Of a stretch of 64,000 nucleotides of DNA, positions 1-64,000 are shown one piece after another. The number at the start of each line of letters is the position of its first letter. The first letter of the stretch is position 1. A program made the position numbers and the translations under genes. The notes under the pieces are model-generated. The model was not told where the DNA came from. It was given only the letters and a program-made list of their open reading frames with translations, and did no database searches. This DNA comes from an uncultured Gammaproteobacteria bacterium (GTDB taxonomy: Bacteria > Patescibacteriota > Patescibacteriia > Magasanikbacterales > UBA922), in contig CAYSXR010000001.1 of NCBI GenBank assembly GCA_964435035.1, forward strand, positions 55,259 through 119,258, in the 5' to 3' direction.

Positions 1-20
1 TTGAAAGTTGTGGTGTAAAA

Positions 21-1733
21 GTGAGGGCACAAAATGCGGAAAAATCTTGGAGATTCCCAAGTCCCAAATCGCTGCTCAGCGAACTTGAAAAGATAGTTCG
101 TGGGTTTCAAACTGAGTTACTTGCTGATCAGATTCCTGCAAGTATATTTTCAGAAATTGGCAAGGAACAATTTCAAAGATTGACAGGAAATACTCGATGG
201 AAACGGGGAGATAGTGTCGACATACTACTCACACAGTGGCAACAGACAGTAGAAGAACAACCGGAAATAGCGATACTCCCTAGAGGGTATACAGAAGAGC
301 ATTTTCAGGTGCGAGAAGTGAGAAGTGAAAACAGTACACCAAAACGAAACGAAGATACATTGACTGAACTTGAAAAAATGTGGGCGAGCGCAGAAGTGGG
401 CGAGCAGTATACTCCGTTAGCAGAAGCTATTCATCATACATTTCATGTAGATGACGCATATTGGGAACAAAGGAGAGAGGAGCTGATGTCATCTCTTAAA
501 GAATCAATTGAGATATTTTCGCATGAGTTTGAAATGAGTCAGGAAGAATGGCAGCAGGCAATTATGAGTGAGCCAAGTGAACAAAAAAAGTCTATACTTG
601 CAAAAAAACAAAAGGCGCTTGCCAGTGAACGGGGTCGAGCGGGGATGCAAAAGCAGATTGAAGGGCTGCGTAATATGTATGAATCAGCTGTGCGCCTCTC
701 TGAGATTTGGAGCGCTAATATTGATGTAGAAGATACGTACGTAAAAACCATGGAAATTCTATCGCAGATTACTGACCCGAAAGCGTTTAAGATGCTCCGA
801 GAAATGTCCATGGCTCATATCTTAAAAATTGCTCCAGAAGGGTGGAGAGACTCACTCCTCCAACATTTTGGTGGAGACTCTCGTGTAACTGAAACACGTG
901 TGGCTGAGCTTGCTCGCTTCTCGCGCGAGTATCTCTCCGAACATTACCTTGCAAAAAAACAAGATCCGGCACATACGGGACATACCCCATTTTCTTCAGG
1001 TCTTGTGTTTGCACTGGAGCGTGCGTGGCAACAGCAAGAAAGTAGTAAAGGAGAAAAACCGATTGAAAAATTGGCCCAAAAAATCAAACATATTGTTAAT
1101 CCTACAATCGAAAAAACAGATAAGATGATTGGAGTTGCTATGGTGCCAGTCGCTGGGCCTCTGCGTATCTATTCTGGTGATATAGGGGACGCTTGTTATA
1201 CATCACAACATATGGTTCTCGCAAAAGGAGAATGCGTGAGACTTCACTCCTGGATATATGTAACCGGGCGTAGTACGAATCAGGAAACACTACAAGGGTC
1301 ACTCCTTGGAGTACAGACCACTGATGAATTGGGCATCTCGACTCTTGTTGCTCGAGCAAATAATCCACAAGAAAATTTTATCCAAGGATTAGATGGGGAT
1401 GAATTTGTTGTCGAAAGTCTGAAAAAAGTTATTGATACGGCAAGACGATTAAGTAATGAGCGGGTGAAAAATGGCAGGGGAGACAAAAAACAACGTGTGG
1501 TAATTCCAATGGATCCTAGTACTACGTCGTCTACCAATAGACCTGCTGTATCATCATCCTACCACAATCGTTGGAAAACATGTTCCAGGATAGGTTTAAC
1601 ATATGAGCCAGAAACGAATTTCAATGGATATCCAATTTGGAATAAAAATGGAGGAAATCCGTGTGTAATTATTTGGGAGATGGATGAGCAGGGACAGGAA
1701 ACATGGTACGGAGATTGGAAACCAAAAACCTAA
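21..1733 (+). CDS. hypothetical protein (570 aa). Start uncertain (GTG at 21), and the frame is open to the window start, so it may be 5'-partial
   Basis: Long ORF with genome-typical composition. No recognisable motif. Confidence 0.45.
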   Translation: MRAQNAEKSWRFPSPKSLLSELEKIVRGFQTELLADQIPASIFSEIGKEQFQRLTGNTRWKRGDSVDILLTQWQQTVEEQPEIAILPRGYTEEHFQVREVRSENSTPKRNEDTLTELEKMWASAEVGEQYTPLAEAIHHTFHVDDAYWEQRREELMSSLKESIEIFSHEFEMSQEEWQQAIMSEPSEQKKSILAKKQKALASERGRAGMQKQIEGLRNMYESAVRLSEIWSANIDVEDTYVKTMEILSQITDPKAFKMLREMSMAHILKIAPEGWRDSLLQHFGGDSRVTETRVAELARFSREYLSEHYLAKKQDPAHTGHTPFSSGLVFALERAWQQQESSKGEKPIEKLAQKIKHIVNPTIEKTDKMIGVAMVPVAGPLRIYSGDIGDACYTSQHMVLAKGECVRLHSWIYVTGRSTNQETLQGSLLGVQTTDELGISTLVARANNPQENFIQGLDGDEFVVESLKKVIDTARRLSNERVKNGRGDKKQRVVIPMDPSTTSSTNRPAVSSSYHNRWKTCSRIGLTYEPETNFNGYPIWNKNGGNPCVIIWEMDEQGQETWYGDWKPKT

Positions 1734-1759
1734 ATAAACACCATTAACATGATAACTCT

Positions 1760-3097
1760 ATGAATCGAGAAACTGGATATGTCCCACCGGAAGCACGAGA
1801 GCTAAAAAACATTGCCGAACTTGATGAAGATGGGGGGCGAGAAATAGCAGGTTTGGAATCTAAAACAGAACACTTTTCTCATCTTGAGGAGAATGTCGAC
1901 TACCATTTTACCAAAGTAAATGACGCGGTACATTCAGCAAGATCTCTACAAGATTTTCTTATTTTCATCAATCCATCTGGTGGTACTGAAGAACGTATAA
2001 TACACGCACCACACTGGAGATCTTCGACCAAAGATGGTGTACACAGTTCTCTCTCGGTGCGAACAATTGAAAATGGAAAATGGACTACTCATGAAGAACC
2101 ATTTTATTGTGTGAACACCAAAGGTGTGGGTTACCTCAAGCCTACACTCAAAGGTGAAAATATTGAAAATTACGATGTGTGGACAAAACCCGATGAACCT
2201 GAACACAGTTTTGGATACAAAATGTTGGGACTCTCCTCAAAAAAGGAATATGAGACGGGGGATATCATGGCAAAGTCACGTATGCTGATTGAGGAGGGAC
2301 TTCGCACTGAAACCTACTGGGCAATTGCGCGATTAGATGGGGTTTATTTCAAAGGGGATAAAGTATCAGTTGATGAGCTTCGTCAAAAAGAGGTTATTAT
2401 TAAGCGAAAAGACTACCATCCGTATATGGGAGTCCGATTGCTCAAAACAAATGATCGAATCGAAGAAGCTCGTTATGCAGAATCCCGAAGACAAGAAATT
2501 TTTGAACATGCGTTTGAAATTTATAATCAGGAAAATCATGATACTGATCAAAATGCACGAGATCTTGCGATAGAAAAAACAGACGATCAAAAAGAATTTT
2601 TTAAAAGATTTTTTATACGAATGGGGGAGAATATAGCAGTGTTGCTAAACACTGGATATTTTCATTTTCGCCTACATTCGTCAAATATTACGCTTGCGGC
2701 AGAGATAGTAGATATCGGAACTATGTCTCACTGGACCGAAGGGAGAAATGATCCAGCATTTTCAAAAGAGTATAATGGTGTGCGGCGTGCGCATCTCAAA
2801 GATATGCGGGATATGATTCGTGGACTTAAAAAATTACGTGCTGCAGCAAAAGCAGCAGGATTGAAAACAGGTGAGTCAGAAGAATTACAAGTAGCCTTGT
2901 TGAACGGATTTGATAGAAAGTTGGGCACTAAAAAAGTTAGTAGTGTGCAAGAAACTGATCCGGTAAATGCACGAAAATGGCTTGAAGGGATATTTCGAGC
3001 AGTAATTATTGAAGGTAAAAAACTTCCCGCACTTCTGAATGATGATACTGAAGACTATTCAAAAATCGAAAAAACATGGGATATTAAAATCGACTAA
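1760..3097 (+). CDS. hypothetical protein (445 aa)
   Basis: Long ORF followed by a terminator hairpin at 3122-3148. Confidence 0.45.
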   Translation: MNRETGYVPPEARELKNIAELDEDGGREIAGLESKTEHFSHLEENVDYHFTKVNDAVHSARSLQDFLIFINPSGGTEERIIHAPHWRSSTKDGVHSSLSVRTIENGKWTTHEEPFYCVNTKGVGYLKPTLKGENIENYDVWTKPDEPEHSFGYKMLGLSSKKEYETGDIMAKSRMLIEEGLRTETYWAIARLDGVYFKGDKVSVDELRQKEVIIKRKDYHPYMGVRLLKTNDRIEEARYAESRRQEIFEHAFEIYNQENHDTDQNARDLAIEKTDDQKEFFKRFFIRMGENIAVLLNTGYFHFRLHSSNITLAAEIVDIGTMSHWTEGRNDPAFSKEYNGVRRAHLKDMRDMIRGLKKLRAAAKAAGLKTGESEELQVALLNGFDRKLGTKKVSSVQETDPVNARKWLEGIFRAVIIEGKKLPALLNDDTEDYSKIEKTWDIKID

Positions 3098-3121
3098 GAA
3101 AATAGTAGTGTATAGATTATT

Positions 3122-3330
3122 AAAAAACACCCTATTCGGGTGTTTTTTAATGTGTCCATTTGGGATATCCCTCTCGGATACCCAGCAGGCATGTCTATTT
3201 TGGTGCACACCCTCAGTCCAGAATTTTTCATCTACAGTCAACCATGGGCTTTTTCGAGGTAGTTTTAAAGGGTAGGGGAACCCGTCTCGGTCGGGGGTCA
3301 ATTTTTATTAAAATGAGACAAATGAGACAC
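3122..3330. repeat. Dispersed ~200-bp repeat, copy A (begins with the AAAAACACCC-loop-GGGTGTTTTT terminator hairpin; ends with tandem AATGAGACA x2)
   Basis: Near-identical to 13602-13804 over the 3' ~150 bp and related to 11646-11846. The hairpin aaaaaacaccctattcgggtgtttttt lies at 3122-3148. Confidence 0.65.
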
Positions 3331-3332
3331 CG

Positions 3333-3360
3333 CATGACTCTTACTAAGAGTCATGTTTTT
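3333..3360 (+). terminator. Hairpin catgactctt-ac-taagagtcatg followed by TTTTT
   Basis: Perfect 10-bp inverted repeat plus a T-tract, seen directly. Confidence 0.45.
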
Positions 3361-3371
3361 AATACTCAAAT

Positions 3372-3421
3372 TTGACATTGCAAATGAATTGCAGTAATAT
3401 ATATTGAAACTCATTTGCAAT
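3372..3421 (+). promoter_or_regulatory. Consensus sigma70-type promoter (TTGACA-17-TAATAT) overlapped by a 10-bp perfect inverted repeat (ttgcaaatga...tcatttgcaa), a likely operator
   Basis: TTGACA at 3372-3377, a 17-bp spacer, TAATAT at 3395-3400. The IR arms are at 3378-3387 and 3411-3420. The RBS and ATG of the downstream gene are at 3455. Confidence 0.45.
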
Positions 3422-3454
3422 TAGCAAATAAGCACGCAAGGAGAATAAGGAAAC

Positions 3455-3817
3455 ATGTCGCAGGGAAAAACGGCTGTAGTAGAAAAGATCGGCACCTTCG
3501 CAAGTATTCTGTGTCTGATTCACTGTCTAGGGCTTGCCATACTGACTCCTCTGATTCCAGTACTCGGTGTTCTCGCCCACAACGAATGGATCGAAATCCT
3601 GTTCTGGGGTGTGGCACTGGCAACTGCCCTCTGGCAAATCTTCCAGACGTGTGGTTGGTTGAGAATCGTATTTATCGGAGCAAGTATCACGGGAACCGTA
3701 GGACTCGCAATCGATGAGCATCTTCTGCTGCATCTAGGCTTCGCGGGAATCGCGCTGGGGCAAATTGTCCTTTTACAAAGAAGGAAAGCAGCACACACGT
3801 GCTCGCATGATCATTGA
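3455..3817 (+). CDS. Small polytopic membrane protein with CxxxC in TM1 and a His/Cys-rich C-terminus (HTCSHDH). Possibly a metal-ion transport or binding protein (MerC/MerT-like guess). GC about 50%, so atypical for this window
   Basis: About four hydrophobic segments, CLIHC and C-terminal HxCxHxH. GC is much higher than the neighbours. Followed by a GC-rich hairpin at 3822-3858. Confidence 0.45.
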   Translation: MSQGKTAVVEKIGTFASILCLIHCLGLAILTPLIPVLGVLAHNEWIEILFWGVALATALWQIFQTCGWLRIVFIGASITGTVGLAIDEHLLLHLGFAGIALGQIVLLQRRKAAHTCSHDH

Positions 3818-3870
3818 CTAGGGGATCGGGAGCGTCCTAACGCGTTCCCGATCTCTACCTAACTATATTT

Positions 3871-4833
3871 ATGAAAATAGCATTTGTCGGAAAAGGAGGA
3901 AGCGGGAAAAGTACGGTAACGGGACTTTTCTTAAAGTTTTTAACTGAACAGAAAAAGCATTGGCTTTGTATTGATGCAGACATCAATATGCACATGAGTG
4001 GGTTATTGGGTGTAGCGCTTTCCCGAGAAAAAGCATTGTCACTTGAGAGTAATGAAAGGGGTGTAAAAGCATATATCCGTGGAAACAATACTCGTATTAG
4101 TAGTCCTGGACATATCGTTAAAACAACTCCACCGACCAGAGAATCTAATTTTTTATATATCACTCCTACACATGAATTAATTCGTTCATATGCAACGTCC
4201 GTAGGAGAATACGGACATCTGATGCATGTGGGAACCTACGAAGAAGAGGGTATTGGTGAGAGTTGTTATCACACAAATCTAGCAGTGTTTGAAGCTCTTA
4301 TTTCGCATACGATTACCGATGAACAGCATGTTTGTGTCGCAGACATGACCGCAGGAACCGATGCATTTGCCGGGTCACTTCATGCGTCCTTTGATCTGGT
4401 ATGTCTCGTAGTTGAGCCGACTGCCGAAAGCGTGAGCCTGGCTCGAGAATATCTCTCATTGGCTGAGTCAGGAAAAGTTTTGAAATATATCTGCATTATC
4501 GGAAATAAAATCGAAGACGATGAGGATGTTGCGTATATAGAAGCGGAGCTCGGACACAGAGTACTATGCACCATACCATTGCTTAAAAAATTAAAAACAT
4601 TCCGGAGAGAAGGAAAAAATGTATTTGAACTGGATTTAGATGAGAGTATTTTATTTTCTGAAATTATAAAAAAGGCAGCTCAAAACATGGTGAGTATTAA
4701 TGAGCGTCTCAAATTACTCTTTGATCTGCATCGAAAGCACTCCCAAGCTGATTATATTATCAATCGACATGGTGATCTGAGTGTACAAATTGATGAATCA
4801 TTTTCATATACTGATCTGTCGTATGAAAGATAA
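3871..4833 (+). CDS. P-loop ATPase of the MinD/ParA/CooC superfamily (deviant Walker A VGKGGSGKST)
   Basis: N-terminal KGGxGKS[T] motif and a length of 320 aa. Confidence 0.55.
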   Translation: MKIAFVGKGGSGKSTVTGLFLKFLTEQKKHWLCIDADINMHMSGLLGVALSREKALSLESNERGVKAYIRGNNTRISSPGHIVKTTPPTRESNFLYITPTHELIRSYATSVGEYGHLMHVGTYEEEGIGESCYHTNLAVFEALISHTITDEQHVCVADMTAGTDAFAGSLHASFDLVCLVVEPTAESVSLAREYLSLAESGKVLKYICIIGNKIEDDEDVAYIEAELGHRVLCTIPLLKKLKTFRREGKNVFELDLDESILFSEIIKKAAQNMVSINERLKLLFDLHRKHSQADYIINRHGDLSVQIDESFSYTDLSYER

Positions 4834-4837
4834 TCAG

Positions 4838-6250
4838 ATGTTACAGTTATCTCCAAGAATACACTCGCACATTGGGGAATATCTGAGTGACTCTACACGA
4901 GTGCGAAGCGTGTATGAAAAGGCGGGAGGAGCAGTGAATATCGTATTCCCTGAGATTATTGTTGAAAATTATCAGAAATTCAGACAGGTGTGTGAAGAGC
5001 GAGGTGTGAGGCATCAGATCCAATATGCACATAAACCAAATAAATCATCGGCTCTGGTTAGTGCTCTCGCACATATTCCTAGCGCACGGATTGATGTGGC
5101 ATCATCGGGTGAGCTTGAGTCGGCGATTCGCGCAGGATTTGAAGGAATACGAATTTCGGGTGGTGGACCCAAGAACAGACATTATATCTCTTCGTTGATT
5201 AAGGTAGACGCTTCAATTGTCGTGGATAGTATGAGTGAACTCAATGCAGTTATTCAAGAAGTTAAACTGCAACAGAAATGGCAATATCCTGTACTCATGC
5301 GTCTTAATGTGGATAGTATTCTCTCAACCGGTACGGAAAGCAGGTTTGGGATACTCACTCATGAAATCGAAACAGTACTAGAAATCATGGTGAGAGAAAA
5401 AGAATATGTACAGTTTAGAGGGTTTGCTTTTCATATCAATGCAGATGCAAAAAAATTACGGAAACCAATGCTTGAACAAACGCTTGCGTATACCCTGAAT
5501 GCACTTAATCGAGGTCTTCACCCAACAGAGATAAATATCGGCGGAGGATTTGGAGTGAATTATTGCAGCTCGGAAACTGAATGGAATACGTTCACCACTG
5601 CATTAATTGAATCAGTTCAAACGCAGTACAATCATCTGGGATGGAATAAGTCAGGATTAGGATATTGGAGTGAGCAGCGTGTGCTTCGTGGGAGTCCACA
5701 GTTTGCTCCTCAGTATAAAGGAGAAGATCAGTATGAAGAACTCTCCTCGTTTCTTGACGATACAATAGAGAGTTATCGCGCATCTGTAGGAGAGGTGCTT
5801 GCTGATCACATGCTCACACTTGTGATTGAGCCAGGACGTGCACTCCTCGATTCAGTAGGAATTACGGTAACGGAGATCGTGGATAAAAAACATTCATCAT
5901 TCGGTAATAATGTACTTATTGTCGACATGAATCGATCTCAATTGGGAGGGAGTGATCAGATGTATATGGTTGATCCGGTAGTTATTTCCGACGATGAGTC
6001 ACCCAAAGAATACAAGTCATTCGCCACATTTATCGCAGGAAACTTATGTATGAAAAGCGATATGATTGCGAGACGAAAAATATATATGCCCTATGAGCCT
6101 CATTGTGGAGATCTACTCATATTCATAAACACGGCAGGATATTTTATGGATTTTACGGAAAGCCACATGCTCATGCAGCCGATCGCTCCCAAATATGTCG
6201 CATATCTTACCAACGGTGCCTGGGAAAGTATTGAAGATATGAAAATATAA
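4838..6250 (+). CDS. PLP-dependent decarboxylase, Orn/DAP/Arg decarboxylase family 2 (alanine-racemase fold)
   Basis: TIM-barrel N-terminal region and a C-terminal '...FIAGNLCMKSDMIA...GDLLIFINTAGY' pattern typical of DAP/ODC-type decarboxylases. The ATG at 4838 is preferred over the overlapping 4781 start. Confidence 0.5.
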   Translation: MLQLSPRIHSHIGEYLSDSTRVRSVYEKAGGAVNIVFPEIIVENYQKFRQVCEERGVRHQIQYAHKPNKSSALVSALAHIPSARIDVASSGELESAIRAGFEGIRISGGGPKNRHYISSLIKVDASIVVDSMSELNAVIQEVKLQQKWQYPVLMRLNVDSILSTGTESRFGILTHEIETVLEIMVREKEYVQFRGFAFHINADAKKLRKPMLEQTLAYTLNALNRGLHPTEINIGGGFGVNYCSSETEWNTFTTALIESVQTQYNHLGWNKSGLGYWSEQRVLRGSPQFAPQYKGEDQYEELSSFLDDTIESYRASVGEVLADHMLTLVIEPGRALLDSVGITVTEIVDKKHSSFGNNVLIVDMNRSQLGGSDQMYMVDPVVISDDESPKEYKSFATFIAGNLCMKSDMIARRKIYMPYEPHCGDLLIFINTAGYFMDFTESHMLMQPIAPKYVAYLTNGAWESIEDMKI

Positions 6251-6253
6251 TAT

Positions 6254-7588
6254 ATGAAATATACACACATTACGGAAATAATCGGAAACACTCCACTCTT
6301 GGAAATAGATGCTACTATTCATGGAATTCCAAACCTTACTTTATACGCAAAACTCGAATACATGAATCCATTCGGTTCAGTAAAAGACCGTGCAGTGTGG
6401 GGTATGCTTCGGGACGATATTAGTGATCTAAAAGATAAACAGAAAACAATCATTGAAATGTCGAGTGGGAATACGGCAAAAGCAATTCAGGGAATTGCAA
6501 GTACGTTTGGAATACCGTTTAAAACTATTACCAATCGAATCAAGGTGGATGAAGTGAGAGATATTTTACAGATCATGGGAGCCGTGATCGAAGAATTGCC
6601 AGGGAAAAGTGATTGTCATGATCCGAATGACCCAAATGATCCTCTGGTGTATATTCACCGTGAACTCGAACTGGATGCGGACAAGAAGTTTTTTACGTCT
6701 CAGTATAACAATCAAAAAAATTTAGATGAGCATTACCGAACCACGGGAGAGGAAATTATGCGTGACCTTCCGAAAGTGGATTATTATTTCGCAGGACTCG
6801 GCACGACTGGCTCATCTCGCGGCCCGGCATCAAAGATCAAAGAACGTGATCATGATCTAAAGACGATTGGGGTCGTTGCTGCTAAAAATGATTATATTCC
6901 AGGCATTAGAACAAAAGATGAGATTCACGAGGTGGGGTTACTTGATCCTACGTTTTATGAAGAAATTATACCTATAGATTCGCTCAGTGCTCTCAAAGGA
7001 TCACTTCAATTAATACGCAAAGCAGGAGTTATGAGTGGTCCAACAGGGGGAGCGGTATACCAAACTGCAATTGAGTATTTCAAAAAGCATCCGCCCCAAG
7101 AGAAAACAGTAGTGGTATTTATTGTATGCGATCGAGTAGAGTGGTATGTATCATATATCAAAAAACGCATGCCTGAGTTGTGGGGTAATAGTAAAAAACT
7201 ATCATGGAAAGATAGTGGTCTTGAAATCATGTCTCCTAAAGAACTCTCTATCTCTTCTCGTGAATTACATGAGACACTCCATGATCCCTCAGTCATGATT
7301 GTGGATATGCGAACACCACGTGCATTTGCAGCAGCACATATACGGGGTTCGATGAATATGCCCTTTGAGTATCTTGATAGCATGTTTGAGGAAGATGCGA
7401 TGCCTTTTGGAATCGGGAAAAAGATAATTATCGTATGCGCTGTCGGAAGAAAATCGCTCATGGTAACTAATTATCTGAGAAATAAAGGTGTAGACGCACG
7501 ATCGCTTACTAATGGTATTACTGCCTGGAGTATTGAGGGATTTGAGATGTGCAAAACAGATCATGAAGCTTGTGTGCGATCAGTTTAA
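6254..7588 (+). CDS. Fold-type II PLP enzyme (cysteine synthase/CBS-like) fused to a C-terminal rhodanese domain
   Basis: N-terminal IGNTPL...KLEYMNPFGSVKDR (PLP-lysine motif) and C-terminal AHIRGSMN...IVCAVGRKS (rhodanese CxxGxR active-site loop). Confidence 0.55.
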   Translation: MKYTHITEIIGNTPLLEIDATIHGIPNLTLYAKLEYMNPFGSVKDRAVWGMLRDDISDLKDKQKTIIEMSSGNTAKAIQGIASTFGIPFKTITNRIKVDEVRDILQIMGAVIEELPGKSDCHDPNDPNDPLVYIHRELELDADKKFFTSQYNNQKNLDEHYRTTGEEIMRDLPKVDYYFAGLGTTGSSRGPASKIKERDHDLKTIGVVAAKNDYIPGIRTKDEIHEVGLLDPTFYEEIIPIDSLSALKGSLQLIRKAGVMSGPTGGAVYQTAIEYFKKHPPQEKTVVVFIVCDRVEWYVSYIKKRMPELWGNSKKLSWKDSGLEIMSPKELSISSRELHETLHDPSVMIVDMRTPRAFAAAHIRGSMNMPFEYLDSMFEEDAMPFGIGKKIIIVCAVGRKSLMVTNYLRNKGVDARSLTNGITAWSIEGFEMCKTDHEACVRSV

Positions 7589-7589
7589 T

Positions 7590-8177
7590 ATGTACAGATT
7601 GATCACAAAGATCATAGAGAACACGAGACAGCGAATATATACAAAAAGACGTAAACGCTTTGCATCTTTTTTCAATCTTTCCTCTGCTCATTCACTTTTG
7701 GATATTTCCTGTGGCAATGGCGATGAATTGAGGGCACTCCATATAGCTGCTCCGAATATCCAGTTTCACGGTATAGATATGTCAAAAAGCTGTATCAATA
7801 AGGCAAAAGAAAAATACCCCTGGTGTTCGTTTACCGTCGGGTTAGCCGAGGCTCTGCCGTATGGAAAGAGTCGATTCGACGCCATCCTTTCCTGCATGGC
7901 ACTACATCACTACCAAAAACCTGTAGAAGTGTATAAAGAAGTAGCTCGAGTAATGTCTCTAGGTGGGTCATTCTATATTATAGACACCATACCATCAGGG
8001 AGAATATTCCAATGGTTGTATAATCTGGATGCATGTGATGAACCGTATCATTTTGAAAGGTATTGTACTGAGTATGATATACAAAAATTTGCAGAGAGTG
8101 CAGGATTGTATGTTACGAGTATAGTACCTATGAGAAAATTTGATTCAACCAAAATAGTAACACTGCGGAAACTGTAA
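7590..8177 (+). CDS. Class I SAM-dependent methyltransferase
   Basis: LDISCGNGDE (motif I) and a methyltransferase type-11-like layout. The ATG at 7590 lies just after the upstream stop. Confidence 0.5.
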   Translation: MYRLITKIIENTRQRIYTKRRKRFASFFNLSSAHSLLDISCGNGDELRALHIAAPNIQFHGIDMSKSCINKAKEKYPWCSFTVGLAEALPYGKSRFDAILSCMALHHYQKPVEVYKEVARVMSLGGSFYIIDTIPSGRIFQWLYNLDACDEPYHFERYCTEYDIQKFAESAGLYVTSIVPMRKFDSTKIVTLRKL

Positions 8178-8335
8178 TTGAACGTAAATGCTATGATATA
8201 CTGTATAAATCTCTAACAATTTTTTATGTGCATGGGGTGTGATCTTATAAAACAAGAAATTGCACAAGGTCCGTCGACCATAAGGTAGCTCCCGTAGGGT
8301 ATTCAAATGAAAAGAGAATAGATAAACCTTGTAGT

Positions 8336-9097
8336 GTAATAGTTGACCCAGAGAGAATGCATACCGTAAGGCAAATATTTGAGAAAGTTGCGTACGAAGG
8401 ATGGAGTGGAAGAAAGGTGTATCTGTGGCTCAAGGAAATTAATTTCAAATCAAGAACAGGGAAATATATTACCGTCTCAAATTTATTCACGATTCTCAAA
8501 AACACCTTTTACTATGGTGTTTTTGAATATCCGACCGGGAGTGGCACATGGTACACCGGCAAATATGAATCACTGATTACAAAAGAGTTATTCGACAGAG
8601 TACAGCAGGTACTCAAAGAACATCAAACTAATGCAACCATGAAGAAGAACAAAGAATTCGCATTCACCAGAATGATGACCTGTGGAAATTGTGGTTCAGG
8701 AATCACTGCTGATGAAAAATTCAAACATCAGCAGAATGGGAATGTACATAGGTATGTATATTATGTATGTACGAGGAGTAAAGACCAAAACTGTAGGGGA
8801 GTGAGTATGAATGAAAATGAGGTGATAAAGCAACTAATTGAGATAATAGATAAGGTGAGTCTAGATAAATTAGGAATCAAGCAGAAGCTTGAAGCTGAGT
8901 TGGATCGGTATAGTCAGTTTAGGTATGCAGTGCTTGGGTTAGAGGAGAAGGAATTAGAGAAAAAGAAAGGTGTAGATATGAAGAAGTATGCAAAGTATAT
9001 ATTAGAAAAAGGAGGAGTTCAGGAGAAAAGAGAGTTATTTTTTAATATTAAGAATAAACTAGAATTAAAAGAAAATAAGATAATTTTGAAAACATAA
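8336..9097 (+). pseudogene. 5'-truncated large serine recombinase: recombinase domain, zinc ribbon and coiled-coil are present, but the N-terminal resolvase catalytic domain is absent
   Basis: ERMHTVRQIFEKVAYEGWSGRKVYLWLKE...ILKNTFYYGVFEY matches the recombinase domain. CGNCGS...YYVCTRSKDQNCRG matches the zinc ribbon. The frame is closed by a stop at 8333 with no catalytic Ser domain upstream. Confidence 0.55.
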
Positions 9098-9172
9098 ATA
9101 AGAACTTCTTATAGTCAACTTTGATTGACCAGACTGGTAGGGCGTAGTAGAATCCAGAGTATAATATAAGAT

Positions 9173-11038
9173 ATGTTCTTAAAAAAGATAGTGATTGTTA
9201 ATTTTAAAAGTTGCAGAATTATCGTCCAGGATTTTTCTGAAGATAAGCCGAATATATACATAGGACCAAATGATTCAGGTAAGAGCGTTATTCTTGAGTC
9301 TATAGGTTGCATACTCAATAACAAGAAATTGGATTTTGAGTCAACAGGGAAGATAACTTCGGATGTCTCTAATACTCCAATTGATGAGTTACAATTTAAT
9401 AATTTATTCGTCACACTAAATCTTCCTATTTTTAAGTATGACCCGACATCGATTTATATAATTGGTTTTTTTGAATGTGAAGAATCAGATTCAAAAGAAT
9501 TTTTTGATGAAAATGCATCTAATCATCTTAAATGGAGTAGAGAAAGTTTTTCAGGTAATGATATAGTAATTTTAAAAAAATACTGTATTCAGCAAGAAAA
9601 TGGAGCTACTTTTTTATGTACGAAAGATAGTACTGATCCTTCGACCACTAAAGAATTGTGGAAACAGACTAAAACTGTTCTTGCAGGACTGACAAAGCAA
9701 TTAGGTATCGAAAAAGACGAAATTGATAATGAAAATGGAACTGGACCATTCAAAAATATAGAAGTACTCAGAGCTATTTATGCGAAAAGTGTAACTGAAT
9801 TGTGTTGGAGTGAATATCTTGATTATACTAAGGATTTAAAGACACTGTTCCCCATATTCAGATACTTTGATGCTAAAATTTCAATGGATGATGTAAAATC
9901 TATAGCTAAAGATACTTTGGCGGAAAAAATAGCCCCACATAAAGAAAAAATTGCTAAAGAAGCTGAAAAGATTAGTAAGGATGTAAGCGATGAAATAAAC
10001 AAGGATCTAAAAGAATTATCTGAAAAATTATTTGCAGATTTAGACTCGGTAAAAAGTATACAAATGGGGGTTAATTTTAATATACAGGAAAATATTTCAG
10101 ATGTTATTGTTCAAAAGTCTTCTAGTGATGGTGACATCAAATTAGATTCGCAGGGTGATGGTATTAAAAAACAAATATGGCTTGCCTTAATAAAATGGAA
10201 AAGCATGCAATCTATAAATGAGGGAGAGAAAAGCAAAAAAATGATTTGGTGTTTTGACGAGCCTGAAATACATTTATTTCCAAAAGCACAACGAAATTTA
10301 TTCACTGATATTAAAAATATATCAAAAGGAGTAGTTCAAAGTTTTGTCTGTACACATTCAACGATTTTTATTGATAAATTCGATATTGATTCAATACGAT
10401 TAGTTTCTCTTGAAAATCAATATTCTGTAGTATCTTCTTGTAAAGATGTTTCTGATATCCACTCTTCTTTATGTGTTAAAAATAGCGATATACTATTTCA
10501 TGATAAATTTTTTGTGGTCGAGGGTGAGACTGACATGCTCTTAATGCCACATTTTTATAAACTACACTTTGGTAGAGATATCAAAGAAGATAATATTCAA
10601 TTAATACATCTAGGGGGTAAAGATAATAGAAAGAAAAACTTAGAAATTTTTAACCAAATTTTGGAAGGTTTTAAGAAGCAAGATGATCTTGTTAATTATT
10701 TTTTCGATGGGGACTCGGCAATTCCTGCTACTGATAATGTATGTGTGATAGGTAGGTATGATATGGAGGATAGTATTTCTGATGAAATTTGGGTAAAACT
10801 TGTGAAAGAATCTTGTGATTTTGATATAACCACCTCTGATTTGCAAGAAATAAGAAGTTGTTTGGGCACCGAGCGTGATAAAAAATTTCATAAGTTATTA
10901 TCTAATCTTCTTGCGTCTAAGAATTCTCCAAAGTATTTACCGTCGAAAGGGCAAACTTTGGCTAATGAGTTAATTAAAATAATAAAGGCCGAACATGTGC
11001 CTAAAGAAATTTTAGAATTCTTTAAAAAAATAAAATAG
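9173..11038 (+). CDS. OLD-family ATP-dependent nuclease (ABC-type ATPase plus C-terminal Toprim), with a GajA/class-2 OLD-like architecture
   Basis: Walker A GPNDSGKS near the N-terminus, Walker B IWCFDEPEIHLF, Toprim VVEGETD plus DGDS. 621 aa, about 27% GC. Confidence 0.65.
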   Translation: MFLKKIVIVNFKSCRIIVQDFSEDKPNIYIGPNDSGKSVILESIGCILNNKKLDFESTGKITSDVSNTPIDELQFNNLFVTLNLPIFKYDPTSIYIIGFFECEESDSKEFFDENASNHLKWSRESFSGNDIVILKKYCIQQENGATFLCTKDSTDPSTTKELWKQTKTVLAGLTKQLGIEKDEIDNENGTGPFKNIEVLRAIYAKSVTELCWSEYLDYTKDLKTLFPIFRYFDAKISMDDVKSIAKDTLAEKIAPHKEKIAKEAEKISKDVSDEINKDLKELSEKLFADLDSVKSIQMGVNFNIQENISDVIVQKSSSDGDIKLDSQGDGIKKQIWLALIKWKSMQSINEGEKSKKMIWCFDEPEIHLFPKAQRNLFTDIKNISKGVVQSFVCTHSTIFIDKFDIDSIRLVSLENQYSVVSSCKDVSDIHSSLCVKNSDILFHDKFFVVEGETDMLLMPHFYKLHFGRDIKEDNIQLIHLGGKDNRKKNLEIFNQILEGFKKQDDLVNYFFDGDSAIPATDNVCVIGRYDMEDSISDEIWVKLVKESCDFDITTSDLQEIRSCLGTERDKKFHKLLSNLLASKNSPKYLPSKGQTLANELIKIIKAEHVPKEILEFFKKIK

Positions 11039-11047
11039 GTTTAAACT

Positions 11048-11587
11048 GTGAAAGAAAAGAATTTTCAAAAGATGTTTGACGTGGATAGGCTCGAGTATAA
11101 TCTGAGAATATCGTCATTATATTTAACAGCCTATGAACTCTTAAAAAGTTCAATAGTGGACAGGCTTGTTAGTTTTTTTTCAGATTTTAATTATAAAGAT
11201 GGTAAGCCTGTAAAAACACTTGAATATAAAAATGAGCTTAATAAATTTGATAAAAATGATAAATTTAGAGCTTCATGTCTATGGCTTCATGATATGAAAG
11301 CCTTAGATATGAAGGATGTAACTGAAATTCTAAAAATTAGAGAACATAGAAATGAAATTGCTCATGAACTAGCAAAATTTTTGATAGATGATACGCAAGA
11401 GATCGATATAAATAAATTCCACAGTATCAATAATTTATTAAAAAAAGTTGATGTTTGGTGGATTATTAATTTCGAGATGACTATTATGCCAGACTTTAAT
11501 ATTAATTCAGAACAAGGTGTAAATGAAGTGGAATCTGGTAATATGCTCCTTTTGGAATATTTAATATCAAAAGTTAAAATAAGTTGA
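11048..11587 (+). CDS. hypothetical protein (179 aa), probably co-transcribed with the OLD-family gene
   Basis: 9-bp gap from the upstream gene and the same AT-rich composition. No motif recognised. Confidence 0.4.
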   Translation: MKEKNFQKMFDVDRLEYNLRISSLYLTAYELLKSSIVDRLVSFFSDFNYKDGKPVKTLEYKNELNKFDKNDKFRASCLWLHDMKALDMKDVTEILKIREHRNEIAHELAKFLIDDTQEIDINKFHSINNLLKKVDVWWIINFEMTIMPDFNINSEQGVNEVESGNMLLLEYLISKVKIS

Positions 11588-11645
11588 ATAAAGTTCAAGA
11601 AATGTAATGTAGTTTTAAGGATATTCAGTAAAATTAATAACAAAA

Positions 11646-11846
11646 CAAAAACACCCGAATTCGGGTGTTTTTAGGAGGGGATGACTAGCGGTCACCCTCC
11701 AGGGTGTGTCCAACAGTGTGCACCACCACGGTCCAGATAATTACACCTACAGTCAACCAAGGGATTTTATAGGGGTATTTTTAGGTAGTGAGGGATGCCT
11801 CTCGGTCGGGGGTCAGTTTCTATGGGAAATGAGACAAATGAGACAG
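11646..11846. repeat. Dispersed ~200-bp repeat, copy B (hairpin aaaaacacccgaattcgggtgttttt at 11646-11672; ends ...aatgagacaaatgagaca)
   Basis: Shares the hairpin, the 'gatgactagcggtcaccctccaggg-gtgtccaacagtgtgc' block, 'ctacagtcaacc', 'ctctcggtcgggggtca' and the terminal tandem 9-mer with copies A, C and D. Confidence 0.6.
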
Positions 11847-11919
11847 TTTATAAGATAGGTGAAAAAGAGCTAATTTAAGCAAATTTTGCTAGGTTGAGTC
11901 AAATTATTGCATAAATACC

Positions 11920-11948
11920 TTGACAAAATCATTAATATATGGTATACT
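11920..11948 (+). promoter_or_regulatory. Consensus promoter TTGACA-17-TATACT, followed by a 10-bp perfect inverted repeat (gtacaggcac...gtgcctgtac, 12012-12057) in the leader
   Basis: Seen directly. The downstream RBS AAGGAG is at 12101 and the ATG at 12114. Confidence 0.4.
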
Positions 11949-12113
11949 CCTTTGTTGAATATTTACTATATAGTTCTTTAATAAAATCTCAGATATTACT
12001 TTAAGGTATCGGTACAGGCACGTTCTATATCAAAAATGGTATGAAGTGTGCCTGTACTTAGGCCCATATCCTTTCACGAGGTGTCACAAAGGCACCATTC
12101 AAGGAGTGAAGTC

Positions 12114-12338
12114 ATGTCCGAGACCAAGAAGAATTTCGAGAAGCGCGTGTTCGAGGCCACTGGCGTCGAGCTGTCCCAGATCCCGGTCGGAGAACCCAAC
12201 GATGCTCTGCTGCACATCATGTGCAAGAGGGGTAACGTCTACATCGTGGCGTATGGCTATCCTGACTATCAGGATGACAACGGCAACGATGTCTGGGAGT
12301 CCCGTCCGGAGAACTTCCGGGTCGTGACGCTCTCGTAG
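12114..12338 (+). CDS. Small high-GC hypothetical protein (75 aa), compositionally foreign
   Basis: Strong RBS and about 58% GC in a roughly 35% background. The hairpin ggggaaggt...accttcccc (12396-12422) lies downstream. Confidence 0.4.
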   Translation: MSETKKNFEKRVFEATGVELSQIPVGEPNDALLHIMCKRGNVYIVAYGYPDYQDDNGNDVWESRPENFRVVTLS

Positions 12339-12558
12339 TTTCAACTCTCCTAGTCCGCTAAACCCGGACGACTAGATAGGAGATCGTACAATCATGGGGA
12401 AGGTTTTTTAGTCACCTTCCCCATTGCCTCTACCGTTGAAAACGGTACTGATGAGTCCTTAACTAGAGGACGAAAGGTAAAAAGAGCCAGTCATTCTGGT
12501 CTTTTTTGTTTTAAGTTTTTCTGTTACCATAGATTTACCTTACTTAATTAAAATAAAT

Positions 12559-13581
12559 ATGGAGAGTTTTGGTCAGTATAGACCTGAGTCAGTAACTAAA
12601 AGACCTAATGATTTTAAAGAGCAGGTAAGAGTGGTGTATGAAAAGATGTTTCCTGAGATAATTAACCAAAATTTGGAAGACAGGGAAAAAATGCAGACGG
12701 ATGTTCTTGAGAGAGAGCGTGCTTTGGAAGCTAAAGACTTTTTTGATGCACTTAAAGGGTATGGTATTGATACTTCTATTATTGAGATTACTGAGAATAA
12801 TTTATTAAAAATATCTGTAAAAAATCATTTTTCAGAAAGACGGCTACCAGAAGGGTATGCGTATAAAGGTGGCGCGGCTCGGTCATTACTTTTACGGAAT
12901 TTACGAATTGACGCAAAGAATATTCCACGAGATGTCGATGTTGTTCGAATGGTAGAAAACGAACCAAACGAGGGTGACGATAATAGAGTTTCTCAAGAAT
13001 TTATGCCTGAGGATTTTGAGACGGGATATGGGGTAGAAAAGATGTTGGATCAGGACGAGTATTTTGAATCACGGGACTTAACACTCAATGAAGTTTTAGC
13101 TACCGATGAAGAAATTATAGCAACACCTACATGTGTTTTGGATAACGTGAGACGTATTATACGGATTACAGAATATGAAAAAGATGAGAATGGGAGAGTG
13201 AATTCAAAGATGCTTGCTAAAGTGCTAAGACTATATGCAGAATCAATTCATAAATATGGTGATGCACAAATTGAGGGTGTGGATGATTGGCAATTTGAAG
13301 AAGCGTTTATCTCTCCATTTTGGTGTGCATTACAACTTGACCGAGCTTTTAATATAAATAGGCAGGTGGCGGTAGAATATATAGCACAATTAAAAGAACG
13401 TCGTCAGATTCCATTGGATATTGAAACTCCTGAACAGGCAGCTGAATATTTTCTTTCGTCAATTACAGGAAATTTTTATTATAGACATGCGGAATTAGAG
13501 AAGTTTGAATTGGAAGATAAATGGGAAGAGGAATTTGAGCGTTTACCTAAATTTGAAGGTAGTTCTCGAAGAAGTATTTAA
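12559..13581 (+). CDS. Nucleotidyltransferase of the CCA-adding/poly(A)-polymerase head-domain type (divergent)
   Basis: YKGGAARSLLLRNLRIDAKNIPRDVDVV resembles the GGaVRDxLLG...DxD head-domain signature. 340 aa, low GC. Confidence 0.35.
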   Translation: MESFGQYRPESVTKRPNDFKEQVRVVYEKMFPEIINQNLEDREKMQTDVLERERALEAKDFFDALKGYGIDTSIIEITENNLLKISVKNHFSERRLPEGYAYKGGAARSLLLRNLRIDAKNIPRDVDVVRMVENEPNEGDDNRVSQEFMPEDFETGYGVEKMLDQDEYFESRDLTLNEVLATDEEIIATPTCVLDNVRRIIRITEYEKDENGRVNSKMLAKVLRLYAESIHKYGDAQIEGVDDWQFEEAFISPFWCALQLDRAFNINRQVAVEYIAQLKERRQIPLDIETPEQAAEYFLSSITGNFYYRHAELEKFELEDKWEEEFERLPKFEGSSRRSI

Positions 13582-13601
13582 CTTATATTAAGTTAAATAT
13601 T

Positions 13602-13804
13602 AAAAAACACCCAAAAACCGGGTGTTTTTTAATGGGGGGATGACTAGCGGTCACCCTCCAGGGGGTGTGGAACAGTGTGCACACCCTCAGTCCAGAATTT
13701 TTCATCTACAGTCAACCATGGGCTTTTTCGAGGTAGTTTTGAAAGGGTAGGGGAACCCTCTCGGACGGGGGTCAATTTTTATTAAAATGAGACAAATGAG
13801 ACAC
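13602..13804. repeat. Dispersed ~200-bp repeat, copy C
   Basis: Hairpin aaaaaacacccaaaaaccgggtgtttttt, then sequence nearly identical to copy A through ...aatgagacaaatgagacac. Confidence 0.65.
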
Positions 13805-13826
13805 AGAATACTGTATTTAAATGATA

Positions 13827-13852
13827 AGCCCTCTCCTTGTTTGGAGAGGGCT
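13827..13852. terminator. Perfect 10-bp stem hairpin (agccctctcc-ttgttt-ggagagggct) at the 3' end of the minus-strand Hsp70-like gene
   Basis: Seen directly, 34 bp past the stop of the 13886-15169 (-) gene. Confidence 0.45.
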
Positions 13853-13885
13853 CTGTCTTGCCACGTGGACGCGTTTCTTGGCTTC

Positions 13886-15169
13886 TCAGCCGTTACGCGC
13901 ACCATAGGTAGCGAGACCATACGCGACTGATGCGAAGGCGTCACCTGTCACGACCTTGCCTGTTTCGGGGAACAAGTCCTTGAGCCTGCGTTGAAACGCT
14001 GGAACATGGGACGTGCCACCCGTCACGAAGACGTGGTCGATTTCGTCAGGGATGATGTCATGCTTGTCGAGGAACTTTTCCAGCTCCGAGATGATGCCAT
14101 CGATGACTTGTAAGGTATAGGCTTCGAATTCATCGCGAGTCAACGTCGTGTTGACGTCGAGGTCGTCCTCCTCGAAACGAAGCGCAGTGCTATCGGTTCC
14201 GGTGAGGTTTTTCTTTGCCTGCTCGATCTCCCTGAAGAGTTGCAGACCGTAGTTACCCTGCACGAGGGTCATGAGCCGTTTGATCGCCTTGGGATTGTCC
14301 GAATGACGTTGGATCTCGATGATCGTGTTGATCGTCTTTCGGTCCCGAAGCAGGGGGATCAGGTGCGGTCGCCGGAGTTGGTAGGTGATCGCATGCGGCA
14401 TGGGCATCACGTTGCCGAACATGCTCTTGTAGGTGCTGTTGCGCCCGAAGAGATGTGCCAACTTTTCCCACATGATGGCCGAATCGAAGTCGTCTCCTCC
14501 CAATCGAGTACCGGCTACACCGATGACGTCGATGGTTCCTGACGGCATGACTTTGGCCAGGGTGAAGTCGGATGTTCCTCCGCCGATGTCGCACACCACG
14601 ACCGTTTGAGGGTCGGTGTTGTGAAGCTTGTGGGCGTAGGCGTAGAGCGCACCGACCGGTTCTTCGCAGAGCGTAATCGGACCAAAGCCAGCTCGTGCTG
14701 CGGCTCGGGTCAAACGCTCTTTTGCGATCTGGTGCATTTCCGGATCGTTCGAGAACCTGACAGGATGTCCGAGGACCACCTCCTTAATCTCGATCCCCGT
14801 CTCATCGAGGACTCGTCGCTTCAGAAGGTTGAGGAAGGTATAGACCAAATCCTCCGCGTTCATCTGCTTGCCCTGGATGATGGTGTGGTCGAACGTTCTA
14901 CTCGACAACGTCGACTTGATCGAGCGGAGGTAGCGACCATTGTCAGGATCGTCCATGTACTCTCTGGTAGCCGCTTCTCCGATCAGGATTCGTGATGTTC
15001 CATTTTCAAAGAAAAGGACAGTTGGAGTTGAGTTTACGCGTGTATCTCCTTGAGAAAAGGTGAGGGGTACCGTAGTGGTGCCATCGCTCACGGCGACAAC
15101 AGTATTGGTGGTTCCGAAATCCAGACCGATTACCTTTTTCACTTTCTTGTTCCTTGCGTGTATGAACAA
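13886..15169 (-). CDS. Hsp70-family ATPase, nucleotide-binding domain only (YegD-like), high-GC foreign gene
   Basis: IGLDFGTTNT, VVCDIGGGTSDF, LGGDDFD and VFVTGGTSHVPAFQ match Hsp70/actin-fold NBD motifs. There is no substrate-binding domain. GC is about 57%. Confidence 0.6.
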   Translation of the reverse strand: MFIHARNKKVKKVIGLDFGTTNTVVAVSDGTTTVPLTFSQGDTRVNSTPTVLFFENGTSRILIGEAATREYMDDPDNGRYLRSIKSTLSSRTFDHTIIQGKQMNAEDLVYTFLNLLKRRVLDETGIEIKEVVLGHPVRFSNDPEMHQIAKERLTRAAARAGFGPITLCEEPVGALYAYAHKLHNTDPQTVVVCDIGGGTSDFTLAKVMPSGTIDVIGVAGTRLGGDDFDSAIMWEKLAHLFGRNSTYKSMFGNVMPMPHAITYQLRRPHLIPLLRDRKTINTIIEIQRHSDNPKAIKRLMTLVQGNYGLQLFREIEQAKKNLTGTDSTALRFEEDDLDVNTTLTRDEFEAYTLQVIDGIISELEKFLDKHDIIPDEIDHVFVTGGTSHVPAFQRRLKDLFPETGKVVTGDAFASVAYGLATYGARNG

Positions 15170-15400
15170 AAGCTACTCTAGCATAATAAGTGAAAAAATC
15201 AAGGCTAATGCTAGAATTAAGAATTTCTAGTAGATTAAGATTTTTTGGCTAGTTTATCATTGTTTTACCGATAAAAAGTTGACGAAAAGCTATGTATAAA
15301 GTATAATTTTCGTATTCTAAAGATATATGAAAAGATTGGTATTAGAAAAGTTTTTACTATGTTAACGCAATAAAACCGTCCAATTAGGCGGTTTTTCTAT

Positions 15401-17239
15401 ATGCTAAATGATAATGTTAAAAAAATAATGGTTGATACTGCTAGAAAGCATATCAAGCAAACGCAAGAAAAGATTAGCGAAGCCGTAGAAATTCAGGAGG
15501 AACGTTTGCGTACTAAAAATAAAAGAACAATTGGCTTAATGCCAAGTGATGTATTAGTTGAAGCAAAATTAACAAGTATTCTCCAAGAGCAGGTTGAACA
15601 TTTAAAGCAGCTATTTCCATCACCTTACTTTACATATTGTGAATTCGAAACAGATTCAGGAGATAACAAGAGACTGTATTTTGGAAAATTTTCATTTCGT
15701 GATCAGGATATTTATTCGTGGGTTACTCCGATTGCAACACTTCGTTTTGAACAGTTAGGTCGTGTAAGTTATAAAAGACCTGATAATGCGATTAAGCATG
15801 GAACCTTACTAAAAAGAGATCAGTATCTTATTGTTGATGGTAAATTAGTTTTTTTAGCAACTGAAGAAAAAGGAATACCAAGAGAGTTGGTATATCAAGA
15901 ACATTTTAGTCAAAAAAAAGAAGGATTCATATTGCCCGAAGTAATTGAGCAAATGGAAAAAGCCCAGGATCAGATTATCCGTGCAGGATATCGAGGCCCC
16001 TTAGTAATATCTGGCCCTGCAGGTTCTGGAAAAACAACTTTAGCTTTACATCGAGTAGCATTTTTAATGCAATCACCTGACAGTGCTGAATATTTTCCGC
16101 ATGATAAAATTTTAGTTTTTGTTCAAGATGAAAACACCAAAGATTATTTTTCACATCTCCTTCCTGAACTTGGGATTAAAGGTGTAGAGATTGTAACATT
16201 TACTGGGTGGGCATTGCAGGTATTAAGATTAAATGGTGTAGTTATCGAAAAAATAAATAATACGCAGGATACTAATCTCGAAATTTATAGGTATAATAAA
16301 TTAGAAATTCTAAAATTGGAAAAAAATATAGAGTGGAAAAAGGGAAGTCTTTTTTCTTTTTTGGATAAAGTTTACAAAAATACATTATCAGCAAAAGAGT
16401 ATAGTATTTTTGTAAAACAAAAAAAAGAAAAAAAGCTTGATCGTATTGATTTAATTTTTTTACTCACAGCAAAATATAATTCTTCAAAAGAATTTTCAGT
16501 ATTTCATGAAGTATACGAAGAATTAAAAAATGGCAGTTATCGCAAGAAGAAAATTGCACAGCCAACTCTGTATAATCTGCTCATTATTGATGAGTTTCAG
16601 AACTACCTTCCTGAAGAATTAAAAATACTGAAGTCATGTCTTAATAGTAGACTTAATTCAGTTGTCTACACGGGCGATTTCAATCAACAAGTAATTTCAG
16701 GCTCGATTAAGAATTGGAATGAAATTGATGAATTGGTGGATATTGAAAGAATGATTATTTTACAAAAAGTATATAGAAATACGAAGCAAATTTTATTATA
16801 TATTCGTTCTTTGGGATATGAAGTTAATATTCCGGAACAGTTAAAAGAGGGAGAAGAGGTTAGAGAGATTAAAACAAATAGTTGGAAAGAAGAAATTGAG
16901 TTTATCACTAGTAAAGATGAATCTCAGGATATGGTTATCGGTGTTTTAGCGTTTAATGAAAATTATCTAAAACCCTTTAAAGATTATTTTTCCAATAAAT
17001 CAAATATTCATATAATGACTATTAGTGAGTCACAGGGTGTGGAGTTTGAGTCAACATTTTTGGTAGGAATTGACGCTAGTATCTTTGATGTAAGTTTATT
17101 TCCAACACAAATGCAGGAAGAGAGAAAAAAAATGATAAAAGATTTGTTATATGTAGGCCTCACCCGTGCCATGAGTGGTATGCATGTTTGTGGTAAATAT
17201 TCTCTACGTGAACTATTTAAAGAATTTAATCCAAGTTAG
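15401..17239 (+). CDS. Superfamily-1 UvrD/Rep/HelD-like DNA helicase
   Basis: GPAGSGKTTLALHR (Walker A), LLIIDEFQNY (motif II), YVGLTRAM (motif VI), and a ~190-aa N-terminal extension as in HelD-like proteins. Confidence 0.55.
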   Translation: MLNDNVKKIMVDTARKHIKQTQEKISEAVEIQEERLRTKNKRTIGLMPSDVLVEAKLTSILQEQVEHLKQLFPSPYFTYCEFETDSGDNKRLYFGKFSFRDQDIYSWVTPIATLRFEQLGRVSYKRPDNAIKHGTLLKRDQYLIVDGKLVFLATEEKGIPRELVYQEHFSQKKEGFILPEVIEQMEKAQDQIIRAGYRGPLVISGPAGSGKTTLALHRVAFLMQSPDSAEYFPHDKILVFVQDENTKDYFSHLLPELGIKGVEIVTFTGWALQVLRLNGVVIEKINNTQDTNLEIYRYNKLEILKLEKNIEWKKGSLFSFLDKVYKNTLSAKEYSIFVKQKKEKKLDRIDLIFLLTAKYNSSKEFSVFHEVYEELKNGSYRKKKIAQPTLYNLLIIDEFQNYLPEELKILKSCLNSRLNSVVYTGDFNQQVISGSIKNWNEIDELVDIERMIILQKVYRNTKQILLYIRSLGYEVNIPEQLKEGEEVREIKTNSWKEEIEFITSKDESQDMVIGVLAFNENYLKPFKDYFSNKSNIHIMTISESQGVEFESTFLVGIDASIFDVSLFPTQMQEERKKMIKDLLYVGLTRAMSGMHVCGKYSLRELFKEFNPS

Positions 17240-17240
17240 T

Positions 17241-18320
17241 ATGAAAGAACTCACCGTCTCGCTTCCTCATGGAAAAAAACAAAAGATTTATATAGGCTCA
17301 AATTTGAGTGAGCGTCTGGTGGAAATTACGCGAAAAGAATATGACCGAGTATTTTTAGTAATTGATAAAGAGGTATATAAGAGGTATAAAGTTTTTATAC
17401 AGAATTTAATTTCAAAGATAAAACCAGTGTCAATACATGTGATAAGAGCAGGTTCAAAAGATTTATCAGAAAGTGTAAAACTTATTAATGCAATGGTGGA
17501 GGCAGAGTTGAACCGAAATAGTTGCGTGCTTGCATTTGGAGGAGGATATGTGGGTGATTTGGTAGGATTTTGCGCGTCAATTTACATGCGGGGTATTGAT
17601 ATGCTGTATTATCCGACTACGTTTATTTCCCAGGCTGATACTGTATTAGGAAAAGTTGGTGTCAATTATGATAATCATAAACATATTTTAGGAAGTTTCT
17701 TTTGTCCACGTTACACATTTTGTGATGAAGAGTTCTATCCCAAGAATGTATCAGAAAGTTTTTTATACGGACTAGTCGAAGTATGGAAGCATACACTCAT
17801 CAAAGAAGACAAGATTGTTTCGGACTACGTTGATGGTGCATTATTTCATAAAGAACTTCCTCCATTTGAAACAATCACATATCGATCAGTTGCAGCAAAG
17901 AAATTTTTTGTGCAAAATGATTTTCATGACACGAAAGGTCTGCACAAAGCTTTGAGTCTCGGACATACACTTTCAAATCACTTAGAATCTTTGGCAGAAA
18001 TACACCATGGTGTGGGAGTATTGATCGGTATTATTTTTGATACATTTTTATCAAAAGAACTAGGGCTTATTGATGATAAAAAGATGGGTTCAATATTGCG
18101 AATAGCGTCTCAGTTTAAAGAAAATTTTACAATTCCTCGGTCTATAGCGAGTATACTTAAAAGTAAGAATTTTTTAAGACGTGTTAAGTATGACAAGATC
18201 AATTCCCATAGTACCTTTACATTTGTTTTGCCCACTACCAAAGGTTATGTGATTAAAAAAGATATATCTGAGATAATGGTACAAAATGCGATTCGGTCTC
18301 TAAATAAATTTTTGCTATGA
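17241..18320 (+). CDS. Sugar-phosphate cyclase of the 3-dehydroquinate-synthase superfamily (DHQS/DOIS/EEVS-like)
   Basis: AFGGGYVGDLVGFCASIYMRGIDMLYYPTTFISQADTVLGKVGVNY closely matches the DHQS NAD/phosphate-binding core. GHTLSNHLE and HHGVGV match the metal ligands. Confidence 0.6.
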   Translation: MKELTVSLPHGKKQKIYIGSNLSERLVEITRKEYDRVFLVIDKEVYKRYKVFIQNLISKIKPVSIHVIRAGSKDLSESVKLINAMVEAELNRNSCVLAFGGGYVGDLVGFCASIYMRGIDMLYYPTTFISQADTVLGKVGVNYDNHKHILGSFFCPRYTFCDEEFYPKNVSESFLYGLVEVWKHTLIKEDKIVSDYVDGALFHKELPPFETITYRSVAAKKFFVQNDFHDTKGLHKALSLGHTLSNHLESLAEIHHGVGVLIGIIFDTFLSKELGLIDDKKMGSILRIASQFKENFTIPRSIASILKSKNFLRRVKYDKINSHSTFTFVLPTTKGYVIKKDISEIMVQNAIRSLNKFLL

Positions 18321-19435
18321 AAATACACCTAAAATCTCCAATATCTGACAGTTGGAGACAAGATGCTTTAAAAAAAATAAAAGACATTCAGGAAAAGAAT
18401 CCAGGCATTTCTATAACTAAAGAGCTACTGGGTGGAGCAACGAATACTCTTAAATATTTAGCAACATTTGATGGAGCTAAACTTTTTATTAAAATCGGAG
18501 AAAAAGTCGAACGTGAAAAAGAAGTGTATAAGCAAATAGAAGATAATGATATTTTTTTAAAAAACGTAAATCTGCAAAATGAATCCTCAGATCTTTTAGT
18601 GCTTCCTTATTATGAAGGGGTTTCTTTAGAAGAAAAAACATTACAAAATCCTTCAGAAATAGCTAAGCATACTAAATTAATTATAGAAGTTTTACAGAGA
18701 ACGTTTTCAAAGTATTGGGTGAGGAACATAAAAAAGAACGGAGGTAGTGATTTTGGAGTGAGTTTGTTGAAAAAGCGCTATCTTGAATTAAATAATCATA
18801 TTAATGCAATTTCATTCGAAAGTGGTGATGAATATAGTTTTGATGGTTTTGCTACTCGTCCAGTAGTGATACAGAAAAATAACAAAGAAATTAAGCTCCC
18901 CTCAATAAAGCAGATGACGGAGAAAATTCTCAAACTACTTGATAAACTTAAGCCTTATGATGGGTACGGGATATTAGGTGATTTTCAACCGCCAAATATT
19001 CTGATTTCAAAGGAAGGAATAAAAATAGTAGATATTTCAAATGTTGTAGATGCGGGCGACATTGCGTTCGATATTGGAAAATTTTTCAATTACTATAATA
19101 GATTTTTTTCAATTGCAGTAGTACGTGATGGTCATAAGAATAATAATTCTCATAAAATTACTATTAAAAATGGTATCATATATGTACATCAAGAAAAAGA
19201 TCATTACTCATATGCAGATAAAAAAATCATTGAAACGGTGGAAGAGGATTTTTGTGTGCATGTTGCTAAAGAATTGAATGATTACACAATTTCAGACCGA
19301 GTAAAATTGTATAAATTTGTTGTTTCTCTACTAACCATTAAAAGACATCTACAGTTCGATGGGTTAGATGAAATGCTTATTGGAAATCTTGTTGACGCAT
19401 ATTACGAGATACATAGAAAAGTTTTACATATATAA
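18317..19435 (+). CDS. APH/choline-kinase-fold small-molecule kinase
   Basis: Glycine-rich N-lobe, catalytic ILGDFQPPNILIS and DISNVVDAGD...DIG (Brenner-type motif and DFG-like). Confidence 0.45.
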   Translation: MKIHLKSPISDSWRQDALKKIKDIQEKNPGISITKELLGGATNTLKYLATFDGAKLFIKIGEKVEREKEVYKQIEDNDIFLKNVNLQNESSDLLVLPYYEGVSLEEKTLQNPSEIAKHTKLIIEVLQRTFSKYWVRNIKKNGGSDFGVSLLKKRYLELNNHINAISFESGDEYSFDGFATRPVVIQKNNKEIKLPSIKQMTEKILKLLDKLKPYDGYGILGDFQPPNILISKEGIKIVDISNVVDAGDIAFDIGKFFNYYNRFFSIAVVRDGHKNNNSHKITIKNGIIYVHQEKDHYSYADKKIIETVEEDFCVHVAKELNDYTISDRVKLYKFVVSLLTIKRHLQFDGLDEMLIGNLVDAYYEIHRKVLHI

Positions 19436-19436
19436 T

Positions 19437-20702
19437 ATGACAAGAAGAATTGAAGGATCGCTTGTTTCTCACGAGCATACAAATCCTAAACAAGAAATAA
19501 CAACACTTGAGAGATTAGAGGCAAATGCTGAAAAATGGGTGCTTTCATTTCTTGAAAATGAAGGTATAACTGGAGCATCAGTCACTGAAATTAATAAAAC
19601 AACAAAGAGCGTTTTTGGGTCAGTTGAATTTGGAGAAAAAAAACACTTCTTTAAAATTTCTGATGCAGAAAAAATTGCCTATGAGCTTGAAGGCTACAAG
19701 ATTGCGGAGGACTACAAACATGAGACGATCCACCATCATTATTTTGATGCAGAAGAAGGTTATGGACTATACATACAAGATTACTGTGATGAAGTAAGTG
19801 TTGATTCGGGTCTTGCAATACATGAGATAAATAGCGCTCTTGGCAAATCACCCGAAGAACAAAAAAAGATTGAGGATAAATTGGCAGAGGTATATCGAAA
19901 AATTCATGAAATATTTGAATCAACGCTTACTGAGGATAGATATGTTTTGTCAGGTAGGAACGATGCATTCTTCCATGAACGACTTAAAAAAGATGGACGT
20001 ATTGATAGCTATTATGGAAAAAGGAGTTTTAAATTTGAAGATTCAAAAAAAGATATCGTTGCTGAGGAGTTATTTACGTATTTAATTAGCTGCAATGGAG
20101 AAGACGGAATTGTCATACAAGATGTTATTGAAAAAGCACAACATGATCTTGATCCTGAAAAACCTCGCGTATTCGTGGTGTCCCAAGGAGACTTAACAGA
20201 GAGTAATGTTAGTGTAGAAGGAACTTTTTTTGACTTTGAAGCAGCTGGTTTAAATTCATTGATTCAGGAATTAGCTATTTATTTGGTATATACATATGTG
20301 AATGGTCACTACATCACCCCAAAGTATTCAAAGTCTACTGATCAAACATTTTCAAAGCAATTCGAACAATCAATTACAACCGAATATGTTCTTGATGAAG
20401 AAAGTAAAAAAATGGATATAGTAATGAATTATCCATTACCTGAATTAAAGCGAGCCCTCATCGAACGTTTTACAGATATTGTAATAGCTCCTATAGAAAG
20501 AAAATTAAATCCAGCTGAAAGTACTCAACTCGTTAAAGAATTACAATCTGCAATTGCATTGCGTCTGATTGCGGTTAAGAATATACTCAAATTTGAAGAA
20601 AAGGACGTATTGGTAACGCTCGGACTTTTGAGCAAATTATGTAAGGCGGGAGATGAAAAAACTTTAGAAGAATTTATAAAACAACGTTTTGTTAGTATAT
20701 AG
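19437..20702 (+). CDS. Second kinase-like protein (APH fold, more divergent)
   Basis: VFVVSQGDLTESNVSVEG...FDFEAAG resembles the hGDlhpgNvlv...iDfE catalytic loop. The ATG at 19437 is preferred. Confidence 0.3.
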   Translation: MTRRIEGSLVSHEHTNPKQEITTLERLEANAEKWVLSFLENEGITGASVTEINKTTKSVFGSVEFGEKKHFFKISDAEKIAYELEGYKIAEDYKHETIHHHYFDAEEGYGLYIQDYCDEVSVDSGLAIHEINSALGKSPEEQKKIEDKLAEVYRKIHEIFESTLTEDRYVLSGRNDAFFHERLKKDGRIDSYYGKRSFKFEDSKKDIVAEELFTYLISCNGEDGIVIQDVIEKAQHDLDPEKPRVFVVSQGDLTESNVSVEGTFFDFEAAGLNSLIQELAIYLVYTYVNGHYITPKYSKSTDQTFSKQFEQSITTEYVLDEESKKMDIVMNYPLPELKRALIERFTDIVIAPIERKLNPAESTQLVKELQSAIALRLIAVKNILKFEEKDVLVTLGLLSKLCKAGDEKTLEEFIKQRFVSI

Positions 20703-20704
20703 TT

Positions 20705-21685
20705 ATGAACATCACTTCACTTATTGATAAAAATAAAAAAACTATTTTGAGCCTTGATCTGGATAACACGATAGTAAATCGAAAGAAAGGGGATAATTAT
20801 GTACTACCTGCTCTTAAGAAAGCTCTCGAAAGGATAATGAAAAGCGAATCGATTATCCCTGTTATCAATACAGGACGCGACATTATCGGATATCGCGCAT
20901 TCCAGCGAGAAGTGTTGGATATCGGCGATGCAGTTCTTGGATCAGGAACATTGATAGTTCATGACAATACGATAGATTTAAATGAAAAAGGTTTTATTGA
21001 TGTCGTGTGTATTGAAATTCTGGAGAATGCCGTGAAAAAAGGTAAATTGCCTTTTATAGATATAACTCATGCAGAAGGTAGGATCATTGTATATAATGAA
21101 CAGGAAGTTAAAGATCTTAACGCAGAAGACCTATTTTATTCTCAGACACCAAGAACATGGTTTGAAACCAAACAACCGATAACTAAAATTAATGATTATA
21201 TACGTCCAAAACACATTTTCCGTATTGAAATCCCAGTCTTTAAAGATCATATAGAAAATCTCTATAATGAACTAGTTAATAAATCAGATGATGCATTGGT
21301 AGATTTAAATAAGTTTTTGCATTCCGAGATTGATATACGGAAGTTTGTCCTTAACAGAAAAGTATTTTTTAATGATTCATTTCAAGGAAGAGTAATTTTT
21401 GGAAGGTTCCAGAAAAGCGAATCTGAGATGAATAAAGGTTTTGGTCTCCAAAAATGGTTAGCCTCCAAAGAGTTTACACCTCTAGATTTTAATATCTTCC
21501 ATATAGGAGATAAAGATAAAGGTTTAGTGAATGACGTACTTATTAAAGATCATGTACCCAATGCCCATATTATAATGGTTAATAGTAGGACAAAAAATAA
21601 TCCGGCTGTAAGTTTGTATCTAGAAGGAGATACTGATAAAAGCATTGTAGAATTTATAACAAGTATTGTTGAAGCCTATGTTTAA
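20705..21685 (+). CDS. HAD-superfamily phosphatase-like protein
   Basis: N-terminal LSLDLDNTIV (DxDxT motif I) and a length of 326 aa. Confidence 0.35.
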   Translation: MNITSLIDKNKKTILSLDLDNTIVNRKKGDNYVLPALKKALERIMKSESIIPVINTGRDIIGYRAFQREVLDIGDAVLGSGTLIVHDNTIDLNEKGFIDVVCIEILENAVKKGKLPFIDITHAEGRIIVYNEQEVKDLNAEDLFYSQTPRTWFETKQPITKINDYIRPKHIFRIEIPVFKDHIENLYNELVNKSDDALVDLNKFLHSEIDIRKFVLNRKVFFNDSFQGRVIFGRFQKSESEMNKGFGLQKWLASKEFTPLDFNIFHIGDKDKGLVNDVLIKDHVPNAHIIMVNSRTKNNPAVSLYLEGDTDKSIVEFITSIVEAYV

Positions 21686-22247
21686 AAAAAAGATATTTTC
21701 TCAAAACGATTTACATTGGATTAATTACTTTATTATCAAAGAAGATCGTGAGAAGATGGGGGAAAAAATTAAAGGGACTCGTACAGAAAAGCTATTTGCA
21801 TTTAAGAGTGGAGACTATTCACATATACAAGAAATAGTAGGATGGGTTGCTGACATATTAGATACTGACCCTATCGTAATTGTCCCATATCCATCGACTA
21901 ATCCAAATAAAGATAAAAGTATTCAACTTCCGTATGTAGTAGCAGGGGAACTCGCAAAAATAAACAAGAATTGGATTGATGGATCAGGATATCTTAAGCG
22001 TAAATTTGAGTTACCTAAAAATACCAGAGATGTTAATTCGCAGTATGAAAGTTTGGAATTTGAATTAAACAAGGAATTTAAGAATTTTCCTATTCTACTA
22101 CTTGATGATGTGACCACCTCTGGTAGTTCACTTGAAGCAGGGCTAAAGGTAATCCGAGAGAAAAGTGAAAAGGGACAAGAAATTAGCAGTCTTGCGGTGG
22201 CAAAGAAGGTTTTCTTGAAAGAAGTTCCACCAGGAGCTTTATATTAG
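21678..22247 (+). CDS. Type I phosphoribosyltransferase-domain protein
   Basis: PILLLDDVTTSGSSLEAG matches the PRPP-binding motif. Confidence 0.4.
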   Translation: MFKKKIFSQNDLHWINYFIIKEDREKMGEKIKGTRTEKLFAFKSGDYSHIQEIVGWVADILDTDPIVIVPYPSTNPNKDKSIQLPYVVAGELAKINKNWIDGSGYLKRKFELPKNTRDVNSQYESLEFELNKEFKNFPILLLDDVTTSGSSLEAGLKVIREKSEKGQEISSLAVAKKVFLKEVPPGALY

Positions 22248-22251
22248 AATT

Positions 22252-23433
22252 ATGCTGTATTACATAAGCCATAGTGCTGTTGAAAAGGAAGAGCGTGGAA
22301 ATCAACTCCAGGTTAAGCTGTCTTTTGAATATGTATCAAAAAAGATTCCAGTAGTAGGGATATTTTTAAGTGGCAAAAAGAAGATATATACCAAGATACA
22401 GCATGCGGGCAATAAATATATAATTGACTATAACACTTGCTTTGATTGGATCGAAAAAATATTGGGTATTATTTCTTTTAAGAAAAATATTACTCCAAGT
22501 TTATTTGCCTTTAAAAGCAGTAAAATAATAAAAAAAGATACTCAAGAAAAAGACGTTTATTTGCGAATTTTTAGTCTTATTGACGGTATCTTCTTTATTA
22601 AAAGAATGAATAAATTCAAGATACGTAAGCTTGCGTGTGAGTTCCATGACATTGATTATAAGTTGCCAATGTACAAAAAGAACATAGACAGAATCTTTAG
22701 AAAATATATTTTTAAGTCTTTTATTAAACATGCGGTAAATGCCGGAGAAAAAGTAACCTTGGTAACGGTATCGCATACCTTAGCTGAACAATTTTCTAAA
22801 GAATTTAGCTATCCATATAAAATCGCTGTAATCCCTAATGGTCATAATTTTGAACATTTAGAGCCTAAAAATAAATATTCTTTTGGGAACGACCATATAA
22901 AGATTATTTATACAGGCTTGAATTTGTATAAAATGAAAGGACTCAATCATCTTATTGAAGCTTTAGATTTTCTTGACCATAGATTTTTAGTGCATATCAT
23001 TGGGGGAACCGATGCACACCGCAATGAACTTAATCAGAAATATAAAAAATTTGTAGCTCAAAAAAGGTTGATTATTGATCCACCGAAAAATCATCAGGAA
23101 ATGATAGGTTATATGCAAAAAGCTGATCTTGCGGTAATTCCACTTCCTAAGAATGATTTTTCTTTATTTACTTCGCCATTAAAATTGTTTGAGTATATGG
23201 CTGCGGGGTTACCAATTGTGGCGAGTGATGTACCGACAATCAAAGAAGTTATTAATGATAGGCAAGACGGTCTGTTGTATGAAGCTGGAGATGTGCATTC
23301 TATGGTCCAAATGATTAAAATTTTAGTTAGTCATAAAAGTTTAGCTGAAACTATAGGAAAAGGAGCGTATAGAACCTCTAAAAATTATACATATGAGAAA
23401 CGTGCAGAGAGAATATTAGAGATTTTTAATTAA
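22252..23433 (+). CDS. Glycosyltransferase family 1 (GT4-like, GT-B fold)
   Basis: C-terminal FTSPLKLFEYMAAGLPIVASDV...DGLL matches the GT1 E-x7-E region. Confidence 0.55.
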   Translation: MLYYISHSAVEKEERGNQLQVKLSFEYVSKKIPVVGIFLSGKKKIYTKIQHAGNKYIIDYNTCFDWIEKILGIISFKKNITPSLFAFKSSKIIKKDTQEKDVYLRIFSLIDGIFFIKRMNKFKIRKLACEFHDIDYKLPMYKKNIDRIFRKYIFKSFIKHAVNAGEKVTLVTVSHTLAEQFSKEFSYPYKIAVIPNGHNFEHLEPKNKYSFGNDHIKIIYTGLNLYKMKGLNHLIEALDFLDHRFLVHIIGGTDAHRNELNQKYKKFVAQKRLIIDPPKNHQEMIGYMQKADLAVIPLPKNDFSLFTSPLKLFEYMAAGLPIVASDVPTIKEVINDRQDGLLYEAGDVHSMVQMIKILVSHKSLAETIGKGAYRTSKNYTYEKRAERILEIFN

Positions 23434-23538
23434 AAAAAATTACTTTTTATTTCATTTTACTAAACAAAAAAACTGCAGAAGAAGGAGGGTACTTCAGCAG
23501 GTTATTATGCCTCATAAGGAGGTAATTATATTATAATT

Positions 23539-23997
23539 TCACTTCTTCTTAAACTTACTATCTCCCTTAATAAGGCCAACCAAATCCTCCTCCCGCTCAT
23601 ACCCTCGTAACCTCCCACTCACATATCCCATCCTATAACTCACCCCGTCACTCGTGAGTCTCCAATTCGTATCCTTCAAGGTCTTCTTAAGTATTTTCTT
23701 CAACTCATACTCACTTTCCTGTTGAGGACGATCACTCTTACTATCATAGATGCCAAACGGCACAATCACATCTTTGGTAATCTGAGGAGGAGATAACTGT
23801 AACTTAGTATATCCTTCATTCTCTAACGTAGTACTAAGCAGTTTTTCAAGATCAAGAATCGTGAGCTTCTGAATCTTTGCAACTTTCTCATACAACTCAG
23901 TATTCGCTTCTTTCTCTTTCCATTCTTTGACCATGTCCCCAATGCGCTCAATACCAGCGAATTCTATTCTCCATTTTTCTCCCTCTTCTTCTGACAA
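23539..23997 (-). CDS. hypothetical protein (152 aa; TTG start). Overlaps the upstream ORF by 34 nt, so it may be the frameshifted 3' part of one gene
   Basis: Lys/Glu-rich ORF in the same orientation as, and overlapping, 23964-24263. Confidence 0.3.
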   Translation of the reverse strand: MSEEEGEKWRIEFAGIERIGDMVKEWKEKEANTELYEKVAKIQKLTILDLEKLLSTTLENEGYTKLQLSPPQITKDVIVPFGIYDSKSDRPQQESEYELKKILKKTLKDTNWRLTSDGVSYRMGYVSGRLRGYEREEDLVGLIKGDSKFKKK

Positions 23998-24263
23998 ACA
24001 AAACCTGGCACGGTCAGCTTCAAAATGTAGATCAGGTACATCAGTCTGAACTGTTCTTTTGTATCTGAATTTACTAAGTATATAGGAGCAAAAGCAGAGC
24101 CACCCTCAAAAGTAACGGATGTTTTATTTTTGCTTAATGCAGAGGCTAAAAGTTTAAGAGCGCTTTCGCACTCTAATATATTATCCCCATGAATTCTTAA
24201 ATGCTGGATTCGTGACATTTTAGACGTTATATAATGAAAATACGATAACATTTTTTGTTCCAA
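23964..24263 (-). CDS. hypothetical protein (99 aa)
   Basis: ORF only. Confidence 0.3.
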   Translation of the reverse strand: MEQKMLSYFHYITSKMSRIQHLRIHGDNILECESALKLLASALSKNKTSVTFEGGSAFAPIYLVNSDTKEQFRLMYLIYILKLTVPGFVCQKKREKNGE

Positions 24264-24339
24264 GATACAAATTTGAGATTTATTTAAGCATTGACAAAAC
24301 CAACTTTTGATCCTACATTAGAAGAGTAAATTTTAGTTA

Positions 24340-25623
24340 TTGAAGTTTGTTAAAAAATTATTTCTTATGGAGGATCAGCCTACAGCATTAGATTATCACC
24401 TTAATAAAAAACCTCATAGAACGTATGTGAGCAAATCCTTAAAGAGAACAAATCCCGTGGACAATACCACACATTTTACGAGAATTGTTAGTAAGGTTGT
24501 CGACTGTAAGAATTTTTACGAGATGTATAAAGAAAAGAACTCAGTAGTTTTAAGGTTAAGTCCGGGAGAAAGGCAGGAAGTGATAGCGAAGGTCGATGAG
24601 GATAGTAGGGGATTTTACTTACTTATACAAAGATTTAATAAAAGATCAGGCACCCCTACTCAAGAATCTTTTTGTTTTAGGTCTGATGAATTGAAAAAGC
24701 TTTTAGACTTTATAGAATCCTTGTCAATTATTGATTTTAGTGACAAGAACAAATTTAAAATTGAGGATGCTGCATTATTAGCAGCAAAAAAATTACTCAA
24801 TGATGATCCAGATTTAGCACTAGAAATTATTCAAAATAAAATTACGAAATCTGACGTTGTTGCTCTTGCTTACCGTAAAACTCAGTTGCAGATATTTCAT
24901 AACTTGCTAAATGATGAAAGTTTTTTTGAAATGAAAAAAAACGAATGGAACAAAGCCAGAAACGAAGATGTTTGGCAGTATTTTTTTGAAGAAAATAAGT
25001 GGATTTTTGGTTATGGTCTAAACTTTGTATTTAACTCTTCTCTCGAGGGGAAAAAACTAGAGCAAGTTATTAAAGGGGCAGATTTGGAAAATGCAGGTAA
25101 ACGTGTGGACGCTCTACTCAAGACAAGAGGAATAATTAATTCCCTTTGTTTAGTTGAAATAAAAACGCATCTTACCCCGTTGTTGAAACAAGTAAAAAAT
25201 TCATATCGCTCAGCTGCATGGAGCGTCTCTGATGAATTTAATGGCGGATTGGTGCAAACACAAAAAACTTCGCAAATTGCATTGGAAAATATAAAAAACA
25301 AATTTGAAACTACAGACAATGAAGATAATCCAACTGGTGAAACGATTTATTCTTATAAACCAAAATCGTATTTGATAATAGGAAGTCACCGAGAGTTTCT
25401 GGCAGATAATGGATTCGTTAATAAAGAAAAATATTCTTCCTTTGAGTTATTTAGAAAAAATATTCTTAATCCAGAGGTAATAACTTTTGACGAATTATAT
25501 GAACGAGCTAAATTTATTGTTCATGATAATGAAAAGAGTGCAGAAAAAAAGGATGAAAGTATTGTGGAGGTAGAAGCAGAAGAGACGATAAATGAAATCA
25601 ATATAAGTGATATACCTTTTTAA
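24340..25623 (+). CDS. Protein with a C-terminal PD-(D/E)xK nuclease-like core. Possibly Shedu/DUF4263-like
   Basis: ...RVDALLKTRGIINSLCLVEIKTH...Q gives D-(x15)-E-x-K. The N-terminal 230 aa are unassigned. Adjacent to a tRNA. Confidence 0.35.
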   Translation: MKFVKKLFLMEDQPTALDYHLNKKPHRTYVSKSLKRTNPVDNTTHFTRIVSKVVDCKNFYEMYKEKNSVVLRLSPGERQEVIAKVDEDSRGFYLLIQRFNKRSGTPTQESFCFRSDELKKLLDFIESLSIIDFSDKNKFKIEDAALLAAKKLLNDDPDLALEIIQNKITKSDVVALAYRKTQLQIFHNLLNDESFFEMKKNEWNKARNEDVWQYFFEENKWIFGYGLNFVFNSSLEGKKLEQVIKGADLENAGKRVDALLKTRGIINSLCLVEIKTHLTPLLKQVKNSYRSAAWSVSDEFNGGLVQTQKTSQIALENIKNKFETTDNEDNPTGETIYSYKPKSYLIIGSHREFLADNGFVNKEKYSSFELFRKNILNPEVITFDELYERAKFIVHDNEKSAEKKDESIVEVEAEETINEINISDIPF

Positions 25624-25650
25624 AACCTATTTTAATAACTTAAATTAAAC

Positions 25651-25728
25651 AAAAACACCCAAACGGGTGTTTTAATGTGTCCTTCAGGACTATGACTAGC
25701 GGTCACCCGGGAGGGGTGTCCAACAGTG
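25651..25728. repeat. Partial copy D of the dispersed repeat (hairpin aaaaacacccaaacgggtgtttt plus the 'tgactagcggtcacccgggaggggtgtccaacagtg' block), abutting the 3' flank of tRNA-Leu
   Basis: Shares about 75 bp with copies A, B and C, then runs directly into the tRNA instead of the remainder of the repeat. Confidence 0.55.
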
Positions 25729-25810
25729 TGCTCAGGAGAGGACTCGAACCTCCAAGCCTTTCGGCGCTACCACCTCAAGGTAGTGCGTCTACCAATTTCG
25801 CCACCTGAGC
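25729..25810 (-). tRNA. tRNA-Leu (anticodon GAG), type II with long variable arm, CCA not encoded
   Basis: Reverse complement is GCTCAGGTGGCGAAATTGGTAGACGCACTACCTTGAGGTGGTAGCGCCGAAAGGCTTGGAGGTTCGAGTCCTCTCCTGAGCA. The cloverleaf folds, with anticodon loop TTGAGGT and T-loop GGTTCGAGTCC. Confidence 0.8.
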
Positions 25811-25912
25811 TCAATTTGCTTACATAGAATGCCACAATATTTTCCATTAGTCAAGGCTTTTTAGTTTGCTTAGACACTTAATTCTTGGTACACTTAAGCC
25901 ATATTTTACTTT

Positions 25913-27331
25913 ATGAAACGTTCCGAAGGAATGCTCATGGTGCTTCAGGTGCCACTCGACTACATCCTCATCTTACTCGCAGCAGTCACGGCATACGGCA
26001 TACGTTTTTTGCCCTTTTTTGTTGAACTTCGCACGGTACGATTTGATCTTACCCTCCCTGAATTTTTTATACGTGCTGCGGTTGCAGGCTTGGGAATCAT
26101 TCTTATTTTTGCGCTTGATGGACTCTATAGCCCTGATCCAAATAGGAAACTTGCCGAAGTATTGAAGCGTGTTCTAGTCATGTCTACAGTTGGTCTCGCA
26201 TTTGTGGCGCTCGGTATTATATTTCTCTCTGCTCAATTCGAATCACGTTTTCTATTGGTAAGTACGTGGTTTTTCACGATTGTATTTGTATCGGGTGGAA
26301 GAATTCTTATGCGTGCGCTCCGAGGAGTTATGTATCGTCTGGGAGTGGGACTACGAAATGTCATTATTGTAGGTGATGAGCATGTGGGTGAGCGAATTGG
26401 CGAAGAACTTACTCGAAGACAAGAGCTAGGATACCGGGTACTTACGATTTCAAACCATTTCACTGAAAGTGATGCGCGAAAATTTGGGAAACGCGGGATT
26501 GATGAAATTATATTTGCGCATCCGAGAGGGCGGGAAGCAGAAGCGCTCAAAATTATTGAATATTGTACTCGTCATCATATTGTATTCAAATATAGCGCAG
26601 ATATGTTTGCTGCATACGCTGCAAATGCGACGATTACAGCCCTCGCCGGAATGCCAATGGTGGAATTGAAGCGTACACCGCTCGAAGGATGGGGTAAAGT
26701 CATTAAGCGAGTGTCAGATGTCTTCTTTAGTCTTATATTAATCATACTGTGTTCTCCTATATTGCTTCTAGTAGCATTGATTATTTTTATAGAGACTGGT
26801 CGGCCGATTTTGTATAAAAACAAACGAGTGGGGTACCAGGGAAAAGATTTCTTTACCTATAAATTTAGATCCATGTACCAAAAAGATAGTACTGGTCCGC
26901 AATTTGGCAGGGCAGGAACATTTGCTGAAAAAAGAGAAAAGCAATTGATAGAAAAGCAAAATACCCGCACTGGTCCCATATATAAAATTGGAAATGATCC
27001 ACGTATCACACCCGTAGGAAGGTTTTTGAGAAAATGGAGTCTTGATGAATTGCCTCAGTTTTTCAATGTGTTGGTAGGGACGATGAGTATCGTTGGTCCT
27101 CGTCCGCATCAGCCACGAGAAGTAGATCTCTATCGCGATGCATATCCGACCGTATTTGCGGTAAAGCCAGGAATCACCGGACTCTCACAAATTTCAGGCA
27201 GATCAGATCTGGAATTCGAAGAAGAAATGAGACTCGATGTGCTCTATATTGAGCGCTGGACATTGTTCCTTGATTTGATTATCATGCTAAAGACGCCCTT
27301 TATTCTCTTCAAGAAACGAAAAGCGGAATAA
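25913..27331 (+). CDS. Polyprenyl-phosphate sugar phosphotransferase (WbaP/bacterial sugar transferase family)
   Basis: N-terminal TM segments and a C-terminal ...DELPQFFNVLVGTMSIVGPRP... conserved sugar-transferase domain. Confidence 0.7.
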   Translation: MKRSEGMLMVLQVPLDYILILLAAVTAYGIRFLPFFVELRTVRFDLTLPEFFIRAAVAGLGIILIFALDGLYSPDPNRKLAEVLKRVLVMSTVGLAFVALGIIFLSAQFESRFLLVSTWFFTIVFVSGGRILMRALRGVMYRLGVGLRNVIIVGDEHVGERIGEELTRRQELGYRVLTISNHFTESDARKFGKRGIDEIIFAHPRGREAEALKIIEYCTRHHIVFKYSADMFAAYAANATITALAGMPMVELKRTPLEGWGKVIKRVSDVFFSLILIILCSPILLLVALIIFIETGRPILYKNKRVGYQGKDFFTYKFRSMYQKDSTGPQFGRAGTFAEKREKQLIEKQNTRTGPIYKIGNDPRITPVGRFLRKWSLDELPQFFNVLVGTMSIVGPRPHQPREVDLYRDAYPTVFAVKPGITGLSQISGRSDLEFEEEMRLDVLYIERWTLFLDLIIMLKTPFILFKKRKAE

Positions 27332-27420
27332 AAAAGCCTGAAAGGCCGGAAATGCTTGAAATGCCTGAAAGGCTGGGCAGGCTTTTCTATACCCTTTCAG
27401 GCTTTTTTAGCCTTTCCAGC
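27331..27420. terminator. Nested palindromic element: the 15-bp perfect IR aaaaagcctgaaagg...cctttcaggcttttt encloses further gcctgaaaggc mini-hairpins
   Basis: Arms are at 27331-27345 and 27393-27407, with internal 'gcctgaaaggc' repeats. Lies between the convergently or tandemly arranged sugar-transferase and GT genes. Confidence 0.4.
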
Positions 27421-27428
27421 CTTTTAAT

Positions 27429-28535
27429 ATGAAAATCGCCCTCGTACATGATTATTTAGCTCAAGACGGAGGAGCGGAGCGCGTACTCCTCTCTCTCCAT
27501 CGCATGTGGCCCGAAGCCCCTATTTTTACGTTATTTCACCAGAAAGGATCGGTAAGTGGGTTTGATGATGCAGACATCCGTGAATCGTATATTGCGCGCC
27601 TTCCGTGGGGTAGAAAAAAATATCAGTGGTATTTGCCACTCATGCCACAAGCCTTTGAGTCTTTTGATTTTACCGGGTTTGATGTCGTAATTTCCTCAAC
27701 GAGCGCTTTTGCCAAAGGTATTATTACACCTCCTGAAACAGTACATATTTGCTATTGCCATACACCGACCCGATATCTCTGGACTGATACTCAGGAGTAT
27801 ATTGCCGATTTGAAATATCCAAAAGTAATAAAAATATTTCTTCCCCGGTTATTTCACAAACTTCGAGTAGTAGATCAGCTTGCTGCAGGAAGAGTGGATA
27901 CATTTATCGCGAATTCACATACCGTACAAGAACGAATTCTCAAATATTATCGACGTGAAAGTGAAGTAATTTTTCCACCAGTAGATTTGTCGCATACGAC
28001 GATTGCATCTCCGATTGATGATTATTTTGTATCAGGAGGACGATTGGTTCCATACAAGCGATTTGATTTGATTATCGAAGCTTTCAACCGGCTCAAACAC
28101 AAATTGATTATTTTTGGTGATGGTCCAAGCATGAATGAACTGAAAATTCGTGCAAAAGAAAATATTGTGTTTACCGGAAGAATAAGTGAAGAAGAAAAAA
28201 TGAGATTATTATCTCGGGCAAAAGCTTTTATTCATCCTCAGCTTGAAGATCTAGGCATTACCCCGATTGAATCTATGGCAAACGGACGACCAGTGATTGC
28301 CTATGGAGCGGGCGGAGCCCTTGAAACGGTTGTTGATGGAGTGACGGGAGTATTTTTCAATACGCAATCATGGAATGCTTTGTTTGAAGTGGTAGAAAAA
28401 TTTGATCCAGCTGCATGGAACTCTACAGTCATTCGAGCACATGCAGAGAAATTTTCTACCGCAGTATTTGAGGTACGTATGAAAGAGATTGTCGAGCGTA
28501 TACATAGAGAACACGAGGGGAAAATTCCACAATAA
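27429..28535 (+). CDS. Glycosyltransferase family 1 (GT4)
   Basis: MKIALVHDYLAQDGGAERV N-terminus and a GT-B C-terminal region. Confidence 0.6.
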   Translation: MKIALVHDYLAQDGGAERVLLSLHRMWPEAPIFTLFHQKGSVSGFDDADIRESYIARLPWGRKKYQWYLPLMPQAFESFDFTGFDVVISSTSAFAKGIITPPETVHICYCHTPTRYLWTDTQEYIADLKYPKVIKIFLPRLFHKLRVVDQLAAGRVDTFIANSHTVQERILKYYRRESEVIFPPVDLSHTTIASPIDDYFVSGGRLVPYKRFDLIIEAFNRLKHKLIIFGDGPSMNELKIRAKENIVFTGRISEEEKMRLLSRAKAFIHPQLEDLGITPIESMANGRPVIAYGAGGALETVVDGVTGVFFNTQSWNALFEVVEKFDPAAWNSTVIRAHAEKFSTAVFEVRMKEIVERIHREHEGKIPQ

Positions 28536-28536
28536 T

Positions 28537-29664
28537 ATGAAGGTTGCAATCGATATCAGGAATTTGGTCGAGGAAACCTTAACCGGTATTGGTTACTATA
28601 CTCAATCGCTCGTAGGCGAATTGGTAACACATTCTTCAATCGAGTGGTATTTGTTTTATAATCAAGGAAAACGTGCCAAAGAACCAGATGTGTTACAAAA
28701 ATTAGAGAGTCTCCCGCATGTGCATATTATCCGTACCAGATACCCAAATAAACTGTTCAATCTATTACTGTGCTTGGGTCTGGTCTCTCTAGACCGCGTC
28801 GTCTGTTCACGAGCAGGAATAGAGAAATTGGATTGGATTTTTTTCCCGAATTTGGGATTTATTTCAGTTTCAAAAAAAATAAAAGTAATGCTTGCGGTGC
28901 ATGATCTCACGTTTGATCGCTTCAAACAGTATTACTCACTCAAACGTTTGTGGTGGCATTTATTTCTGCAACCAGGACGCCTCATTGCACGTGCTAATAC
29001 GATTATTACTCCCTCACGAAGTACCAAGGAAGATTTGGCAGTGCTTTATTCTATCGAACATGCACGAGTGCGAGTAGTGCCACATGGAGGTTTGGTGGAG
29101 GGAGTAGAAATGTCTGGAAAAGAATCTTCATCTGAATCATCAAAGCCTTATTTTTTGGCACTTGCAACTATTGAGCCTCGGAAAAATTTCGAAGGAATTA
29201 TTGCTGCGTACAAAGAAAGTGGTCTGCATGCGCAGGGGGTAGAGCTTGTAATCTGTGGAGCATTGGGGTGGAGATATCGGGAGAGTGTACAAAAATTTAA
29301 CACTACTCCGGGAGTGGTGTTTCGGGGGTATGTGAGCCATGCAGAGAAAAAGAAACTACTGTCTGGTGCTCTAGCGCTGGTGTATCCTAGTTATTATGAA
29401 GGATTTGGACTTCCGATTCTCGAAGCCTTTGGGTATGGAGTACCCGTCATTACGTCAGATCGGTCATCGCTTCTCGAAGTATGCGATGGTGCTGCGTATC
29501 TCGTCCGCCCCCATATTACCTCAGACATAACGCATGCGATGAGAGATTTGGCGCACAGTCCTGCACTTCGAGAATGGTATGCCGCGAAAGGTAGAGAACG
29601 TGCCGGAAAATTTTCATGGGGTGTTGCATCTGACACGGTGCTCAAATTATTACACAATTTTTAG
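28537..29664 (+). CDS. Glycosyltransferase family 1 (GT4)
   Basis: YYEGFGLPILEAFGYGVPVITSD matches the GT1 signature. The ATG at 28537 follows the upstream stop. Confidence 0.6.
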   Translation: MKVAIDIRNLVEETLTGIGYYTQSLVGELVTHSSIEWYLFYNQGKRAKEPDVLQKLESLPHVHIIRTRYPNKLFNLLLCLGLVSLDRVVCSRAGIEKLDWIFFPNLGFISVSKKIKVMLAVHDLTFDRFKQYYSLKRLWWHLFLQPGRLIARANTIITPSRSTKEDLAVLYSIEHARVRVVPHGGLVEGVEMSGKESSSESSKPYFLALATIEPRKNFEGIIAAYKESGLHAQGVELVICGALGWRYRESVQKFNTTPGVVFRGYVSHAEKKKLLSGALALVYPSYYEGFGLPILEAFGYGVPVITSDRSSLLEVCDGAAYLVRPHITSDITHAMRDLAHSPALREWYAAKGRERAGKFSWGVASDTVLKLLHNF

Positions 29665-29665
29665 T

Positions 29666-30889
29666 ATGAAAAAAATTGCAATTGATGCCCGAATGTATGG
29701 AAAAGGATTTGGGCTTGCTCGATATGTAGAATCTCTGGTGCATGGACTTCAATCCGCCCAAGGCGGACGAGGGCATTATTCCCATCAGCTCGCTCTGAAA
29801 ACCTCCTATGGCGACACACCGTCCGTTTACGGCGGGGAAATTCATAAAACCGAGTCCGAATTTTCATATACTCTCTATCTAAAGCCTGAAGAAGTAAAGA
29901 ACTATCGGAATAACGGTGGACGATTCGAGGTAATCGAAGCGCCGTTTCATTGGTATGGATGGGAAGAACAAACGTCATTTCTATCACTGCTAAATAAGGG
30001 TAGTCATGATCTCGTACATTTTCCTCATTGGAATGTACCGATTGGATATAGACGTCCCTATATTGTGACGATTCACGATCTGATTATGTTTCATTTTCCA
30101 AGGTACGAAGCAACGACGAGGAGTGCTCCTGTGTTTTGGCTCAAAGACAAAGTACATCGTTTTGTCGTAAAACATGCCGCGCATCGTGCGGTAGAAATTA
30201 TGACGACCAGCGAATTTACCAAGAGAGATATCGTGGAACATATACCTGTTCGCGAAGAAAAAATTTCAGTCACGTATCAGGCACCGTATCATGACACCAA
30301 AAGTGTTCAGGACTGGAAAATAGTACAGTCGAAATTACAGATGGAAAAACCATATGTATTGTATGTGGGTGCTGCCTATCCGCACAAAAATTTGAAACGA
30401 CTGATTGAAGCATGGGGAATGATTGCGTCGAATGTTCCAGATCATGAGCTCGTATTGGTTGGAACAAAAAGCGTATGGTATGAAAAATTAGAAGCGCATA
30501 TTCAGGACCTACAAATTCCTCGCATTCGACTACTTGGATTTGTAGAAGACCACGATTTAACCGAGCTCTATCGTCATGCAGCGGTGGTGGTTTTCCCTAG
30601 TCTTTACGAGGGATTTGGGCTCCCAGCTCTCGAAGCTATGAGTATGGGGGCACCCGTACTGGCTTCCTGCACGAGTTCTCTTCCTGAAGTATTGGGAGAA
30701 GCTGCATATTATATCGATCCCCTGGATGCAAGTCAGATTGCATACGGGCTGGAGCGCGTGTTACTAGACCATGATATGCAGATTGAGTTGAAGGCCAAAG
30801 GTAGGGAACAAGTACAGCTTTTTTCACCTTTAGTGTTCATCAAAAAAACGCTCAGTGTATACGAGAAAGCATTTCAAAATAAATCGTAG
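29666..30889 (+). CDS. Glycosyltransferase family 1 (GT4)
   Basis: LYEGFGLPALEAMSMGAPVLAS matches the GT1 signature. The ATG is at 29666. Confidence 0.6.
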   Translation: MKKIAIDARMYGKGFGLARYVESLVHGLQSAQGGRGHYSHQLALKTSYGDTPSVYGGEIHKTESEFSYTLYLKPEEVKNYRNNGGRFEVIEAPFHWYGWEEQTSFLSLLNKGSHDLVHFPHWNVPIGYRRPYIVTIHDLIMFHFPRYEATTRSAPVFWLKDKVHRFVVKHAAHRAVEIMTTSEFTKRDIVEHIPVREEKISVTYQAPYHDTKSVQDWKIVQSKLQMEKPYVLYVGAAYPHKNLKRLIEAWGMIASNVPDHELVLVGTKSVWYEKLEAHIQDLQIPRIRLLGFVEDHDLTELYRHAAVVVFPSLYEGFGLPALEAMSMGAPVLASCTSSLPEVLGEAAYYIDPLDASQIAYGLERVLLDHDMQIELKAKGREQVQLFSPLVFIKKTLSVYEKAFQNKS

Positions 30890-30983
30890 ACACTTGTACA
30901 CAACAAGTATTCAAAAAGCGGCGTAAATCATAGCTACAGAGAGAGAAAATATGCTATACTCCGTACATGCTTGATGTGTTCCC

Positions 30984-33653
30984 ATGCCGCAACAAAAATA
31001 TACTTCATCAAATAAAAAACGCGCACCTCTTCGTCGTTGTGCTACATGCGACAAGATAGGACATAATGCGCGTACCTGTATCGAAAATGGAGTGAAACAA
31101 TCAACTCCTATTTCTGCTACCCCGATTACAGTTATCAAGACTGCACCTGTTGAAATATCAAAAATAGTTACCAAAAAAGGTAAAAAATCATCACGATCAA
31201 TTCCAGTGAATGTGATTCCAGGGGCACCACCAGTATCACCACATGTCGTATCACTTAAAAATGAAGCATTGGAGAGTGCGTGGAAAAATCTCGAGGTGTA
31301 TAGTCCTCGCGTAACCAAAAAATCCATACGTCAAGCAATAGATGTGGCAGAATTGGTGCGCCAGGCAAATCACCCTCGCACCAAAGAAAAAAATAATGGA
31401 GCACTAGAAACACTCAAAAAACCCGCAATCGATATTCTCAAAGAAATTGCACGACTCGAAGGAGTGAGAGATGTGGAAATTACAATTACTCCTCGGATTG
31501 GAGCAACGGTGCCTCAAGCAAGTATAGAATTGCCTGAAAAGTCGGCAGCATTCATTGTTCCATCAGAAAAGCCTCGTTCTTTGATTCTCTCTTTTAGAGA
31601 GCAGGTGATACAAAAAAAAGACAAGATAAAACAATCATTTCATATAAAAAAATTTGTAATCTCACTGCTTGTCTTGGTAACTGTTGCAGCAGCTCCATTT
31701 CAGGCACTGGGGTATTATCGTGATGTTGAAAAAAATACCAAGGATATTATTGCTGAGAGCACGAATGCATTTCTATCACTACAAGCTTCGACTGTTGCAG
31801 CATTCAACCAAAATTTACCTCAGGCTGAATCAGACTTAAACAGTGCTCTCAATTCATTTGGTACAGCGCGAACCATGGTAGATAAGGAATATAAAGCGTT
31901 GGTATATGTACTAGACTTATTGCCTGTGATTGGTACAAAAATCAAAAGCAGGCAAGAATTATTAGAGGCAGGACATTATTTGGCGATGGGTAATGCATAT
32001 CTCATTAAGGGTATTAATGAAGTGAGTGTGGCAACAGATGCCACAAACATTGATCGGTTGAAAACACTTCGGGTACATATACGAGGAGCAATCCCTCAAT
32101 ATACCGAAGCATTGGAGCGTTTGGATAAAGTAGAACCAACCTCTCTTCCTCCTGAATACCAAGAATCATTTGGTGAATTTCGAGAATTATTCCATACACT
32201 CATTGGAGATATTCAAAATGTGTCGGATGTAATCTCGGGTTTGGAACTTATGCTCGGGAGTGATGGTTTCAAGCGATATTTGGTGGTATTCCAAAATCAA
32301 TATGAGCTTCGTCCAACAGGTGGATTCATTGGAAGTTTTGGGGTGATTGATGTGCAAAATGGAAACATATTGAACATCGATATCCCAGGTGGTGGAAGCT
32401 ACGATTTGCAGGGACAATTGAGTGCACATGTATTGCCACCAGTACCACTGCAGCCTATTAATAAACGATGGGAATTCCAAGATGGTAATTGGTTCCCAGA
32501 TTTTAAGGCTACGGGGGAAAAATTGGCGTGGTTTTATCAGAAAAGTAGAAATACTACCGTTGACGGAGTTATTGCGGTCAATGCAAGTGTGCTTGAGCGG
32601 CTCGTGCATATTATTGGGCCCATTCAAAATGAACAATATGATCTCATGCTCACGAGTGATTCAGCAATCAAAGATTTGAGCTATGAGATTCAATCCTACG
32701 AGAATACTGATGGTACAAATAAACCAAAAGCAGTACTCTCAATTTTGTTTGAACAAATTACTGAAGTAATGAAGACAATACAACCTGAACAATTGATTTC
32801 ATTGGTTACCGAACTTTCAGACGCATTAAGTGAACGTGAAATTCAAGCATATTTTGCAGACAATCGTGTACAATCATTTGCTCGTTCGTATGGATGGAGT
32901 GGAGAAATAATTCAGAGTGAAGAAAATCAGGATTATTTGATGGTAGTGAATGCAAATATCGGAGGAGGAAAGAGTGATGTGAACATGATACAAACCGTAG
33001 AACATCAGGCAGTAGTTGAAAGCGATGGTTCAATCGTAGATACAGTAGTGGTTACTCGGAAACATGAGGGGCATGATGAGGCTACCTTATTTGGGCAGCC
33101 TAATAGTAGTTATATTCGTATCTATGTGCCAGCAGGAGCAGAATTATTAGACGCAGGCGGATTTATATATCCAGATGAATCGTCATTTCATGTGGCACCC
33201 GACTGGTATGAGAAAGACTCAGATCTGTTCCGGTACGAAGTTGAAGAAGGAATACATCGAGGCTCAGGTACAAGAATTGTAAAGGAATTTGGCAAAACAT
33301 CATTTGGAAATTGGGTTGTGACATATCCGAATGCTGAGACCAAAGTATATTTTACCTATCGGCTGCCATTCTCTGCATTTAATAGTAAAAGAGATTCAGT
33401 TGAGGGCGAAGGAATCTTAAAAGAATATATATCCAAATTATCTCAATCAGCACGCGGTACATCCAAATATAGTATGGTGATACAGAAACAGTCGGGTATT
33501 AATAGTGAGTATACAAGTACGGTTATATATCCGGATCACTGGCGCCCAGTGTGGAAGACGAGTGATAAAATCCAGCTTTCACTCAATGGAGCCTCAACTC
33601 ATGGTATACTAGAAGAGGACGAGGTATTCGGAATTGTGATGAAGCAAGAATAA
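30984..33653 (+). CDS. Large (889 aa) single-pass membrane protein with an N-terminal CX2CX4HX4C zinc-knuckle-like motif and a large extracytoplasmic domain. Function unknown
   Basis: CATCDKIGHNARTC at residues 20-33, a TM segment around residue 225, and a position inside the polysaccharide gene cluster. Confidence 0.4.
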   Translation: MPQQKYTSSNKKRAPLRRCATCDKIGHNARTCIENGVKQSTPISATPITVIKTAPVEISKIVTKKGKKSSRSIPVNVIPGAPPVSPHVVSLKNEALESAWKNLEVYSPRVTKKSIRQAIDVAELVRQANHPRTKEKNNGALETLKKPAIDILKEIARLEGVRDVEITITPRIGATVPQASIELPEKSAAFIVPSEKPRSLILSFREQVIQKKDKIKQSFHIKKFVISLLVLVTVAAAPFQALGYYRDVEKNTKDIIAESTNAFLSLQASTVAAFNQNLPQAESDLNSALNSFGTARTMVDKEYKALVYVLDLLPVIGTKIKSRQELLEAGHYLAMGNAYLIKGINEVSVATDATNIDRLKTLRVHIRGAIPQYTEALERLDKVEPTSLPPEYQESFGEFRELFHTLIGDIQNVSDVISGLELMLGSDGFKRYLVVFQNQYELRPTGGFIGSFGVIDVQNGNILNIDIPGGGSYDLQGQLSAHVLPPVPLQPINKRWEFQDGNWFPDFKATGEKLAWFYQKSRNTTVDGVIAVNASVLERLVHIIGPIQNEQYDLMLTSDSAIKDLSYEIQSYENTDGTNKPKAVLSILFEQITEVMKTIQPEQLISLVTELSDALSEREIQAYFADNRVQSFARSYGWSGEIIQSEENQDYLMVVNANIGGGKSDVNMIQTVEHQAVVESDGSIVDTVVVTRKHEGHDEATLFGQPNSSYIRIYVPAGAELLDAGGFIYPDESSFHVAPDWYEKDSDLFRYEVEEGIHRGSGTRIVKEFGKTSFGNWVVTYPNAETKVYFTYRLPFSAFNSKRDSVEGEGILKEYISKLSQSARGTSKYSMVIQKQSGINSEYTSTVIYPDHWRPVWKTSDKIQLSLNGASTHGILEEDEVFGIVMKQE

Positions 33654-33665
33654 TTTTTTTATCTT

Positions 33666-35756
33666 ATGGCACACGAAAAAAATCCAAAAGATATTGAGGA
33701 TGTAGAAGAACTTGAACGCGAATGGAATGATGATACTCCTGCCCATGAAGATAAGGATACTCTTAAGATTGAAGAGTCTAAACATGGTGAATTTATAGAG
33801 CATAATTTGGAAACAGGGGAAAAAATAGAAATAAAGTCCGCCTTGGGTGGAAAGAAAAATGGAAAACATATGGTGAAACATGAAAAAAAGAAAAAACATA
33901 CGCATAGACATGCAACAGTATCTGAAGTTGATGAAGATGTTGTTGATGATGAGATAATGACGATTCCGACAGAAGATAGTGGAAGTCGTGGAAAAGTGAT
34001 TGCAGATCAACTTTCCCAGATCTATGAAAATAGTGATGGATCCATGCCAGACATGAAAACATTTGAAAGTAGAAAAACGAGTAGATTTGTTCGTGCATTA
34101 ATGATTTTTTTGATTTCGTGCTTATTTTTTGGAGCATCTGCATGGGTAGGACTTTTTATACTCCAGCCAAAATCACAGTTTTCTGAAACCGATGTGACAC
34201 TAGAAATTTCTGGAGAAGATCGTGTGCTTGCGGGAAGTGAAGTGACCTACCGGATACGATATCGAAATGCTCAGAGTGTTTTGCTTCGTGATGTAGTACT
34301 TGAAGCACGTTTTCCTGGAGGATTTAGAATTACTACGACCACGAGAGCTGGAGATGATGATTCAAATGCCAAGTGGACTTTAGGCACCCTTGATCCAGGG
34401 AGCGGAGGTTATATTGATATAACAGGGAGATTTTTCGGTGATAGTGGTAGAGAACAATCAATTCGAAGTTTTTTATCGTATAAGCCAGATAATTTTACCT
34501 CCACTTTCCAGGCAGTAACCACCAAAACGATTCAAGCAAAATCAGATGCTACAACGCTCGAAATTGGTATGGCAGACAGTGTTCCTCGTGGTGGAAAAAC
34601 TCCGATCACGATTACCATCACACCTGCTCCAGATGTGTTACTTCAGCATGTGCAGCTTAGTTGTATTCCAATTGAATTTACTCCTGATATCAAGAGTACG
34701 CCTGCGTCAGTCGAAGGTTCTCCTTGTTCTTGGGTTTTTGATACGATACGCGAAAAAACAGTGATTGAGCTTTCAGGTATGTTTTCAAGCCCCTCATCCT
34801 CAAGTGATTTTGTGATTGAGCTTCGTGGATGGGAGAATGAAGATCAGATTGGGGAAGGGTATATATTAGGGAGTGTACAAAAGAGTGTAATATTGACTGA
34901 GTCAACAACGAATGTGAGTCTGGTGATTAATGGTGGAGCGGGAGATACTACTATTTCTCCCGGAGAAACAATGTCTGCTAGTATTGTGGTACAAAACAAA
35001 GGAGAAACATCGTTAACAGACGTGGTAATCGAAGCGGTGATTGACGGTCCATCATACAGTAGCCGTAGTATTCTCGGATGGCAAGATTTGGTACTTACAG
35101 GAGATGCTGATGTGGGTGGTGAACAACTCGCTCCTGATACTCGTCGAGGAAAAATCACCTGGAATAAACAATATGTTCCAGAACTCGCATCAATTGCTCC
35201 GGGAGAACAAGTTCGTGTTGATGTTTCAATTCCAATTCGCTCGGGAGACCAGATTACTCTTGGTAATTTTACTACCAATAATATTGTATTTGCATCGAGC
35301 TTCACTCATGGAAAAAAAGATGAACGCAAAACAATTTCTTCAAATCAAATTAATCTAACTCTTGTATCTGATTTTGCACTTAAAACAGAGTATGATTTTA
35401 CTTCTAGTAGTGGTTTGGCTGGAACGTATGATATCTCATGGAGGCTCACCAATTCTTTCCATGATTTGAAGAATATTAAATTAGAAATGGATTTGTATGG
35501 CGACGTAGAAGTTGATCCAAGTAAATTTACGGTCGCTGCAGGTGAGATGAAATATGATGCAACAAACAAGCGTATTACGTGGACTATACCTGAAATGCCA
35601 ACTAGTGTTGATATTCTTTCGGCAGAATTTCCAGTAATTTTAAAAGCAGACAATCCGACACAAAAAGATCTCGCATCAAAGGTGCGCATGAGTGCAGATG
35701 ATCAGACTACGAATGTAACCATAAAGAAAGTGGGGGACGGGATTCAACTTCGTTAG
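33666..35756 (+). CDS. Cell-surface protein with DUF11/CARDB-like repeat domains, acidic N-terminus and one TM
   Basis: Repeated 'SPGETMSASIVVQNKGETSLTDVVIEA' and 'LAGSEVTYRIRYRNAQSVLLRDVVLEARFPGGF' type beta-sandwich repeat patterns. Confidence 0.45.
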   Translation: MAHEKNPKDIEDVEELEREWNDDTPAHEDKDTLKIEESKHGEFIEHNLETGEKIEIKSALGGKKNGKHMVKHEKKKKHTHRHATVSEVDEDVVDDEIMTIPTEDSGSRGKVIADQLSQIYENSDGSMPDMKTFESRKTSRFVRALMIFLISCLFFGASAWVGLFILQPKSQFSETDVTLEISGEDRVLAGSEVTYRIRYRNAQSVLLRDVVLEARFPGGFRITTTTRAGDDDSNAKWTLGTLDPGSGGYIDITGRFFGDSGREQSIRSFLSYKPDNFTSTFQAVTTKTIQAKSDATTLEIGMADSVPRGGKTPITITITPAPDVLLQHVQLSCIPIEFTPDIKSTPASVEGSPCSWVFDTIREKTVIELSGMFSSPSSSSDFVIELRGWENEDQIGEGYILGSVQKSVILTESTTNVSLVINGGAGDTTISPGETMSASIVVQNKGETSLTDVVIEAVIDGPSYSSRSILGWQDLVLTGDADVGGEQLAPDTRRGKITWNKQYVPELASIAPGEQVRVDVSIPIRSGDQITLGNFTTNNIVFASSFTHGKKDERKTISSNQINLTLVSDFALKTEYDFTSSSGLAGTYDISWRLTNSFHDLKNIKLEMDLYGDVEVDPSKFTVAAGEMKYDATNKRITWTIPEMPTSVDILSAEFPVILKADNPTQKDLASKVRMSADDQTTNVTIKKVGDGIQLR

Positions 35757-35904
35757 TTTATTAGTGATCAGACAATAAAATTATTCTAATTGACCTAATT
35801 GTTCTAAAAAGATACAAGTAACAAACAATTATCAATTAACAAAAATCAATTTTCTATTTCGAATTTTCAGTTTAAATCTGTTTTAATCTGTCTAAATCAA
35901 TGTT

Positions 35905-36123
35905 ATGATTAAACTTGGAAAATATAGACACTACAAAGGTCATGTATGTAATGTGATTGGTGTTGCAAAGCATAGTGAAAATCCTGAAGAGGAATTGGTA
36001 GTCTATTCCCATCCAAATGAAAAAGGGGAAGATCAGTTGTGGGTACGACCAAAGAGTATGTTTGAAAGTGATCTAGAAGTTGAGGGAAAGACAATGAAAA
36101 GATTTGAGTATGTAGGAGAGTAA
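35905..36123 (+). CDS. DUF1653-family small protein
   Basis: MIKLGKYRHYKGHV...VIGVAKHSENPEEELVVYSH...LWVRPKSMF matches the family consensus. Confidence 0.5.
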   Translation: MIKLGKYRHYKGHVCNVIGVAKHSENPEEELVVYSHPNEKGEDQLWVRPKSMFESDLEVEGKTMKRFEYVGE

Positions 36124-36178
36124 ATATTACGAAATAAAAAAACAGCCTTGCTATACTCAAGACTGTTTTTTTGTATAG

Positions 36179-36250
36179 TGCCTCCAGAGGGAATCGAACC
36201 CCCATCAACGGTTCCGAAGACCGTAGTTTTATCCATTAAACTATAGAGGC
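36179..36250 (-). tRNA. tRNA-Arg (anticodon TCG)
   Basis: Reverse complement is GCCTCTATAGTTTAATGGATAAAACTACGGTCTTCGGAACCGTTGATGGGGGTTCGATTCCCTCTGGAGGCA, with anticodon loop CTTCGGA. Confidence 0.8.
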
Positions 36251-36254
36251 AATT

Positions 36255-36326
36255 AAGAAAGTTCAAAATTTAAATTTCAAAGGTCAAATTATATTTGAAA
36301 TTGTCATTTAAATTTTGAACTTTCTT
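36255..36326. repeat. Perfect 21-bp inverted repeat (aagaaagttcaaaatttaaat / atttaaattttgaactttctt) with an inner palindromic loop, filling the whole tRNA-Arg/tRNA-Lys spacer
   Basis: Arms at 36255-36275 and 36306-36326. The right arm abuts the encoded CCA of tRNA-Lys. Confidence 0.6.
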
Positions 36327-36402
36327 TGGTGGGTTGCCTGGGGATCGAACCCAGGACCTTGGGCTTAAGAGGCCCCTGCTCTACCAACTGAGCTAGCAAC
36401 CC
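36327..36402 (-). tRNA. tRNA-Lys (anticodon CTT), CCA encoded
   Basis: Reverse complement is GGGTTGCTAGCTCAGTTGGTAGAGCAGGGGCCTCTTAAGCCCAAGGTCCTGGGTTCGATCCCCAGGCAACCCACCA. Confidence 0.85.
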
Positions 36403-36487
36403 ATGAGGGAATAATGACTCACGAATAAACGTGAGCGTGAGTATATACCAAGTGGTATGTAAAATCAAGAGGGTGGGTATCAGAATC

Positions 36488-37249
36488 TTATCCAATAGGA
36501 TCATCACTTTTTCGAGGTGTCACCTGTATTTTGGGTCCTTTCCATGCTTTTACCTTCAGAGCTGCTTCAGCTGCGGCAGTTTGTGCTTCTTGTTTGCTGG
36601 TTCCAAAGCCTTCGGCAACTTTTTCTTTATTAAGAAATATACCAACCACAAAGTTTTTTGCATGATCAGGACCATCTTCGCTCATTACTTTGTAGGTTGG
36701 TGTAATGCCAGTTATTTCTTGTGCTGCTTCTTGAAAGCGTGATTTTGCATCCATCCAAAGTCCTTGTTCAAGAACTTCAGGAAGTTTGGTAATAATAAAA
36801 CGAGTAACAAATTGTTCGGCCATTTCCCAACCACGATCAAGATATATTGAGCCGATTACTGCTTCCAGTGCATTCGCAAGAATATAGTCGCGTGCTTTTA
36901 CATTTACATCCTTTGATTCACCGTGGCTCAAAAACAAAAATTGTTCGAGATTAAGTTCTCTTGCGACTCGTGCGCACATGGTGCCGTTTACGAGTGCTGC
37001 TCGCCAGTTGGTAAGCTCTCCTTCAGGGTTGAGATAGTTTTCAAATAAAAATTCAGTGACTGCAAGTTCGAGAATTGCGTCACCAAGAAATTCGAGTCGT
37101 TCGTTATGTCCGAGAGGGAAATCACGATTTTCATTGAGGTATGATCGGTGAACGAATGCTTGTACTAAGAGTTTTTTGTCATTAAAAACAACTCCGATAA
37201 CATCTTCAATTTGGTGGAATTCTTTTTCTTCGTATACAGCGAGAGACAT
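36488..37249 (-). CDS. rnc: Ribonuclease III
   Basis: HNERLEFLGDAILELAV signature and a C-terminal dsRBD (...GFGTSKQEAQTAAAEAAL). Confidence 0.8.
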   Translation of the reverse strand: MSLAVYEEKEFHQIEDVIGVVFNDKKLLVQAFVHRSYLNENRDFPLGHNERLEFLGDAILELAVTEFLFENYLNPEGELTNWRAALVNGTMCARVARELNLEQFLFLSHGESKDVNVKARDYILANALEAVIGSIYLDRGWEMAEQFVTRFIITKLPEVLEQGLWMDAKSRFQEAAQEITGITPTYKVMSEDGPDHAKNFVVGIFLNKEKVAEGFGTSKQEAQTAAAEAALKVKAWKGPKIQVTPRKSDDPIG

Positions 37250-37377
37250 AAAGGGAAAAGGGGAAATTTCTAATTGTTCTAATTACTCTAAATCAAAGAT
37301 GTGCTGAGATTATTTTTAGAATAATTAGGTCAATTAGAGTAATTAGAATAATTAAAATGAGTATCGATTAATTGATA

Positions 37378-37854
37378 CTAAGCCTCTTTTTTTGGTTCCT
37401 CATTGTCATGGGGAGTTTCCTTCACCACTCCTTTTTTTACGAGGTCTTTGTAGAGTGCACCGAGTATCCCATTGACGAATTTTCCGCTGGTTGGTCCTCC
37501 ATAATTTTTTGCAAGCTCAATTGCTTCATTGATTGCAACTTTAGGAGGAACATCGGAGGTATTATATAGAATTTCATACATGCCGATACGCAAAATATTT
37601 CGGTCTACCAGAGTCATCTGTTCGACCGACCAGTGTGTTGCGTATTCAGCAATATGTTCGTCAATTTCTTTCTGATGTGTGATTACACCATCAATCAGAG
37701 ACTCGACAAAAGGCTCATGTTCTTCCAGTCCAACACCAAATTCATGCATCGTCTCCTTGATAATCGCAGGAATCGCAGCGGAAGGATTGCCACGAAAATC
37801 CCATTGATAGAGCGTCTGCATAGCGATTGATCGGGCAAGGTGGCGTTTGGACAT
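37378..37854 (-). CDS. nusB: Transcription antitermination factor NusB
   Basis: [14 protein letters not shown]... NusB signature. The ATG at 37854 is preferred over the extended ORF. Confidence 0.7.
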
Positions 37855-37864
37855 ACTGCAAGTA

Positions 37865-38080
37865 TTATTTAGCAGCTTTGTGTGCTCGAGCAAATCGTGC
37901 TTTTCGTTTGGTAGTGTTTACTACCGTTTTACCTTTGTATTTACCCGTTGTTTTATTTGCGCGATGAGGAAGCTGAGGATTACCGGCTTCATCGTAGGTT
38001 ACATGAACTTTAGTTAATCCATGGTGTGCTCGGCGTTCTCTTTGTGAACGCTTGGTGCGCTGTTTTGAGGGGACTCCCAT
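37865..38080 (-). CDS. rpmF: 50S ribosomal protein L32 (with a C-terminal basic extension)
   Basis: [22 protein letters not shown] matches the bL32 N-terminal consensus. The ATG is at 38078-38080. Confidence 0.65.
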
Positions 38081-38181
38081 ATACAGGTTACTCATTAAAA
38101 AATAAGGGCCATCGAGTAATTCGATGAAATATAGCTTGAGTATAGCTAATTCCAGAAAAAAAATCAAGCCCTTTCCATATA

Positions 38182-38838
38182 TTGCATCTACCCTCTAACT
38201 ACGCTATGCTTACCCATATGTTACACACAGTATCTATCACTGAACCAGAAGCCCTTGATCAAGCTCTAAAAGCTCTGTATAGCGGCTCTACCCTCATTTA
38301 TCCAACTGAAACATGCTATGGGCTTGGTTGTGATGCGAGGAATAGTGCAGCGGTTGACCGTATTTTTAAGATTAAGGTGCGAGAACCTGGTAAGGCAGTA
38401 TTGGTACTAGTGCATGATATTTCAATTATAATGAAATATGTAGAGTGGAATGAGACTATTGATGAATTGGCACGTACCTATTGGCCTGGACCATTGACTA
38501 TTATAGCTCCATTAAAAACATCAGCCCTATCTGAATTGGCAACAGGAGTCGTAGGCGAGGATAGTACGCTAGCATTTCGAGTTACTAGCCATCCGTTTGC
38601 TGCTTCTCTTGCTCAAAGCCTCAAAGCACCTATTGTTTCAACATCTGCAAACATTAGTTCATACTCAAATCCGTATGATATTCACTATATCACGAGTATG
38701 TTTGACGGACGTGAATATGTACCTGATCTTATTGTTGACGCAGGTAATCTACCGCACCACAGCCCGTCAACGATTGTGAAGGTTGAAGTCGATGGTAGTA
38801 AAACGATTCTACGACAAGGGGAAATTATTATTGAGTAA
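38182..38838 (+). CDS. tsaC: L-threonylcarbamoyladenylate synthase (YrdC/Sua5 family)
   Basis: LIYPTETCYGLGCDARNSAAVDRIFKIK matches the YrdC domain signature. Confidence 0.65.
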   Translation: MHLPSNYAMLTHMLHTVSITEPEALDQALKALYSGSTLIYPTETCYGLGCDARNSAAVDRIFKIKVREPGKAVLVLVHDISIIMKYVEWNETIDELARTYWPGPLTIIAPLKTSALSELATGVVGEDSTLAFRVTSHPFAASLAQSLKAPIVSTSANISSYSNPYDIHYITSMFDGREYVPDLIVDAGNLPHHSPSTIVKVEVDGSKTILRQGEIIIE

Positions 38839-38845
38839 GAAATGT

Positions 38846-38948
38846 AAATCCGTGTCTATCCGTCTAATCCGTTCAATCCGCGTTCTATTCTAAAATATTT
38901 GCTTAATGGAACGCGGATGACACGGATCTAGCGGGTTGTAACGGATTT
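38846..38948. promoter_or_regulatory. ATCCG iteron array: four direct (A/T)ATCCG(T/C) repeats, then an inverted set of three CGGAT repeats, forming a large imperfect palindrome upstream of ksgA
   Basis: aaatccgtgtctatccgtctaatccgttcaatccgcgttc ... gaacgcggatgacacggatctagcgggttgtaacggattt. Confidence 0.4.
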
Positions 38949-38968
38949 TAGACATATAAATTATTACT

Positions 38969-39790
38969 ATGCTACTTACTCCAACACAAATAAAAAAACT
39001 CTGTAATGAGTACAGTCTGACTCCGAGTAAAAAATACGGGCAGAATTATTTGATTTCAGAGCTACCAGTACAGAAGATGGTTGAGGCTGCTTGTATCAAG
39101 CCAGGGGATGTGGTGTATGAGATAGGTCCAGGTTTTGGTATTTTAACCTTTGAATTATTGAAAGCTGGGGCGTTGGTAAGAGCATTTGAAATCGAACAAA
39201 AATTAAAACCATATTGGGAATTATATGAAGCAGAATATCCGGATTTGGAAATTGTGTGGGGAAATGTATTGTGGCAATGGGATGAGTATATAAAAAATGA
39301 AAAGCGTCCATATAAAGTAATTGCAAATTTGCCCTATCAAATCACGTCTGAAGTACTAGAAACCATACTTGAATCTTCCAATCAGCCAGAGCAAGTGATC
39401 TGTATGGTACAAAAAGAAGTAGCTGAACGTATTGTGGCACGACCGGGGGATATGTCTATTCTTGCTACTTCAATTCAGTACTTTGGAATTCCAAAGATTG
39501 TAGGAAAAGTATCTCGCGGATCGTTTTGGCCGAGTCCCAAAGTGGATTCAGCAGTGATTTCAATTACCGATATTAAACCTCGAGGCGATAGTACGATTTT
39601 TTTTACACTCGTTAAAGCAGGTTTTCATCATAAACGAAAAAAATTGCTCAATAATATTGTTGAAGCGTATCACATAGCAAAAACAGAGGTTGAGGGGGTG
39701 TTTGAAAGTCTCAATCTTAATAAGAATGTTCGGGCGGAGGAGTTGTCGATTGAAGAGTGGGAAAAATTTTCAAAGTTACTCACAAGATAG
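38969..39790 (+). CDS. rsmA: 16S rRNA (adenine1518/1519-N6)-dimethyltransferase
   Basis: KKYGQNYL, VYEIGPGFGILT (SAM motif) and NLPYQITS match KsgA signatures. Confidence 0.8.
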   Translation: MLLTPTQIKKLCNEYSLTPSKKYGQNYLISELPVQKMVEAACIKPGDVVYEIGPGFGILTFELLKAGALVRAFEIEQKLKPYWELYEAEYPDLEIVWGNVLWQWDEYIKNEKRPYKVIANLPYQITSEVLETILESSNQPEQVICMVQKEVAERIVARPGDMSILATSIQYFGIPKIVGKVSRGSFWPSPKVDSAVISITDIKPRGDSTIFFTLVKAGFHHKRKKLLNNIVEAYHIAKTEVEGVFESLNLNKNVRAEELSIEEWEKFSKLLTR

Positions 39791-39851
39791 TTTTGTCGGG
39801 TGTATGAATTTTTGCTATACTTAGGCTTGAATATATTTAAGCTCTGATTTC

Positions 39852-40520
39852 ATGAATTCGTCGGAGCCACGACAATTAGATTCTGCACAAAAGGCTGGAT
39901 TTATTTCTTTGCTTATTTTTGCCTTAGTGACATTCTCATTCAGTTTTCTACATTTGAGAAATACCGTGTATGGTCGTTTTACGACAGCACGGCAAACACC
40001 TTCTGAATTACAACTTGGCGAATATAGTGAGACCGTTCGTTTACAGAGTATTGATACAGACAAAGATACATTGAGTGACTACGATGAATTATATATGTAT
40101 AGCACGAGTCCTTATCTGCCGGATAGTGATAGCGACGGTAGGACTGATGCGACAGAAATTACGGAAGGTACTGATCCGCTATGCCCCGAAGGGGATCAAT
40201 GCGGTGAAGGAGAATTTGGATCTGGTACACCTGAGGAAATTTCACCTGAGTCGCCACTTCTTGGAGACAGTGCTACACCGAGCGATATTGTACTGCAGAG
40301 TCAGCTTGGCACTACAAGTGGAGGGGCGATTGATCCCGCGGCAGTGGCAGCAATCCTTCAGGACCCCGCACAAATCAGACAATTAATCCTAAATACGGGA
40401 AAAATATCAAAAGAAGATCTGGACCGAATTGATGATGCGACATTGAAACAACTCGCAGAAGAAATGATCAAAGAATATAGTGCTACAGAAAATAATTCCT
40501 CAACTTCGACTGGCCAATAA
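39852..40520 (+). CDS. Secreted or membrane-anchored protein with thrombospondin type-3-like calcium-binding repeats (D-x-D-x-D-G...D)
   Basis: N-terminal hydrophobic segment, then DTDKDTLSDYDE and DSDSDGRTDATEITEGTDP. Confidence 0.45.
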   Translation: MNSSEPRQLDSAQKAGFISLLIFALVTFSFSFLHLRNTVYGRFTTARQTPSELQLGEYSETVRLQSIDTDKDTLSDYDELYMYSTSPYLPDSDSDGRTDATEITEGTDPLCPEGDQCGEGEFGSGTPEEISPESPLLGDSATPSDIVLQSQLGTTSGGAIDPAAVAAILQDPAQIRQLILNTGKISKEDLDRIDDATLKQLAEEMIKEYSATENNSSTSTGQ

Positions 40521-40522
40521 GT

Positions 40523-43500
40523 ATGTTTTTTCTCTCCAAAAGAACAAAGAAGCATTCAGTCATCGCCATAATCGCGGTGGTTATAGTAGTAAATGTACTT
40601 GGTTTTAATTTATTTCGTCCGATCCCCGTTCGTGCGTTTGTCGATGTAAATCAGGGACTTCGAAACGTCACTGATAATATTGGTGATTCATTGCTAGCTG
40701 CTGGACTTGGTGCTCTCGTAAATGGAGCGTCGTATTTCATGCGAAAAATAGCATATGATACGGCAAAATATATCGCTTCGGGTGGAAAAGGACAGGGAGC
40801 ACTCGCATTCCAGGATGGTTTTGGTAGTTATCTAGGAAATGTTGCTGCAGATAGTGCGTTTGATGCGATTGATGAATTGGGAAAACCATTTGGATTGAAT
40901 ATTTGTCAACCTTCTGATATACGATTACAAATCGGTCTTCAAGTGAGTATTTCAAATATTTTTGAAAATGAATTAGATGCACAGGGTGGTCCGCAACCGA
41001 GCTGTACGTACAATCAGTTCAAGGAAAATTGGGACAATGCACGTGATAGTATGGTAGGTGACCAAAACCTACTGGAAAACTTCAATGTATCACTCAAAAC
41101 TTCTCAAGGAAGTTTGGGGGCAGCACTGGGAATTTTGGGAAAAGTAGATAGTATTGTTGCAAAGAATGAACTTGGTGCACAATTGGAACGACTAGAGGGT
41201 GGAGGATTTAAATCGATTACAGGGCTTATTTCGGGTGCGATCAAAACTCCTGCACAAATAACTAAAGAAGAAGCAACTGGACAATTAACCGCAACAGCTC
41301 AGACCAAATCAAGTGCTGAACAAATTGCTGGGCTCTATGGAGCAGATGCACTTTCGATTTTTCCTATGGCTCTGTCAGTATTTGCTAATACATTAGCAAG
41401 TACACTACTTCAAAATGTACTTGAAAAAGGGTTGTTCCCAACCAAAGGGGACCCTTCTTCAGTTGCTGATTTTTATGCATCAACAGTAAATAGAAATCGT
41501 CAGGTTGCAGAGACCGCATTCTCATACCTCATTGCAGGAATTCCTCAAAGACCGTTGACCGCATATGATGTCGTCACTGAGTATAGTACCTGCGGAAGTA
41601 ATCCTGGGCTTAATAATTGTGTTATGGATTCAGGGCTTGTACAGGCTCTTGATCGTGCACGACTAGGAACACCTCTTACGATTGGAGAGGCGATGTCATC
41701 TCAAAATAATTTACTCCACGATGACTGGTTGTTGATAGCAGATCACCTGGAAGGAATTGATCCAAATGTAAGTAAAACAAATCTTACTAATACTAATTTA
41801 GAGTATTGCCACAGTTCTGCATACTGTATTTCTAATGTTGAAAAATTGAGAAAAGCTCGTATTCTCCCTCTTGGATTTGAAATCGCCGTAATGAAATCTC
41901 CTCCAGATAATCCATGGAAATTAGGTGATGTGGTGAGGGGATTTAATACCTGTGATCCGAGTGGTAAACCAAGTGATGCGTATCCTTACTGTAAATTGAT
42001 CGATCCTAATTGGATACTCAAAGCTCCGGAAGCTCGCTGTGAAGCTCGGGTGTCTGGTCCTGAACTTTTGACTGAATCCACTCCAACGAGACGTGAAGAA
42101 TGTGTGGATTTTTCAACATGCCTTGAAACAGATGAGAATGGTCAGTGTAAAGGTTTTGGGTATTGCACCAAAGAAGAAAATATGTGGAACATGCCTGGTC
42201 AGGCTTGCGCTCCACAGTTTAATACGTGTAAAACATATGTTTCTGCGACTGATGGGCAAATTGCCTCATATCTTTCGCGTACTCTCGATGTAGAGTCATG
42301 TAGTGCGGATTCAATCGGATGTCGTGCCTATAGTTTGGAAAAGACAGGAGGGGATACCTGGGTAACCTCTGCTGAGGCTGATCCTGCTACTGCATTTTCG
42401 GGACGCACACAAGCAATTCATTTCACGAATATTGCTCAGTGTCCATCATCGGCTGAAGGATGTTCGCTCTTCATGGATCCAACGATTAGCGATACCTCGA
42501 GTGATGAGGCACGGGTATTCCTAAAAAAAGCTCCTGATTATTTACAATGCTATGACACTAATCTGGTAACTCCAGATGTAGTTGAATGGCCACAAACTCA
42601 GGCTGAAATTGTGAAGCTCAATACACAAAAAGCTGCGGCATGTTCGTCATTTGCTGGGGCGTGTACAGGGGAAGAAGTGGGGTGTGAAGTGTATACTCCT
42701 AAAAATGGAGGCGCGTCGGTTACAGGGATTATCGGAGGAAATAGTTGTCCTACTCAATGTGTGGGGTACGAAACATTCAAGCAAGAAGCTACGGCGTTTG
42801 AATCTGAAAAATTCCCTCTACATTTTATTGCATCAAATGCGAGAACTTGTACTAGTTTGCAAGTAGGGTGTGATGAATTTACTAATATCGGTGTAGCAAG
42901 TGAAGGTGGAGAAGCGCTTGAATATTATACTTCGCTTAAGCGCTGTGAACGCCCAAGTGGGGATAATAGTGAAGTATTTTATTCGTGGGAAGGATCTGAA
43001 AGTCAGGGATATCAATTGAGAAGGAATATTTTATTACCTATTACCTCATCTGATCTAAACTACATTAGTAGTCATGGATTGAATTATAAGTCGGGTGATT
43101 CACTTGAATCAGTATTCCCTGTAGGTTCACCTGCATATGTGGAAGACCTTAAATCAGTCATGCAATCCAATTATGATCAATGTAATCAGGAATCATATAA
43201 TTTGTTGTTGAATAATGTCTTGAATGATTCTCGAGTCGCAGATAATGATTGTCGAGCGCTCTATAATTCAAATGGACAAATTTTTTATCGAGTATTTAGA
43301 AATACCGTTACTGTGTCAAATTCTTGTACTCCTCTTCGAAAGACCAATTCAGAATTAATCGTGGATGAAAATATCACTGCTGGAAATGGCGGACAAACTC
43401 TTTGTGAGGCAAAAGGTGGTGTATGGGGTGCGGGAGAATGTAAGCGTTGTGCGTCTGGTGGAAATTATGAAATAAATTCTGAAGGAGTTGGTTCGTGTGT

Positions 43501-46500
43501 GTACCAATCGATCAAAGCTGAGGCAACAAGTTGTCCTGCAGCTGCAAATGGATGTCGATCATATGTTGGAAACACAGGAAATAATTTGCAAATTATCACT
43601 ACCTTTGGATTTGAGCCAGTAGGAACCGGAGTAGATGCACTTAATGCCGCAAAACAGGGATGGAGCGAAAATACGGTGGTTCAAGCAGAAGCACTGCAGG
43701 TGGGTTTGCATTCTCTCCGAGTAAATGGACAAAGTGCTAATTATGTATTTGATCCAGGGACATTAGAGACAGGTGCTTGGTATGAAATTCGTTTCTCTGC
43801 TCGAGGTAATACAGCATTTGGATTATCAATTGGATTTAGTCAGGGTGGGCAAAATATCGGAAACGCATTTACCTTTGATCCTTCTCTTAACCAGAATGCA
43901 CCCGCGTCTGTTAGTTCACAATGGCAGGAATATCGGGTAGGTCCAGTACAATTTACAGGTAATAGTAATGAGTCTGTACAATTATACTTTGATGGAGCTG
44001 GCGGAAATTCTCAGTTTTATTTCATTGATAATATCGAATTTGCAAAGATTGGTGACTCAATAGATGATCATATCTTCCGTATCAAAAATTCATGGAGAAC
44101 TTCTGAAGGATACGAAGTCCCACGTGCGTGTGATTCAGAGCCTAATAATGGACTTCCTGGTGAATATTTAGGATGTCGTGAGTATACAAACAATGGAGTA
44201 TCCTTCCCATTAACTGGTTTTGATAGGCTTTGTCGTGATGAGGCTGTAGGCTGTCGTGCGCTCGTCGATACTCAAAATACGGTTGAGGGAGTTCGTCCAG
44301 CAGAAAAACAGGCGTATGGGGTAGTATGCAGAAAAGCTATTGGAGTAACCGCGCCAACCCCATGCTCAGTCACACTAACTGAATCACCAACAGTGTCTGC
44401 AACTTATGGTTGTACCGTACCTCGAGGAGAACGCGAATGCCGGGTACTAAACTCTGTGGTAATTCCTGCGGAGGCAGAGGATGTGCCAGTAGTATTTGCT
44501 AATCTGCAGCAGCTTGAGGGTAGTTGTATTTCACTCAATGGATCATGTGCGATCAATAATAATGATAAATTACTTATTGATGAATCTACGGTTGTTGTAA
44601 GAGAAGATTCTGGTTTGATTTATCTTGCTGCACAGGATCAATTTGTGTGTCAGGAAGATAACCTTGCGTGTACACGTGTAGGATTAGAAACAAAAAATGT
44701 AAATGCCAATACGTCGAGCGCCTACAGTTATAGAGATGCGTTTATCAAAAATGATCCACGTATTTATGCAGATATTTTGTGCTCGGGTGACGAAGTAGGT
44801 TGTGCGGCATTCAAAAATGATAATTCACTCGTCTATTTCAAGGATCCAGAAGTAAGTGGAGGTACACAGTGTGTCTATAAAGATAAAGTCACCTTGGGTG
44901 AAGGATTGGCAGCTCGAACGTATAGTGGGTGGTTCAAAGATACAGGGAAATGTGCGGTAAGTAATCAGGAATGTCGGGCTGATGTGGATTGCGGGGGCAA
45001 TGATCGGTGTATTGATATTGGAGTCGTTCCATGTTACGAAAACTATTTGGATTCAGGTAATGAATATAATATCTGGTCACAAGGAAGTTTACAGTACGAA
45101 GGTAATGTGGGAATGTGTGATACTAATAACAACGGCTGTACCGAACTTATTGATCGTGCAGCAATTACCTCTTCGACACCAAATGGAAAATCCTACTACG
45201 CACTGATGAACGATCGACTCAAAGAAAATATTGGTCAGTGTGAAGGTAAAGTAAGTCAAAAAGAAGGGTGTGTATTATTCGATGTAACTGAGAATCCAGA
45301 TAAAATCTTTGATACTTCAGCGTCATATGATGCAAGTCGAGCTGCAACACCGATCGACAGTCTCGTAAATCCGGTTCGCTCACAAAATACAAATGATGCT
45401 AATTTTATTCTTAAAGTTGAACGTGATAGACAGTGCAGTGAATGGCTTGCTTGTGGTAGTTCAATTACCGTGACTGATGAGAATGGAAATGATCAAGTAT
45501 TGTGTCAGCAATATATCGCATGTAGTAAATTCAATTCGACTGGTGAGTGTATTCAGCCAGTGAATAACTCGCGTGATAACTCGCAGATGACTGAAGAAAA
45601 ATATATTGCCCGAAGCACAGGCTGGACTGCTCCGGAATATTCAGGATATTCATTCTTTGGCATGTATAATGCAAGTAATTTTGTCTACCTGTTATTTGAA
45701 GGGAAGACAGAGGCATACATGGGATATGAAATGAGTCATTCATTCTTTGTGGGACAAGATGTGGGTGCAGGTTGTCGTGAAACAGTGTCTACTGCAGGTG
45801 ATACTAATTATGTAAAAGCTGATGGAGCCGTATGTGGATTTGACGCAGGAGGGCGATGCTATCGTCAGCGATGTATTTATCCGATTGAAGGAAGATTTGA
45901 TTTTACTCCAGCCCCAGGAAATGATTTGGCTACATCACAAGCAAATGTAGAAAAAATGTTGATAGAGATGCAGCCAGGAATTTGTAAAGCATATCCAGAA
46001 TCCACCAGTCCATTCTCTGTTGAGGTTGCGGTGAAAAATATTGATGAAGAGGTCGACATGAAAAGAAATGATGAATTTACTCGATTCGACTTTACTGAGA
46101 AAAAAGAATTGTATGAACGTGCAAATGTGTGTCAACCGGGTAGTAATTCTATTGATTGCTCATGTGAATATTTGAAGGTTGAATATAAGAATGGGGTAGT
46201 AGACTATTGGGCAACCAAAGATAGCGAATTAGTAGCTCCAGGTATTTGTACGGGCGGAGATAATGATGGAAATCCATGTACTACAGCAAATGAATGTGGA
46301 AGCGGTAGTATGTGTAGTGTGGTGAAGCAAAAAGGAACATTTATTGGTCAGCGAGGACTTTGTATTGAATATGATTTAAGTCGACCACTTGGAACTTCAA
46401 AATCTACGGCACGATTGCACGAAGCATTTGCCTGCCTCACCTGGCTCCCAATTCAGGTTTCTGCATCCTCAATTGATTTGAATAATATGGATCCTGCTGC

Positions 46501-49500
46501 TGGGTACTATCCAGTAGCAAATTATGACTCTCCACTTGGTGGCGGGCATGCATATTGCACTGAGAGTACCAATCGTGGTGCGGGATATTATAATCCCATA
46601 CTAGACGGATCTGGTTCTGAATCTGATCTTGATGTGTTTGGAAGTAGATTTGGGCCTGCGGGAAGTACAATAAATGGTTTACAAATGTTTCTGTATCGTG
46701 AGGGTGGAGTCAAAAATTTTTATGATGCTGTTAATAATCCAAACGGTGTTTTTGATTCACGTGATCAAACAAATTATGATGTAGATAGAGGAACAGGTAT
46801 TTACGCAGGGCTTATGGCAAAAACAGATACTGATATGGCTACAAAATTGAAAGTGTATCGTTCAATGCAAGCTTGGGCATGGGAAAATATTGGGCCATCA
46901 TCACGCATACTCCGTCTGGATACAAAGGGAGGAGACAGAATCTATTATTACTCTAAAGTTGATGATAAGACTAATGTGTATGGTTTTGCGACATTGACAG
47001 ATGCGGGTAATAGCATTCCAAATGATTCTGGAACTCTCATGCATCCTCCTCGCTTGTTTGAGAATCTGGGAACAAGTCTTGATATTGGCGGATACTACAT
47101 GAATCCAGGTAAGGGGTACTTTTTTCCACTGGTTGGTACTGCAGCACTTTCTCCTGAAATTGGGTTCAGTGGGGATGAAGAACTTATGAAATTTATAGAA
47201 ACAGACGCACAAGTAGAATCTTCTCTTAAAGAAGAGGATTTGGAAAGTGTACATTTTGTACCAATATCATTTCCTGACGGGGCAGAAGGTTTTAATCCAG
47301 CCATCCTTACTCCAAATGTGAGTATTGATTTTGCTGCATTGCGAAGAGTTGAAGCTGGGCCAGCTCGTGCATACCGAGAAGATGTATATGCGTATACAGG
47401 TGCCCCTTCGGGTCCTGGGTGTGATGGACAGCCTAGATATAGAGTATGTGATTCAAATAATCGAATGATTGGACTTTCCTACCTTCTTGAGCGTGGAACT
47501 ACAGGGGTGAGTGGTAATGGATTGCTGTCTTTTGATAACTATTCACAAAGTCGTGAAGGTGAATATTATTCTTCTTATATTGAAAGTTCTGCAGATGTGC
47601 GCCAACGTTCAGAGATCTACCGTCGATATGTGTCATTTATCTTTTCTCCTGATGAGGTTGCATTTCAGAGTTTGAAAACTGGGGATGCACGAATTCCAGA
47701 TATGAATTCTGATCCATTTACTGCTGAATGTAAATTTCCGGGTGGTAAACAGGATCGAAATTGGTTGGCAATTGGCATGGACTTCAATGAGGATGGAGAA
47801 TTTTTGGGCTATATTACACGGTGGTGCATGAATACTGATAATACAGATGGAGAAGCAAATGGTATTCGTTTTGCAACAATTGCTAAGATGCAGGATAGAT
47901 GTCTCGAATATAGTGCCGTGGTGGATAATGAAGTCCCTTTGAACGAAGATAATAATAAGGCATGGACTGATCGTGTATGGATCAATAGTACCTATCGATC
48001 AGGATCAAGTTTGCTTGCGATTCTTAAAGCAGAGACAACTGGCCTAGCGCCTTATGGATCACTCCCACAAAGTGTTGCAAGTGCTGAGATTCTCCGGGCA
48101 AATCCTACAAAACCTGTGCCATACTACGGTTTCCCAGACTACGATTTCGGTGTACCATATCAGTGTGACGGTGGTGATGGATTCAAAAATAATGCAACCC
48201 CCATGTTTGGTTCAAGAAGTTGTGCACGTCCTGCAGGAGAATCAGAGAGCCTTACCAACATTGCTTTCGAGATTACGAGAGATCCAAAAGAAGGGCAGGA
48301 AAAATTACGAGAGCTATTCATGAAATATTATGAAATGAAGAATTTTGTGAATATAGGAAGTTTGCCAAACACAGCAATTGCTGATGCTGATAGAGACAAA
48401 AGCGGTGTGATAGGTGAAATTGGTACAGCTACCAGACCTCCACAGATTTTTTCTCTCAATCCATACACCTGTAGTCAGCGAGGAGGAAATTGTACTGCAG
48501 CAGAAGCAGATGCATTCACCATAAATTTTAGAAACTTTACCACTACTGATTATAATAATGATGGTAGTCCTGATGAAGATACAAATCGACAAGATGGTGT
48601 TGACCCGATTGTTGCTGAGGGAACGTATTATGCGATTGCAAACTTCTTTGCTTATGCTGATGACAATCGGATGCCTATTAAGCGTGTAAAAGTAGAGTGG
48701 GGCGATAATTCATTCCAGAATGATAGTCCTGATGGATTATATAAAAATCGAAAGCCCTATTGTGGTGCAACCGATGATTTTACGTATAACCATAATGCAA
48801 ATACCAATAGTGGACTTGGGCGCTGTGTGGGTACACAAATTACTTGTAGTAATAGTGAAGATTGTCAGTATGCAGGAGTGGGCGGAGTTGCTGTAGCATG
48901 CGAGAGCCCAGGGATTCCTACTCCCTCTCGAGTAGGTGTGTGTAAGTATAATCCAACAGGTCCAGCTACAATTCCATCAGGCACTGCATGCCAATCTGAT
49001 AGTGATTGTCAGCCATATGATGATGCAAACTATTTGACGGAGTGTGTATCGCCAGATCAAGGTAGTGATCATAGTGTTGGGCAGTGTCTTTCGACTAGAC
49101 GTCAAAATACTGAATTTACTAATAATGTAAGTTGCCAACAGACGAGCAATTGCCCGGTAATAAGTGGTTCAACTGCAACATGTGATTTACCTCCACTTGC
49201 TGCCCCTCCTGAAGGACAACGACATTTCGGAGACGCACCACGCGCGTGCAGGAGCCAGTATTTCGAATACTCGCATACCTATCAGTGTACGAGTGCTGAG
49301 GTGAATGCGAAGGTAGGAGATTTACAAAACTCTGGTGAGCTGGGGGATATTGAGGCATACAGACGATTGATTGGTCGAGCAGGAGTTACACCTACAACAG
49401 ATATTTGTGTGTTTAGGCCGAAGGTCCAGGTAATAGATAATTGGGGATGGTGTAATGGGACGTGTGATAGTGGTAACGGCACTCTACGAAATGGTTGCTA

Positions 49501-49678
49501 TGGTGTAAGAGGTAGTTCGTGGACCCAATATAGTAGACTTGATGGTGATATGGTTTCACAATGTGCCCCAGAGTCAGATGCATATTTGAGAACTGATCCT
49601 TGGACGTATTATGGTCAAGACCTAACCGGTGATGGTAAAGGAGATGGAAAAATAATTATTATTCCAACAAGTGACTAG
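40523..49678 (+). CDS. Giant (3051 aa) Cys-rich cell-surface protein, N-terminally membrane anchored
   Basis: Uninterrupted 9.2-kb ORF with genome-typical composition, an N-terminal TM (IAIIAVVIVVNVLGF), very many Cys pairs, and no internal stops. The only opposite-strand ORFs are short and spurious. Confidence 0.6.
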   Translation: MFFLSKRTKKHSVIAIIAVVIVVNVLGFNLFRPIPVRAFVDVNQGLRNVTDNIGDSLLAAGLGALVNGASYFMRKIAYDTAKYIASGGKGQGALAFQDGFGSYLGNVAADSAFDAIDELGKPFGLNICQPSDIRLQIGLQVSISNIFENELDAQGGPQPSCTYNQFKENWDNARDSMVGDQNLLENFNVSLKTSQGSLGAALGILGKVDSIVAKNELGAQLERLEGGGFKSITGLISGAIKTPAQITKEEATGQLTATAQTKSSAEQIAGLYGADALSIFPMALSVFANTLASTLLQNVLEKGLFPTKGDPSSVADFYASTVNRNRQVAETAFSYLIAGIPQRPLTAYDVVTEYSTCGSNPGLNNCVMDSGLVQALDRARLGTPLTIGEAMSSQNNLLHDDWLLIADHLEGIDPNVSKTNLTNTNLEYCHSSAYCISNVEKLRKARILPLGFEIAVMKSPPDNPWKLGDVVRGFNTCDPSGKPSDAYPYCKLIDPNWILKAPEARCEARVSGPELLTESTPTRREECVDFSTCLETDENGQCKGFGYCTKEENMWNMPGQACAPQFNTCKTYVSATDGQIASYLSRTLDVESCSADSIGCRAYSLEKTGGDTWVTSAEADPATAFSGRTQAIHFTNIAQCPSSAEGCSLFMDPTISDTSSDEARVFLKKAPDYLQCYDTNLVTPDVVEWPQTQAEIVKLNTQKAAACSSFAGACTGEEVGCEVYTPKNGGASVTGIIGGNSCPTQCVGYETFKQEATAFESEKFPLHFIASNARTCTSLQVGCDEFTNIGVASEGGEALEYYTSLKRCERPSGDNSEVFYSWEGSESQGYQLRRNILLPITSSDLNYISSHGLNYKSGDSLESVFPVGSPAYVEDLKSVMQSNYDQCNQESYNLLLNNVLNDSRVADNDCRALYNSNGQIFYRVFRNTVTVSNSCTPLRKTNSELIVDENITAGNGGQTLCEAKGGVWGAGECKRCASGGNYEINSEGVGSCVYQSIKAEATSCPAAANGCRSYVGNTGNNLQIITTFGFEPVGTGVDALNAAKQGWSENTVVQAEALQVGLHSLRVNGQSANYVFDPGTLETGAWYEIRFSARGNTAFGLSIGFSQGGQNIGNAFTFDPSLNQNAPASVSSQWQEYRVGPVQFTGNSNESVQLYFDGAGGNSQFYFIDNIEFAKIGDSIDDHIFRIKNSWRTSEGYEVPRACDSEPNNGLPGEYLGCREYTNNGVSFPLTGFDRLCRDEAVGCRALVDTQNTVEGVRPAEKQAYGVVCRKAIGVTAPTPCSVTLTESPTVSATYGCTVPRGERECRVLNSVVIPAEAEDVPVVFANLQQLEGSCISLNGSCAINNNDKLLIDESTVVVREDSGLIYLAAQDQFVCQEDNLACTRVGLETKNVNANTSSAYSYRDAFIKNDPRIYADILCSGDEVGCAAFKNDNSLVYFKDPEVSGGTQCVYKDKVTLGEGLAARTYSGWFKDTGKCAVSNQECRADVDCGGNDRCIDIGVVPCYENYLDSGNEYNIWSQGSLQYEGNVGMCDTNNNGCTELIDRAAITSSTPNGKSYYALMNDRLKENIGQCEGKVSQKEGCVLFDVTENPDKIFDTSASYDASRAATPIDSLVNPVRSQNTNDANFILKVERDRQCSEWLACGSSITVTDENGNDQVLCQQYIACSKFNSTGECIQPVNNSRDNSQMTEEKYIARSTGWTAPEYSGYSFFGMYNASNFVYLLFEGKTEAYMGYEMSHSFFVGQDVGAGCRETVSTAGDTNYVKADGAVCGFDAGGRCYRQRCIYPIEGRFDFTPAPGNDLATSQANVEKMLIEMQPGICKAYPESTSPFSVEVAVKNIDEEVDMKRNDEFTRFDFTEKKELYERANVCQPGSNSIDCSCEYLKVEYKNGVVDYWATKDSELVAPGICTGGDNDGNPCTTANECGSGSMCSVVKQKGTFIGQRGLCIEYDLSRPLGTSKSTARLHEAFACLTWLPIQVSASSIDLNNMDPAAGYYPVANYDSPLGGGHAYCTESTNRGAGYYNPILDGSGSESDLDVFGSRFGPAGSTINGLQMFLYREGGVKNFYDAVNNPNGVFDSRDQTNYDVDRGTGIYAGLMAKTDTDMATKLKVYRSMQAWAWENIGPSSRILRLDTKGGDRIYYYSKVDDKTNVYGFATLTDAGNSIPNDSGTLMHPPRLFENLGTSLDIGGYYMNPGKGYFFPLVGTAALSPEIGFSGDEELMKFIETDAQVESSLKEEDLESVHFVPISFPDGAEGFNPAILTPNVSIDFAALRRVEAGPARAYREDVYAYTGAPSGPGCDGQPRYRVCDSNNRMIGLSYLLERGTTGVSGNGLLSFDNYSQSREGEYYSSYIESSADVRQRSEIYRRYVSFIFSPDEVAFQSLKTGDARIPDMNSDPFTAECKFPGGKQDRNWLAIGMDFNEDGEFLGYITRWCMNTDNTDGEANGIRFATIAKMQDRCLEYSAVVDNEVPLNEDNNKAWTDRVWINSTYRSGSSLLAILKAETTGLAPYGSLPQSVASAEILRANPTKPVPYYGFPDYDFGVPYQCDGGDGFKNNATPMFGSRSCARPAGESESLTNIAFEITRDPKEGQEKLRELFMKYYEMKNFVNIGSLPNTAIADADRDKSGVIGEIGTATRPPQIFSLNPYTCSQRGGNCTAAEADAFTINFRNFTTTDYNNDGSPDEDTNRQDGVDPIVAEGTYYAIANFFAYADDNRMPIKRVKVEWGDNSFQNDSPDGLYKNRKPYCGATDDFTYNHNANTNSGLGRCVGTQITCSNSEDCQYAGVGGVAVACESPGIPTPSRVGVCKYNPTGPATIPSGTACQSDSDCQPYDDANYLTECVSPDQGSDHSVGQCLSTRRQNTEFTNNVSCQQTSNCPVISGSTATCDLPPLAAPPEGQRHFGDAPRACRSQYFEYSHTYQCTSAEVNAKVGDLQNSGELGDIEAYRRLIGRAGVTPTTDICVFRPKVQVIDNWGWCNGTCDSGNGTLRNGCYGVRGSSWTQYSRLDGDMVSQCAPESDAYLRTDPWTYYGQDLTGDGKGDGKIIIIPTSD

Positions 49679-49701
49679 GAGTTGTATTTAAAAAACAACA
49701 T

Positions 49702-49726
49702 AAAAACACCATAGAATGGTGTTTTT
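49702..49726 (+). terminator. Hairpin aaaaacacca-tagaa-tggtgttttt after the giant gene
   Basis: Perfect 10-bp stem plus a T-tract. Same AAAAACACC...GGTGTTTTT flavour as the repeat-family hairpins. Confidence 0.5.
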
Positions 49727-49736
49727 ATGTTTCGAT

Positions 49737-49760
49737 CCCGCGCATGCATGCATGCGCGGG
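49737..49760. repeat. 24-bp perfect GC-rich palindrome CCCGCGCATGCATGCATGCGCGGG
   Basis: Self-complementary, seen directly. It lies at the boundary between the low-GC backbone and the high-GC islet. Confidence 0.6.
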
Positions 49761-49787
49761 GTCTACGAGACCAGACGTGGGATCATG

Positions 49788-50165
49788 TCAGGGAATCCTG
49801 CATGTGTTTCGGACTGTGTTCTCACTCGTTCCAGTAGGTCCCCAGGGGGATCCTTCAGGATGCAGGCACTGTGCTCGACAGTTATCGAGCCAGGTGAGAG
49901 TACAGTCGTACCCAGAACAGATGACCTGTGTTCCCTCAGGGAAGGGGGGGTTACACGCGACCTGCAGTGTGTCGATCGTCTCGTTGTTGGCAGTTTCCGA
50001 GACTGCCGTGTCGTTGATGATTTCTCCGCCGGAATCGGAGAAAGACGTGTCGTGTTGGCTGGGATCGTCTCCCTTACCAGTCGACGTGTCGGTGGTAGTG
50101 ATGGGACCGGGCTCATTGCCTGGATCCCCGTCGCAAGCCGCCATCGCGAGGGCGGCAGCGATGAC
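49788..50165 (-). CDS. High-GC putative lipoprotein (signal peptide plus LAMAAC lipobox; Cys-rich mature part)
   Basis: MIVIAAALAMAAC-DGDPG... lies in a ~58% GC segment. Both strands carry overlapping ORFs here because of the high GC. The minus-strand ORF is chosen on the signal/lipobox, so strand and start are uncertain. Confidence 0.4.
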   Translation of the reverse strand, partial: VIAAALAMAACDGDPGNEPGPITTTDTSTGKGDDPSQHDTSFSDSGGEIINDTAVSETANNETIDTLQVACNPPFPEGTQVICSGYDCTLTWLDNCRAQCLHPEGSPWGPTGTSENTVRNTCRIP

Positions 50166-50458
50166 TATCATCCTGCAGTGCCACATGGCACATCTCCTCA
50201 ATAATGGGGCTTTTTCTAGATCGGACTTTCCGATTCAGAAATCACTCCAACATATCAAACCAATAAGATTGGGCTTATATAGGGGCCTAATACGTTGGAG
50301 CGAAGATACGACTTAAGAAGGTACATTCTATGGTGATTAAACCATATTTTAGGCATTTTGTCAAGTTAATGTTGATTTTTTGGCTTAGTAGGGCTTGAAA
50401 AAGCCTGTGGGAGCTGGTACACTCAGAGTACTGTTTCTATAGTTAAATTACATAAAAT

Positions 50459-52225
50459 ATGTACCGAACGCATACATGTGGGGAGTTAACAAAGGGGTCA
50501 GTAGGGGCATCTGTCACTCTGGCTGGATGGGTGAATAAGCGACGAAAATTTGGAAATCTGGTATTTGTAGATTTGCGTGATCGATATGGTATTACACAAG
50601 TAGTTTTTAACCCTGAAAAAACAAAAGAATTCGAATTAGCTGAAAAATTGAAGTATGAGTTTGTAATTTCAGTTACAGGAACGGTGGTTGCTCGCGATGA
50701 GAAGAACATTAATACAGAAATTGGAACAGGGACTATCGAACTTCTCGCAAGTGAGATTAAAATTCTCAGTGAAGCTGAAACGTTGCCATTTGAAATTTTT
50801 GATTCAGGAAAAGGTGAGGAAGATGAGGAACTTCGTCTCAAATATCGTTTTCTCGAACTTCGTCGTGAGCGGCTCAAAGAAAATATTTTGTTTCGTGCAC
50901 GCATGATTGGACACATTAGAAACTTCATGGAGTCACGAAATTTTGTGGATATTGCAACTCCGATTCTCACCGTGAGTTCTCCTGAAGGAGCTCGTGATTT
51001 TCTCGTTCCCTCACGACTCCACAAAGGAAAGTTCTATGCACTTCCACAGGCTCCACAGCAATACAAACAATTGCTCATGGTTGCAGGATTTGATCGTTAT
51101 TACCAGGTAGCACCTTGTATGCGTGATGAAGATCCTCGTGCAGATCGATCACCTGGAGAATTTTATCAGCTTGATTGTGAAACCAGTTTCATGACTCAGG
51201 ATGAATTTTTTACACTCATGGAGCCGTTGTTTGTTGAACTTACTGAGAATGTTGCGGGTAAAAAAATAAAATCAAAACCATTCCCTCGAATTCCATTTCG
51301 AGAAGTAATGGAAACATATGGCAGTGATCGTCCTGATTTGCGGTATGATTTGAAGATTACAGAAGTAACTGAATGGGCAAAAACAAGCTCGTTTGAAGTA
51401 TTTACCAAAGCTGATCATGTGCGATTACTCGTAATCCCGGGTGGAGACAAATTTACTCGAGCTGAAATTGATAATGAATATACTGATGCGGCAAAGCGTG
51501 CACATGGCAAAGGTCTCGCGTGGATGAAATTTTCAGACGGAAAATTTGACGGTGGTATCTCAAAATTCTTTGATGCTACACAATTAGAACAGCTTCAACA
51601 ATTACAACAATTACAACAAAACAGCATTCTCTTCTTTGTTGCTGATGTGTGGGAAGTTTCGTGTAAGGCACTTGGAGCCGTGAGAGACCTTGCGGGTAAG
51701 AAATTAGAGCTTGCAGATCCAAATGAAATCGCATGGGCGTGGGTGGTTGATTTCCCATTTTACGAATGGAATGAAGATCAGAAAAAAATTGATTTTGCGC
51801 ATAATCCATTTTCAATGCCACAAGGTGGAATGGATGCACTACTCAATCAAGAACCGCTAACTATCAAAGCATTCCAATACGATATTATTGCAAATGGTCT
51901 CGAGCTCTCAAGTGGGGCGGTACGAAATAAAGATGCGAGTCTCATGTACAAAGCATTTGAAATCGCAGGATATGGTCCAGAAGTGGTAGACAAGAAATTC
52001 GGACATATGATCAAGGCATTTAGCTATGGAGCTCCACCTCACTGTGGATTTGCTCCTGGAATTGAGCGCCTCGTCATGCTTCTTCGTGGTGAAGATAATA
52101 TCCGCGCAGTAGTTCCATTCCCCAAGAACCAAAAAGCAGAAGAACCAATGGTTGGAAGTCCTGCAGAAGTAGAGGACATACAATTGAAAGAACTGGGAAT
52201 AAAAGTTGATCTCTCCAAAAAGTAA
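50459..52225 (+). CDS. aspS: Aspartyl-tRNA synthetase (bacterial type)
   Basis: N-terminal OB-fold anticodon-binding domain, class II motifs, 588 aa. Contains a (caacaatta)x3 tract encoding QLQQLQQLQQ at 51591-51617. Confidence 0.85.
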   Translation: MYRTHTCGELTKGSVGASVTLAGWVNKRRKFGNLVFVDLRDRYGITQVVFNPEKTKEFELAEKLKYEFVISVTGTVVARDEKNINTEIGTGTIELLASEIKILSEAETLPFEIFDSGKGEEDEELRLKYRFLELRRERLKENILFRARMIGHIRNFMESRNFVDIATPILTVSSPEGARDFLVPSRLHKGKFYALPQAPQQYKQLLMVAGFDRYYQVAPCMRDEDPRADRSPGEFYQLDCETSFMTQDEFFTLMEPLFVELTENVAGKKIKSKPFPRIPFREVMETYGSDRPDLRYDLKITEVTEWAKTSSFEVFTKADHVRLLVIPGGDKFTRAEIDNEYTDAAKRAHGKGLAWMKFSDGKFDGGISKFFDATQLEQLQQLQQLQQNSILFFVADVWEVSCKALGAVRDLAGKKLELADPNEIAWAWVVDFPFYEWNEDQKKIDFAHNPFSMPQGGMDALLNQEPLTIKAFQYDIIANGLELSSGAVRNKDASLMYKAFEIAGYGPEVVDKKFGHMIKAFSYGAPPHCGFAPGIERLVMLLRGEDNIRAVVPFPKNQKAEEPMVGSPAEVEDIQLKELGIKVDLSKK

Positions 52226-52246
52226 CCTGGGTGTAATAATCCGTGC

Positions 52247-53881
52247 ATGCTTAAGAAATTTTTAAGCTCCTACATTTTTCTGATTATTTCAGGCGCCATT
52301 GGTGCGTTACTCTTTTTGCTTTTGTATAGTGAATTGCTCGATACGTCTTACATCGAGTGGACCTTGTGGATCGGGGGAGATCCATTTCAGCACTACATTG
52401 GCTGGGAATTATTCAGGGATTCTCCCTGGTCATTTCCGCTGGGGAATATTAGTCATCTCGTATATCCAAATGGTGTACCGCTTACCTTCACGGACTCGAT
52501 TCCATTGTTTTCATTTATTTTGAAATTATTTTCAACATGGCTTCCATTTCCATTCCAGTTTGATGGTATCTGGATACTGAGTTGTTTTATTCTGCAAGGA
52601 ATTTTTGGGTATCTACTTACGTATCACTATCTACAGAAGAAATTGTTGTCTGTAATCGGAAGTATATTTTTTATTCTGTCTCCGATCATGCTCTTCCGTC
52701 TCGGAGGACACTCAGCACTCGGAGCACACTGGCTTATCCTCTGGTCATTGTGGTTGGTGTTAAAAAACGGAAAAACTCGAATCTGGCAGTGGACTGCAAT
52801 TTTAATATTGACGGTATTGATTCATCCGTACCTTCTATTTATTTGCGGAGCGTTATTTGTGGCGGATTTGGTGAGACGAATACAGAAGTTAAAAATACTG
52901 TCATGGGGAAGAGGAAGTATTTTTTTTGGAATTGAAGTTTTACTTGTACTCTTGCTTTCATGGGTTGTGGGCATATTCTCAGCTGGAAGCGGAGCGGCAC
53001 CCGGATATGGAGTATTTTCCCTTGATCTGAACAGTCTTATTAATCCCTATGGCTGGTCAACGATTATCAAAAACATGAATGTTCGTGAGCCAAATGAAGG
53101 GTTTGCGTATCTAGGACTTGGTATTCTCATACTACTAGGTCTTTCCCTATACCAGCTCATACAAGATAAAAAATATACTCAGATTAAGGAAAAACTGCAG
53201 GGGTGGTGGCCGTTAGTTACCGTAGCATGTGTTCTGACATTACTTGCAATAACAAATGTTGTTTCAGTATGGGGAAAAGAGATAATTACTATTCCATTAC
53301 CCGATAGTATTCGTGAAGGAGTCATGGGAATTGTGCGATCATCAGGTAGATTGTTCTGGCCTGTGTATTATCTGATCATACTCACATCTTTTTTTGTTAT
53401 AAAAAAATCTCGCCTCTATGTTGCGTATGGGCTTATGATTTCTGCTGTTTTAATACAGGGCTATGACTTCAAAGATAAGCTTTTGGAATTGGATAATTTT
53501 TATGAGGACGTTGAGTGGCATAGTCAACTGATAGATCCATTTTGGGAAAAAGCAGCAGCTACTATGGAGCATATTTCTTTTGTGCCATCATATGCTGGAG
53601 GAATAACATATGAGACCGTGGCACTTTTTGCAGCAAAACATAATATGACTCTAAATACAGGGTACGTAGTCAGGGCAGCAGGGCTTCTCAACAAAGATTT
53701 TATGGATGCAGAAGCAAAGTCTCTTCAAGAAGGAATAGTTGCAGATAATACGCTATATATTTTTCTAGATGAAAAAATAGCATTTCAGATGACTGAGAAA
53801 GTAGATGAATCATTGTATGTAGTAAAAACAATTGATGGATACACCGTACTCGCTCCGGTAGATTTGGTAACAGAGAAATAA
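52247..53881 (+). CDS. Polytopic integral membrane protein, possibly a GT-C-type glycosyltransferase or polymerase
   Basis: About 10+ hydrophobic segments. Sits next to the GT2 and GT-C genes. Confidence 0.4.
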   Translation: MLKKFLSSYIFLIISGAIGALLFLLLYSELLDTSYIEWTLWIGGDPFQHYIGWELFRDSPWSFPLGNISHLVYPNGVPLTFTDSIPLFSFILKLFSTWLPFPFQFDGIWILSCFILQGIFGYLLTYHYLQKKLLSVIGSIFFILSPIMLFRLGGHSALGAHWLILWSLWLVLKNGKTRIWQWTAILILTVLIHPYLLFICGALFVADLVRRIQKLKILSWGRGSIFFGIEVLLVLLLSWVVGIFSAGSGAAPGYGVFSLDLNSLINPYGWSTIIKNMNVREPNEGFAYLGLGILILLGLSLYQLIQDKKYTQIKEKLQGWWPLVTVACVLTLLAITNVVSVWGKEIITIPLPDSIREGVMGIVRSSGRLFWPVYYLIILTSFFVIKKSRLYVAYGLMISAVLIQGYDFKDKLLELDNFYEDVEWHSQLIDPFWEKAAATMEHISFVPSYAGGITYETVALFAAKHNMTLNTGYVVRAAGLLNKDFMDAEAKSLQEGIVADNTLYIFLDEKIAFQMTEKVDESLYVVKTIDGYTVLAPVDLVTEK

Positions 53882-53886
53882 AAAAT

Positions 53887-54624
53887 ATGGAAACACATCG
53901 AGCTATAATTATTCCCGTATATAATGGGGCATCATACTTGCCTGAAACATTTCGAGAATTAGGTCAGTTAATAATAAATCATCAGATTATTTTTGTTAAT
54001 GACGGGAGTATTGATGAGACAGGTGCACTTCTAGAAAAATTCTATACAGAAAATACGTCTTCAGTTGCGATAGTGACATATACAAAAAACATGGGTAAGG
54101 GATATGCGATACGCGAAGGATTAAAGAAAGTTCAGGGAGAGTGTACGGTGGTTGCATTCACTGATGTAGAAATTCCTTATGGTGTCGAAGCTCTTCAGTC
54201 TGGATTTTGTGTTCTTGAGGAGAGAGATGAATTATCATTTGTGTATGGAACAAGAACTGCTGCGGAAAAAACTAAGAGTCAATATTCAGCATATCGAAAA
54301 ATTGGCACACGGTTATTTCGATTATTATTGCCCCGAAAATTGAGAAATATTTCAGATACCCAGAGTGGATTAAAAGTATTCAAGAGAAAAGCTGCGGAAA
54401 TAATTTTCCCATTGGTCAAAACAAATCGGTGGGTATTTGATCTCGAGATTTTTCTGATTGGGGAAGAACATGAAATGAACTACCAAGAATTACCTGTACA
54501 ATTGAAACCGACGTGTATAACACGTAGGGGAGGGGTGCACTTTGTAAAACATGGGTGGAAAATTTTAGCCGATATTATTCGTATTCGCTCCTATGCATTT
54601 CGCGGACTATATAAAAAAACCTAG
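53887..54624 (+). CDS. Glycosyltransferase family 2 (polyprenyl-phosphate glycosyltransferase-like)
   Basis: IIPVYNGASYLPETF...FVNDGSIDETGALL N-terminal GT-A signature. Confidence 0.65.
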   Translation: METHRAIIIPVYNGASYLPETFRELGQLIINHQIIFVNDGSIDETGALLEKFYTENTSSVAIVTYTKNMGKGYAIREGLKKVQGECTVVAFTDVEIPYGVEALQSGFCVLEERDELSFVYGTRTAAEKTKSQYSAYRKIGTRLFRLLLPRKLRNISDTQSGLKVFKRKAAEIIFPLVKTNRWVFDLEIFLIGEEHEMNYQELPVQLKPTCITRRGGVHFVKHGWKILADIIRIRSYAFRGLYKKT

Positions 54625-56248
54625 AGTACAACACTGCTTGATCGGTGCGATACTTTTGATACTAGGGTTTATATTGTATTCTAAGACACTTACGGTTGGA
54701 TTTTTGAGTGATGATTGGCATGCAGTGTCAGTCGTCAAAGATGCAAAAAATATTTTTCAATTTTTCGTTACTAATATTGTGGGAACTACTGCTGGCAGTA
54801 GTTATGGACCCTTCTGGAATCTTGCATTATTTTTTCAGTATCAATTATTTCACCTGCAGTCAGTGGGCTACCATGTCGTAAGTATACTGACGATGGTTAC
54901 TACCGCTTTCGTATTGTACGGTTTTGCTCGTCGACTAATCAGATCATTTGTCATTGCAAGTGTCGCGGCAATAGTATTTTTATTTGTACCAAGCCATGTT
55001 GAATCGGTTGCTTGGATTTCGGGCCAGCCGCATTTGATAGCGACGGCACTCTATGTAGCTGCACTATATTGCTATAGTGTGTTCTCGTCACAAAAAAAAG
55101 TAATGTATTATGTTAGTGCATGCGCTTTGGCTCTTGGTTCGTTATTAACAAAAGAAATTGGTATCAGTGTTATCGTAATTTTTTTCCTTATTGATATATG
55201 GTTTGGTACCATTTTATTAAAAAAAACAGAACTAAAAAAAACAGTAGTATATGTGCTGAAATATTATCTGCCACTGATGGTGATTTTTGTGTTGTACATG
55301 GTAATGCGTAGGTACACAACGGGGGTAGTACTAGGCTATTACGGAAGTCAGTCGCTGATTTTTTCAGTAACAGAAATGATTGAAATGGCGATTCGAATGA
55401 CTATTGGGTTATTTATGTCATATCCACTAAGAGAGGGCGTGGTTCTTGAAATCATAGGTCACCTTAGAATTGTGGCGGTGTGTATCATGGTCGCATACGC
55501 AGGTATTCTCTGGGTGTGTAGAAAGCAGGTGTATACCATAGTATTGATTACACTCTGTTATGTAGCTTCACTCGTACCGTACCTTACGCTTCAGTATAAT
55601 GCACTAAGTAACGAGGGCGAGCGTTACACCTATGTACCTTCCTTATTTGCATCGTTGGGTATAGCGTATTGCCTGTATGTTATCCTAAACCGATTTCGTG
55701 GAGGTAAAATAATGTATGGGGCAGTTGTAGTGCTTATTGTGGTGGCTTGTATCTTTCCTATTCAGAAAAAAAATGCTGAATGGATCAAGGCAGGAGTAAT
55801 TGTGCGAGAAACATTACCAACGATTCAGAATCTATCACTTACTACTGATAAGCCGATCATCTTGGTGGGGCTGCCCGATCGAATTGAGGGGGCACAACTA
55901 TTCAGAAATGGGACACTACTCGCGATAGAATTATTAGGATATGGAAAGTATACAGGAGATCGCGTGTTGATGGCGCCCTTATTATCAGAGAGTTATTCAG
56001 AAGAAGTTGAGGTTATTGATATGCGTACATGCGAGGACGATATGGAAGCGCTGTGTATATTATCAGGTGAAGGTAGGCATCGTGTGTTCACTGGATTACC
56101 AGCCGTAGAGATGTACGACATAAAATTTATTTTAGAAGATTTTAGAAAAACTGATCATACGGGAGAGTATCTACGGATTGAGGGTGCAGCTGAGGGCGTC
56201 AATTTAGTGTATTTCAATCATAATGCGTTTCAATTATTCGCCAAATAA
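54593..56248 (+). CDS. Polytopic membrane protein, GT-C fold glycosyltransferase-like (ArnT/PMT-like)
   Basis: Multi-TM with a periplasmic C-terminal domain. Paired with the GT2 gene. Confidence 0.4.
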   Translation: MHFADYIKKPRVQHCLIGAILLILGFILYSKTLTVGFLSDDWHAVSVVKDAKNIFQFFVTNIVGTTAGSSYGPFWNLALFFQYQLFHLQSVGYHVVSILTMVTTAFVLYGFARRLIRSFVIASVAAIVFLFVPSHVESVAWISGQPHLIATALYVAALYCYSVFSSQKKVMYYVSACALALGSLLTKEIGISVIVIFFLIDIWFGTILLKKTELKKTVVYVLKYYLPLMVIFVLYMVMRRYTTGVVLGYYGSQSLIFSVTEMIEMAIRMTIGLFMSYPLREGVVLEIIGHLRIVAVCIMVAYAGILWVCRKQVYTIVLITLCYVASLVPYLTLQYNALSNEGERYTYVPSLFASLGIAYCLYVILNRFRGGKIMYGAVVVLIVVACIFPIQKKNAEWIKAGVIVRETLPTIQNLSLTTDKPIILVGLPDRIEGAQLFRNGTLLAIELLGYGKYTGDRVLMAPLLSESYSEEVEVIDMRTCEDDMEALCILSGEGRHRVFTGLPAVEMYDIKFILEDFRKTDHTGEYLRIEGAAEGVNLVYFNHNAFQLFAK

Positions 56249-56275
56249 CCCTTGCGACCAAGGGTTATTTTTGCT
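56249..56275 (+). terminator. Hairpin aacccttg-cgac-caagggtt plus a T-tract
   Basis: Perfect 8-bp stem followed by atttttg. Confidence 0.5.
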
Positions 56276-56291
56276 AGACTAGACCGTACGT

Positions 56292-56978
56292 ATGGATATA
56301 AAAGTAGGACAATTTAGCGGTCCGCTTGATCTGTTGCTCGGGCTTATTCAGGAAGAGAAATTGGAAATCAGTGAGGTTTCAATGGCACATGTTACTGAGC
56401 AATTTCTTTTGTATCTAGAAAAACTCGAGGAAACAGATGCTGTTGAACTTGCTGATTTTCTCGTAGTCGCTGCAAAATTGTTGTTTGCAAAATCAAAACA
56501 CCTACTATCTTCGATTGAACCAGATGAAGAAGAGGGTTCTCCGTTGGAAGAACAATTGAGGCTCTATCGACTATTTGTTGAAACGAGTAAAAAAATAGAT
56601 GCACTGTGGATGGGGTCATTTCATAGTTATGTGAGAATCGAGGAACCGAGGCTTCCAGTGTCTATTCCAGTGCCTGAAAATTTGACGCTGAACAATTGGA
56701 GTATTTCAATTGCGAATCTCCTCAAACGTTTGTCGCCTCCGAAAGCACTGCCTGAGACTCGAATTGACCGTACTGTTTCTTTGAAAGAAACTATATCCCG
56801 TTTGAAAAAATTATTGGAAGTAGAAGGACAGACCAAATTTTCAGATATTTTGGGGGGTAGTGCAACAAAAACGGAAATTATTGTCAGTTTTTTGGCACTA
56901 CTCGAATTGGTAAAACAGCGGGAGGCAGAAGTAAATCAAACAGCCGCGTTTTCAGACATTCATATTGTTAAAGCCTAA
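56292..56978 (+). CDS. scpA: Segregation and condensation protein A
   Basis: FSGPLDLLLGLIQEEKLEISEVSMAHVTEQFLLYL matches the ScpA N-terminal signature. Confidence 0.7.
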   Translation: MDIKVGQFSGPLDLLLGLIQEEKLEISEVSMAHVTEQFLLYLEKLEETDAVELADFLVVAAKLLFAKSKHLLSSIEPDEEEGSPLEEQLRLYRLFVETSKKIDALWMGSFHSYVRIEEPRLPVSIPVPENLTLNNWSISIANLLKRLSPPKALPETRIDRTVSLKETISRLKKLLEVEGQTKFSDILGGSATKTEIIVSFLALLELVKQREAEVNQTAAFSDIHIVKA

Positions 56979-56987
56979 CATTCTTGT

Positions 56988-57539
56988 ATGAAAGACATTG
57001 TCAGTATTCTCGAATCAATTCTATTTGTCGCATCAAAACCGCTCACCGTGAAAGCTCTTGCACGAGCACTGGAAGTGAGTGAAGGAGATATTGAAGGTGG
57101 CTTAGTTCGTATAAGTGAAAAGTATACTGGGGTATGTGGAATACACTATCTGCGCGTGGATGATACGTTGCAATTGGTGACCAATCCTGAAAATACTGTC
57201 GAAGTTGAAAAATTTGTAGCACGGGATATATTAGGCGAACTCACTAAAGCGCAATTAGAGACACTCACCGTCATCGGCTATCGAGGTCCGATTACCAGAC
57301 CTGAAATTGAAGAAATCAGAGGAGTGAATTGTGCAGTCATACTTCGTACATTATTAATTCGTGATTTGGTAGAAGAACATGAGTCAAGTGATAGTGTGCT
57401 GCCAACATATACAGTGTCAATTACCGCGTTACGGCAATTAGGTGTAGATAAAGTGGAAGAATTACCTGACTATGTGGAAATTCATAATCATGCATATTTT
57501 TCTCGACCGGGAGAAAGTTCACATTCTGAAATTAAGTAA
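56988..57539 (+). CDS. scpB: Segregation and condensation protein B
   Basis: ILESILFVASKPLTVKALARAL matches the ScpB winged-helix N-terminus. Confidence 0.7.
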   Translation: MKDIVSILESILFVASKPLTVKALARALEVSEGDIEGGLVRISEKYTGVCGIHYLRVDDTLQLVTNPENTVEVEKFVARDILGELTKAQLETLTVIGYRGPITRPEIEEIRGVNCAVILRTLLIRDLVEEHESSDSVLPTYTVSITALRQLGVDKVEELPDYVEIHNHAYFSRPGESSHSEIK

Positions 57540-57558
57540 CTGTCCGAGGATTTTGTAT

Positions 57559-58611
57559 ATGAAAGAATCAAACATAAATGATACGATGAATACGATATCT
57601 CCAAACACCTGGAGAAATATTATGTGCGTGGTAGTTTTGGGTGTGATTGCGAGTGGATGGGGGCTCTACGTATTCCACGATCGTCTATATAAACCCCTTG
57701 AACTCACTGAAACTGAACAGACCTTGCTCGCGGTGAATAAACCTATCACTGGAGTAAAAGGGATAAAAGAATATCGCCCCTATATCATCGGTGGAGATGT
57801 TGCTCGTACAGTTATCATACCAAAAAAACGGGACATGTTTATTCCATTTGATATGAGAGGAATTTCTGCAAATACTGTATTGATAAAAGATATGGAAACC
57901 GGGGAGGTGTTGTTTGGTAATAATGAATATACTCCTCGCGCACTTGCGAGTATTACTAAATTGATGAGTGCACTCGTACTCGAAGAGTGTATCTCTGATT
58001 GGAATGTAGTTGTCTCAAGTCCTGCTGATACCATATTTGACTCTCATATATATGCATACGACTCCACGTCTCTTGAAGAATGGTTTAGAGTCGCGTTGAT
58101 TGGGTCATCTAATCGAGCAATGCTTACATTGGTTGATGGTAGTGAGTATACACGTGAGGAATTTGTTCATCGTATGAATGAAAAAGCATTCGAGCTCGGT
58201 ATGACTGATACATTTTTTACAGAGCCTACAGGAATTGATTCAGGGAATGTTTCTACTGCATCAGACGTCGCTCTCCTTCTTCGTGAAGCATTGCGCCACG
58301 AGCATATTGTAGCCTCACTTGGAATACATTCTATTGATCACCGGTCTTCTGTAACAGAAAAAACAACTACTATTCGGAATACAAATCGATTGTTAACTCA
58401 ATGGGTTGAAAATGAATTTGCTGAATCAGTGATAGGGAAAACAGGGTATATCGTCGAGTCTAAATATAATTTTGCAGGTAAATTTTCAAAAAGCCTTGAC
58501 CGTCAAGTATTGGTTGTAGTACTAGGGTCAGAAAACGAAACAACACGTTTTACTGATGCAACAACTCTTGCAGAATGGACATTTACGAACTATGAGTGGA
58601 TAGTTAACTAA
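57559..58611 (+). CDS. D-alanyl-D-alanine carboxypeptidase (peptidase S11, PBP5/6-like)
   Basis: SITK (SxxK), SSN (SxN) and KTG motifs with an N-terminal TM. The ATG at 57559 is preferred over the overlapping 57472 start. Confidence 0.65.
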   Translation: MKESNINDTMNTISPNTWRNIMCVVVLGVIASGWGLYVFHDRLYKPLELTETEQTLLAVNKPITGVKGIKEYRPYIIGGDVARTVIIPKKRDMFIPFDMRGISANTVLIKDMETGEVLFGNNEYTPRALASITKLMSALVLEECISDWNVVVSSPADTIFDSHIYAYDSTSLEEWFRVALIGSSNRAMLTLVDGSEYTREEFVHRMNEKAFELGMTDTFFTEPTGIDSGNVSTASDVALLLREALRHEHIVASLGIHSIDHRSSVTEKTTTIRNTNRLLTQWVENEFAESVIGKTGYIVESKYNFAGKFSKSLDRQVLVVVLGSENETTRFTDATTLAEWTFTNYEWIVN

Positions 58612-58643
58612 GAGGTGAACAATTAATTTTTGTTAATTGCTCC

Positions 58644-59603
58644 TTATTTATTGTTAGTTGTTAATTGCCCATTGCTAATTGTCAGAAGTACAATCTCTGG
58701 CATGCAGAATAATCGTGCACGTGGCTCTGATTCTCCAAGCCCACGTGACACAAAAAGATACTCTCCTTTTCGTTCGGGTTCATGAAGTCCTTGATAAATA
58801 TTTTTTGGGATGATGTTATCTACTTTTGCGAGTGGTCCGATATAGGGGAGTCGGAGTTGACCTCCATGAGTGTGTCCAGAAATCGTCAGGTCAATGCCCT
58901 CTGGGTGAGGGTGGTACAGATAGGCTGGATTATGTACAAGAGCAATGATAGGGAATTGTATATCTCTTGTATTAACGGATGAATAATTGAGCGTATTTTT
59001 CCATACTTCATCTCCACCAAATAGATAGAATTCCTGATTTTTGATTTTTAATTTAAGAATTTGGTTTTGAAGATATTTTATTCCATATGAATGGAGTGTT
59101 TTTTTTGTATATTCACTTACGTCGGCGTATCGTTTCTGTGTAGGGTTGGTACCTATATGATCACTCAGTCCATATTCATGATTTCCATGCACTGCATAGA
59201 CAGGATATTTCTCGGTTAATTTTTTGAGTGGAGATAAGTAATTTACTTCATCTCGATTGGGCACACAATTAAACGCATGATCACCAACCAATACTACAAT
59301 ATCTGGGTTGAGTTTAATAGTTTCTGCGACTACACGTTCAAAAAAATTGGTCTTTTTGTACGGACCTGCGTGTAGATCAGTAAGTACAGCTATCGTAAAT
59401 TCATAGCGTACTTTAGAGAGTTTAATTGGCACGTGTTTTATTTCAATTATTTTTGGTTCAATGAAACTTCCCCAGATTAGTATAATCGCTACAATCAAGG
59501 AAAAAACTGAGAGTAGAGGGATAAATAGCAAAAATCCAAGCCACATGAGGAGACTGACGAGGATTCCCCCTCCAATGATTGAATCGTAGTATACAGGTTT
59601 CAT
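58644..59603 (-). CDS. Membrane-anchored calcineurin-like metallophosphoesterase
   Basis: TDLHAG, VLVGDHAFN and GNHEY metallophosphatase motifs, plus two N-terminal TM segments. Confidence 0.6.
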   Translation of the reverse strand: MKPVYYDSIIGGGILVSLLMWLGFLLFIPLLSVFSLIVAIILIWGSFIEPKIIEIKHVPIKLSKVRYEFTIAVLTDLHAGPYKKTNFFERVVAETIKLNPDIVVLVGDHAFNCVPNRDEVNYLSPLKKLTEKYPVYAVHGNHEYGLSDHIGTNPTQKRYADVSEYTKKTLHSYGIKYLQNQILKLKIKNQEFYLFGGDEVWKNTLNYSSVNTRDIQFPIIALVHNPAYLYHPHPEGIDLTISGHTHGGQLRLPYIGPLAKVDNIIPKNIYQGLHEPERKGEYLFVSRGLGESEPRARLFCMPEIVLLTISNGQLTTNNK

Positions 59604-59786
59604 ACGTTAGTTTATTTGTTCTTCAAGCGGAATAGTGTTCAAAGATGAAATGGAGTCTAGCATAACATGTTCTTTTTGTACACATTAGGTATTCAAAAAC
59701 CGCATATAAATGCGGCTACGTATTTTGGTAGGAACAAGGTCGAGCAGCACTTTGTGTTGCGCTGCACTCGACCTTGTCCATAGAGT

Positions 59787-60392
59787 TCATCCGGCCTTCC
59801 GCACGTGTTGCGGGGGATCGAAGTTGAACTTGGGCTGACCGTTGGCGTCGCGTCCAAGGTAGGCGATGGTACCGGTAAGCGCCTTGATTGCCCTCCCAAG
59901 ACGTTTCCAGCCAAGGCTCTGGCCTTCTTTGAGAATGACCGCGATCTCGGCTATTTTGCCGCTGCTTGCGTATTGAGGACTCCTGGGCTTGGACCAGCGA
60001 TGACCTCGGGCAAGTACGACAATGTCTGGAGTAGGGGTGAACCAGGCGTTGTTCAGGGCGCCGAGTCCCGAGTCGAGGTGGCAGACCACCAAGACTCTGT
60101 TGTCGAGAAGGGAGTGTAGCGAAGCTTCCACAATGAGAGGTCTGCCCTCGTTAGTGAAGATCACATCCACTCCTCCAGAAATGAACTGTCTCACACCGGA
60201 TTTGTTGAGGTCGTCGATGTATGGCTCACGAATGATGCCGTACTGTACGCCCCGACTCAGGTGAACCGAACGACGTTCTTGTCCACCTCTTCCGATGTCA
60301 CCAACTACGAGCTGGTTTTTCTCGAGTTTGATCCGAGGACCATACTCGATTTTCCCGATGTCACGAGGTATCGTAATCTCGCTCAGATACAT
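59787..60392 (-). CDS. High-GC hypothetical protein (201 aa), compositionally foreign, adjacent to tRNA-Leu(CAA)
   Basis: About 58% GC. The GC-rich hairpin acaaggtcgag...ctcgaccttgt lies at its 3' end (about 59733-59775). Confidence 0.4.
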   Translation of the reverse strand: MYLSEITIPRDIGKIEYGPRIKLEKNQLVVGDIGRGGQERRSVHLSRGVQYGIIREPYIDDLNKSGVRQFISGGVDVIFTNEGRPLIVEASLHSLLDNRVLVVCHLDSGLGALNNAWFTPTPDIVVLARGHRWSKPRSPQYASSGKIAEIAVILKEGQSLGWKRLGRAIKALTGTIAYLGRDANGQPKFNFDPPQHVRKAG

Positions 60393-60501
60393 TGTCCCTC
60401 CAAAAACGGGTTTGTTTACACATAGGATAGTGTAAATAAGCTAAAAAGTCAAGATATATTACTCAAAACAAAAGAAGTCTCTAATAAAGACTTCTTCGTA
60501 G

Positions 60502-60585
60502 TGCCCAGAGAGAGAATCGAACTCTCACGATATTGCTATCACGGGATTTTGAGTCCCGCGTGTCTACCAATTCCACCATCTGGGC
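60502..60585 (-). tRNA. tRNA-Leu (anticodon CAA), type II, CCA not encoded
   Basis: Reverse complement is GCCCAGATGGTGGAATTGGTAGACACGCGGGACTCAAAATCCCGTGATAGCAATATCGTGAGAGTTCGATTCTCTCTCTGGGCA. Confidence 0.8.
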
Positions 60586-60786
60586 ATTTATTGACAATTA
60601 ACAGTCTACCATTAACAATTAAGAAGTTCGAAACCAGAAAACTAGATAACTAGCAAACCAGACAATTTGAATTCCTTAGTAAACTTAGAAAACTTAGCTA
60701 ACCTAATCAACTTCAATACCCACGATTATAGCCTCAACTCGCCCTTTTGTCAACGATATGTTATAATTAACATCGATTCTACATCT

Positions 60787-61551
60787 ATGGCAAAAGTCAT
60801 CTCAGTCGTAAATCAAAAGGGTGGGGTAGGGAAAACCACTACTACAGTCAATGTGGCTGCTTTTTTGGCTGAGCTTGGAAAAATGGTATTGATTATTGAT
60901 ATGGACCCACAGGGTAATGCTTCGAGTGGTCTTGGCGTCAATCGAAGCGAAGTAAAACATGGAATCTACGAGGCACTCGCAAAACAAAAGCATATTTCAG
61001 ACACGATATTAGATACAAACCACGTTGGGCTTCGTATTGCACCAGCTACTCAGAATCTTGCAGGAGCATCAGTCGAATTAGTGTCAGTTGAAAACCGAGA
61101 ATTTCAGCTACGAGAATTGTTGAGTGAAATTCGGCACGGGTATGATTATATTTTAATTGATTGCCCTCCATCACTAGGTTTGCTTACCGTTAATAGTCTC
61201 GTCGCTGCAGATCAGCTTCTCATTCCCGTCCAGGCAGAATATTACGCACTTGAAGGATTGGGGCAATTACTTGAAACCGTAAAATTAGTGCAGACACATA
61301 TTCATCCAGACTTACAGGTATTAGGTGCAGTGCTCACTATGTTTGATAAACGAACCAAACTTTCAACTGAAGTCATGAATGAATTATATAAATATTTTCC
61401 AAATAATATTTTTCGATCAGTAATTCCTCGTACGATTCGTCTAGCTGAAGCACCAAGTTTTGGTCAATCAATTTTGCAATACGAACCTAATGGTAAAGGC
61501 TCAAAAGCATACGAAAAGCTAGCGAGAGAAATTCTCGAACGTCACCAATAA
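60787..61551 (+). CDS. parA: Chromosome partitioning ATPase ParA/Soj
   Basis: KVISVVNQKGGVGKTTTTVNVAA (deviant Walker A). ParB follows. Confidence 0.8.
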   Translation: MAKVISVVNQKGGVGKTTTTVNVAAFLAELGKMVLIIDMDPQGNASSGLGVNRSEVKHGIYEALAKQKHISDTILDTNHVGLRIAPATQNLAGASVELVSVENREFQLRELLSEIRHGYDYILIDCPPSLGLLTVNSLVAADQLLIPVQAEYYALEGLGQLLETVKLVQTHIHPDLQVLGAVLTMFDKRTKLSTEVMNELYKYFPNNIFRSVIPRTIRLAEAPSFGQSILQYEPNGKGSKAYEKLAREILERHQ

Positions 61552-61561
61552 TTTTTTCTAT

Positions 61562-62425
61562 ATGGCACTTGGCAAGGGTTTAAGCTCTCTCATTCCTCAA
61601 CAAGCAAAAGTACGTGATATTATCCGCAAAGAAACCGGATTAGTTCCGCAAAAAAGAGATGCAATTCTCCAGGTTTCTATTGCTGAAATTAGTCCTAATT
61701 CAGAACAGCCTCGTAAGGAATTTAATCATCAGGATTTAGAAGATTTGGTGGCATCAATAAAAAAACATGGCATTCTGCAACCACTTGTCGTGACTGAAAA
61801 AACAGAAGGTGGATATGAACTTATTGCGGGAGAACGTCGTCTTCGGGCTTCACAGATTGCAGGACTTGCAACCGTTCCGGTAATTGTACGCACAGCCACA
61901 CAGCAAGAAAGACTTGAACTTGCGCTCATTGAAAACATTCAGCGTCAGGCATTGAATGCGATTGAAGAAGCGTATGCGTATTCGAGACTCATGGAAGAAT
62001 TTAATTTGACTCAAGCGCAAGTTGCAGAACAGGTTGGTAAGAGTCGTCCTGCAGTTGCAAACACGATTCGATTACTAGACCTTCCTTCAGTCATCCAGAA
62101 AGCACTTATTAGTGGAGAAATCAATGCAGGAAAAGCTCGCGCACTACTTAGTTTGAAAGATGAAACGGAACAACTCGAAGTATTCAAAAGTATGGCAGGT
62201 CGAGAGATGAGTGTTCGTTCACTCGAAGCAGAAGTATCTGGCAAAGGTGCGGCATCTCGCAAAGGATCAGTAAGGCGCGACCCAAATTTATCGGCACAGG
62301 AGCGTATGCTCGAAGATCGTCTTCATGCAAAAGTGCGAATTACCAGAAAGGGGGATCGTGGTACCATTGTAATCGAATATCACACCAGAGAAGAATTGAA
62401 ACGAATTTTAGAAGAAATTATTTAA
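61562..62425 (+). CDS. parB: Chromosome partitioning protein ParB/Spo0J
   Basis: ParB box GERRLRA and an HTH domain. Confidence 0.8.
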   Translation: MALGKGLSSLIPQQAKVRDIIRKETGLVPQKRDAILQVSIAEISPNSEQPRKEFNHQDLEDLVASIKKHGILQPLVVTEKTEGGYELIAGERRLRASQIAGLATVPVIVRTATQQERLELALIENIQRQALNAIEEAYAYSRLMEEFNLTQAQVAEQVGKSRPAVANTIRLLDLPSVIQKALISGEINAGKARALLSLKDETEQLEVFKSMAGREMSVRSLEAEVSGKGAASRKGSVRRDPNLSAQERMLEDRLHAKVRITRKGDRGTIVIEYHTREELKRILEEII

Positions 62426-62542
62426 GTAAGGTCAAAACCAGGCAGTACAATGTCTGGTTTTTTGATATAGTAAGAAATAGATATTAGTATTAAATTAGTG
62501 TAAATCTTGCCAAAAAAGTACGTGAGTGATACATTGAATAAT

Positions 62543-64000
62543 ATGATCAAAAGAAACAGAAATGAGACAATTGATGGCTTGATTGAGCTTGTTCGTGGGT
62601 ATAATCCCAAGGCTGATTTTGATATGATCCGTCTGGCGTATGATTTTGCAGAAGAAGCTCATCGTGGACAGACTAGAAAATCAGGAGAACCGTATATTAC
62701 GCATCCCTTATCTGCAGCATATATTTTGGCAGATATTAGAATTGATCCGATTATTGTGATTGCAACATTACTTCATGACGTACCAGAAGATACGTCGCGT
62801 ACACTTGAGGATGTTGAGAAGAATTTTGGATCAGAAGTAGCGTCAATGGTTCGGGGTATTACGAAGCTTGGAAAATTGAAATATCGCGGTGTTGAGCGCT
62901 ATATTGAAAATCTCCGTAAGATGTTTGTGGCCATGGCTGAGGATATTCGAGTAATGATTATCAAATTTGCTGATCGTATTCATAATTTAGAGACACTTGA
63001 CGCACTTCCTCCACAAAAAAGATATCGAATCGCACTTGAGAGTCTCGAGATTTATGCTCCAATTGCAAATAGATTGGGAATGGATGATATCAAGGGACAA
63101 TTGGAAGATCTATCTTTTAAACATGTATATCCAAAAGAATATGAACGAGTAAAGAAGATTCGCGATGAGCGTCTTCAGGGAAAAGAAAAATATGTGGCAA
63201 CGATTATCAAGAGGGCCAGTGAAGAATTGATTAAAGCAGGAATTACACCTATTTCAACCGAGGGTAGAAATAAACGTCTGTATAGTTTATATCGAAAACT
63301 TCTCCGTAAAAATAATGATATTAATAAGGTATATGATCTTGTTGCAATTAGAATTGTCGTAAAAACCGTGGGTGAATGCTATGCAACATTGGGAATTTTG
63401 CATCATGTGTGGACTCCGATGAAAGGAAGAATCAAAGATTATATTTCTCAACCAAAACCAAATGATTATCAGTCACTTCATACGAGTGTGTTTGGGGACG
63501 AGGGGGAAGTGGTGGAATTTCAAATCAGAACTGAAGAAATGGATGAAAATGCTGAGTTTGGTATTGCTGCACACTGGCATTATACCGAGAGCGGTAGTCG
63601 TATGCCGTCACGAGAAATAAAATGGGTAAAGGAACTTGCAGAAATTCAGAAAGATATTTTGAATAAATTATCGGATCTTGAAGAAATCAAAGTTGATTTT
63701 CTGCAAAGTCGTATTTTTGTCTTCACTCCAAAAGGCGATGTGATTGATCTGCCTGAAGGAGCGACTTCGATTGATTTTGCCTATCATATCCATTCTGAAA
63801 TCGGCAACAAGTGCACTGCTGCTATTGTGAATGATAAAATGGTTTCTCTTGATACGGAACTCAATAATGGAGATGTGGTTGAAATTGTTACTGATAAGAA
63901 TCGCAAACTTCCCAGTCAAGATTGGTTGAAAATTGTAAAGACACATAGTGCGCGCGAACATATCCGAAACGCCTTGAGACAAGACGGAAAAATGACGATC
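62543..64000 (+). CDS. Bifunctional (p)ppGpp synthetase/hydrolase RelA/SpoT homolog, 3'-partial (runs off the window)
   Basis: HD-domain HRGQTRKSGEPYITHPL, synthetase RIVV...DYISQPKPNDYQSLHT, and the start of the TGS domain. The frame is open to position 64000. Confidence 0.75.
   Translation, partial: MIKRNRNETIDGLIELVRGYNPKADFDMIRLAYDFAEEAHRGQTRKSGEPYITHPLSAAYILADIRIDPIIVIATLLHDVPEDTSRTLEDVEKNFGSEVASMVRGITKLGKLKYRGVERYIENLRKMFVAMAEDIRVMIIKFADRIHNLETLDALPPQKRYRIALESLEIYAPIANRLGMDDIKGQLEDLSFKHVYPKEYERVKKIRDERLQGKEKYVATIIKRASEELIKAGITPISTEGRNKRLYSLYRKLLRKNNDINKVYDLVAIRIVVKTVGECYATLGILHHVWTPMKGRIKDYISQPKPNDYQSLHTSVFGDEGEVVEFQIRTEEMDENAEFGIAAHWHYTESGSRMPSREIKWVKELAEIQKDILNKLSDLEEIKVDFLQSRIFVFTPKGDVIDLPEGATSIDFAYHIHSEIGNKCTAAIVNDKMVSLDTELNNGDVVEIVTDKNRKLPSQDWLKIVKTHSAREHIRNALRQDGKMTI

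What the first reader, a model, noticed from the sequence alone, without database searches (positions are those of the whole stretch)
17241..23433. Six-gene block (DHQS-like sugar-phosphate cyclase, two APH-fold kinases, HAD phosphatase, PRTase, GT4) suggests a cyclitol or carbocyclic-nucleotide pathway inside a defense island
A 3-dehydroquinate-synthase-superfamily cyclase with an intact cofactor/metal motif set is followed without gaps by two aminoglycoside/choline-kinase-fold kinases, a DxDxT HAD phosphatase, a type-I phosphoribosyltransferase (LLLDDVTTSGSS) and a GT1 glycosyltransferase. There are no shikimate-pathway neighbours, so this is not aroB. The combination of cyclase, kinases and PRTase is the logic used to build carbocyclic nucleoside analogues (cyclitol phosphate to pyrophosphate donor to base attachment). 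With the phosphatase and GT it also fits pseudo-sugar or aminocyclitol-type chemistry. The block sits between a helicase and nuclease genes (OLD upstream, PD-(D/E)xK downstream) in an AT-rich island. A small-molecule antiviral such as a chain-terminating nucleotide analogue or an aminocyclitol is therefore an attractive, untested hypothesis. A compatible-solute pathway (cyclitol glycoside via GT plus phosphatase) is the mundane alternative.
Basis: inference. Interest (0 to 1): 0.7.

Follow-up and report, generated by a model that had tools for sequence, protein, structure and literature searches.

The report
Rare cyclitol-building operon beside HelD
A tightly packed operon in a tiny-genome (candidate phyla radiation) bacterium encodes a previously undescribed type of sugar-ring-forming cyclase, two small-molecule kinases, a phosphatase, a phosphoribosyltransferase and a glycosyltransferase; the block recurs in a handful of other such bacteria, often next to an RNA-polymerase rescue factor, so it probably makes an unknown sugar-like small molecule, but whether that molecule fights viruses is untested.

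Summary
Six co-directional ORFs (17241-23433), spaced by 8-nt overlaps to 4-nt gaps, encode a DHQS-superfamily cyclase, two APH/choline-kinase-fold kinases, a HAD-IIB phosphatase, a type-I PRTase and a GT4. The cyclase is not AroB. It belongs to a separate clade in which three residues invariant in 68 AroBs (R/N/H) are invariantly H/S/N, a fingerprint that also differs from annotated DOIS and sedoheptulose-7-P cyclases. The block is a conserved syntenic cassette at 33-51% identity in four or five other CPR lineages and is very rare (10-11 clusters in 5.8 billion proteins). The upstream "helicase" is HelD-like (RNA-polymerase recycling factor). It starts the operon here and also abuts the cassette in three other lineages. 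A sister cassette around the same cyclase and kinase carries NUDIX, a nucleotidyltransferase and P-loop nucleotide kinases instead. In this window the cassette lies in a low-GC segment next to tRNA-Leu, with Shedu and an OLD nuclease; elsewhere it sits among housekeeping genes. No PADLOC model matches except a weak ShosT hit for the PRTase. Best reading: a pathway for a cyclitol-derived, ribosylated or glycosylated metabolite that acts inside the cell. The antiviral carbocyclic-nucleotide idea is neither excluded nor supported directly.

The parts
15279..15307 (+). Best sigma-70-like promoter match (TTGACG-17-TATAAT), in the gap upstream of the HelD-like gene; putative operon promoter
   Evidence: 11 of 12 matches, top hit of the region; consensus match only, and the total number of hits was not above the shuffled expectation
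15401..17239 (+). HelD-like SF1 ATPase (RNA-polymerase recycling factor family), first gene of the operon; its stop lies 1 nt before the cyclase start
   Evidence: B. subtilis HelD 6wvk_H E 1.1e-40, including the N-terminal region; NCBIfam HelD_BACSU 121 bits, below cut-off 419; 44-51% identical orthologues abut the cassette in L095, L097 and L011
17241..18320 (+). DHQS-superfamily sugar-phosphate cyclase of a new clade (fingerprint K220/H235/S239/N246/K319)
   Evidence: (aroB model 212 bits < 305)
18317..19435 (+). kin1: APH/choline-kinase-fold small-molecule kinase, specific to the window-type cassette
   Evidence: (11 clusters only)
19437..20702 (+). kin2: APH/ChoK-fold kinase; the partner of the cyclase in both cassette types
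   Evidence: (gene call starts at 19437)
20705..21685 (+). HAD-IIB (Cof / sucrose-phosphatase-like) phosphatase with all four HAD motifs
21678..22247 (+). Type-I phosphoribosyltransferase, ComF/ShosT-like, acceptor unknown
22252..23433 (+). GT4-family (GT-B fold) glycosyltransferase; present in 3 of the 5 cyclase-containing window-type lineages
23508..23524 (+). Terminator-like hairpin after the GT4 gene
   Evidence: pattern match only
13886..15169 (-). YegD-like HSP70/actin-fold ATPase, divergent from the operon; a recurrent neighbour of the cassette and of the HelD-like gene; GC 0.54
11681..11721 (+). Left copy of a ~41-nt imperfect direct repeat (16-nt exact core)
25692..25731 (+). Right copy of the direct repeat, overlapping the 3' end of tRNA-Leu(GAG) (25728-25810, minus strand)

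Best explanation
**What it is.** A seven-gene operon in a CPR (Ca. Magasanikbacteria-like) genome. A HelD-like RNA-polymerase-associated ATPase is followed by a six-enzyme cassette. The cassette most likely builds a small, intracellularly acting metabolite: a carbocyclic sugar (cyclitol) that is phosphorylated, joined to a ribose-phosphate unit and, in most versions, glycosylated.

**Proposed steps.** Only the enzyme classes and intact catalytic residues are shown; substrates and step order are inferred.

1. The new-clade DHQS-like cyclase uses the conserved NAD+/metal chemistry (oxidation, phosphate elimination, reduction, aldol). It converts a sugar phosphate other than DAHP into a keto-cyclitol and loses the phosphate.
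2. kin2, the cyclase's constant partner, and kin1 phosphorylate two hydroxyls, and the HAD-IIB phosphatase removes one phosphate. This two-kinases-plus-phosphatase phosphate relocation is what AcbM/AcbU/AcbJ do in acarbose biosynthesis.
3. The ComF/ShosT-like PRTase couples the cyclitol (or its phosphate) with PRPP. The phosphatase may instead act here, on the 5'-phosphate.
4. GT4 adds a hexose.

**Sister cassette.** It keeps the cyclase and the kin2-like kinase. It replaces kin1/HAD-IIB/PRTase/GT4 with a Pol-beta-type nucleotidyltransferase, NUDIX hydrolases and P-loop nucleotide kinases. This suggests that the common theme is linking the cyclitol to a ribose-phosphate or nucleotide handle.

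**Mobility and partners.** The cassette is accessory and horizontally mobile. It repeatedly sits next to HelD-like and YegD-like ATPase genes, which hints that the product touches transcription. Its physiological role (antiviral, antibacterial, signal) is not established.
For: - **Enzyme identities and catalytic residues:**
- **Operon structure:** junctions range from an 8-nt overlap to a 4-nt gap. The best promoter-like site lies before the HelD-like gene and a terminator-like hairpin follows GT4.
- **Conserved cassette:** the same gene order at 33-51% identity in L095, L097/L098/L104, L017 and L183; the kin1-kin2-HAD triad alone in L182.
- **New cyclase clade:** monophyletic in NJ trees. H/S/N is invariant (17 cassette + 4 sister sequences) where 68 AroB have R/N/H, annotated DOIS have G/E/H and annotated SH7P cyclases have (K/A)/D/P.
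- **Shared core with the sister cassette:** cyclase 36-42% identical, kin2-like E 1e-13 to 1e-21.
- **Nucleotide-handling partners around this cyclase clade:** NUDIX, NTase, tandem Walker-A kinase, NDK fusion, adenosine deaminase, HIT.
- **Experimental precedent for cyclase + two kinases + HAD phosphatase + activation + GT:** acarbose pathway, PMC9200736.
- **Accessory and mobile:**
  - kin1 family has 11 clusters and the PRT family 10 clusters among 5.8e9 proteins.
  - kin2 has 18 representatives at E<=1e-30 among 1.84e9.
  - Cassette GC is at or below both flanks in 11 of 11 loci and in the window.
  - A tRNA-Leu and 41-nt direct repeats flank the segment.
- **HelD-like adjacency:** seen in window, L095, L097/L104 and L011 in three arrangements, although the helicase has no conserved neighbour in general.
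- **Points to an intracellular product:** no transporter, regulator or aminotransferase is called within any window-type cassette.
Against: - No substrate or product is known. The order of steps and the acceptor of the PRTase are inference only.
- The closest structural relatives of the PRTase (ComF, ShosT) themselves have no known acceptor.
- The kinases belong to different families from AcbM/AcbU, so the acarbose analogy is one of logic, not homology.
- The HelD-like family is widespread without the cassette: 79 of 80 metagenomic loci lack it. Cassette-linked copies are interspersed with cassette-less ones in the tree. The adjacency could therefore reflect an insertion hot spot rather than function.
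- The NJ trees have no support values. The DOIS and SH7P-cyclase comparators are only two database-annotated sequences each, and no EboD/DEIS sequence could be included.
Confidence: 0.55

Rival explanations
1. One reading: the cassette makes a carbocyclic or otherwise chain-terminating nucleotide analogue that blocks phage replication or transcription. The cyclase gives the carbocycle, the kinases build a PRPP-like pyrophosphate donor, and the PRTase attaches a base. The co-encoded HelD-like factor would clear the host's own stalled RNA polymerases.
For: - The window context includes Shedu, an OLD nuclease and low GC next to a tRNA.
- The PRTase's nearest relatives include the defence toxin ShosT.
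- L006 places the sister cassette beside Pycsar and methyltransferases, and L008 places it beside AbiEii.
- Nucleotide kinases, NDK, NUDIX, HIT and adenosine deaminase occur around this cyclase clade.
- L017 has a third APH-like kinase.
- HelD-like linkage.
- No exporter is present, so the product probably acts in the cell.
Against: - DHQS-type chemistry removes the phosphate and normally gives six-membered rings.
- From general enzymology (not tested here): type-I PRTases work through an oxocarbenium-like transition state, which a saturated carbocycle cannot stabilise.
- The cassette contains a phosphatase and a GT, which would take a nucleotide away from the triphosphate form.
- The sister cassette has no base-attaching enzyme.
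- Several cassettes sit among housekeeping genes.
- No PADLOC match apart from the weak ShosT hit.
Confidence: 0.17
2. Mundane alternative: the cassette makes a compatible solute or a cell-envelope building block, that is, a cyclitol glycoside made as a glycoside phosphate by GT4 and released by the HAD-IIB phosphatase (as for sucrose, mannosylglycerate or the mycothiol precursor), possibly feeding the neighbouring exopolysaccharide locus.
For: - The GT4 plus S6PP-like HAD-IIB pair.
- An EPS locus starts 2.5 kb downstream, with a polyprenyl glycosylphosphotransferase, three GT4 genes and DUF4012.
Against: - GT4 is absent from L017, L183 and L182, while the HAD is always present.
- The EPS locus lies beyond the tRNA and the direct repeat and has a different GC.
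- No EPS genes lie next to the cassette in L095, L097, L017 or L183.
- This idea does not explain the PRTase, the second kinase or the nucleotide-handling partners.
Confidence: 0.13
3. The genes form a drug-tolerance cluster rather than a biosynthetic one. The APH-fold kinases, the glycosyltransferase and the PRTase would inactivate an incoming antibiotic, and the HelD/HelR-like protein would protect RNA polymerase, as in actinobacterial rifamycin resistance (HelR, Rph, Rgt, Arr; from memory).
For: - HelD/HelR similarity.
- Kinase fold shared with aminoglycoside, hygromycin and corramycin kinases.
Against: - A catalytically intact sugar-phosphate cyclase and a HAD phosphatase are constant members and have no role in drug inactivation.
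- The strict synteny looks like a pathway.
Confidence: 0.05
4. The cyclase is an ordinary AroB, and the remaining genes are unrelated neighbours.
For: The best NCBIfam and PDB sequence matches are 3-dehydroquinate synthases.
Against: - The score is below the aroB cut-off (212 against 305).
- Three AroB-invariant active-site residues are replaced.
- It falls in a separate clade.
- No shikimate genes were found among the window ORFs scanned or among the genes annotated in the related loci.
- The gene order is conserved with the other five genes.
Confidence: 0.02

Closest known systems
C7N pseudo-sugar pathways (acarbose acb, validamycin val/vld)
   Same: A DHQS-superfamily cyclase starts the pathway. 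Two cyclitol kinases and a HAD phosphatase relocate a phosphate (AcbM, AcbU, AcbJ). An activation step and (pseudo)glycosyltransferases follow (PMC9200736). The sister cassette even has a nucleotidyltransferase at the activation position.
   Different: - The cyclase fingerprint is not that of sedoheptulose-7-P cyclases.
- The kinases here are APH/ChoK-fold, not the ROK-type and other sugar-kinase-like families used for the acb and val cyclitol kinases.
- Activation would be by a type-I PRTase instead of a GlgC-like nucleotidyltransferase.
- There is no aminotransferase, epimerase or reductase.
- The host is a CPR bacterium, not an actinomycete.
2-deoxystreptamine aminoglycoside pathways (butirosin, neomycin, ribostamycin)
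   Same: A DHQS-like cyclase (DOIS) acts on a hexose phosphate, and a GT4 enzyme glycosylates the cyclitol. From memory (Kudo et al. 2007, not held in the library): a PRPP-dependent O-ribosylation of the pseudo-disaccharide is followed by a phosphatase (BtrL/BtrP). APH-fold kinases belong to these systems.
   Different: - The DOIS fingerprint (G/E/H/N) is not met.
- There is no aminotransferase, dehydrogenase or deacetylase, so no amino groups are expected.
- Homology between this PRTase and BtrL was not tested (no sequence available).
AroB (3-dehydroquinate synthase)
   Same: Same fold, NAD and metal sites, and most catalytic residues. It is the best sequence match.
   Different: R/N/H is replaced by H/S/N at three invariant substrate-site positions. 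The score is below the equivalog cut-off, the clade is separate, and there is no shikimate context.
ShosT (ShosTA defence toxin) and ComFC PRT domains
   Same: These are the nearest structural neighbours of the PRTase, with a PADLOC ShosT hit at 1.2e-10. The PRPP loop is intact. In all three the acceptor is unknown.
   Different: There is no N-terminal pyrophosphatase domain, no DprA-like ShosA partner and no ComF zinc finger. Here the PRTase is embedded in a metabolic operon.
HelD / HelR RNA-polymerase recycling ATPases
   Same: The N-terminal region plus SF1 core align to B. subtilis HelD (E 1e-40). HelD and HelR are the best NCBIfam models.
   Different: It is shorter (612 against 774 aa) and scores below the equivalog cut-offs. 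Linkage to a biosynthetic cassette has, as far as I could find, not been described.
[quoted passage not shown]
   Same: A cryptic, widely scattered operon built round a non-AroB DHQS-like cyclase with an unknown end product (PMC12904256).
   Different: The partner genes are entirely different (UbiA prenyltransferase, TatD, TIM barrel, phosphodiesterase).

Membership tests
AroB / 3-dehydroquinate synthase (shikimate pathway) | Scores above the curated equivalog cut-off of TIGR01357 | tested here: not met
   211.7 bits against cut-off 305
AroB / 3-dehydroquinate synthase (shikimate pathway) | Substrate-site residues R264, N268, H275 (A. nidulans numbering, from memory), invariant in AroB | tested here: not met
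   68 of 68 AroB-type sequences have R/N/H; the window protein and all 17 cassette cyclases have H235/S239/N246
AroB / 3-dehydroquinate synthase (shikimate pathway) | Other shikimate genes nearby or in the genome | tested here: not met
   None among the window ORFs scanned or among the genes annotated in related loci. The rest of the genome could not be examined.
DHQS-like sugar-phosphate cyclase superfamily | NAD-binding glycine motif, three metal ligands, catalytic D/K/K/K | tested here: met
   G100-102, D106, D133, K138, K147, E180, K220, H242, H256, K319 are conserved
2-deoxy-scyllo-inosose synthase | Active-site fingerprint, and aminotransferase partners in the cluster | tested here: not met
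   Annotated DOIS have G/E/H/N at 235/239/246/319 against H/S/N/K here. No aminotransferase in any cassette.
Sedoheptulose-7-phosphate cyclases (EEVS/DDGS/EVS) | Active-site fingerprint | tested here: not met
   Annotated SH7P cyclases have M220, (K/A)235, D239, P246, (V/L)319. Only two comparator sequences, named by database annotation.
APH / choline-kinase-fold small-molecule kinases (kin1, kin2) | Bilobal kinase fold with beta3 Lys, alphaC Glu, DxxxxN catalytic loop and metal-binding Asp | tested here: met
   kin1 model pLDDT 86.8, Foldseek to 3mes, 4r7b, 2pun, 3w0s at E 4e-8 to 5e-7. Residues invariant. kin2 is linked by hhalign only (79%).
HAD-IIB phosphatases | Motifs I-IV and a type IIB cap | tested here: met
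   Motifs are invariant in six orthologues. TIGR01484 HAD-SF-IIB 3.5e-7 and S6PP / Hydrolase_3 hits. The cap itself was not modelled.
Type-I phosphoribosyltransferases | PRPP-binding loop (acidic pair followed by T/S-G-x-T/S) on a PRT Rossmann fold | tested here: met
   DDVTTSGSS is invariant. The model (pLDDT 93.7) matches ComF, ShosT, PyrR and HGXPRT.
ShosTA defence system | ShosT = pyrophosphatase domain + PRTase; partner ShosA (DprA-like) | tested here: not met
   The protein is 189 aa with a PRT domain only. No DprA-like gene in the window segment or related loci.
Gabija | GajA (OLD-type ATPase-nuclease) immediately followed by GajB (UvrD-like helicase) | tested here: not met
   The OLD-type gene ends at 11038 and the helicase starts at 15401, with three genes and a strand switch between them. 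The helicase is HelD-like, including its N-terminal region.
HelD (RNA polymerase recycling motor) | HelD-specific N-terminal region plus SF1 ATPase core; binding to RNA polymerase | tested here: inconclusive
   The sequence aligns to HelD residues 67-296 and 541-753 (E 1e-40). The NCBIfam score of 121 is below the cut-off of 419. RNAP binding is not testable here.
Known or candidate anti-phage systems (PADLOC-DB 2.0) | Any cassette protein matching a defence model | tested here: not met
   Cyclase, kin1, kin2, HAD and GT4 have no hit. The PRTase has only a ShosT-type PRT hit. The sister cassette gives only generic NUDIX and NTase hits.
Acarbose/validamycin-type pseudo-sugar pathway | SH7P cyclase, cyclitol kinases, HAD phosphatase, NDP-transferase, pseudo-glycosyltransferase | tested here: not met
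   The enzyme roles are analogous, but the cyclase class differs. The NDP-transferase is absent from the window cassette, and no pseudo-GT homology was shown. The resemblance is one of logic only.

The most novel reading that the evidence does not exclude
The cassette family would be a CPR-specific chemical immune system. It would synthesise a cyclitol-derived nucleotide mimic that poisons transcription or replication of invading phage. The co-located HelD-like motor (and perhaps the YegD-like ATPase) would strip the host's own poisoned RNA polymerases. That would make it a small-molecule defence with a built-in polymerase-rescue arm, mechanistically unlike viperins or any listed defence system.
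Probability: 0.12. Interest if true: 0.9.

Novelty: new variant of a known kind. Interest (0 to 1): 0.6.

Why it matters
- **Unexpected in CPR bacteria.** These organisms have minimal genomes and are thought to make few specialised metabolites. A rare, mobile, six-enzyme cyclitol pathway in them is unexpected.
- **A new cyclase subclass.** It defines a further subclass of the DHQS-like sugar-phosphate cyclases, with a clean three-residue fingerprint that can be used for genome mining.
- **A link to transcription.** The recurrent linkage to a HelD-like RNA-polymerase recycling factor suggests a link between a small-molecule pathway and transcription that I did not find described. It could represent self-protection, regulation or defence.
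- **If antiviral.** It would extend small-molecule-based immunity beyond viperins, and to organisms that cannot yet be cultured alone.

Tried and rejected
1. **AroB.** Rejected on score, fingerprint, phylogeny and context.
2. **Helicase as GajB of a Gabija system with the upstream OLD gene.** Rejected. It is HelD-like along its whole length and is separated from the OLD gene by 4.4 kb and a strand switch.
3. **HelD-like gene as a dedicated cassette component.** Rejected in the strong form.
   - 79 of 80 metagenomic loci with this helicase lack the cassette.
   - The helicase has no conserved neighbour.
   - Cassette-linked copies do not form a clade.
   - Only the weaker statement stands: the cassette is found next to it far more often than chance (4 of about 13 lineages).
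4. **Phage origin.** No kin1 relatives in IMG/VR. The only cyclase hits there are 27-29% AroB-like.
5. **Riboswitch or other RNA leader.** Rfam finds only four tRNAs in the window.
6. **Single-sequence PDB searches.** kin1, kin2, HAD and GT4 gave nothing useful. Profile searches helped only for HelD.
7. **Literature.** Eight full-text searches found no description of this cassette or of a DHQS-like enzyme in phage defence or in Patescibacteria. The papers that define the 14-residue SPC fingerprint and EboD were not held. I therefore derived the fingerprint comparison from annotated plasmid genes.
8. **Island polymorphism among close Magasanikbacteria relatives.** This could not be checked because contig look-ups were exhausted.

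Full report
**1. What is in the sequence**

Six + strand ORFs fill 17241-23433. Independent gene calls on identical metagenomic contigs agree with them and place the starts of genes 3 and 5 at 19437 and 21678. The junctions are a 4-nt overlap, 1-nt and 2-nt gaps, an 8-nt overlap and a 4-nt gap.

The gene before them (15401-17239) stops one base before the cyclase ATG. The best promoter-like match of the region (TTGACG-17-TATAAT, 15279-15307) lies in front of that gene, and a terminator-like hairpin follows the last one (pattern matches only). The unit is therefore best read as a seven-gene operon.

Its GC is 0.30-0.34, against 0.39-0.43 for the genes outside 8.3-25.7 kb.

**2. The six enzymes**

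- **Cyclase.** It matches both Pfam halves of 3-dehydroquinate synthase (1e-25 and 1e-19). It keeps the NAD motif, the metal ligands and the catalytic Asp and Lys residues.
- **kin1 and kin2.**
  - Both hit Pfam APH only weakly.
  - An AlphaFold model of kin1 (11-sequence alignment, pLDDT 86.8, pTM 0.89) matches choline kinase, pneumococcal LicA, 5-methylthioribose kinase and hygromycin kinase APH(4)-Ia (E 4e-8 to 5e-7).
  - Both families keep the Lys / Glu / DxxxxN / Asp constellation.
  - They are related to each other (hhalign 79%, E 1.5e-5).
- **Phosphatase.** All four HAD motifs are invariant in six orthologues, and it falls in HAD-IIB.
- **PRTase.**
  - This 189-aa protein has the PRPP loop DDVTTSGSS.
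  - Its model has pLDDT 93.7, and the closest structures are H. pylori ComF and the ShosT toxin, then PyrR and purine PRTases.
  - The only PADLOC hit in the block is ShosT, at 1.2e-10.
  - ShosT binds PRPP, but its acceptor is unknown (PMC11961720).
- **GT4.** The assignment is solid.

**3. The cyclase is a new branch, not AroB**

The cyclase scores 212 bits on the aroB equivalog model, whose cut-off is 305. Its nearest relatives (36-42% identity, about 40 clusters) come from Parcubacteria, Saccharibacteria, Kazan and similar CPR bins.

Neighbour-joining trees included 68 AroB-type sequences fetched in the same scan. In them, the 17 cassette-linked cyclases form one clade, with a small CPR/DPANN sister group (no support values).

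Three positions separate the groups cleanly:

| Group | 220 | 235 | 239 | 246 | 319 |
|---|---|---|---|---|---|
| AroB (68 sequences) | K | R | N | H | K |
| Cassette clade (17) and sister group (4) | K | H | S | N | K |
| Annotated 2-deoxy-scyllo-inosose synthases (2) | K | G | E | H | N |
| Annotated sedoheptulose-7-P cyclases (2) | M | K/A | D | P | V/L |

Positions use window numbering. The comparator sequences came from plasmid records. In AroB, residues 235, 239 and 246 correspond, from memory, to the carboxylate- and phosphate-binding R264, N268 and H275 of the A. nidulans enzyme.

The chemistry is therefore probably conserved, and the substrate is neither DAHP nor obviously that of any characterised class. 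No shikimate gene was found among the window ORFs scanned.

**4. The block is a conserved, rare, mobile cassette**

The same genes in the same order occur at 33-51% identity in several loci:

| Locus | Source | Content |
|---|---|---|
| L095 | NCBI MAG contig | Full six-gene cassette |
| L097 / L098 / L104 | Metagenome contigs | Full six-gene cassette |
| L183 | Metagenome contig | Lacks the GT4; an unrelated GT-like gene comes first |
| L017 | Kazan bacterium | Lacks the GT4; adds a third APH-like kinase and a HIT protein |
| L182 | NCBI MAG contig | kin1-kin2-HAD only, beside pyrophosphatase, NUDIX and NDK genes |

The families are very small:

- kin1 has 11 clusters among 5.8 billion proteins.
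- The PRTase has 10 clusters.
- kin2 has 18 representatives at E<=1e-30 and 188 at E<=1e-3 among 1.84 billion.

Cassette GC is at or below that of both flanks in all 11 related loci examined.

In the window, a tRNA-Leu(GAG) gene (25728-25810) ends the low-GC region. A 41-nt imperfect direct repeat (11681-11721 and 25692-25731, with a 16-nt exact core) brackets 14 kb. That 14 kb holds an unknown 340-aa gene, a YegD-like ATPase, the operon, two small genes and Shedu. A truncated serine recombinase and an OLD-family nuclease lie just to the left. L018 has a full-length serine recombinase next to a related cyclase cassette.

The window organism is close to Ca. Magasanikbacteria, judged from an AspRS cluster at 90% identity or more.

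**5. A sister cassette**

In at least eight CPR lineages the same cyclase clade sits in a second arrangement:

- NUDIX
- kin2-like kinase (E 1e-13 to 1e-21 to the window kin2)
- Pol-beta-type nucleotidyltransferase
- optionally a TobZ-like carbamoyltransferase
- a small HAD
- the cyclase
- a second NUDIX
- a 387-aa protein with two Walker A motifs, the first of thymidylate-kinase type
- sometimes an adenosine deaminase, or two radical-SAM enzymes

The sister-group cyclase in L024 is flanked by an NDK/P-loop kinase fusion and a NUDIX/nucleotidyltransferase fusion.

The constant core is thus the cyclase plus the kin2-type kinase. The variable part always handles ribose phosphate or nucleotides.

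**6. The helicase**

The helicase aligns to B. subtilis HelD, including HelD's characteristic N-terminal region (PDB 6wvk_H, E 1.1e-40). Its best NCBIfam models are HelD and HelR, although below their cut-offs. It is not a Gabija GajB.

Orthologues at 44-51% identity abut the cassette in several arrangements:

- L095: divergent, upstream of the cassette.
- L097 / L104: downstream of the cassette.
- L011: downstream of the sister-type cassette.

The family is common without the cassette: 79 of 80 metagenomic loci lack it. It has no conserved neighbour, and cassette-linked copies are scattered in its tree.

The dependence is therefore one-sided. The cassette lies beside this gene in about 4 of 13 lineages, far more than expected for a genome of roughly a thousand genes. 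The helicase, however, does not need the cassette.

A YegD-like HSP70-fold ATPase shows the same behaviour. It occurs in the window, L183 and L097/L104, and with the helicase alone in L137 and L178.

**7. Defence or not**

In favour of a defence role:

- Shedu (PADLOC 6e-135) and an OLD-family nuclease flank the operon here.
- L006 places the sister cassette beside Pycsar and methyltransferases, L008 places it beside AbiEii, and L095 has Fic and Phd next to the cassette.
- The distribution is patchy and the DNA looks acquired.

Against a defence role:

- L017 and L097 place the cassette between aminoacyl-tRNA synthetase, Sec, ribosomal and cell-division genes.
- Apart from the ShosT-type hit for the PRTase, no defence model matches.
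- No relatives of the kinase were found in viral contigs.
- The architecture is a pathway, not a sensor and effector pair.

I regard a defence role as possible, not shown.

**8. Most likely mechanism**

The best-supported reading is a biosynthetic pathway for a cyclitol-derived metabolite.

The experimentally established acarbose route offers the closest logic (PMC9200736):

1. A DHQS-like cyclase starts the pathway.
2. A first kinase acts.
3. A second kinase makes a bisphosphate.
4. A HAD phosphatase removes the first phosphate, leaving the pseudo-anomeric phosphate.
5. Nucleotidyl activation and (pseudo)glycosyl transfer follow.

The invariant kin1-kin2-HAD triad fits that phosphate-relocation scheme.

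The PRTase in the window type and the nucleotidyltransferase in the sister type both transfer a ribose-phosphate-containing group with release of pyrophosphate. The parsimonious common theme is attachment of such a group to the cyclitol. PRPP-dependent O-ribosylation followed by dephosphorylation is known from butirosin biosynthesis (from memory).

No transporter, regulator or aminotransferase is called within any window-type cassette, which argues for an intracellular, non-aminated product.

The enzyme classes and their intact active sites are shown. The substrates, the order of steps and the product are inferred.

**9. Rivals**

- **Carbocyclic-nucleotide antiviral.** This idea gains some support from the nucleotide-handling neighbours and the HelD link. 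It is weakened by three points: the phosphatase and GT in the cassette, the lack of any base-attaching enzyme in the sister cassette, and the poor fit of a saturated carbocycle to PRTase chemistry (general knowledge).
- **Compatible solute or envelope precursor.** This fits the GT4 plus HAD-IIB pair. It does not fit the optional nature of the GT4, the PRTase or the contexts.
- **Drug-inactivation cluster.** This does not explain the cyclase.
- **Plain AroB.** This is contradicted.

**10. Verdict**

It is a conserved, very rare CPR cassette built on a new DHQS-like cyclase subclass, with a recurrent link to an RNA-polymerase recycling factor.

It is a new variant of a known kind of system (sugar-phosphate-cyclase pathways). 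Its product and role are unknown. The attractive antiviral reading remains a minority hypothesis.

Noticed in passing
window 11681-11721 and 25692-25731; tRNA-Leu(GAG) 25728-25810 (-): A ~41-nt imperfect direct repeat (16-nt exact core GTGTCCAACAGTGTGC), one copy overlapping the 3' end of a tRNA-Leu gene, brackets a 14-kb low-GC segment. It looks like the att sites of an integrated element, but no intact integrase lies inside.
   Followed up: partly
window 8357-9097 and 9173-11587: A serine recombinase fragment (Recombinase and zinc-ribbon domains, no catalytic resolvase domain) is followed by an OLD-family ATPase-TOPRIM nuclease (hits Old, AriA and GajA models) and a 179-aa unknown gene. This may be the remnant of a second, tandem island carrying a two-gene OLD-type system.
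   Followed up: partly
window 13886-15169 (-): A YegD-like HSP70/actin-fold ATPase has GC 0.54 inside a 0.30-0.36 GC region. Homologues (34-37% identical over full length) recur next to the cassette (L183, L104/L097) and next to the HelD-like gene without the cassette (L137, L178).
   Followed up: partly
window 24367-25623 (+); 23539-24263 (-): A full-length Shedu SduA (PADLOC 6e-135) lies downstream. Before it are two overlapping small minus-strand genes (152 and 99 aa) of unknown function; the 99-aa one weakly resembles the N-terminus of a type II restriction enzyme model.
   Followed up: no
L006 2664-12746 (ENA metagenome scaffold): The sister cassette (NUDIX, kinase, NTase, carbamoyltransferase, HAD, cyclase, NUDIX, tandem P-loop kinase) lies directly after a Pycsar-like pair (nucleotide cyclase + PycTM), an S24 peptidase and two DNA methyltransferases.
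   Followed up: partly
L011 3392-5458: One sister-type cassette inserts two radical-SAM enzymes (one with a SPASM domain) and a glyoxalase-fold protein right after the cyclase. This suggests further tailoring of the same core product.
   Followed up: no
L021 8679-14295 (Woesearchaeota MAG): An archaeal (DPANN) member of the H/S/N cyclase group sits with a glucose/sorbosone dehydrogenase, a P-loop kinase-like protein, a methyltransferase and a xylose-isomerase-like TIM-barrel protein. This is a third, different context for the cyclase type.
   Followed up: no
window 4781-8177: Upstream of the island, a PLP-dependent Orn/DAP/Arg decarboxylase-like gene, a PALP-rhodanese fusion and a SAM methyltransferase are tightly packed. 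This may be another small-molecule module.
   Followed up: no
window 25913-35756 and 40523-49678: An exopolysaccharide-type locus (polyprenyl glycosylphosphotransferase, three GT4 genes, DUF4012 and DUF11 proteins) starts right after the tRNA. Further on there is a single 3051-aa ORF of unknown function.
   Followed up: no

What the first reader, a model, noticed from the sequence alone, without database searches (positions are those of the whole stretch)
25651..25810. Partial repeat copy D is fused to the 3' flank of tRNA-Leu(GAG)
The first ~75 bp of the repeat (hairpin plus the 'tgactagcggtcaccc...gtgtccaacagtg' block) run directly into the discriminator base of tRNA-Leu(GAG). In copies B and C the same block continues into the rest of the repeat. 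This suggests either that the repeat derives from a tRNA-flank (att-like) sequence, or that an integration or recombination event occurred exactly at the tRNA 3' end. It may also mark the right boundary of the AT-rich accessory island that begins at the truncated serine recombinase (8336).
Basis: seen in the sequence. Interest (0 to 1): 0.55.

Follow-up and report, generated by a model that had tools for sequence, protein, structure and literature searches.

The report
Mobile-element junction at tRNA-Leu 3' end
The 80 bases next to tRNA-Leu(GAG) are the right-end arm of a 17-kb stack of defence-gene elements inserted at the last bases of the tRNA gene in a Candidatus Magasanikbacteria genome: a familiar kind of genomic island with an unusual modular junction.

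Summary
Window 25651-25731 matches repeat copies B and C (about 75% identity, E 1e-9 to 1e-10). Similarity stops 3 nt inside tRNA-Leu(GAG) (25729-25810, minus strand).

Each repeat has two modules joined at a 4-bp core, GTGC. The "arm" is a bidirectional terminator, usually followed by a second hairpin. "X" is about 125 bp and ends in AAATGAGAC x2.

In eleven related Magasanikbacteria loci, every arm type occurs fused to X and also fused to the tRNA.
- One MAG (L049) is an empty site: it has the window's genes 4781-8284, then a different arm, then the tRNA.
- That defines the island as about 8285-25727. Its left edge is a deletion inside a large serine recombinase (LSR) gene.
- Identical LSR-plus-cargo-plus-arm DNA abuts the tRNA in L042 and X in L043.
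- A complete 11.3-kb element in a distant relative (L051) runs X, backbone, LSR, CBASS, arm, tRNA-Glu. Its X starts with TAG, not TGC, matching that tRNA's end.

So D is an attR-like junction, and B and C are junctions between stacked units. X is not tRNA-like and shows no RNA-structure signal. That the LSR catalyses the exchange is inferred, not shown.

The parts
25729..25810 (-). tRNA-Leu(GAG), intact. It is the anchor (the B' side of attB) of the island array.
   Evidence: ARAGORN. Rfam tRNA model, 52.2 bits. The tRNA plus the Bac_transf/EPS cluster are syntenic in L037, L042, L041, L046, L048 and L049.
25651..25727 (.). Copy D, the right-end arm (P arm) of the last unit. It contains a bidirectional terminator hairpin (25652-25673), a small GTCC/GGAC hairpin, the motif ATGACTAGCGGTCACCC, and GGGGTGTCCAACAGTG.
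   Evidence: The closest arm elsewhere is in L048, where it is also fused to tRNA-Leu.
25728..25731 (.). Core GTGC at the D junction. It covers the first trailer base, the discriminator and the last two acceptor-stem bases. It is the only sequence common to every arm-X and arm-tRNA junction.
13599..13803 (.). Copy C, an inter-unit junction: arm 13599-13676 (terminator plus hp2 hairpin), core 13677-13680, X 13681-13803.
11646..11845 (.). Copy B, an inter-unit junction: arm 11646-11717, core 11718-11721, X 11722-11845. It closes the unit that carries the recombinase remnant.
3122..3329 (.). Copy A: an 'A-type' arm 3122-3202, core 3203-3206, X 3207-3329. The arm is about 90% identical by eye to the tRNA-Leu trailer of the empty-site genome L049.
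8285..9097 (+). Remnant of a large serine recombinase gene. The catalytic Resolvase domain is missing. The reading frame is open from 8243, and homology to the intact LSR starts at about 8285.
   Evidence: Pfam domains Recombinase and Zn_ribbon_recom only. 84-86% amino-acid identity to the intact LSRs of L042, L043 and L046. Deletion joint shown.
8220..8284 (+). Truncated small ORF that follows the methyltransferase gene in L049. It is the last chromosomal sequence before the island's left deletion joint.
   Evidence: Alignment A6; L049 sequence.
8285..25727 (.). The accessory island, about 17.4 kb and mostly 29-36% GC, made of three stacked units. Unit 1: LSR remnant, OLD/GajA-like gene, ORF179, arm B. 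Unit 2: X_B, ORF340, arm C. Unit 3: X_C, Hsp70-like gene, UvrD-like gene, further genes, Shedu, arm D.
   Evidence: Composition profile. Pfam and PADLOC hits. The island is absent from L049.
24340..25623 (+). Shedu (SduA) defence gene, the last cargo gene before arm D.
   Evidence: Pfam SduA_C, E 8.6e-30. PADLOC SduA, E 6e-135.
9173..11038 (+). OLD-family / GajA-like ATPase-TOPRIM nuclease. It is cargo in the slot between the LSR gene and arm B.

Best explanation
Window 25651-25731 is an attR-type junction. It is the right-end arm of a family of integrative elements, joined to the 3' end of tRNA-Leu(GAG) through a 4-bp core, GTGC.

A unit of the family reads, left to right: X, genes, often a large serine recombinase (LSR) gene followed by 2-5 kb of anti-phage cargo, and then the arm. 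X is about 125 bp, starts with the tRNA's last three bases and ends in two 9-mers, AAATGAGAC. The arm is a bidirectional terminator, usually a second hairpin, and GTCCAAYWGTG.

Units enter by site-specific exchange within or next to GTGC. The tRNA therefore stays intact and receives a new trailer and terminator each time. Stacked units leave arm-GTGC-X junctions, which are copies B and C. Copy A is an older junction of the same kind.

Shown here: the modular junctions, an empty site, and the same-left/different-right and same-right/different-left locus pairs. Also shown: a complete element bounded by X and arm at another tRNA, and the constant position of the LSR gene upstream of the arm.

Inferred: that the LSR is the enzyme, that the crossover is a dinucleotide within GTGC (GT is the one shared by all junctions), and that units without an LSR are mobilised in trans or are decayed.
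For: (1) Empty site. L049 has homologues of window 4781-8284 (PALP/rhodanese 81% amino-acid identity), then a different arm, then tRNA-Leu and Bac_transf.

(2) Same left side, different right side. L042 and L043/L044 encode the identical LSR protein (P0121) and the same helicase/ORF296 cargo architecture, and the ~95 nt of arm DNA read on each are identical up to ACAGTGTGC. They then continue as the tRNA (L042) or as X (L043, L044).

(3) Same right side, different left side. X-aaRS is preceded by malic enzyme in L036 and by an LSR remnant plus cargo in L029. X-M23 peptidase is preceded by different DNA in L035 and L043. X-merC is preceded by different DNA in the window and L032.

(4) Five arm types each occur with both partners, and only GTGC is common to all junctions.

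(5) The LSR gene lies 2.4-5 kb upstream of an arm junction in the window, L029, L042, L043, L045, L046 and L051. The cargo in between is OLD/GajA-like, helicase, CBASS or ThsB-TIR.

(6) L051 holds a complete 11.3-kb element: terminator, GTAG, X-like sequence (nhmmer E 1.4e-8), backbone, LSR, CBASS, arm, TAG|tRNA-Glu. Here GTAG is in register with the window's GTGC, and both 9-mers have changed together to GCGAC.

(7) Arm types do not follow phylogeny. Relatives with 92-93% identical Bac_transf carry three other arm types, while the D-type arm recurs in L048, whose Bac_transf is only 73% identical.
Against: - No circular or excised form was seen. Nothing was found in viral or metagenome contig scans.
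- The window's own LSR lacks its catalytic domain, and units 2 and 3 have no recombinase.
- Stacking requires attP to react with attL or attR. This is not the canonical reaction of a large serine integrase (my own knowledge).
- L042 and L045 show no X at the expected left end of their element.
- X copies are mosaic, so homologous recombination or gene conversion also acts on them.
- X also lies next to housekeeping-looking genes (aaRS, S66 peptidase).
- The shared core is only 4 bp. In L051 the direct repeat at the two ends is therefore weak evidence on its own.
Confidence: 0.65

Rival explanations
1. The architecture is the same, but it was built by homologous recombination or gene conversion between dispersed 80-220-bp repeats (arm plus X). 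No dedicated site-specific reaction occurs at the tRNA end, and the LSR is a bystander.
For: X copies are mosaic. L035, for example, has a type-II first 45 nt and a type-I remainder. The arm terminators are similar to one another. L029 carries an illegitimate deletion joint with AAACC microhomology. No excised form was seen.
Against: X and the tRNA share no homology, so homologous recombination cannot create new arm-partner combinations. Yet five unrelated arm types each occur with both partners and share only GTGC. The first bases of X track the target tRNA, TGC versus TAG. The LSR gene position is constant.
Confidence: 0.15
2. X plus arm is a multicopy small-RNA gene on the minus strand (X body, hairpin, intrinsic terminator). 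It happens to share its 3' trailer and terminator with tRNA-Leu. D is then simply the tRNA's version of that trailer.
For: On the minus strand every copy ends in a strong terminator-like hairpin. Single-sequence folds are more stable than shuffles, z -2.9 on the minus strand and -3.8 on the plus strand.
Against: There is no Rfam hit. RNAalifold finds weak consensus structures with a positive (unfavourable) covariation term on both strands. No promoter-like site occurs within or at a fixed distance from X, and the sequence upstream of X is not conserved. This model does not explain the empty site or the locus pairs with swapped sides.
Confidence: 0.08
3. The second hairpins in the arms are small REP- or MITE-like insertions between a terminator and GTGC. 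The resemblance of D to B and C reflects independent insertions of the same mini-element, not a shared junction history.
For: Plain junctions without a hairpin exist for both partners: L036 (X) and L037 (tRNA). Hairpin types are discrete and recur.
Against: This cannot explain the near-identical LSR-cargo-arm module joined to two different partners (L042 versus L043), nor the 17-kb difference between the window and L049. The hp2 stem is not conserved as a hairpin in D or L048; only the sequence motif is.
Confidence: 0.07
4. The block is an ordinary, vertically conserved 3' trailer of tRNA-Leu, and the repeats elsewhere are unrelated to it.
For: L041 shares the terminator part of the trailer, and its alignment to the window starts at 25651.
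Against: L041, L037, L042 and L049 each carry a different trailer, although the tRNA and the downstream genes are conserved. The D-to-B and D-to-C matches have E values of 1e-9 to 1e-10.
Confidence: 0.02

Closest known systems
SCCmec-type composite islands of staphylococci (CcrAB/CcrC large serine recombinases; integration at the 3' end of rlmH/orfX). Comparison from my own knowledge, not tested here.
   Same: The recombinase is of the large-serine type. Insertion is at the extreme 3' end of a conserved gene, which stays intact. Stacks include units without a recombinase, separated by short repeated integration-site sequences. The cargo is accessory or defence genes.
   Different: The target here is a tRNA gene: Leu-GAG in this clade and Glu-UUC in L051. 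The repeated junction is a bipartite module of about 200 bp (arm plus X) with only 4 bp shared with the target. Orthology of this LSR to Ccr was not tested. The host is a CPR bacterium.
Tycheposons and PICI-like elements at tRNA genes in Prochlorococcus (bioRxiv 10.1101/2020.12.28.424599)
   Same: These are cargo-carrying elements that integrate at specific tRNA genes. Newcomers push older units further into the island, and degraded integrases and cargo-only remnants are found. Some carry terS-like genes. The backbone here also carries a ParB-N6 methyltransferase gene and a weak terS-like gene.
   Different: 474 of 501 tycheposons use tyrosine recombinases and are flanked by partial tRNA copies. 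Here the recombinase is a large serine type, and the distal repeat X contains only 3 nt of the tRNA and is not tRNA-like.
Classical tRNA-targeting genomic islands and prophages with tyrosine integrases (P4-like and similar). Comparison from my own knowledge.
   Same: The island lies on the 3' side of a tRNA gene, differs in GC content, carries a degraded recombinase, and leaves the tRNA intact.
   Different: Those elements duplicate 15-50 nt or more of the tRNA 3' half as the att core. Here the crossover lies at the discriminator with a core of at most 4 bp, and each arm supplies a new trailer and bidirectional terminator.
Integron cassette arrays
   Same: The array consists of same-orientation units separated by a recurring structured recombination site. 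Some units hold a single gene: X_B-ORF340-arm in the window and partial X-ORF128-arm in L035.
   Different: There is no IntI tyrosine recombinase and no attI/attC with R and L boxes. The units carry their own promoters (for example 11920-11948) and may hold many genes on either strand.

Membership tests
Integrative element / genomic island at a tRNA gene | An occupied site and an empty site in related genomes, with the breakpoint at the tRNA 3' end | tested here: met
   L049 (empty) versus the window (17.4 kb inserted). The switch is at GTGC.
Integrative element / genomic island at a tRNA gene | The target tRNA remains intact after insertion | tested here: met
   The tRNA-Leu(GAG) genes of four loci align as a nearly identical 82-nt block (two variable columns); intact tRNA-Leu(GAG) genes are also detected in L046-L049 and score as full tRNAs in the window.
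Integrative element / genomic island at a tRNA gene | A site-specific recombinase gene inside the element | tested here: met
   The window holds only a remnant at 8285-9097 without the catalytic domain. Intact LSR genes of 431-457 aa occupy the same position in L042, L043, L045, L046 and L051.
Integrative element / genomic island at a tRNA gene | A direct repeat of a partial tRNA (the att core) at the distal end | tested here: not met
   X shares only TGC with the tRNA. Its alignment score is no better than shuffled sequence, and there is no tRNA model hit. The window's distal end is in any case deleted.
Integrative element / genomic island at a tRNA gene | An excised circular form, or experimental excision | not testable with these tools
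   No reads were available. Pattern scans of the viral and metagenome collections gave only chance hits or none.
Large serine recombinase (integrase) system | Resolvase, Recombinase and Zn_ribbon_recom domains all present | tested here: not met
   The window copy lacks the Resolvase domain. The feature is met in the relatives' copies, which carry PF00239, PF07508 and PF13408.
Large serine recombinase (integrase) system | Short att sites that share only a central crossover dinucleotide | tested here: inconclusive
   The exchange point is confined to GTGC or less, and G|T is common to the Leu, Glu and X junctions. The half-sites show no clear dyad symmetry.
Large serine recombinase (integrase) system | This recombinase catalyses this exchange | not testable with these tools
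   The only evidence is positional linkage in seven loci.
Tycheposon | A tRNA-specific tyrosine (rarely serine) recombinase with flanking partial tRNA copies | tested here: not met
   The recombinase is a large serine type and there is no partial tRNA repeat.
Integron | An IntI tyrosine recombinase with attI, and attC sites with R''/L''/L'/R' boxes | tested here: not met
   Pfam scans of the ORFs of 120 aa or more in window 1-25.6 kb that I submitted (not every ORF was scanned) found no tyrosine recombinase. Inspection found no GTTRRRY boxes at the junctions.
Known structured RNA families (Rfam 15) | A covariance-model match at or near the gathering score | tested here: not met
   No hit to X or the arms at gathering threshold. 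At E<=10 only chance-level hits to the terminator appear.
tRNA-derived repeat (degenerate tRNA half) | Sequence or structural similarity of X to a tRNA | tested here: not met

The most novel reading that the evidence does not exclude
Magasanikbacteria, and perhaps other CPR bacteria, may carry a cassette-capture platform driven by a large serine recombinase and anchored at a tRNA 3' end. In this reading the bipartite site arm-GTGC-X works like an attC/attP hybrid. Recombinase-less defence or metabolic cassettes (X, genes, arm) could then be inserted, stacked and shuffled in trans. The first bases of X would co-evolve with the target tRNA, and the tandem 9-mers would co-evolve with an accessory DNA-binding protein. 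Each arm would re-supply the tRNA with a terminator.
Probability: 0.3. Interest if true: 0.7.

Novelty: new variant of a known kind. Interest (0 to 1): 0.45.

Why it matters
- CPR/Patescibacteria genomes are tiny and uncultured, and little is known about how they gain and exchange anti-phage genes.
- These data define a concrete, sequence-recognisable junction: arm, then GTGC, then either X or a tRNA end.
- The junction delimits defence cargo slots (Shedu, OLD/Gabija-like, CBASS, Thoeris-TIR) across several Magasanikbacteria MAGs.
- It also links those slots to one recombinase family.
- That gives a handle for finding island boundaries and new defence genes in CPR metagenomes.
- If the serine recombinase really acts at a 4-bp core on the tRNA discriminator, it also gives a compact candidate att-site and integrase pair.

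Tried and rejected
- **Rfam.** The whole window at gathering score, and 11600-13900 at E<=10, gave nothing for X or the arms.
- **RNA structure of X.** RNAalifold on seven copies gave weak consensus structures on both strands, with no supporting covariation.
- **Promoter scan.** There are no promoter-like sites in or beside X.
- **X as a degenerate tRNA half.** Rejected.
- **Coding potential of X.** The short ORFs are not conserved between copies. This is from inspecting the alignments.
- **Viral-contig scans.** Two X motifs gave only seed-length chance matches.
- **Metagenome scans.** Two patterns gave 0 hits. That collection evidently lacks the JGI samples that the look-up of encoding contigs later returned.
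- **Exact-protein look-up.** The window's Bac_transf returned only a 1.7-kb contig.
- **Circular permutation.** I considered that L029's junction (window 24005 joined to 8324) showed a circular form. I rejected this in favour of a deletion joint, because both genes are truncated there and the two sides share AAACC microhomology.
- **Similarity of arm hairpins to internal X motifs** (CCCTCTCGG; CTAGCGGTCACC versus CTACAGTCAACC). This is suggestive only: nhmmer E 0.98.
- **ORF340 homologues.** I searched for them to test cassette mobility. They are only about 50% identical and spread across CPR, so I did not pursue them.

Full report
**1. The observation**

tRNA-Leu(GAG) lies on the minus strand at 25729-25810 (ARAGORN; Rfam tRNA model 52.2 bits). 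Its 3' end therefore faces lower coordinates.

The 81 nt at 25651-25731 match three other places in the window:
- copy B, 11647-11721: 76% over 84 nt, E 9e-11;
- copy C, 13603-13680: 75% over 87 nt, E 4e-9;
- copy A, 3123-3195: 73% over 73 nt, E 8e-5.

The alignment of all four copies (A1) shows where the similarity ends. D shares with B and C a terminator hairpin (AAAACACCC..GGGTGTTTT), the motif ATGACTAGCGGTCACCC, and GGTGTCCAACAGTGTGC. After GTGC (25728-25731), D continues as the tRNA. A, B and C continue instead as a conserved module of about 125 bp, which I call X. X contains CTACAGTCAACCA and CTCTCGGNCGGGGGTC, and ends in AAATGAGACAAATGAGACA.

The one correction is that the shared sequence extends 3 nt into the tRNA, covering the discriminator and the last two acceptor-stem bases.

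**2. Context in the window**

The neighbouring proteins identify the organism as a Candidatus Magasanikbacteria (CPR) bacterium.

The region from about 8.3 to 25.7 kb is mostly 29-36% GC, against about 40% outside it. One gene inside it is 55% GC. The region holds:
- a serine-recombinase remnant with Recombinase and Zn-ribbon domains only;
- an OLD/GajA-like nuclease;
- an Hsp70-like gene;
- a UvrD-like helicase;
- a Shedu SduA gene (PADLOC E 6e-135) that ends just before D.

**3. The repeat in other genomes**

A pattern scan of one genome per species found true homologues only in Magasanikbacteria MAGs: L029, L035, L036 and L032. An nhmmer profile of X then found more copies in loci fetched through protein neighbours: L043, L044, L045, L046, L047 and, more distantly, L051.

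Every copy has the same layout, an arm, then (G)TGC, then X. The arms fall into discrete, unrelated types:
- **hp2:** GATGACTAGCGGTCACC
- **A-type:** GGGATATCCCTCTCGGATACCCAGCAGGCATGTCTATTTTG
- **hp1b:** ...CCCTCTCGGTC...GTTCTACAG
- **hp3:** CTAGAG...CTCTAGRACACTTAGAAACGGTGT
- **plain:** a terminator with no second hairpin

**4. The tRNA-Leu locus in relatives**

The tRNA and the downstream polysaccharide gene cluster are syntenic in L037, L041, L042, L046, L048 and L049. To the left of the tRNA, every genome is different.

The tRNA's 3' flank is one of the same arm types in each case:

| Locus | Arm type next to the tRNA |
|---|---|
| Window (D), L048 | hp2' |
| L042 | hp2 |
| L041 | hp1b |
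| L046, L047 | hp3 |
| L049 | A-type |
| L037 | plain terminator |

Each of the five arm types therefore occurs joined to X in one locus and to the tRNA in another. The only sequence common to all junctions is GTGC.

Arm type does not follow phylogeny. The three closest relatives, whose Bac_transf is 92-93% identical to the window's, carry three different arm types. The D-type arm recurs in L048, whose Bac_transf is only 73% identical.

**5. Empty site and island boundaries**

L049 comes from the same MAG as L032. It carries homologues of the window's decarboxylase, PALP/rhodanese (81% amino-acid identity) and methyltransferase genes. These are followed by a small ORF, an A-type arm, tRNA-Leu and Bac_transf.

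The window follows L049 up to about 8284, inside that small ORF. It then switches to codon ~165 of the serine recombinase gene (alignment A6). The island is therefore about 8285-25727. Its right edge is the GTGC core. Its left edge is a deletion joint that removed the recombinase's catalytic domain and whatever lay to its left.

**6. Exchange happens at the junction**

L042 and L043/L044 encode the identical LSR protein (P0121), followed by the same helicase and ORF296 cargo. The arm sequences shown for each locus are identical up to ACAGTGTGC. L042 then continues as the tRNA, and L043 and L044 continue as X.

The converse pairs also exist, with the same right side and different left sides:
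- X-aaRS (97% amino-acid identity) is preceded by malic enzyme and a plain terminator in L036, and by an LSR remnant, cargo and an arm in L029.
- X-M23 peptidase is preceded by different DNA in L035 and in L043.
- X-merC is preceded by different DNA in the window (copy A) and in L032.

X and the tRNA share no homology. Homologous recombination therefore cannot create new arm-partner combinations, which points to a site-specific reaction at or within GTGC.

**7. What the units look like**

In seven loci an LSR gene lies 2.4-5 kb to the left of an arm junction, with defence cargo in between:

| Locus | Cargo between the LSR gene and the arm |
|---|---|
| Window | OLD/GajA-like nuclease, ORF179 |
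| L029 | two unknown ORFs |
| L042, L043 | SF1 helicase, transglutaminase-like ORF296 |
| L045 | CBASS with Cap2, JAB and SAVED |
| L046 | ThsB-TIR |
| L051 | CD-NTase and Cap15 |

L051 decides the orientation of the model. It comes from a more distant Magasanikbacteria lineage, whose LSR is 63% identical. It contains one complete 11.3-kb element, in this order:
- a plain terminator;
- GTAG;
- an X-like sequence (nhmmer E 1.4e-8);
- minus-strand small ORFs;
- a ParB/N6-methyltransferase gene;
- the LSR gene;
- CBASS cargo;
- an arm, made of a terminator, a hairpin carrying CCCTCTCGGTC, and GTCCAATTGTG;
- TAG|tRNA-Glu(UUC).

In the alignment, GTAG sits exactly where the window copies have GTGC. 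Both terminal 9-mers have changed together, to AAATGCGAC and AAACGCGAC (A7).

X is therefore the left end of a unit and the arm is its right end. X begins with the last three bases of whichever tRNA the lineage uses.

On this reading the window holds three stacked units: LSR remnant to arm B, X_B to arm C, and X_C to arm D. D is the attR-like junction with the tRNA, and B and C are inter-unit junctions.

Copy A (A-type arm, GTGC, X, then merC to the methyltransferase gene) is an older junction of the same kind. Its arm is about 90% identical (by eye) to the trailer that flanks the tRNA in L049. I cannot fully explain that. It would fit if the A-type arm were the native trailer: it alone encodes CCA after the discriminator (GCA-CCA-AAA).

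**8. Mechanism**

The family resemblance is to integrative elements that stack at the 3' end of a conserved gene.

The constant linkage to the LSR, the 4-bp limit on the exchange point, and the G|T shared by all junctions make an LSR-catalysed crossover the most likely mechanism. This is inferred, not shown.

Stacking would need reactions other than the canonical attP x attB. Such reactions are known to me for staphylococcal Ccr recombinases, but they were not tested here.

The mosaic X copies and the illegitimate deletion joints show that homologous and illegitimate recombination also reshape the array.

Every arm carries a symmetric A-run/hairpin/T-run terminator. This terminates both the cargo transcript and the tRNA transcript. 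Each insertion therefore re-equips the tRNA with a trailer.

**9. What X is not**

- X has no Rfam match.
- It has no consensus structure supported by covariation on either strand.
- It has no promoter-like site.
- Its short ORFs are not conserved between copies.
- It has no similarity to a tRNA.

The conserved 125 bp go well beyond what a serine-integrase half-site needs. The co-varying 9-mer pair suggests an accessory protein-binding site, but its role is unknown.

**10. Verdict**

In kind, this is a tRNA-anchored stack of integrative defence elements, which is well known. The particulars appear undescribed in the two literature searches I ran:
- the link to a serine recombinase;
- the crossover at the discriminator, with at most 4 bp of shared core;
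- interchangeable terminator arms;
- the X module;
- the CPR host.

I rate it a new variant of a known kind, with moderate interest.

Noticed in passing
window 12423-12481 (+): A candidate type III hammerhead ribozyme lies in the long leader between the strong promoter (11920-11948) and ORF340 (12559). It has CUGAUGA, GAAA, a 7-bp helix I (UACCGUU/AACGGUA), a 4-bp helix II (GUCC/GGAC) and a weak helix III. Rfam score 35.9 bits against a gathering score of 48.5; E 1e-6 in a 141-nt search and 0.0025 in a 2.3-kb search.
   Followed up: partly
window 13886-15169 (-): An Hsp70/actin-fold gene with 55% GC sits inside an island of 29-36% GC. It appears to be a separate, recent import from a GC-richer donor. 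It has no PADLOC match.
   Followed up: partly
L037 9640-9760: An 18-20-bp direct duplication of the 5' end of tRNA-Leu (CAATTTCGCCACCTGAGCAT) flanks an insert of about 95 bp just upstream of the tRNA. The 5' side of this tRNA has therefore also been hit by an insertion event.
   Followed up: no
L029 2500-2560; window 8318-8329 and 23996-24010: L029 joins the homologue of window 23529-24005 directly to the homologue of window 8324-9039. Both genes are truncated there, and AAACC is shared at the joint. I read this as an illegitimate deletion, not as a circular junction.
   Followed up: partly
window 23539-24263 (-): Two overlapping ORFs (99 and 152 aa) look like one frameshifted gene. It has no Pfam match. 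Its homologue lies next to the recombinase remnant in L029.
   Followed up: partly
window 35779-35810 / 37313-37344: Inverted repeats of 32 nt, 94% complementary and 1.5 kb apart, bracket tRNA-Arg(TCG) and tRNA-Lys(CTT). A further 26-nt hairpin (36255-36326) lies between the two tRNAs.
   Followed up: no
window 3196-3209; L049 3340-3352: A-type arms place CCA directly after the discriminator (GCA-CCA-AAA). All other arm types give GCA-CAC or GCA-CAA. Whether the tRNA's CCA is genome-encoded therefore depends on which arm sits next to it.
   Followed up: partly
L051 3215-3234 versus window 13785-13803: The two terminal 9-mers of X changed together, from AAATGAGAC x2 to AAATGCGAC/AAACGCGAC. This is what I would expect of a paired protein-binding site. 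L032 has three copies and L046 has one.
   Followed up: partly
window 8497-8524: A terminator-like hairpin (CAAAAACACCTTTTACTATGGTGTTTTT) lies inside the recombinase reading frame. It has the same ACACC/GGTGT design as the arm terminators and the one at 49702-49729.
   Followed up: no
L042 14223-15113; L046 3848-4738; L048 6855-7745: A 296-aa protein with a weak transglutaminase-core match recurs immediately upstream of the arm in several loci. It may belong to the element backbone rather than the cargo.
   Followed up: partly

Follow-up and report, generated by a model that had tools for sequence, protein, structure and literature searches.

The locus considered here raises the question of whether a long RNA duplex, encoded between two tRNA genes directly downstream of the RNase III gene rnc, is a dedicated substrate of that enzyme. 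It lies in a window of 64 kb, the whole stretch of DNA analysed, from an uncultured Magasanikbacteria (CPR) bacterium. An enzyme gene with a built-in substrate would constitute a self-contained regulatory module, as a first-pass annotation had proposed. A comparison with 59 related Magasanikbacteria loci, both tRNAs being present in 49 (the window's own locus, WIN, and 48 relatives, labelled L001 etc.), does not support that view. With moderate confidence, we regard the palindrome as a lineage-specific hairpin-forming insert, one of a heterogeneous set of palindromic spacer elements, carried as a tolerated passenger and cleared by RNA processing.

Table 1. Features of the rnc/tRNA-Lys/tRNA-Arg locus, in window coordinates.
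Feature	Coordinates	Strand	Evidence or remark
Intrinsic terminator after tRNA-Arg: A-tract, GC-containing stem, U-tract	36129..36177	-	15-bp stem
tRNA-Arg(TCG), CCA not encoded	36178..36250	-	ARAGORN + Rfam
Unpaired AAUU, 4-nt 5' leader of tRNA-Arg (RNase P side)	36251..36254	-	sequence, folding
Palindromic spacer element, 72 nt	36255..36326	-	folding, repeat search; identical in L067
tRNA-Lys(CTT), CCA encoded	36327..36402	-	ARAGORN + Rfam
6-bp hairpin CUCACG/CGUGAG, presumed tRNA-Lys 5' leader	36418..36435	-	in WIN, L001, L002
Promoter-like TTGATT (36468-36463), 17 nt, TATACT (36445-36440)	36440..36468	-	promoter scan
rnc, RNase III, 253 aa, catalytic domain + dsRBD	36488..37249	-	Pfam
Imperfect hairpin, 8 + 14 bp around a 2x2 internal loop, nusB-rnc spacer	37268..37357	-	folding z -4.8

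On the minus strand, rnc is followed by tRNA-Lys(CTT) with its CCA, the 72-nt palindrome, AATT and tRNA-Arg(TCG), the order already described, and then by a strong terminator; the tRNAs are placed by ARAGORN and Rfam and rnc is identified by Pfam. Pfam also shows nusB and a DUF1653 gene as neighbours of the locus, the latter convergent on the plus strand. In RNA sense the spacer (36251-36326) reads AAGAAAGTTCAAAATTTAAAT, 30 nt, ATTTAAATTTTGAACTTTCTT and AATT. Its arms, 36326-36306 on the 5' side and 36275-36255 on the 3' side, form 21 of 21 Watson-Crick pairs, so that the perfect duplex first reported is indeed there. The stem begins at the base directly after the CCA of tRNA-Lys and stops 4 nt short of tRNA-Arg. 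The inner 30 nt (36305-36276) add 9 pairs in two small helices stacked past 2-nt internal loops, and this coaxial extension brings the helix to about 30 bp in total. With an MFE of -26.6 kcal/mol, the spacer reaches z = -8.9 (matched by none of 200 shuffles), the most extreme score among about 30 intergenic regions of the window. The palindrome is also the longest perfect inverted repeat of the 64 kb (loop <=200); window-wide dinucleotide shuffles (n = 60) produce longest perfect repeats of only 10-16 bp against the 21 bp observed. Its G+C content is 17%, compared with 39% for the window. An origin as an assembly artefact is ruled out by the identical sequence in the independent Logan assembly SRR12762283 (L067). 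In Rfam 15, with E-value and gathering thresholds applied, only the tRNAs pass and no known family accounts for the palindrome; a sub-threshold match to a miRNA precursor (27.9 bits, the cut-off being 100) is meaningless.

The neighbouring enzyme is plausibly active, judging from its sequence. The rnc product matches Ribonucleas_3_3 (7e-38) and dsrm (1.5e-14) in Pfam and contains the ERLEFLGD signature as well as a dsRBD. Throughout the clade Asn stands at the position of E. coli D114, a replacement also present in the active RIIIDa domain of Drosha. The top PDB matches to Drosha itself arise artificially, because the scores of its two RNase III domains are added together; per domain, Drosha scores lower than the bacterial enzymes. 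The helix exceeds the length expected of a bacterial RNase III substrate, about 20 bp or two turns. The suggestion that the duplex, 21 bp perfect and about 30 bp with its extension, would be a plausible target of the adjacently encoded RNase III can therefore be retained.

What the locus does not display is conservation of the stem. The order rnc/tRNA-Lys/tRNA-Arg is kept in about 50 of the 59 loci and the spacer sequence is not. L001, whose RNase III is 97% identical and whose tRNAs are identical, has an unrelated Lys/Arg spacer of 51 nt; L002 (RNase III 95% identical, tRNAs again identical) has only 16 nt, and the sister clade formed by L003, L004, L006 and L007 has 4-9 nt. Four loci (WIN, L001, L002 and L005) share identical tRNA-Lys and tRNA-Arg genes around spacers of 76, 51, 16 and 53 nt, respectively, and the only homology among these spacers links L001 and L005. 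Helix conservation with compensatory changes is absent from the close relatives L001-L007. The palindrome is thus polymorphic in presence and absence at orthologous sites of close relatives, and its absence from the closest ones makes it look like a spacer insert that comes and goes, not like a dedicated regulatory substrate. Moreover, 14 of the 48 relatives have Lys/Arg spacers of 3-18 nt, which argues that separating these tRNAs requires neither a hairpin nor RNase III, contrary to the RNase III-dependent separation initially suggested.

Longer spacers are nevertheless frequently structured: 24 of the 32 measuring 20-250 nt fold with z <= -3. Long, unrelated hairpins occupy this position in about 17 lineages, and the spacer hairpins belong to at least 6 distinct sequence families. 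They typically begin 0-4 nt past tRNA-Lys and stop 2-9 nt before tRNA-Arg, and they never intrude into the tRNAs. One homologous hairpin has been kept across the six species of a distant subclade (L029, L032, L037, L043, L044 and L045), with 88.6% of cells paired and compensatory changes at 5 pairs, a result reached by 2 of 500 shuffles. Covariation is confined to this family, which differs from that of WIN. Such persistence hints that hairpins of this kind may be maintained, hence useful, once acquired, and the perfect 21/21 stem of WIN could mean selection instead of youth.

Comparable structures are not restricted to the vicinity of these tRNAs. Four other co-directional spacers of the window are filled with hairpins (3818-3870, 27332-27428, 38839-38968 and 59604-59786), and equivalents exist in the relatives, where the nusB-rnc spacer follows the same hairpin-or-nothing pattern as the Lys/Arg spacer. 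Adjacency to rnc consequently does not single out the palindrome as a dedicated substrate. Certain genomes carry related copies. In L011, four consecutive spacers between rpmF and tRNA-Arg each hold a long hairpin; this genome contains a 78-nt hairpin at 2288-2366 and 3765-3840, whose copies are 92-95% identical and show a compensatory change from T:A to A:T. The Lys/Arg hairpin of L011 is about 75% like its rnc-leader hairpin. L008 has three copies at 70-78% identity, one of which is the Lys/Arg spacer. When sense and antisense MFE were compared in 30 spacers, no G-U asymmetry indicative of RNA-level selection was detected (Wilcoxon p = 0.89), and the hairpins accordingly appear as DNA-symmetric palindromes.

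The WIN palindrome itself is at most a candidate mobile element, and every sequence search returned it as a single copy. No second copy was found in the 64-kb window by a mismatch-tolerant arm search, nor in the window and the 59 loci by BLAST. An exact 21-mer arm search of JGI metagenomes returned seven matches, all single-arm and in unrelated contexts devoid of tRNAs, and these are therefore chance matches, representing neither strain variants nor extra copies. The flanks (...CCA / AAGAAAG...CTTTCTT / AATTGCC) contain no direct repeat that could be a target-site duplication, and Pfam, applied to the first 28 kb of the window, revealed no RAYT/IS200-type transposase. A literature search yielded no description of such palindromic spacer elements for Patescibacteria.

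The proposal that rnc and the tRNAs form one transcription unit stood in part. A consensus scan finds no canonical terminator in the interval from rnc to tRNA-Lys, which leaves room for co-transcription by read-through. In the same interval, 37 nt upstream of tRNA-Lys, lies the promoter-like motif, whose hexamers and 17-nt spacing are identical in WIN, L001-L004, L006 and L007 while the flanks vary; L005 also has it, shifted upstream by an insertion. This conservation points to an independent promoter from which the tRNAs are probably transcribed. In many relatives a mere 2-20 nt separate the rnc stop codon from tRNA-Lys, and the whole of the gap is hairpin in L011, which makes co-transcription likely in such lineages. 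The only canonical terminator follows tRNA-Arg, at a position conserved in relatives, and probably serves the convergent DUF1653 gene as well. A promoter of tRNA-Arg inside the hairpin was considered and rejected: the loop holds a perfect TATAAT, but no acceptable -35 element lies 16-18 nt away and the scan calls nothing.

We propose the following scenario. The ancestral Lys/Arg spacer would have consisted of a few nucleotides within a conserved tRNA-Lys(CTT)/tRNA-Arg(TCG) dicistron, into which the palindrome was later inserted. Palindromic elements would arise, decay and be replaced in the intergenic spacers of Magasanikbacteria, becoming multi-copy in some genomes. The palindrome would be transcribed within the tRNA precursor from the conserved internal promoter, possibly also by read-through from rnc, and its RNA would fold into an AU-rich helix of about 30 bp to be discarded during tRNA maturation. 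RNase P would cut 4 nt downstream of the hairpin, at the 5' end of tRNA-Arg. On the CCA-bearing 3' side of tRNA-Lys, the hairpin would stop 3' exonucleases and the encoded CCA, which among the loci compared occurs only in WIN, L011, L018, L020, L029 and L059, would disfavour RNase Z. Together, these two obstacles suggest that a double-strand-specific endonuclease is most likely needed to open the hairpin before exonucleolytic trimming to the CCA, and RNase III is the likeliest candidate. In this best reading, to which we assign about an even chance, the palindrome did not evolve as a device coupling rnc to the tRNAs.

A more ambitious extension, which we judge unlikely, holds that Magasanikbacteria operons are punctuated by self-propagating palindrome families whose hairpins act as RNase III entry sites for cutting polycistronic RNAs, in the manner of phage T7. 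If so, the Lys/Arg palindrome would be a young representative of a CPR repeat class not yet described, and RNA processing in these reduced genomes would centre on RNase III. As a separate observation, rnc is flanked on both sides by long hairpins, one in its leader (37268-37357) and the other in the Lys/Arg spacer.

Among the alternatives to a passenger insert, a leaky intrinsic terminator after tRNA-Lys would act as an attenuator lowering the output of tRNA-Arg(TCG) relative to tRNA-Lys(CTT). By eye, seven relatives (L018, L021, L022, L028, L033, L047 and L053) do have short GC-rich hairpins at this position with a U-run at their end or after it. Some long hairpins, namely those of L011, L014, L032 and L037, have U-rich tails, and in WIN the outermost 7 bp of the stem (AAGAAAG/CUUUCUU) look like an A-tract paired with a U-tract. 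However, the WIN element is AU-rich, encloses an effective loop of 30 nt, continues into AAUUGCC with no U-run and is not called by the consensus scan. The genome's own terminators (I5, I9, I18 and I19) possess GC cores and clean U-tracts, and a stricter terminator rule called one of 32 spacers. A terminator is accordingly rejected for WIN, the reading being kept as an alternative in view of the terminator-like hairpins of some relatives. Since tRNA-Arg has no room for a promoter of its own, it would be silenced by efficient termination. We consider attenuation quite improbable.

A slightly poorer prospect is the original idea of a dedicated RNase III site, co-transcribed with rnc, needed to split the two tRNAs and feeding back on rnc. 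Its attraction lies in the long perfect helix with its extension, in the 85 nt, free of any canonical terminator, that separate tRNA-Lys from rnc upstream of it, and in the widely kept gene order, together with the lineages in which the short gap makes co-transcription likely. Against it stand the closest relatives, in which the hairpin is absent or unrelated, the 14 lineages with minimal spacers, the clade-conserved promoter motif and the comparable hairpins in spacers unrelated to rnc. Autoregulation through this hairpin, in particular, is implausible. It lies 162 nt downstream of the rnc stop (36326 versus 36488), past tRNA-Lys and outside the rnc 5' UTR, and an RNase P cut at the 5' end of tRNA-Lys would uncouple it from the rnc read-through mRNA. 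A better candidate for any feedback is the hairpin in the 5' leader of rnc, where autoregulation of the E. coli type acts; homologues occur in L001 and L006 and decayed forms in L003 and L005, and L002, L004 and L007 lack it.

Two further readings are more doubtful still. In one, the hairpin would be a REP-like stability element shielding the tRNA-Lys precursor or the rnc read-through RNA from 3'-to-5' exonucleases after the RNase P cut. REP elements fill co-directional spacers in E. coli operons, as hairpins do in many spacers here, and the palindrome adjoins the 3' end of tRNA-Lys, which hairpins follow within 0-4 nt in most lineages. Nevertheless, a mature tRNA requires removal of its 3' trailer, not protection; the hairpin is missing from many relatives, and no strand-specific G-U signature accompanies it. 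The other reading, just as doubtful, invokes a DNA-level feature with no RNA role, be it a recombination or integration scar or site at a tRNA hot spot, a cruciform or a protein-binding palindrome. The strand symmetry of the palindromes agrees with it, and the extra tRNA-like copies or fragments in the spacers of L017, L019, L043 and L045, along with the inserts of 0.4-2.2 kb that separate the two tRNAs in L052 and L055, mark the Lys/Arg junction as a rearrangement hot spot. Yet no recombinase or integrase adjoins the locus, and the retention of 2-9 unpaired nucleotides before tRNA-Arg, with the tRNAs never invaded, looks like an RNA-processing constraint. Lastly, a TIGR-Tas array, defined by tandem stem-loop units with box C/D motifs and an adjoining Tas (Nop-domain) gene (PMC12045711), was rejected, the locus having a single hairpin, no UGAUGA/CUGA box pair and no Tas gene.

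The tRNA and operon spacers of this CPR lineage are thus hot spots of fast-turnover hairpin-forming palindromes, some of them multi-copy. Such palindromes are natural candidate substrates of RNase III and bear on the annotation and interpretation of intergenic structure in CPR genomes.

Several known systems invite comparison. E. coli rncO shares with WIN a long stem near rnc and the idea of an enzyme cutting its own operon transcript. However, the rncO stem is part of the 5' UTR and its cleavage takes away a 5' stabiliser, whereas the WIN hairpin is 3' of rnc and past a tRNA; the leader hairpin of the window fits the rncO position better. Phage T7 intercistronic RNase III sites (R1.1 etc.) are hairpins that punctuate polycistronic spacers, as in L011. 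T7 sites have a characteristic internal loop, a conserved sequence and proven cleavage, whereas the Magasanikbacteria hairpins are heterogeneous and dispensable across lineages. Long duplexes beside a tRNA in a polycistronic precursor offer a closer parallel. One such RNase III site was reportedly described by Regnier and Grunberg-Manago in 1989 in E. coli metY-nusA-infB. In S. aureus, tRNA operon spacers and a tRNA plus terminator region co-purify with RNase III, which cuts a tRNA-Tyr/tRNA-Gln spacer in vitro (PMC3386247). These sites were mapped experimentally and are conserved in their species groups, whereas the WIN palindrome is a putative site whose conservation already fails among relatives with 95-97% RNase III identity.

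The Correia elements of Neisseria (CREE/nemis), and MITE or REP elements more generally, resemble the WIN palindrome as short intergenic palindromes, polymorphic in presence and absence between close relatives; they are co-transcribed with their neighbours into long hairpins, as is proposed for WIN. Binding and cleavage by RNase III have been reported for Correia elements (PMC2649163). Their multi-copy nature is matched by the analogous spacer hairpins of L008 and L011. The WIN palindrome, in contrast, is single-copy in the window, the 59 loci and the JGI scan; no TA or other target-site duplication, conserved core, IHF site or known transposase partner was found for it, and it sits between two tRNAs whereas those elements lie next to protein-coding genes. 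The intervening sequences (IVSs) of 23S rRNA provide another parallel, as sporadic, sequence-variable stem-loops in a stable-RNA precursor, discarded during maturation and of no known benefit. CPR rRNA genes contain many short ORF-less insertions at the sites of RNase III-cleaved IVSs (PMC11270868), and insertions of this type are common in reduced genomes and CPR (PMC11270868; PMC4990558). An IVS breaks up a mature rRNA helix and leaves the rRNA fragmented, whereas the WIN insert occupies a spacer that is removed anyway and would thus leave no mark on the mature tRNAs.

The rnc locus was read on the minus strand with ARAGORN, the ORF list and Pfam, and the coordinates and description of it in the first-pass annotation proved correct. 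The arms of the spacer between tRNA-Lys and tRNA-Arg, 21 nt each, are fully complementary; the first nucleotide of the stem lies directly 3' of the CCA and the last one 4 nt short of tRNA-Arg.

Features of the rnc locus in the window and of its surroundings
Feature	Position or length	Strand	Description
rpmF (L32)	38167-37865	-	ORF list, Pfam
nusB	37893-37378	-	ORF list, Pfam
nusB-rnc spacer	128 nt	-	
rnc-leader hairpin	37268-37357	-	in the nusB-rnc spacer; long, imperfect, 8 + 14 bp, z about -4.8
rnc	37249-36488	-	RNase III catalytic domain and dsRBD (Pfam)
rnc-tRNA-Lys spacer	85 nt	-	
tRNA-Lys(CTT)	36402-36327	-	CCA encoded; ARAGORN
Lys/Arg spacer	76 nt	-	AAGAAAGTTCAAAATTTAAAT-(30 nt)-ATTTAAATTTTGAACTTTCTT-AATT
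tRNA-Arg(TCG)	36250-36178	-	without CCA; ARAGORN
Canonical terminator	about 36177-36129	-	3' of tRNA-Arg
DUF1653 gene		+	convergent

The Lys/Arg spacer hairpin is more than a product of chance. Its minimum free energy is -26.6 kcal/mol versus -7.0 +/- 2.2 for shuffles (z = -8.9), the most extreme folding z-score among about 30 intergenic regions of the window, and its 21 bp form the longest perfect inverted repeat of the 64 kb, dinucleotide shuffles (n = 60) always remaining at or below 16 bp. An assembly artefact was ruled out by the independently assembled contig L067, from another run (Logan SRR12762283), which is identical in this region. The arms consist of short degenerate repeat units (TTCAAA/TTTGAA). 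No further arm copy with up to three mismatches was found in the window and no second palindrome in the window or the related loci; when JGI metagenomes were scanned for the exact 21-mer, seven matches came up, all single-arm and due to chance, and likewise no second palindrome.

Relatives were collected by scanning the RNase III protein against one-genome-per-species contigs, which yielded 59 loci, nearly all labelled Candidatus Magasanikbacteria or Patescibacteria, with an RNase III 62-97% identical to that of the window. The order rnc, tRNA-Lys(CTT), tRNA-Arg(TCG) is kept in about 50 of them, but the spacer between the two tRNAs is not. The window and the loci L001, L002 and L005 have identical tRNAs, yet spacers of 76, 51, 16 and 53 nt, respectively; the only alignable pair is L001 and L005, whose hairpin is another than that of the window and is decaying in L005. 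In the sister group (L003, L004, L006 and L007) the spacer measures 4-9 nt. The check for conservation in related genomes suggested by the first-pass annotation was therefore negative, the spacers of the closest relatives being unrelated or 4-16 nt long, and the hairpin must have arisen after the split from the species with a 97% identical RNase III. Nor is it required to separate the two tRNAs, as had been suggested, since close relatives do without it and the spacer is shorter than 20 nt in 14 of the 49 loci having both tRNAs (the window and 48 relatives). The CCA of tRNA-Lys (36327-36329) is encoded only in the window and in five scattered relatives (L011, L018, L020, L029 and L059), so the sequence just 3' of the discriminator turns over too; L001 has a tRNA-Lys body identical to that of the window, yet no encoded CCA.

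Spacers of 20-250 nt number 32; a folding z-score of -3 or lower was obtained for 24 of them, and 17 contain at least 15 pairs. Their hairpins usually start 0-4 nt past tRNA-Lys, end 2-9 nt short of tRNA-Arg and form at least six unrelated sequence families. One family is homologous in six species (L029, L032, L037, L043, L044 and L045), with 88.6% of cells paired, compensatory changes in five pairs and 2 of 500 shuffles as high; to judge by this alignment, a spacer hairpin, once gained, can evidently persist. Extra tRNA-like copies or fragments lie inside the long spacers of L017, L019, L043 (a second tRNA-Lys-like gene) and L045, and inserts of 0.4-2.2 kb occur in L052 and L055, which shows the junction to be a rearrangement hot spot.

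Hairpin-filled spacers are specific neither to this junction nor to rnc. The nusB-rnc spacer of the 59 loci measures either 1-30 nt or 75-190 nt, the longer ones being mostly one long hairpin ("hairpin or nothing"). The rnc-leader hairpin of the window, whose arms contain CTAATT-like repeat units, has homologues in L001 and L006 and decayed versions in L003 and L005, and it is missing from L002, L004 and L007; for rnc feedback of the E. coli type it is a stronger candidate than the tRNA spacer. About 1.5 kb off, the spacer that precedes the DUF1653 gene holds a solo 32-nt copy (35779-35810), 94% identical to one of its arms, a hint at dispersal of these repeat units. In L011, long hairpins occupy each of the four successive spacers of rpmF-nusB-rnc-tRNA-Lys-tRNA-Arg (2288-2366, 2846-2968, 3765-3840 and 3924-4014); the first and third are copies, 92-95% identical with a compensatory T:A to A:T difference, and the Lys/Arg hairpin is about 75% alike to the rnc-leader hairpin of this locus. 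An AT-rich palindromic element with a length of about 120 nt is present in L008 in three copies (122-252, 3745-3860 and 3942-4067) that share 70-78% identity, the Lys/Arg spacer included; two of the copies flank tRNA-Lys. Short degenerate repeat units often make up the arms of these hairpins, and as palindromic repeat families the multi-copy ones are of MITE/REP/Correia type.

Within the window, long hairpins also occupy the co-directional spacers 3818-3870, 27332-27428, 38839-38968 and 59604-59786. The hairpin at 27325-27424 (+), in the 97-nt co-directional spacer from a sugar transferase to a glycosyltransferase gene, is nested, with GAAATGCCT-type repeats and an outer 17-bp perfect stem that ends in a T-run. 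The hairpin at 38846-38948 (+), in the co-directional spacer from a Sua5/YciO/YrdC-family ORF (38182-38838) to the + strand ORF 38969-39790, has 44-nt arms (z -8.1) with the repeat unit ATCCGT, and its ATCCG/CGGAT helical segments alternate with internal loops. One 14-bp perfect bidirectional-terminator palindrome (ATTAAAAAACACCC/GGGTGTTTTTTAAT) occurs twice without change, at 3119-3151 and, 10 kb further on, at 13599-13633. Elsewhere, the gene content of the window resembles that of a defence island at 8357-11038, 15401-17239 and 24340-25623, with a serine recombinase fragment, an OLD-family AAA_15/TOPRIM ATPase, a UvrD-like helicase and a Shedu SduA-domain protein. Neither an ORF of at least 80 aa nor an Rfam match lies in the 2.1 kb of 17240-19367, and 40523-49678 (+) is one single ORF of 3051 aa.

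No canonical terminator was called between rnc and tRNA-Lys in the window, the sole strong one of the unit being 3' of tRNA-Arg. The motif TTGATT-17-TATACT (36468-36440, -) is identical in the window, L001-L004, L006 and L007 amid variable sequence and is present in L005, but shifted by an insertion. The comparison provides good evidence of a putative dedicated tRNA promoter in this clade, and in the window the tRNAs could be transcribed both from it and from rnc. Among lineages further removed, either no more than 2-20 nt separate the rnc stop and tRNA-Lys or hairpin takes up the whole gap, as in L011, where no space is left for a promoter; co-transcription of rnc and the tRNAs is likely there.

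Several roles can be considered for the spacer hairpin. It might conceivably be a REP-like stabiliser, or a DNA-level scar or binding site, though neither is likely. Spacer hairpins have no sense/antisense asymmetry, which marks them as symmetric palindromes and yields no RNA-specific signal. A leaky terminator or attenuator, which would fit the short GC-rich hairpins with a U-run (terminator-like, judged by eye) that about seven lineages have in this spacer instead, is not supported for the window, where the stem is AU-rich and lacks a U-run. A TIGR-Tas stem-loop array, of a type that is known in CPR, was weighed as well and rejected. The dedicated RNase III substrate with possible rnc autoregulation advanced in the first-pass annotation fails the tests proposed there, since the hairpin is not conserved and an independent promoter motif separates rnc from tRNA-Lys; its topology is awkward too, as RNase P would cut the hairpin off any rnc mRNA. 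The observation behind it was confirmed; its interpretation finds partial support.

The palindrome would most probably be transcribed within the tRNA-Lys/tRNA-Arg precursor and then fold. RNase P would cut at tRNA-Arg +1, the four unpaired nucleotides (AAUU) suiting its need for a single-stranded leader, and leave the hairpin on tRNA-Lys as a structured 3' trailer. Because an encoded CCA disfavours RNase Z, as in B. subtilis, this enzyme should be disfavoured on tRNA-Lys, and the 30-bp helix would block 3' exonucleases, so that a double-strand-specific cut would be the simplest way to clear the trailer. Stable hairpins beside E. coli tRNAs hinder processing, according to Mohanty and Kushner (2008) as related in PMC3082872. 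The RNase III of the window combines the motif ERLEFLGD with a dsRBD, and it carries Asn (motif AN..E) at the position of the E. coli catalytic D114, as do 53 of 53 scorable relatives; the catalytically active RIIIDa of human Drosha has Asn at the same site (ANCFEA). These features make RNase III action on the hairpin plausible, and such action would follow from the insertion rather than account for the way in which the locus is organised.

Full-text searches of the literature on Patescibacteria retrieved no relevant description of palindromic or MITE-type repeats, and the repeat class may therefore be undescribed for this phylum. We regard it as rather unlikely that propagating palindromes provide the operons of Magasanikbacteria with an RNase III-based "hairpin punctuation". 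The spacer hairpin belongs to a known kind of element, not to a new one. In E. coli, metY-nusA has an RNase III site beside a tRNA. RNase III sites beside tRNAs (PMC3386247), T7 intercistronic sites and rRNA intervening sequences, among them the short insertions without an ORF that CPR rRNA genes commonly carry (PMC11270868), are among the systems functionally closest to the spacer hairpin.
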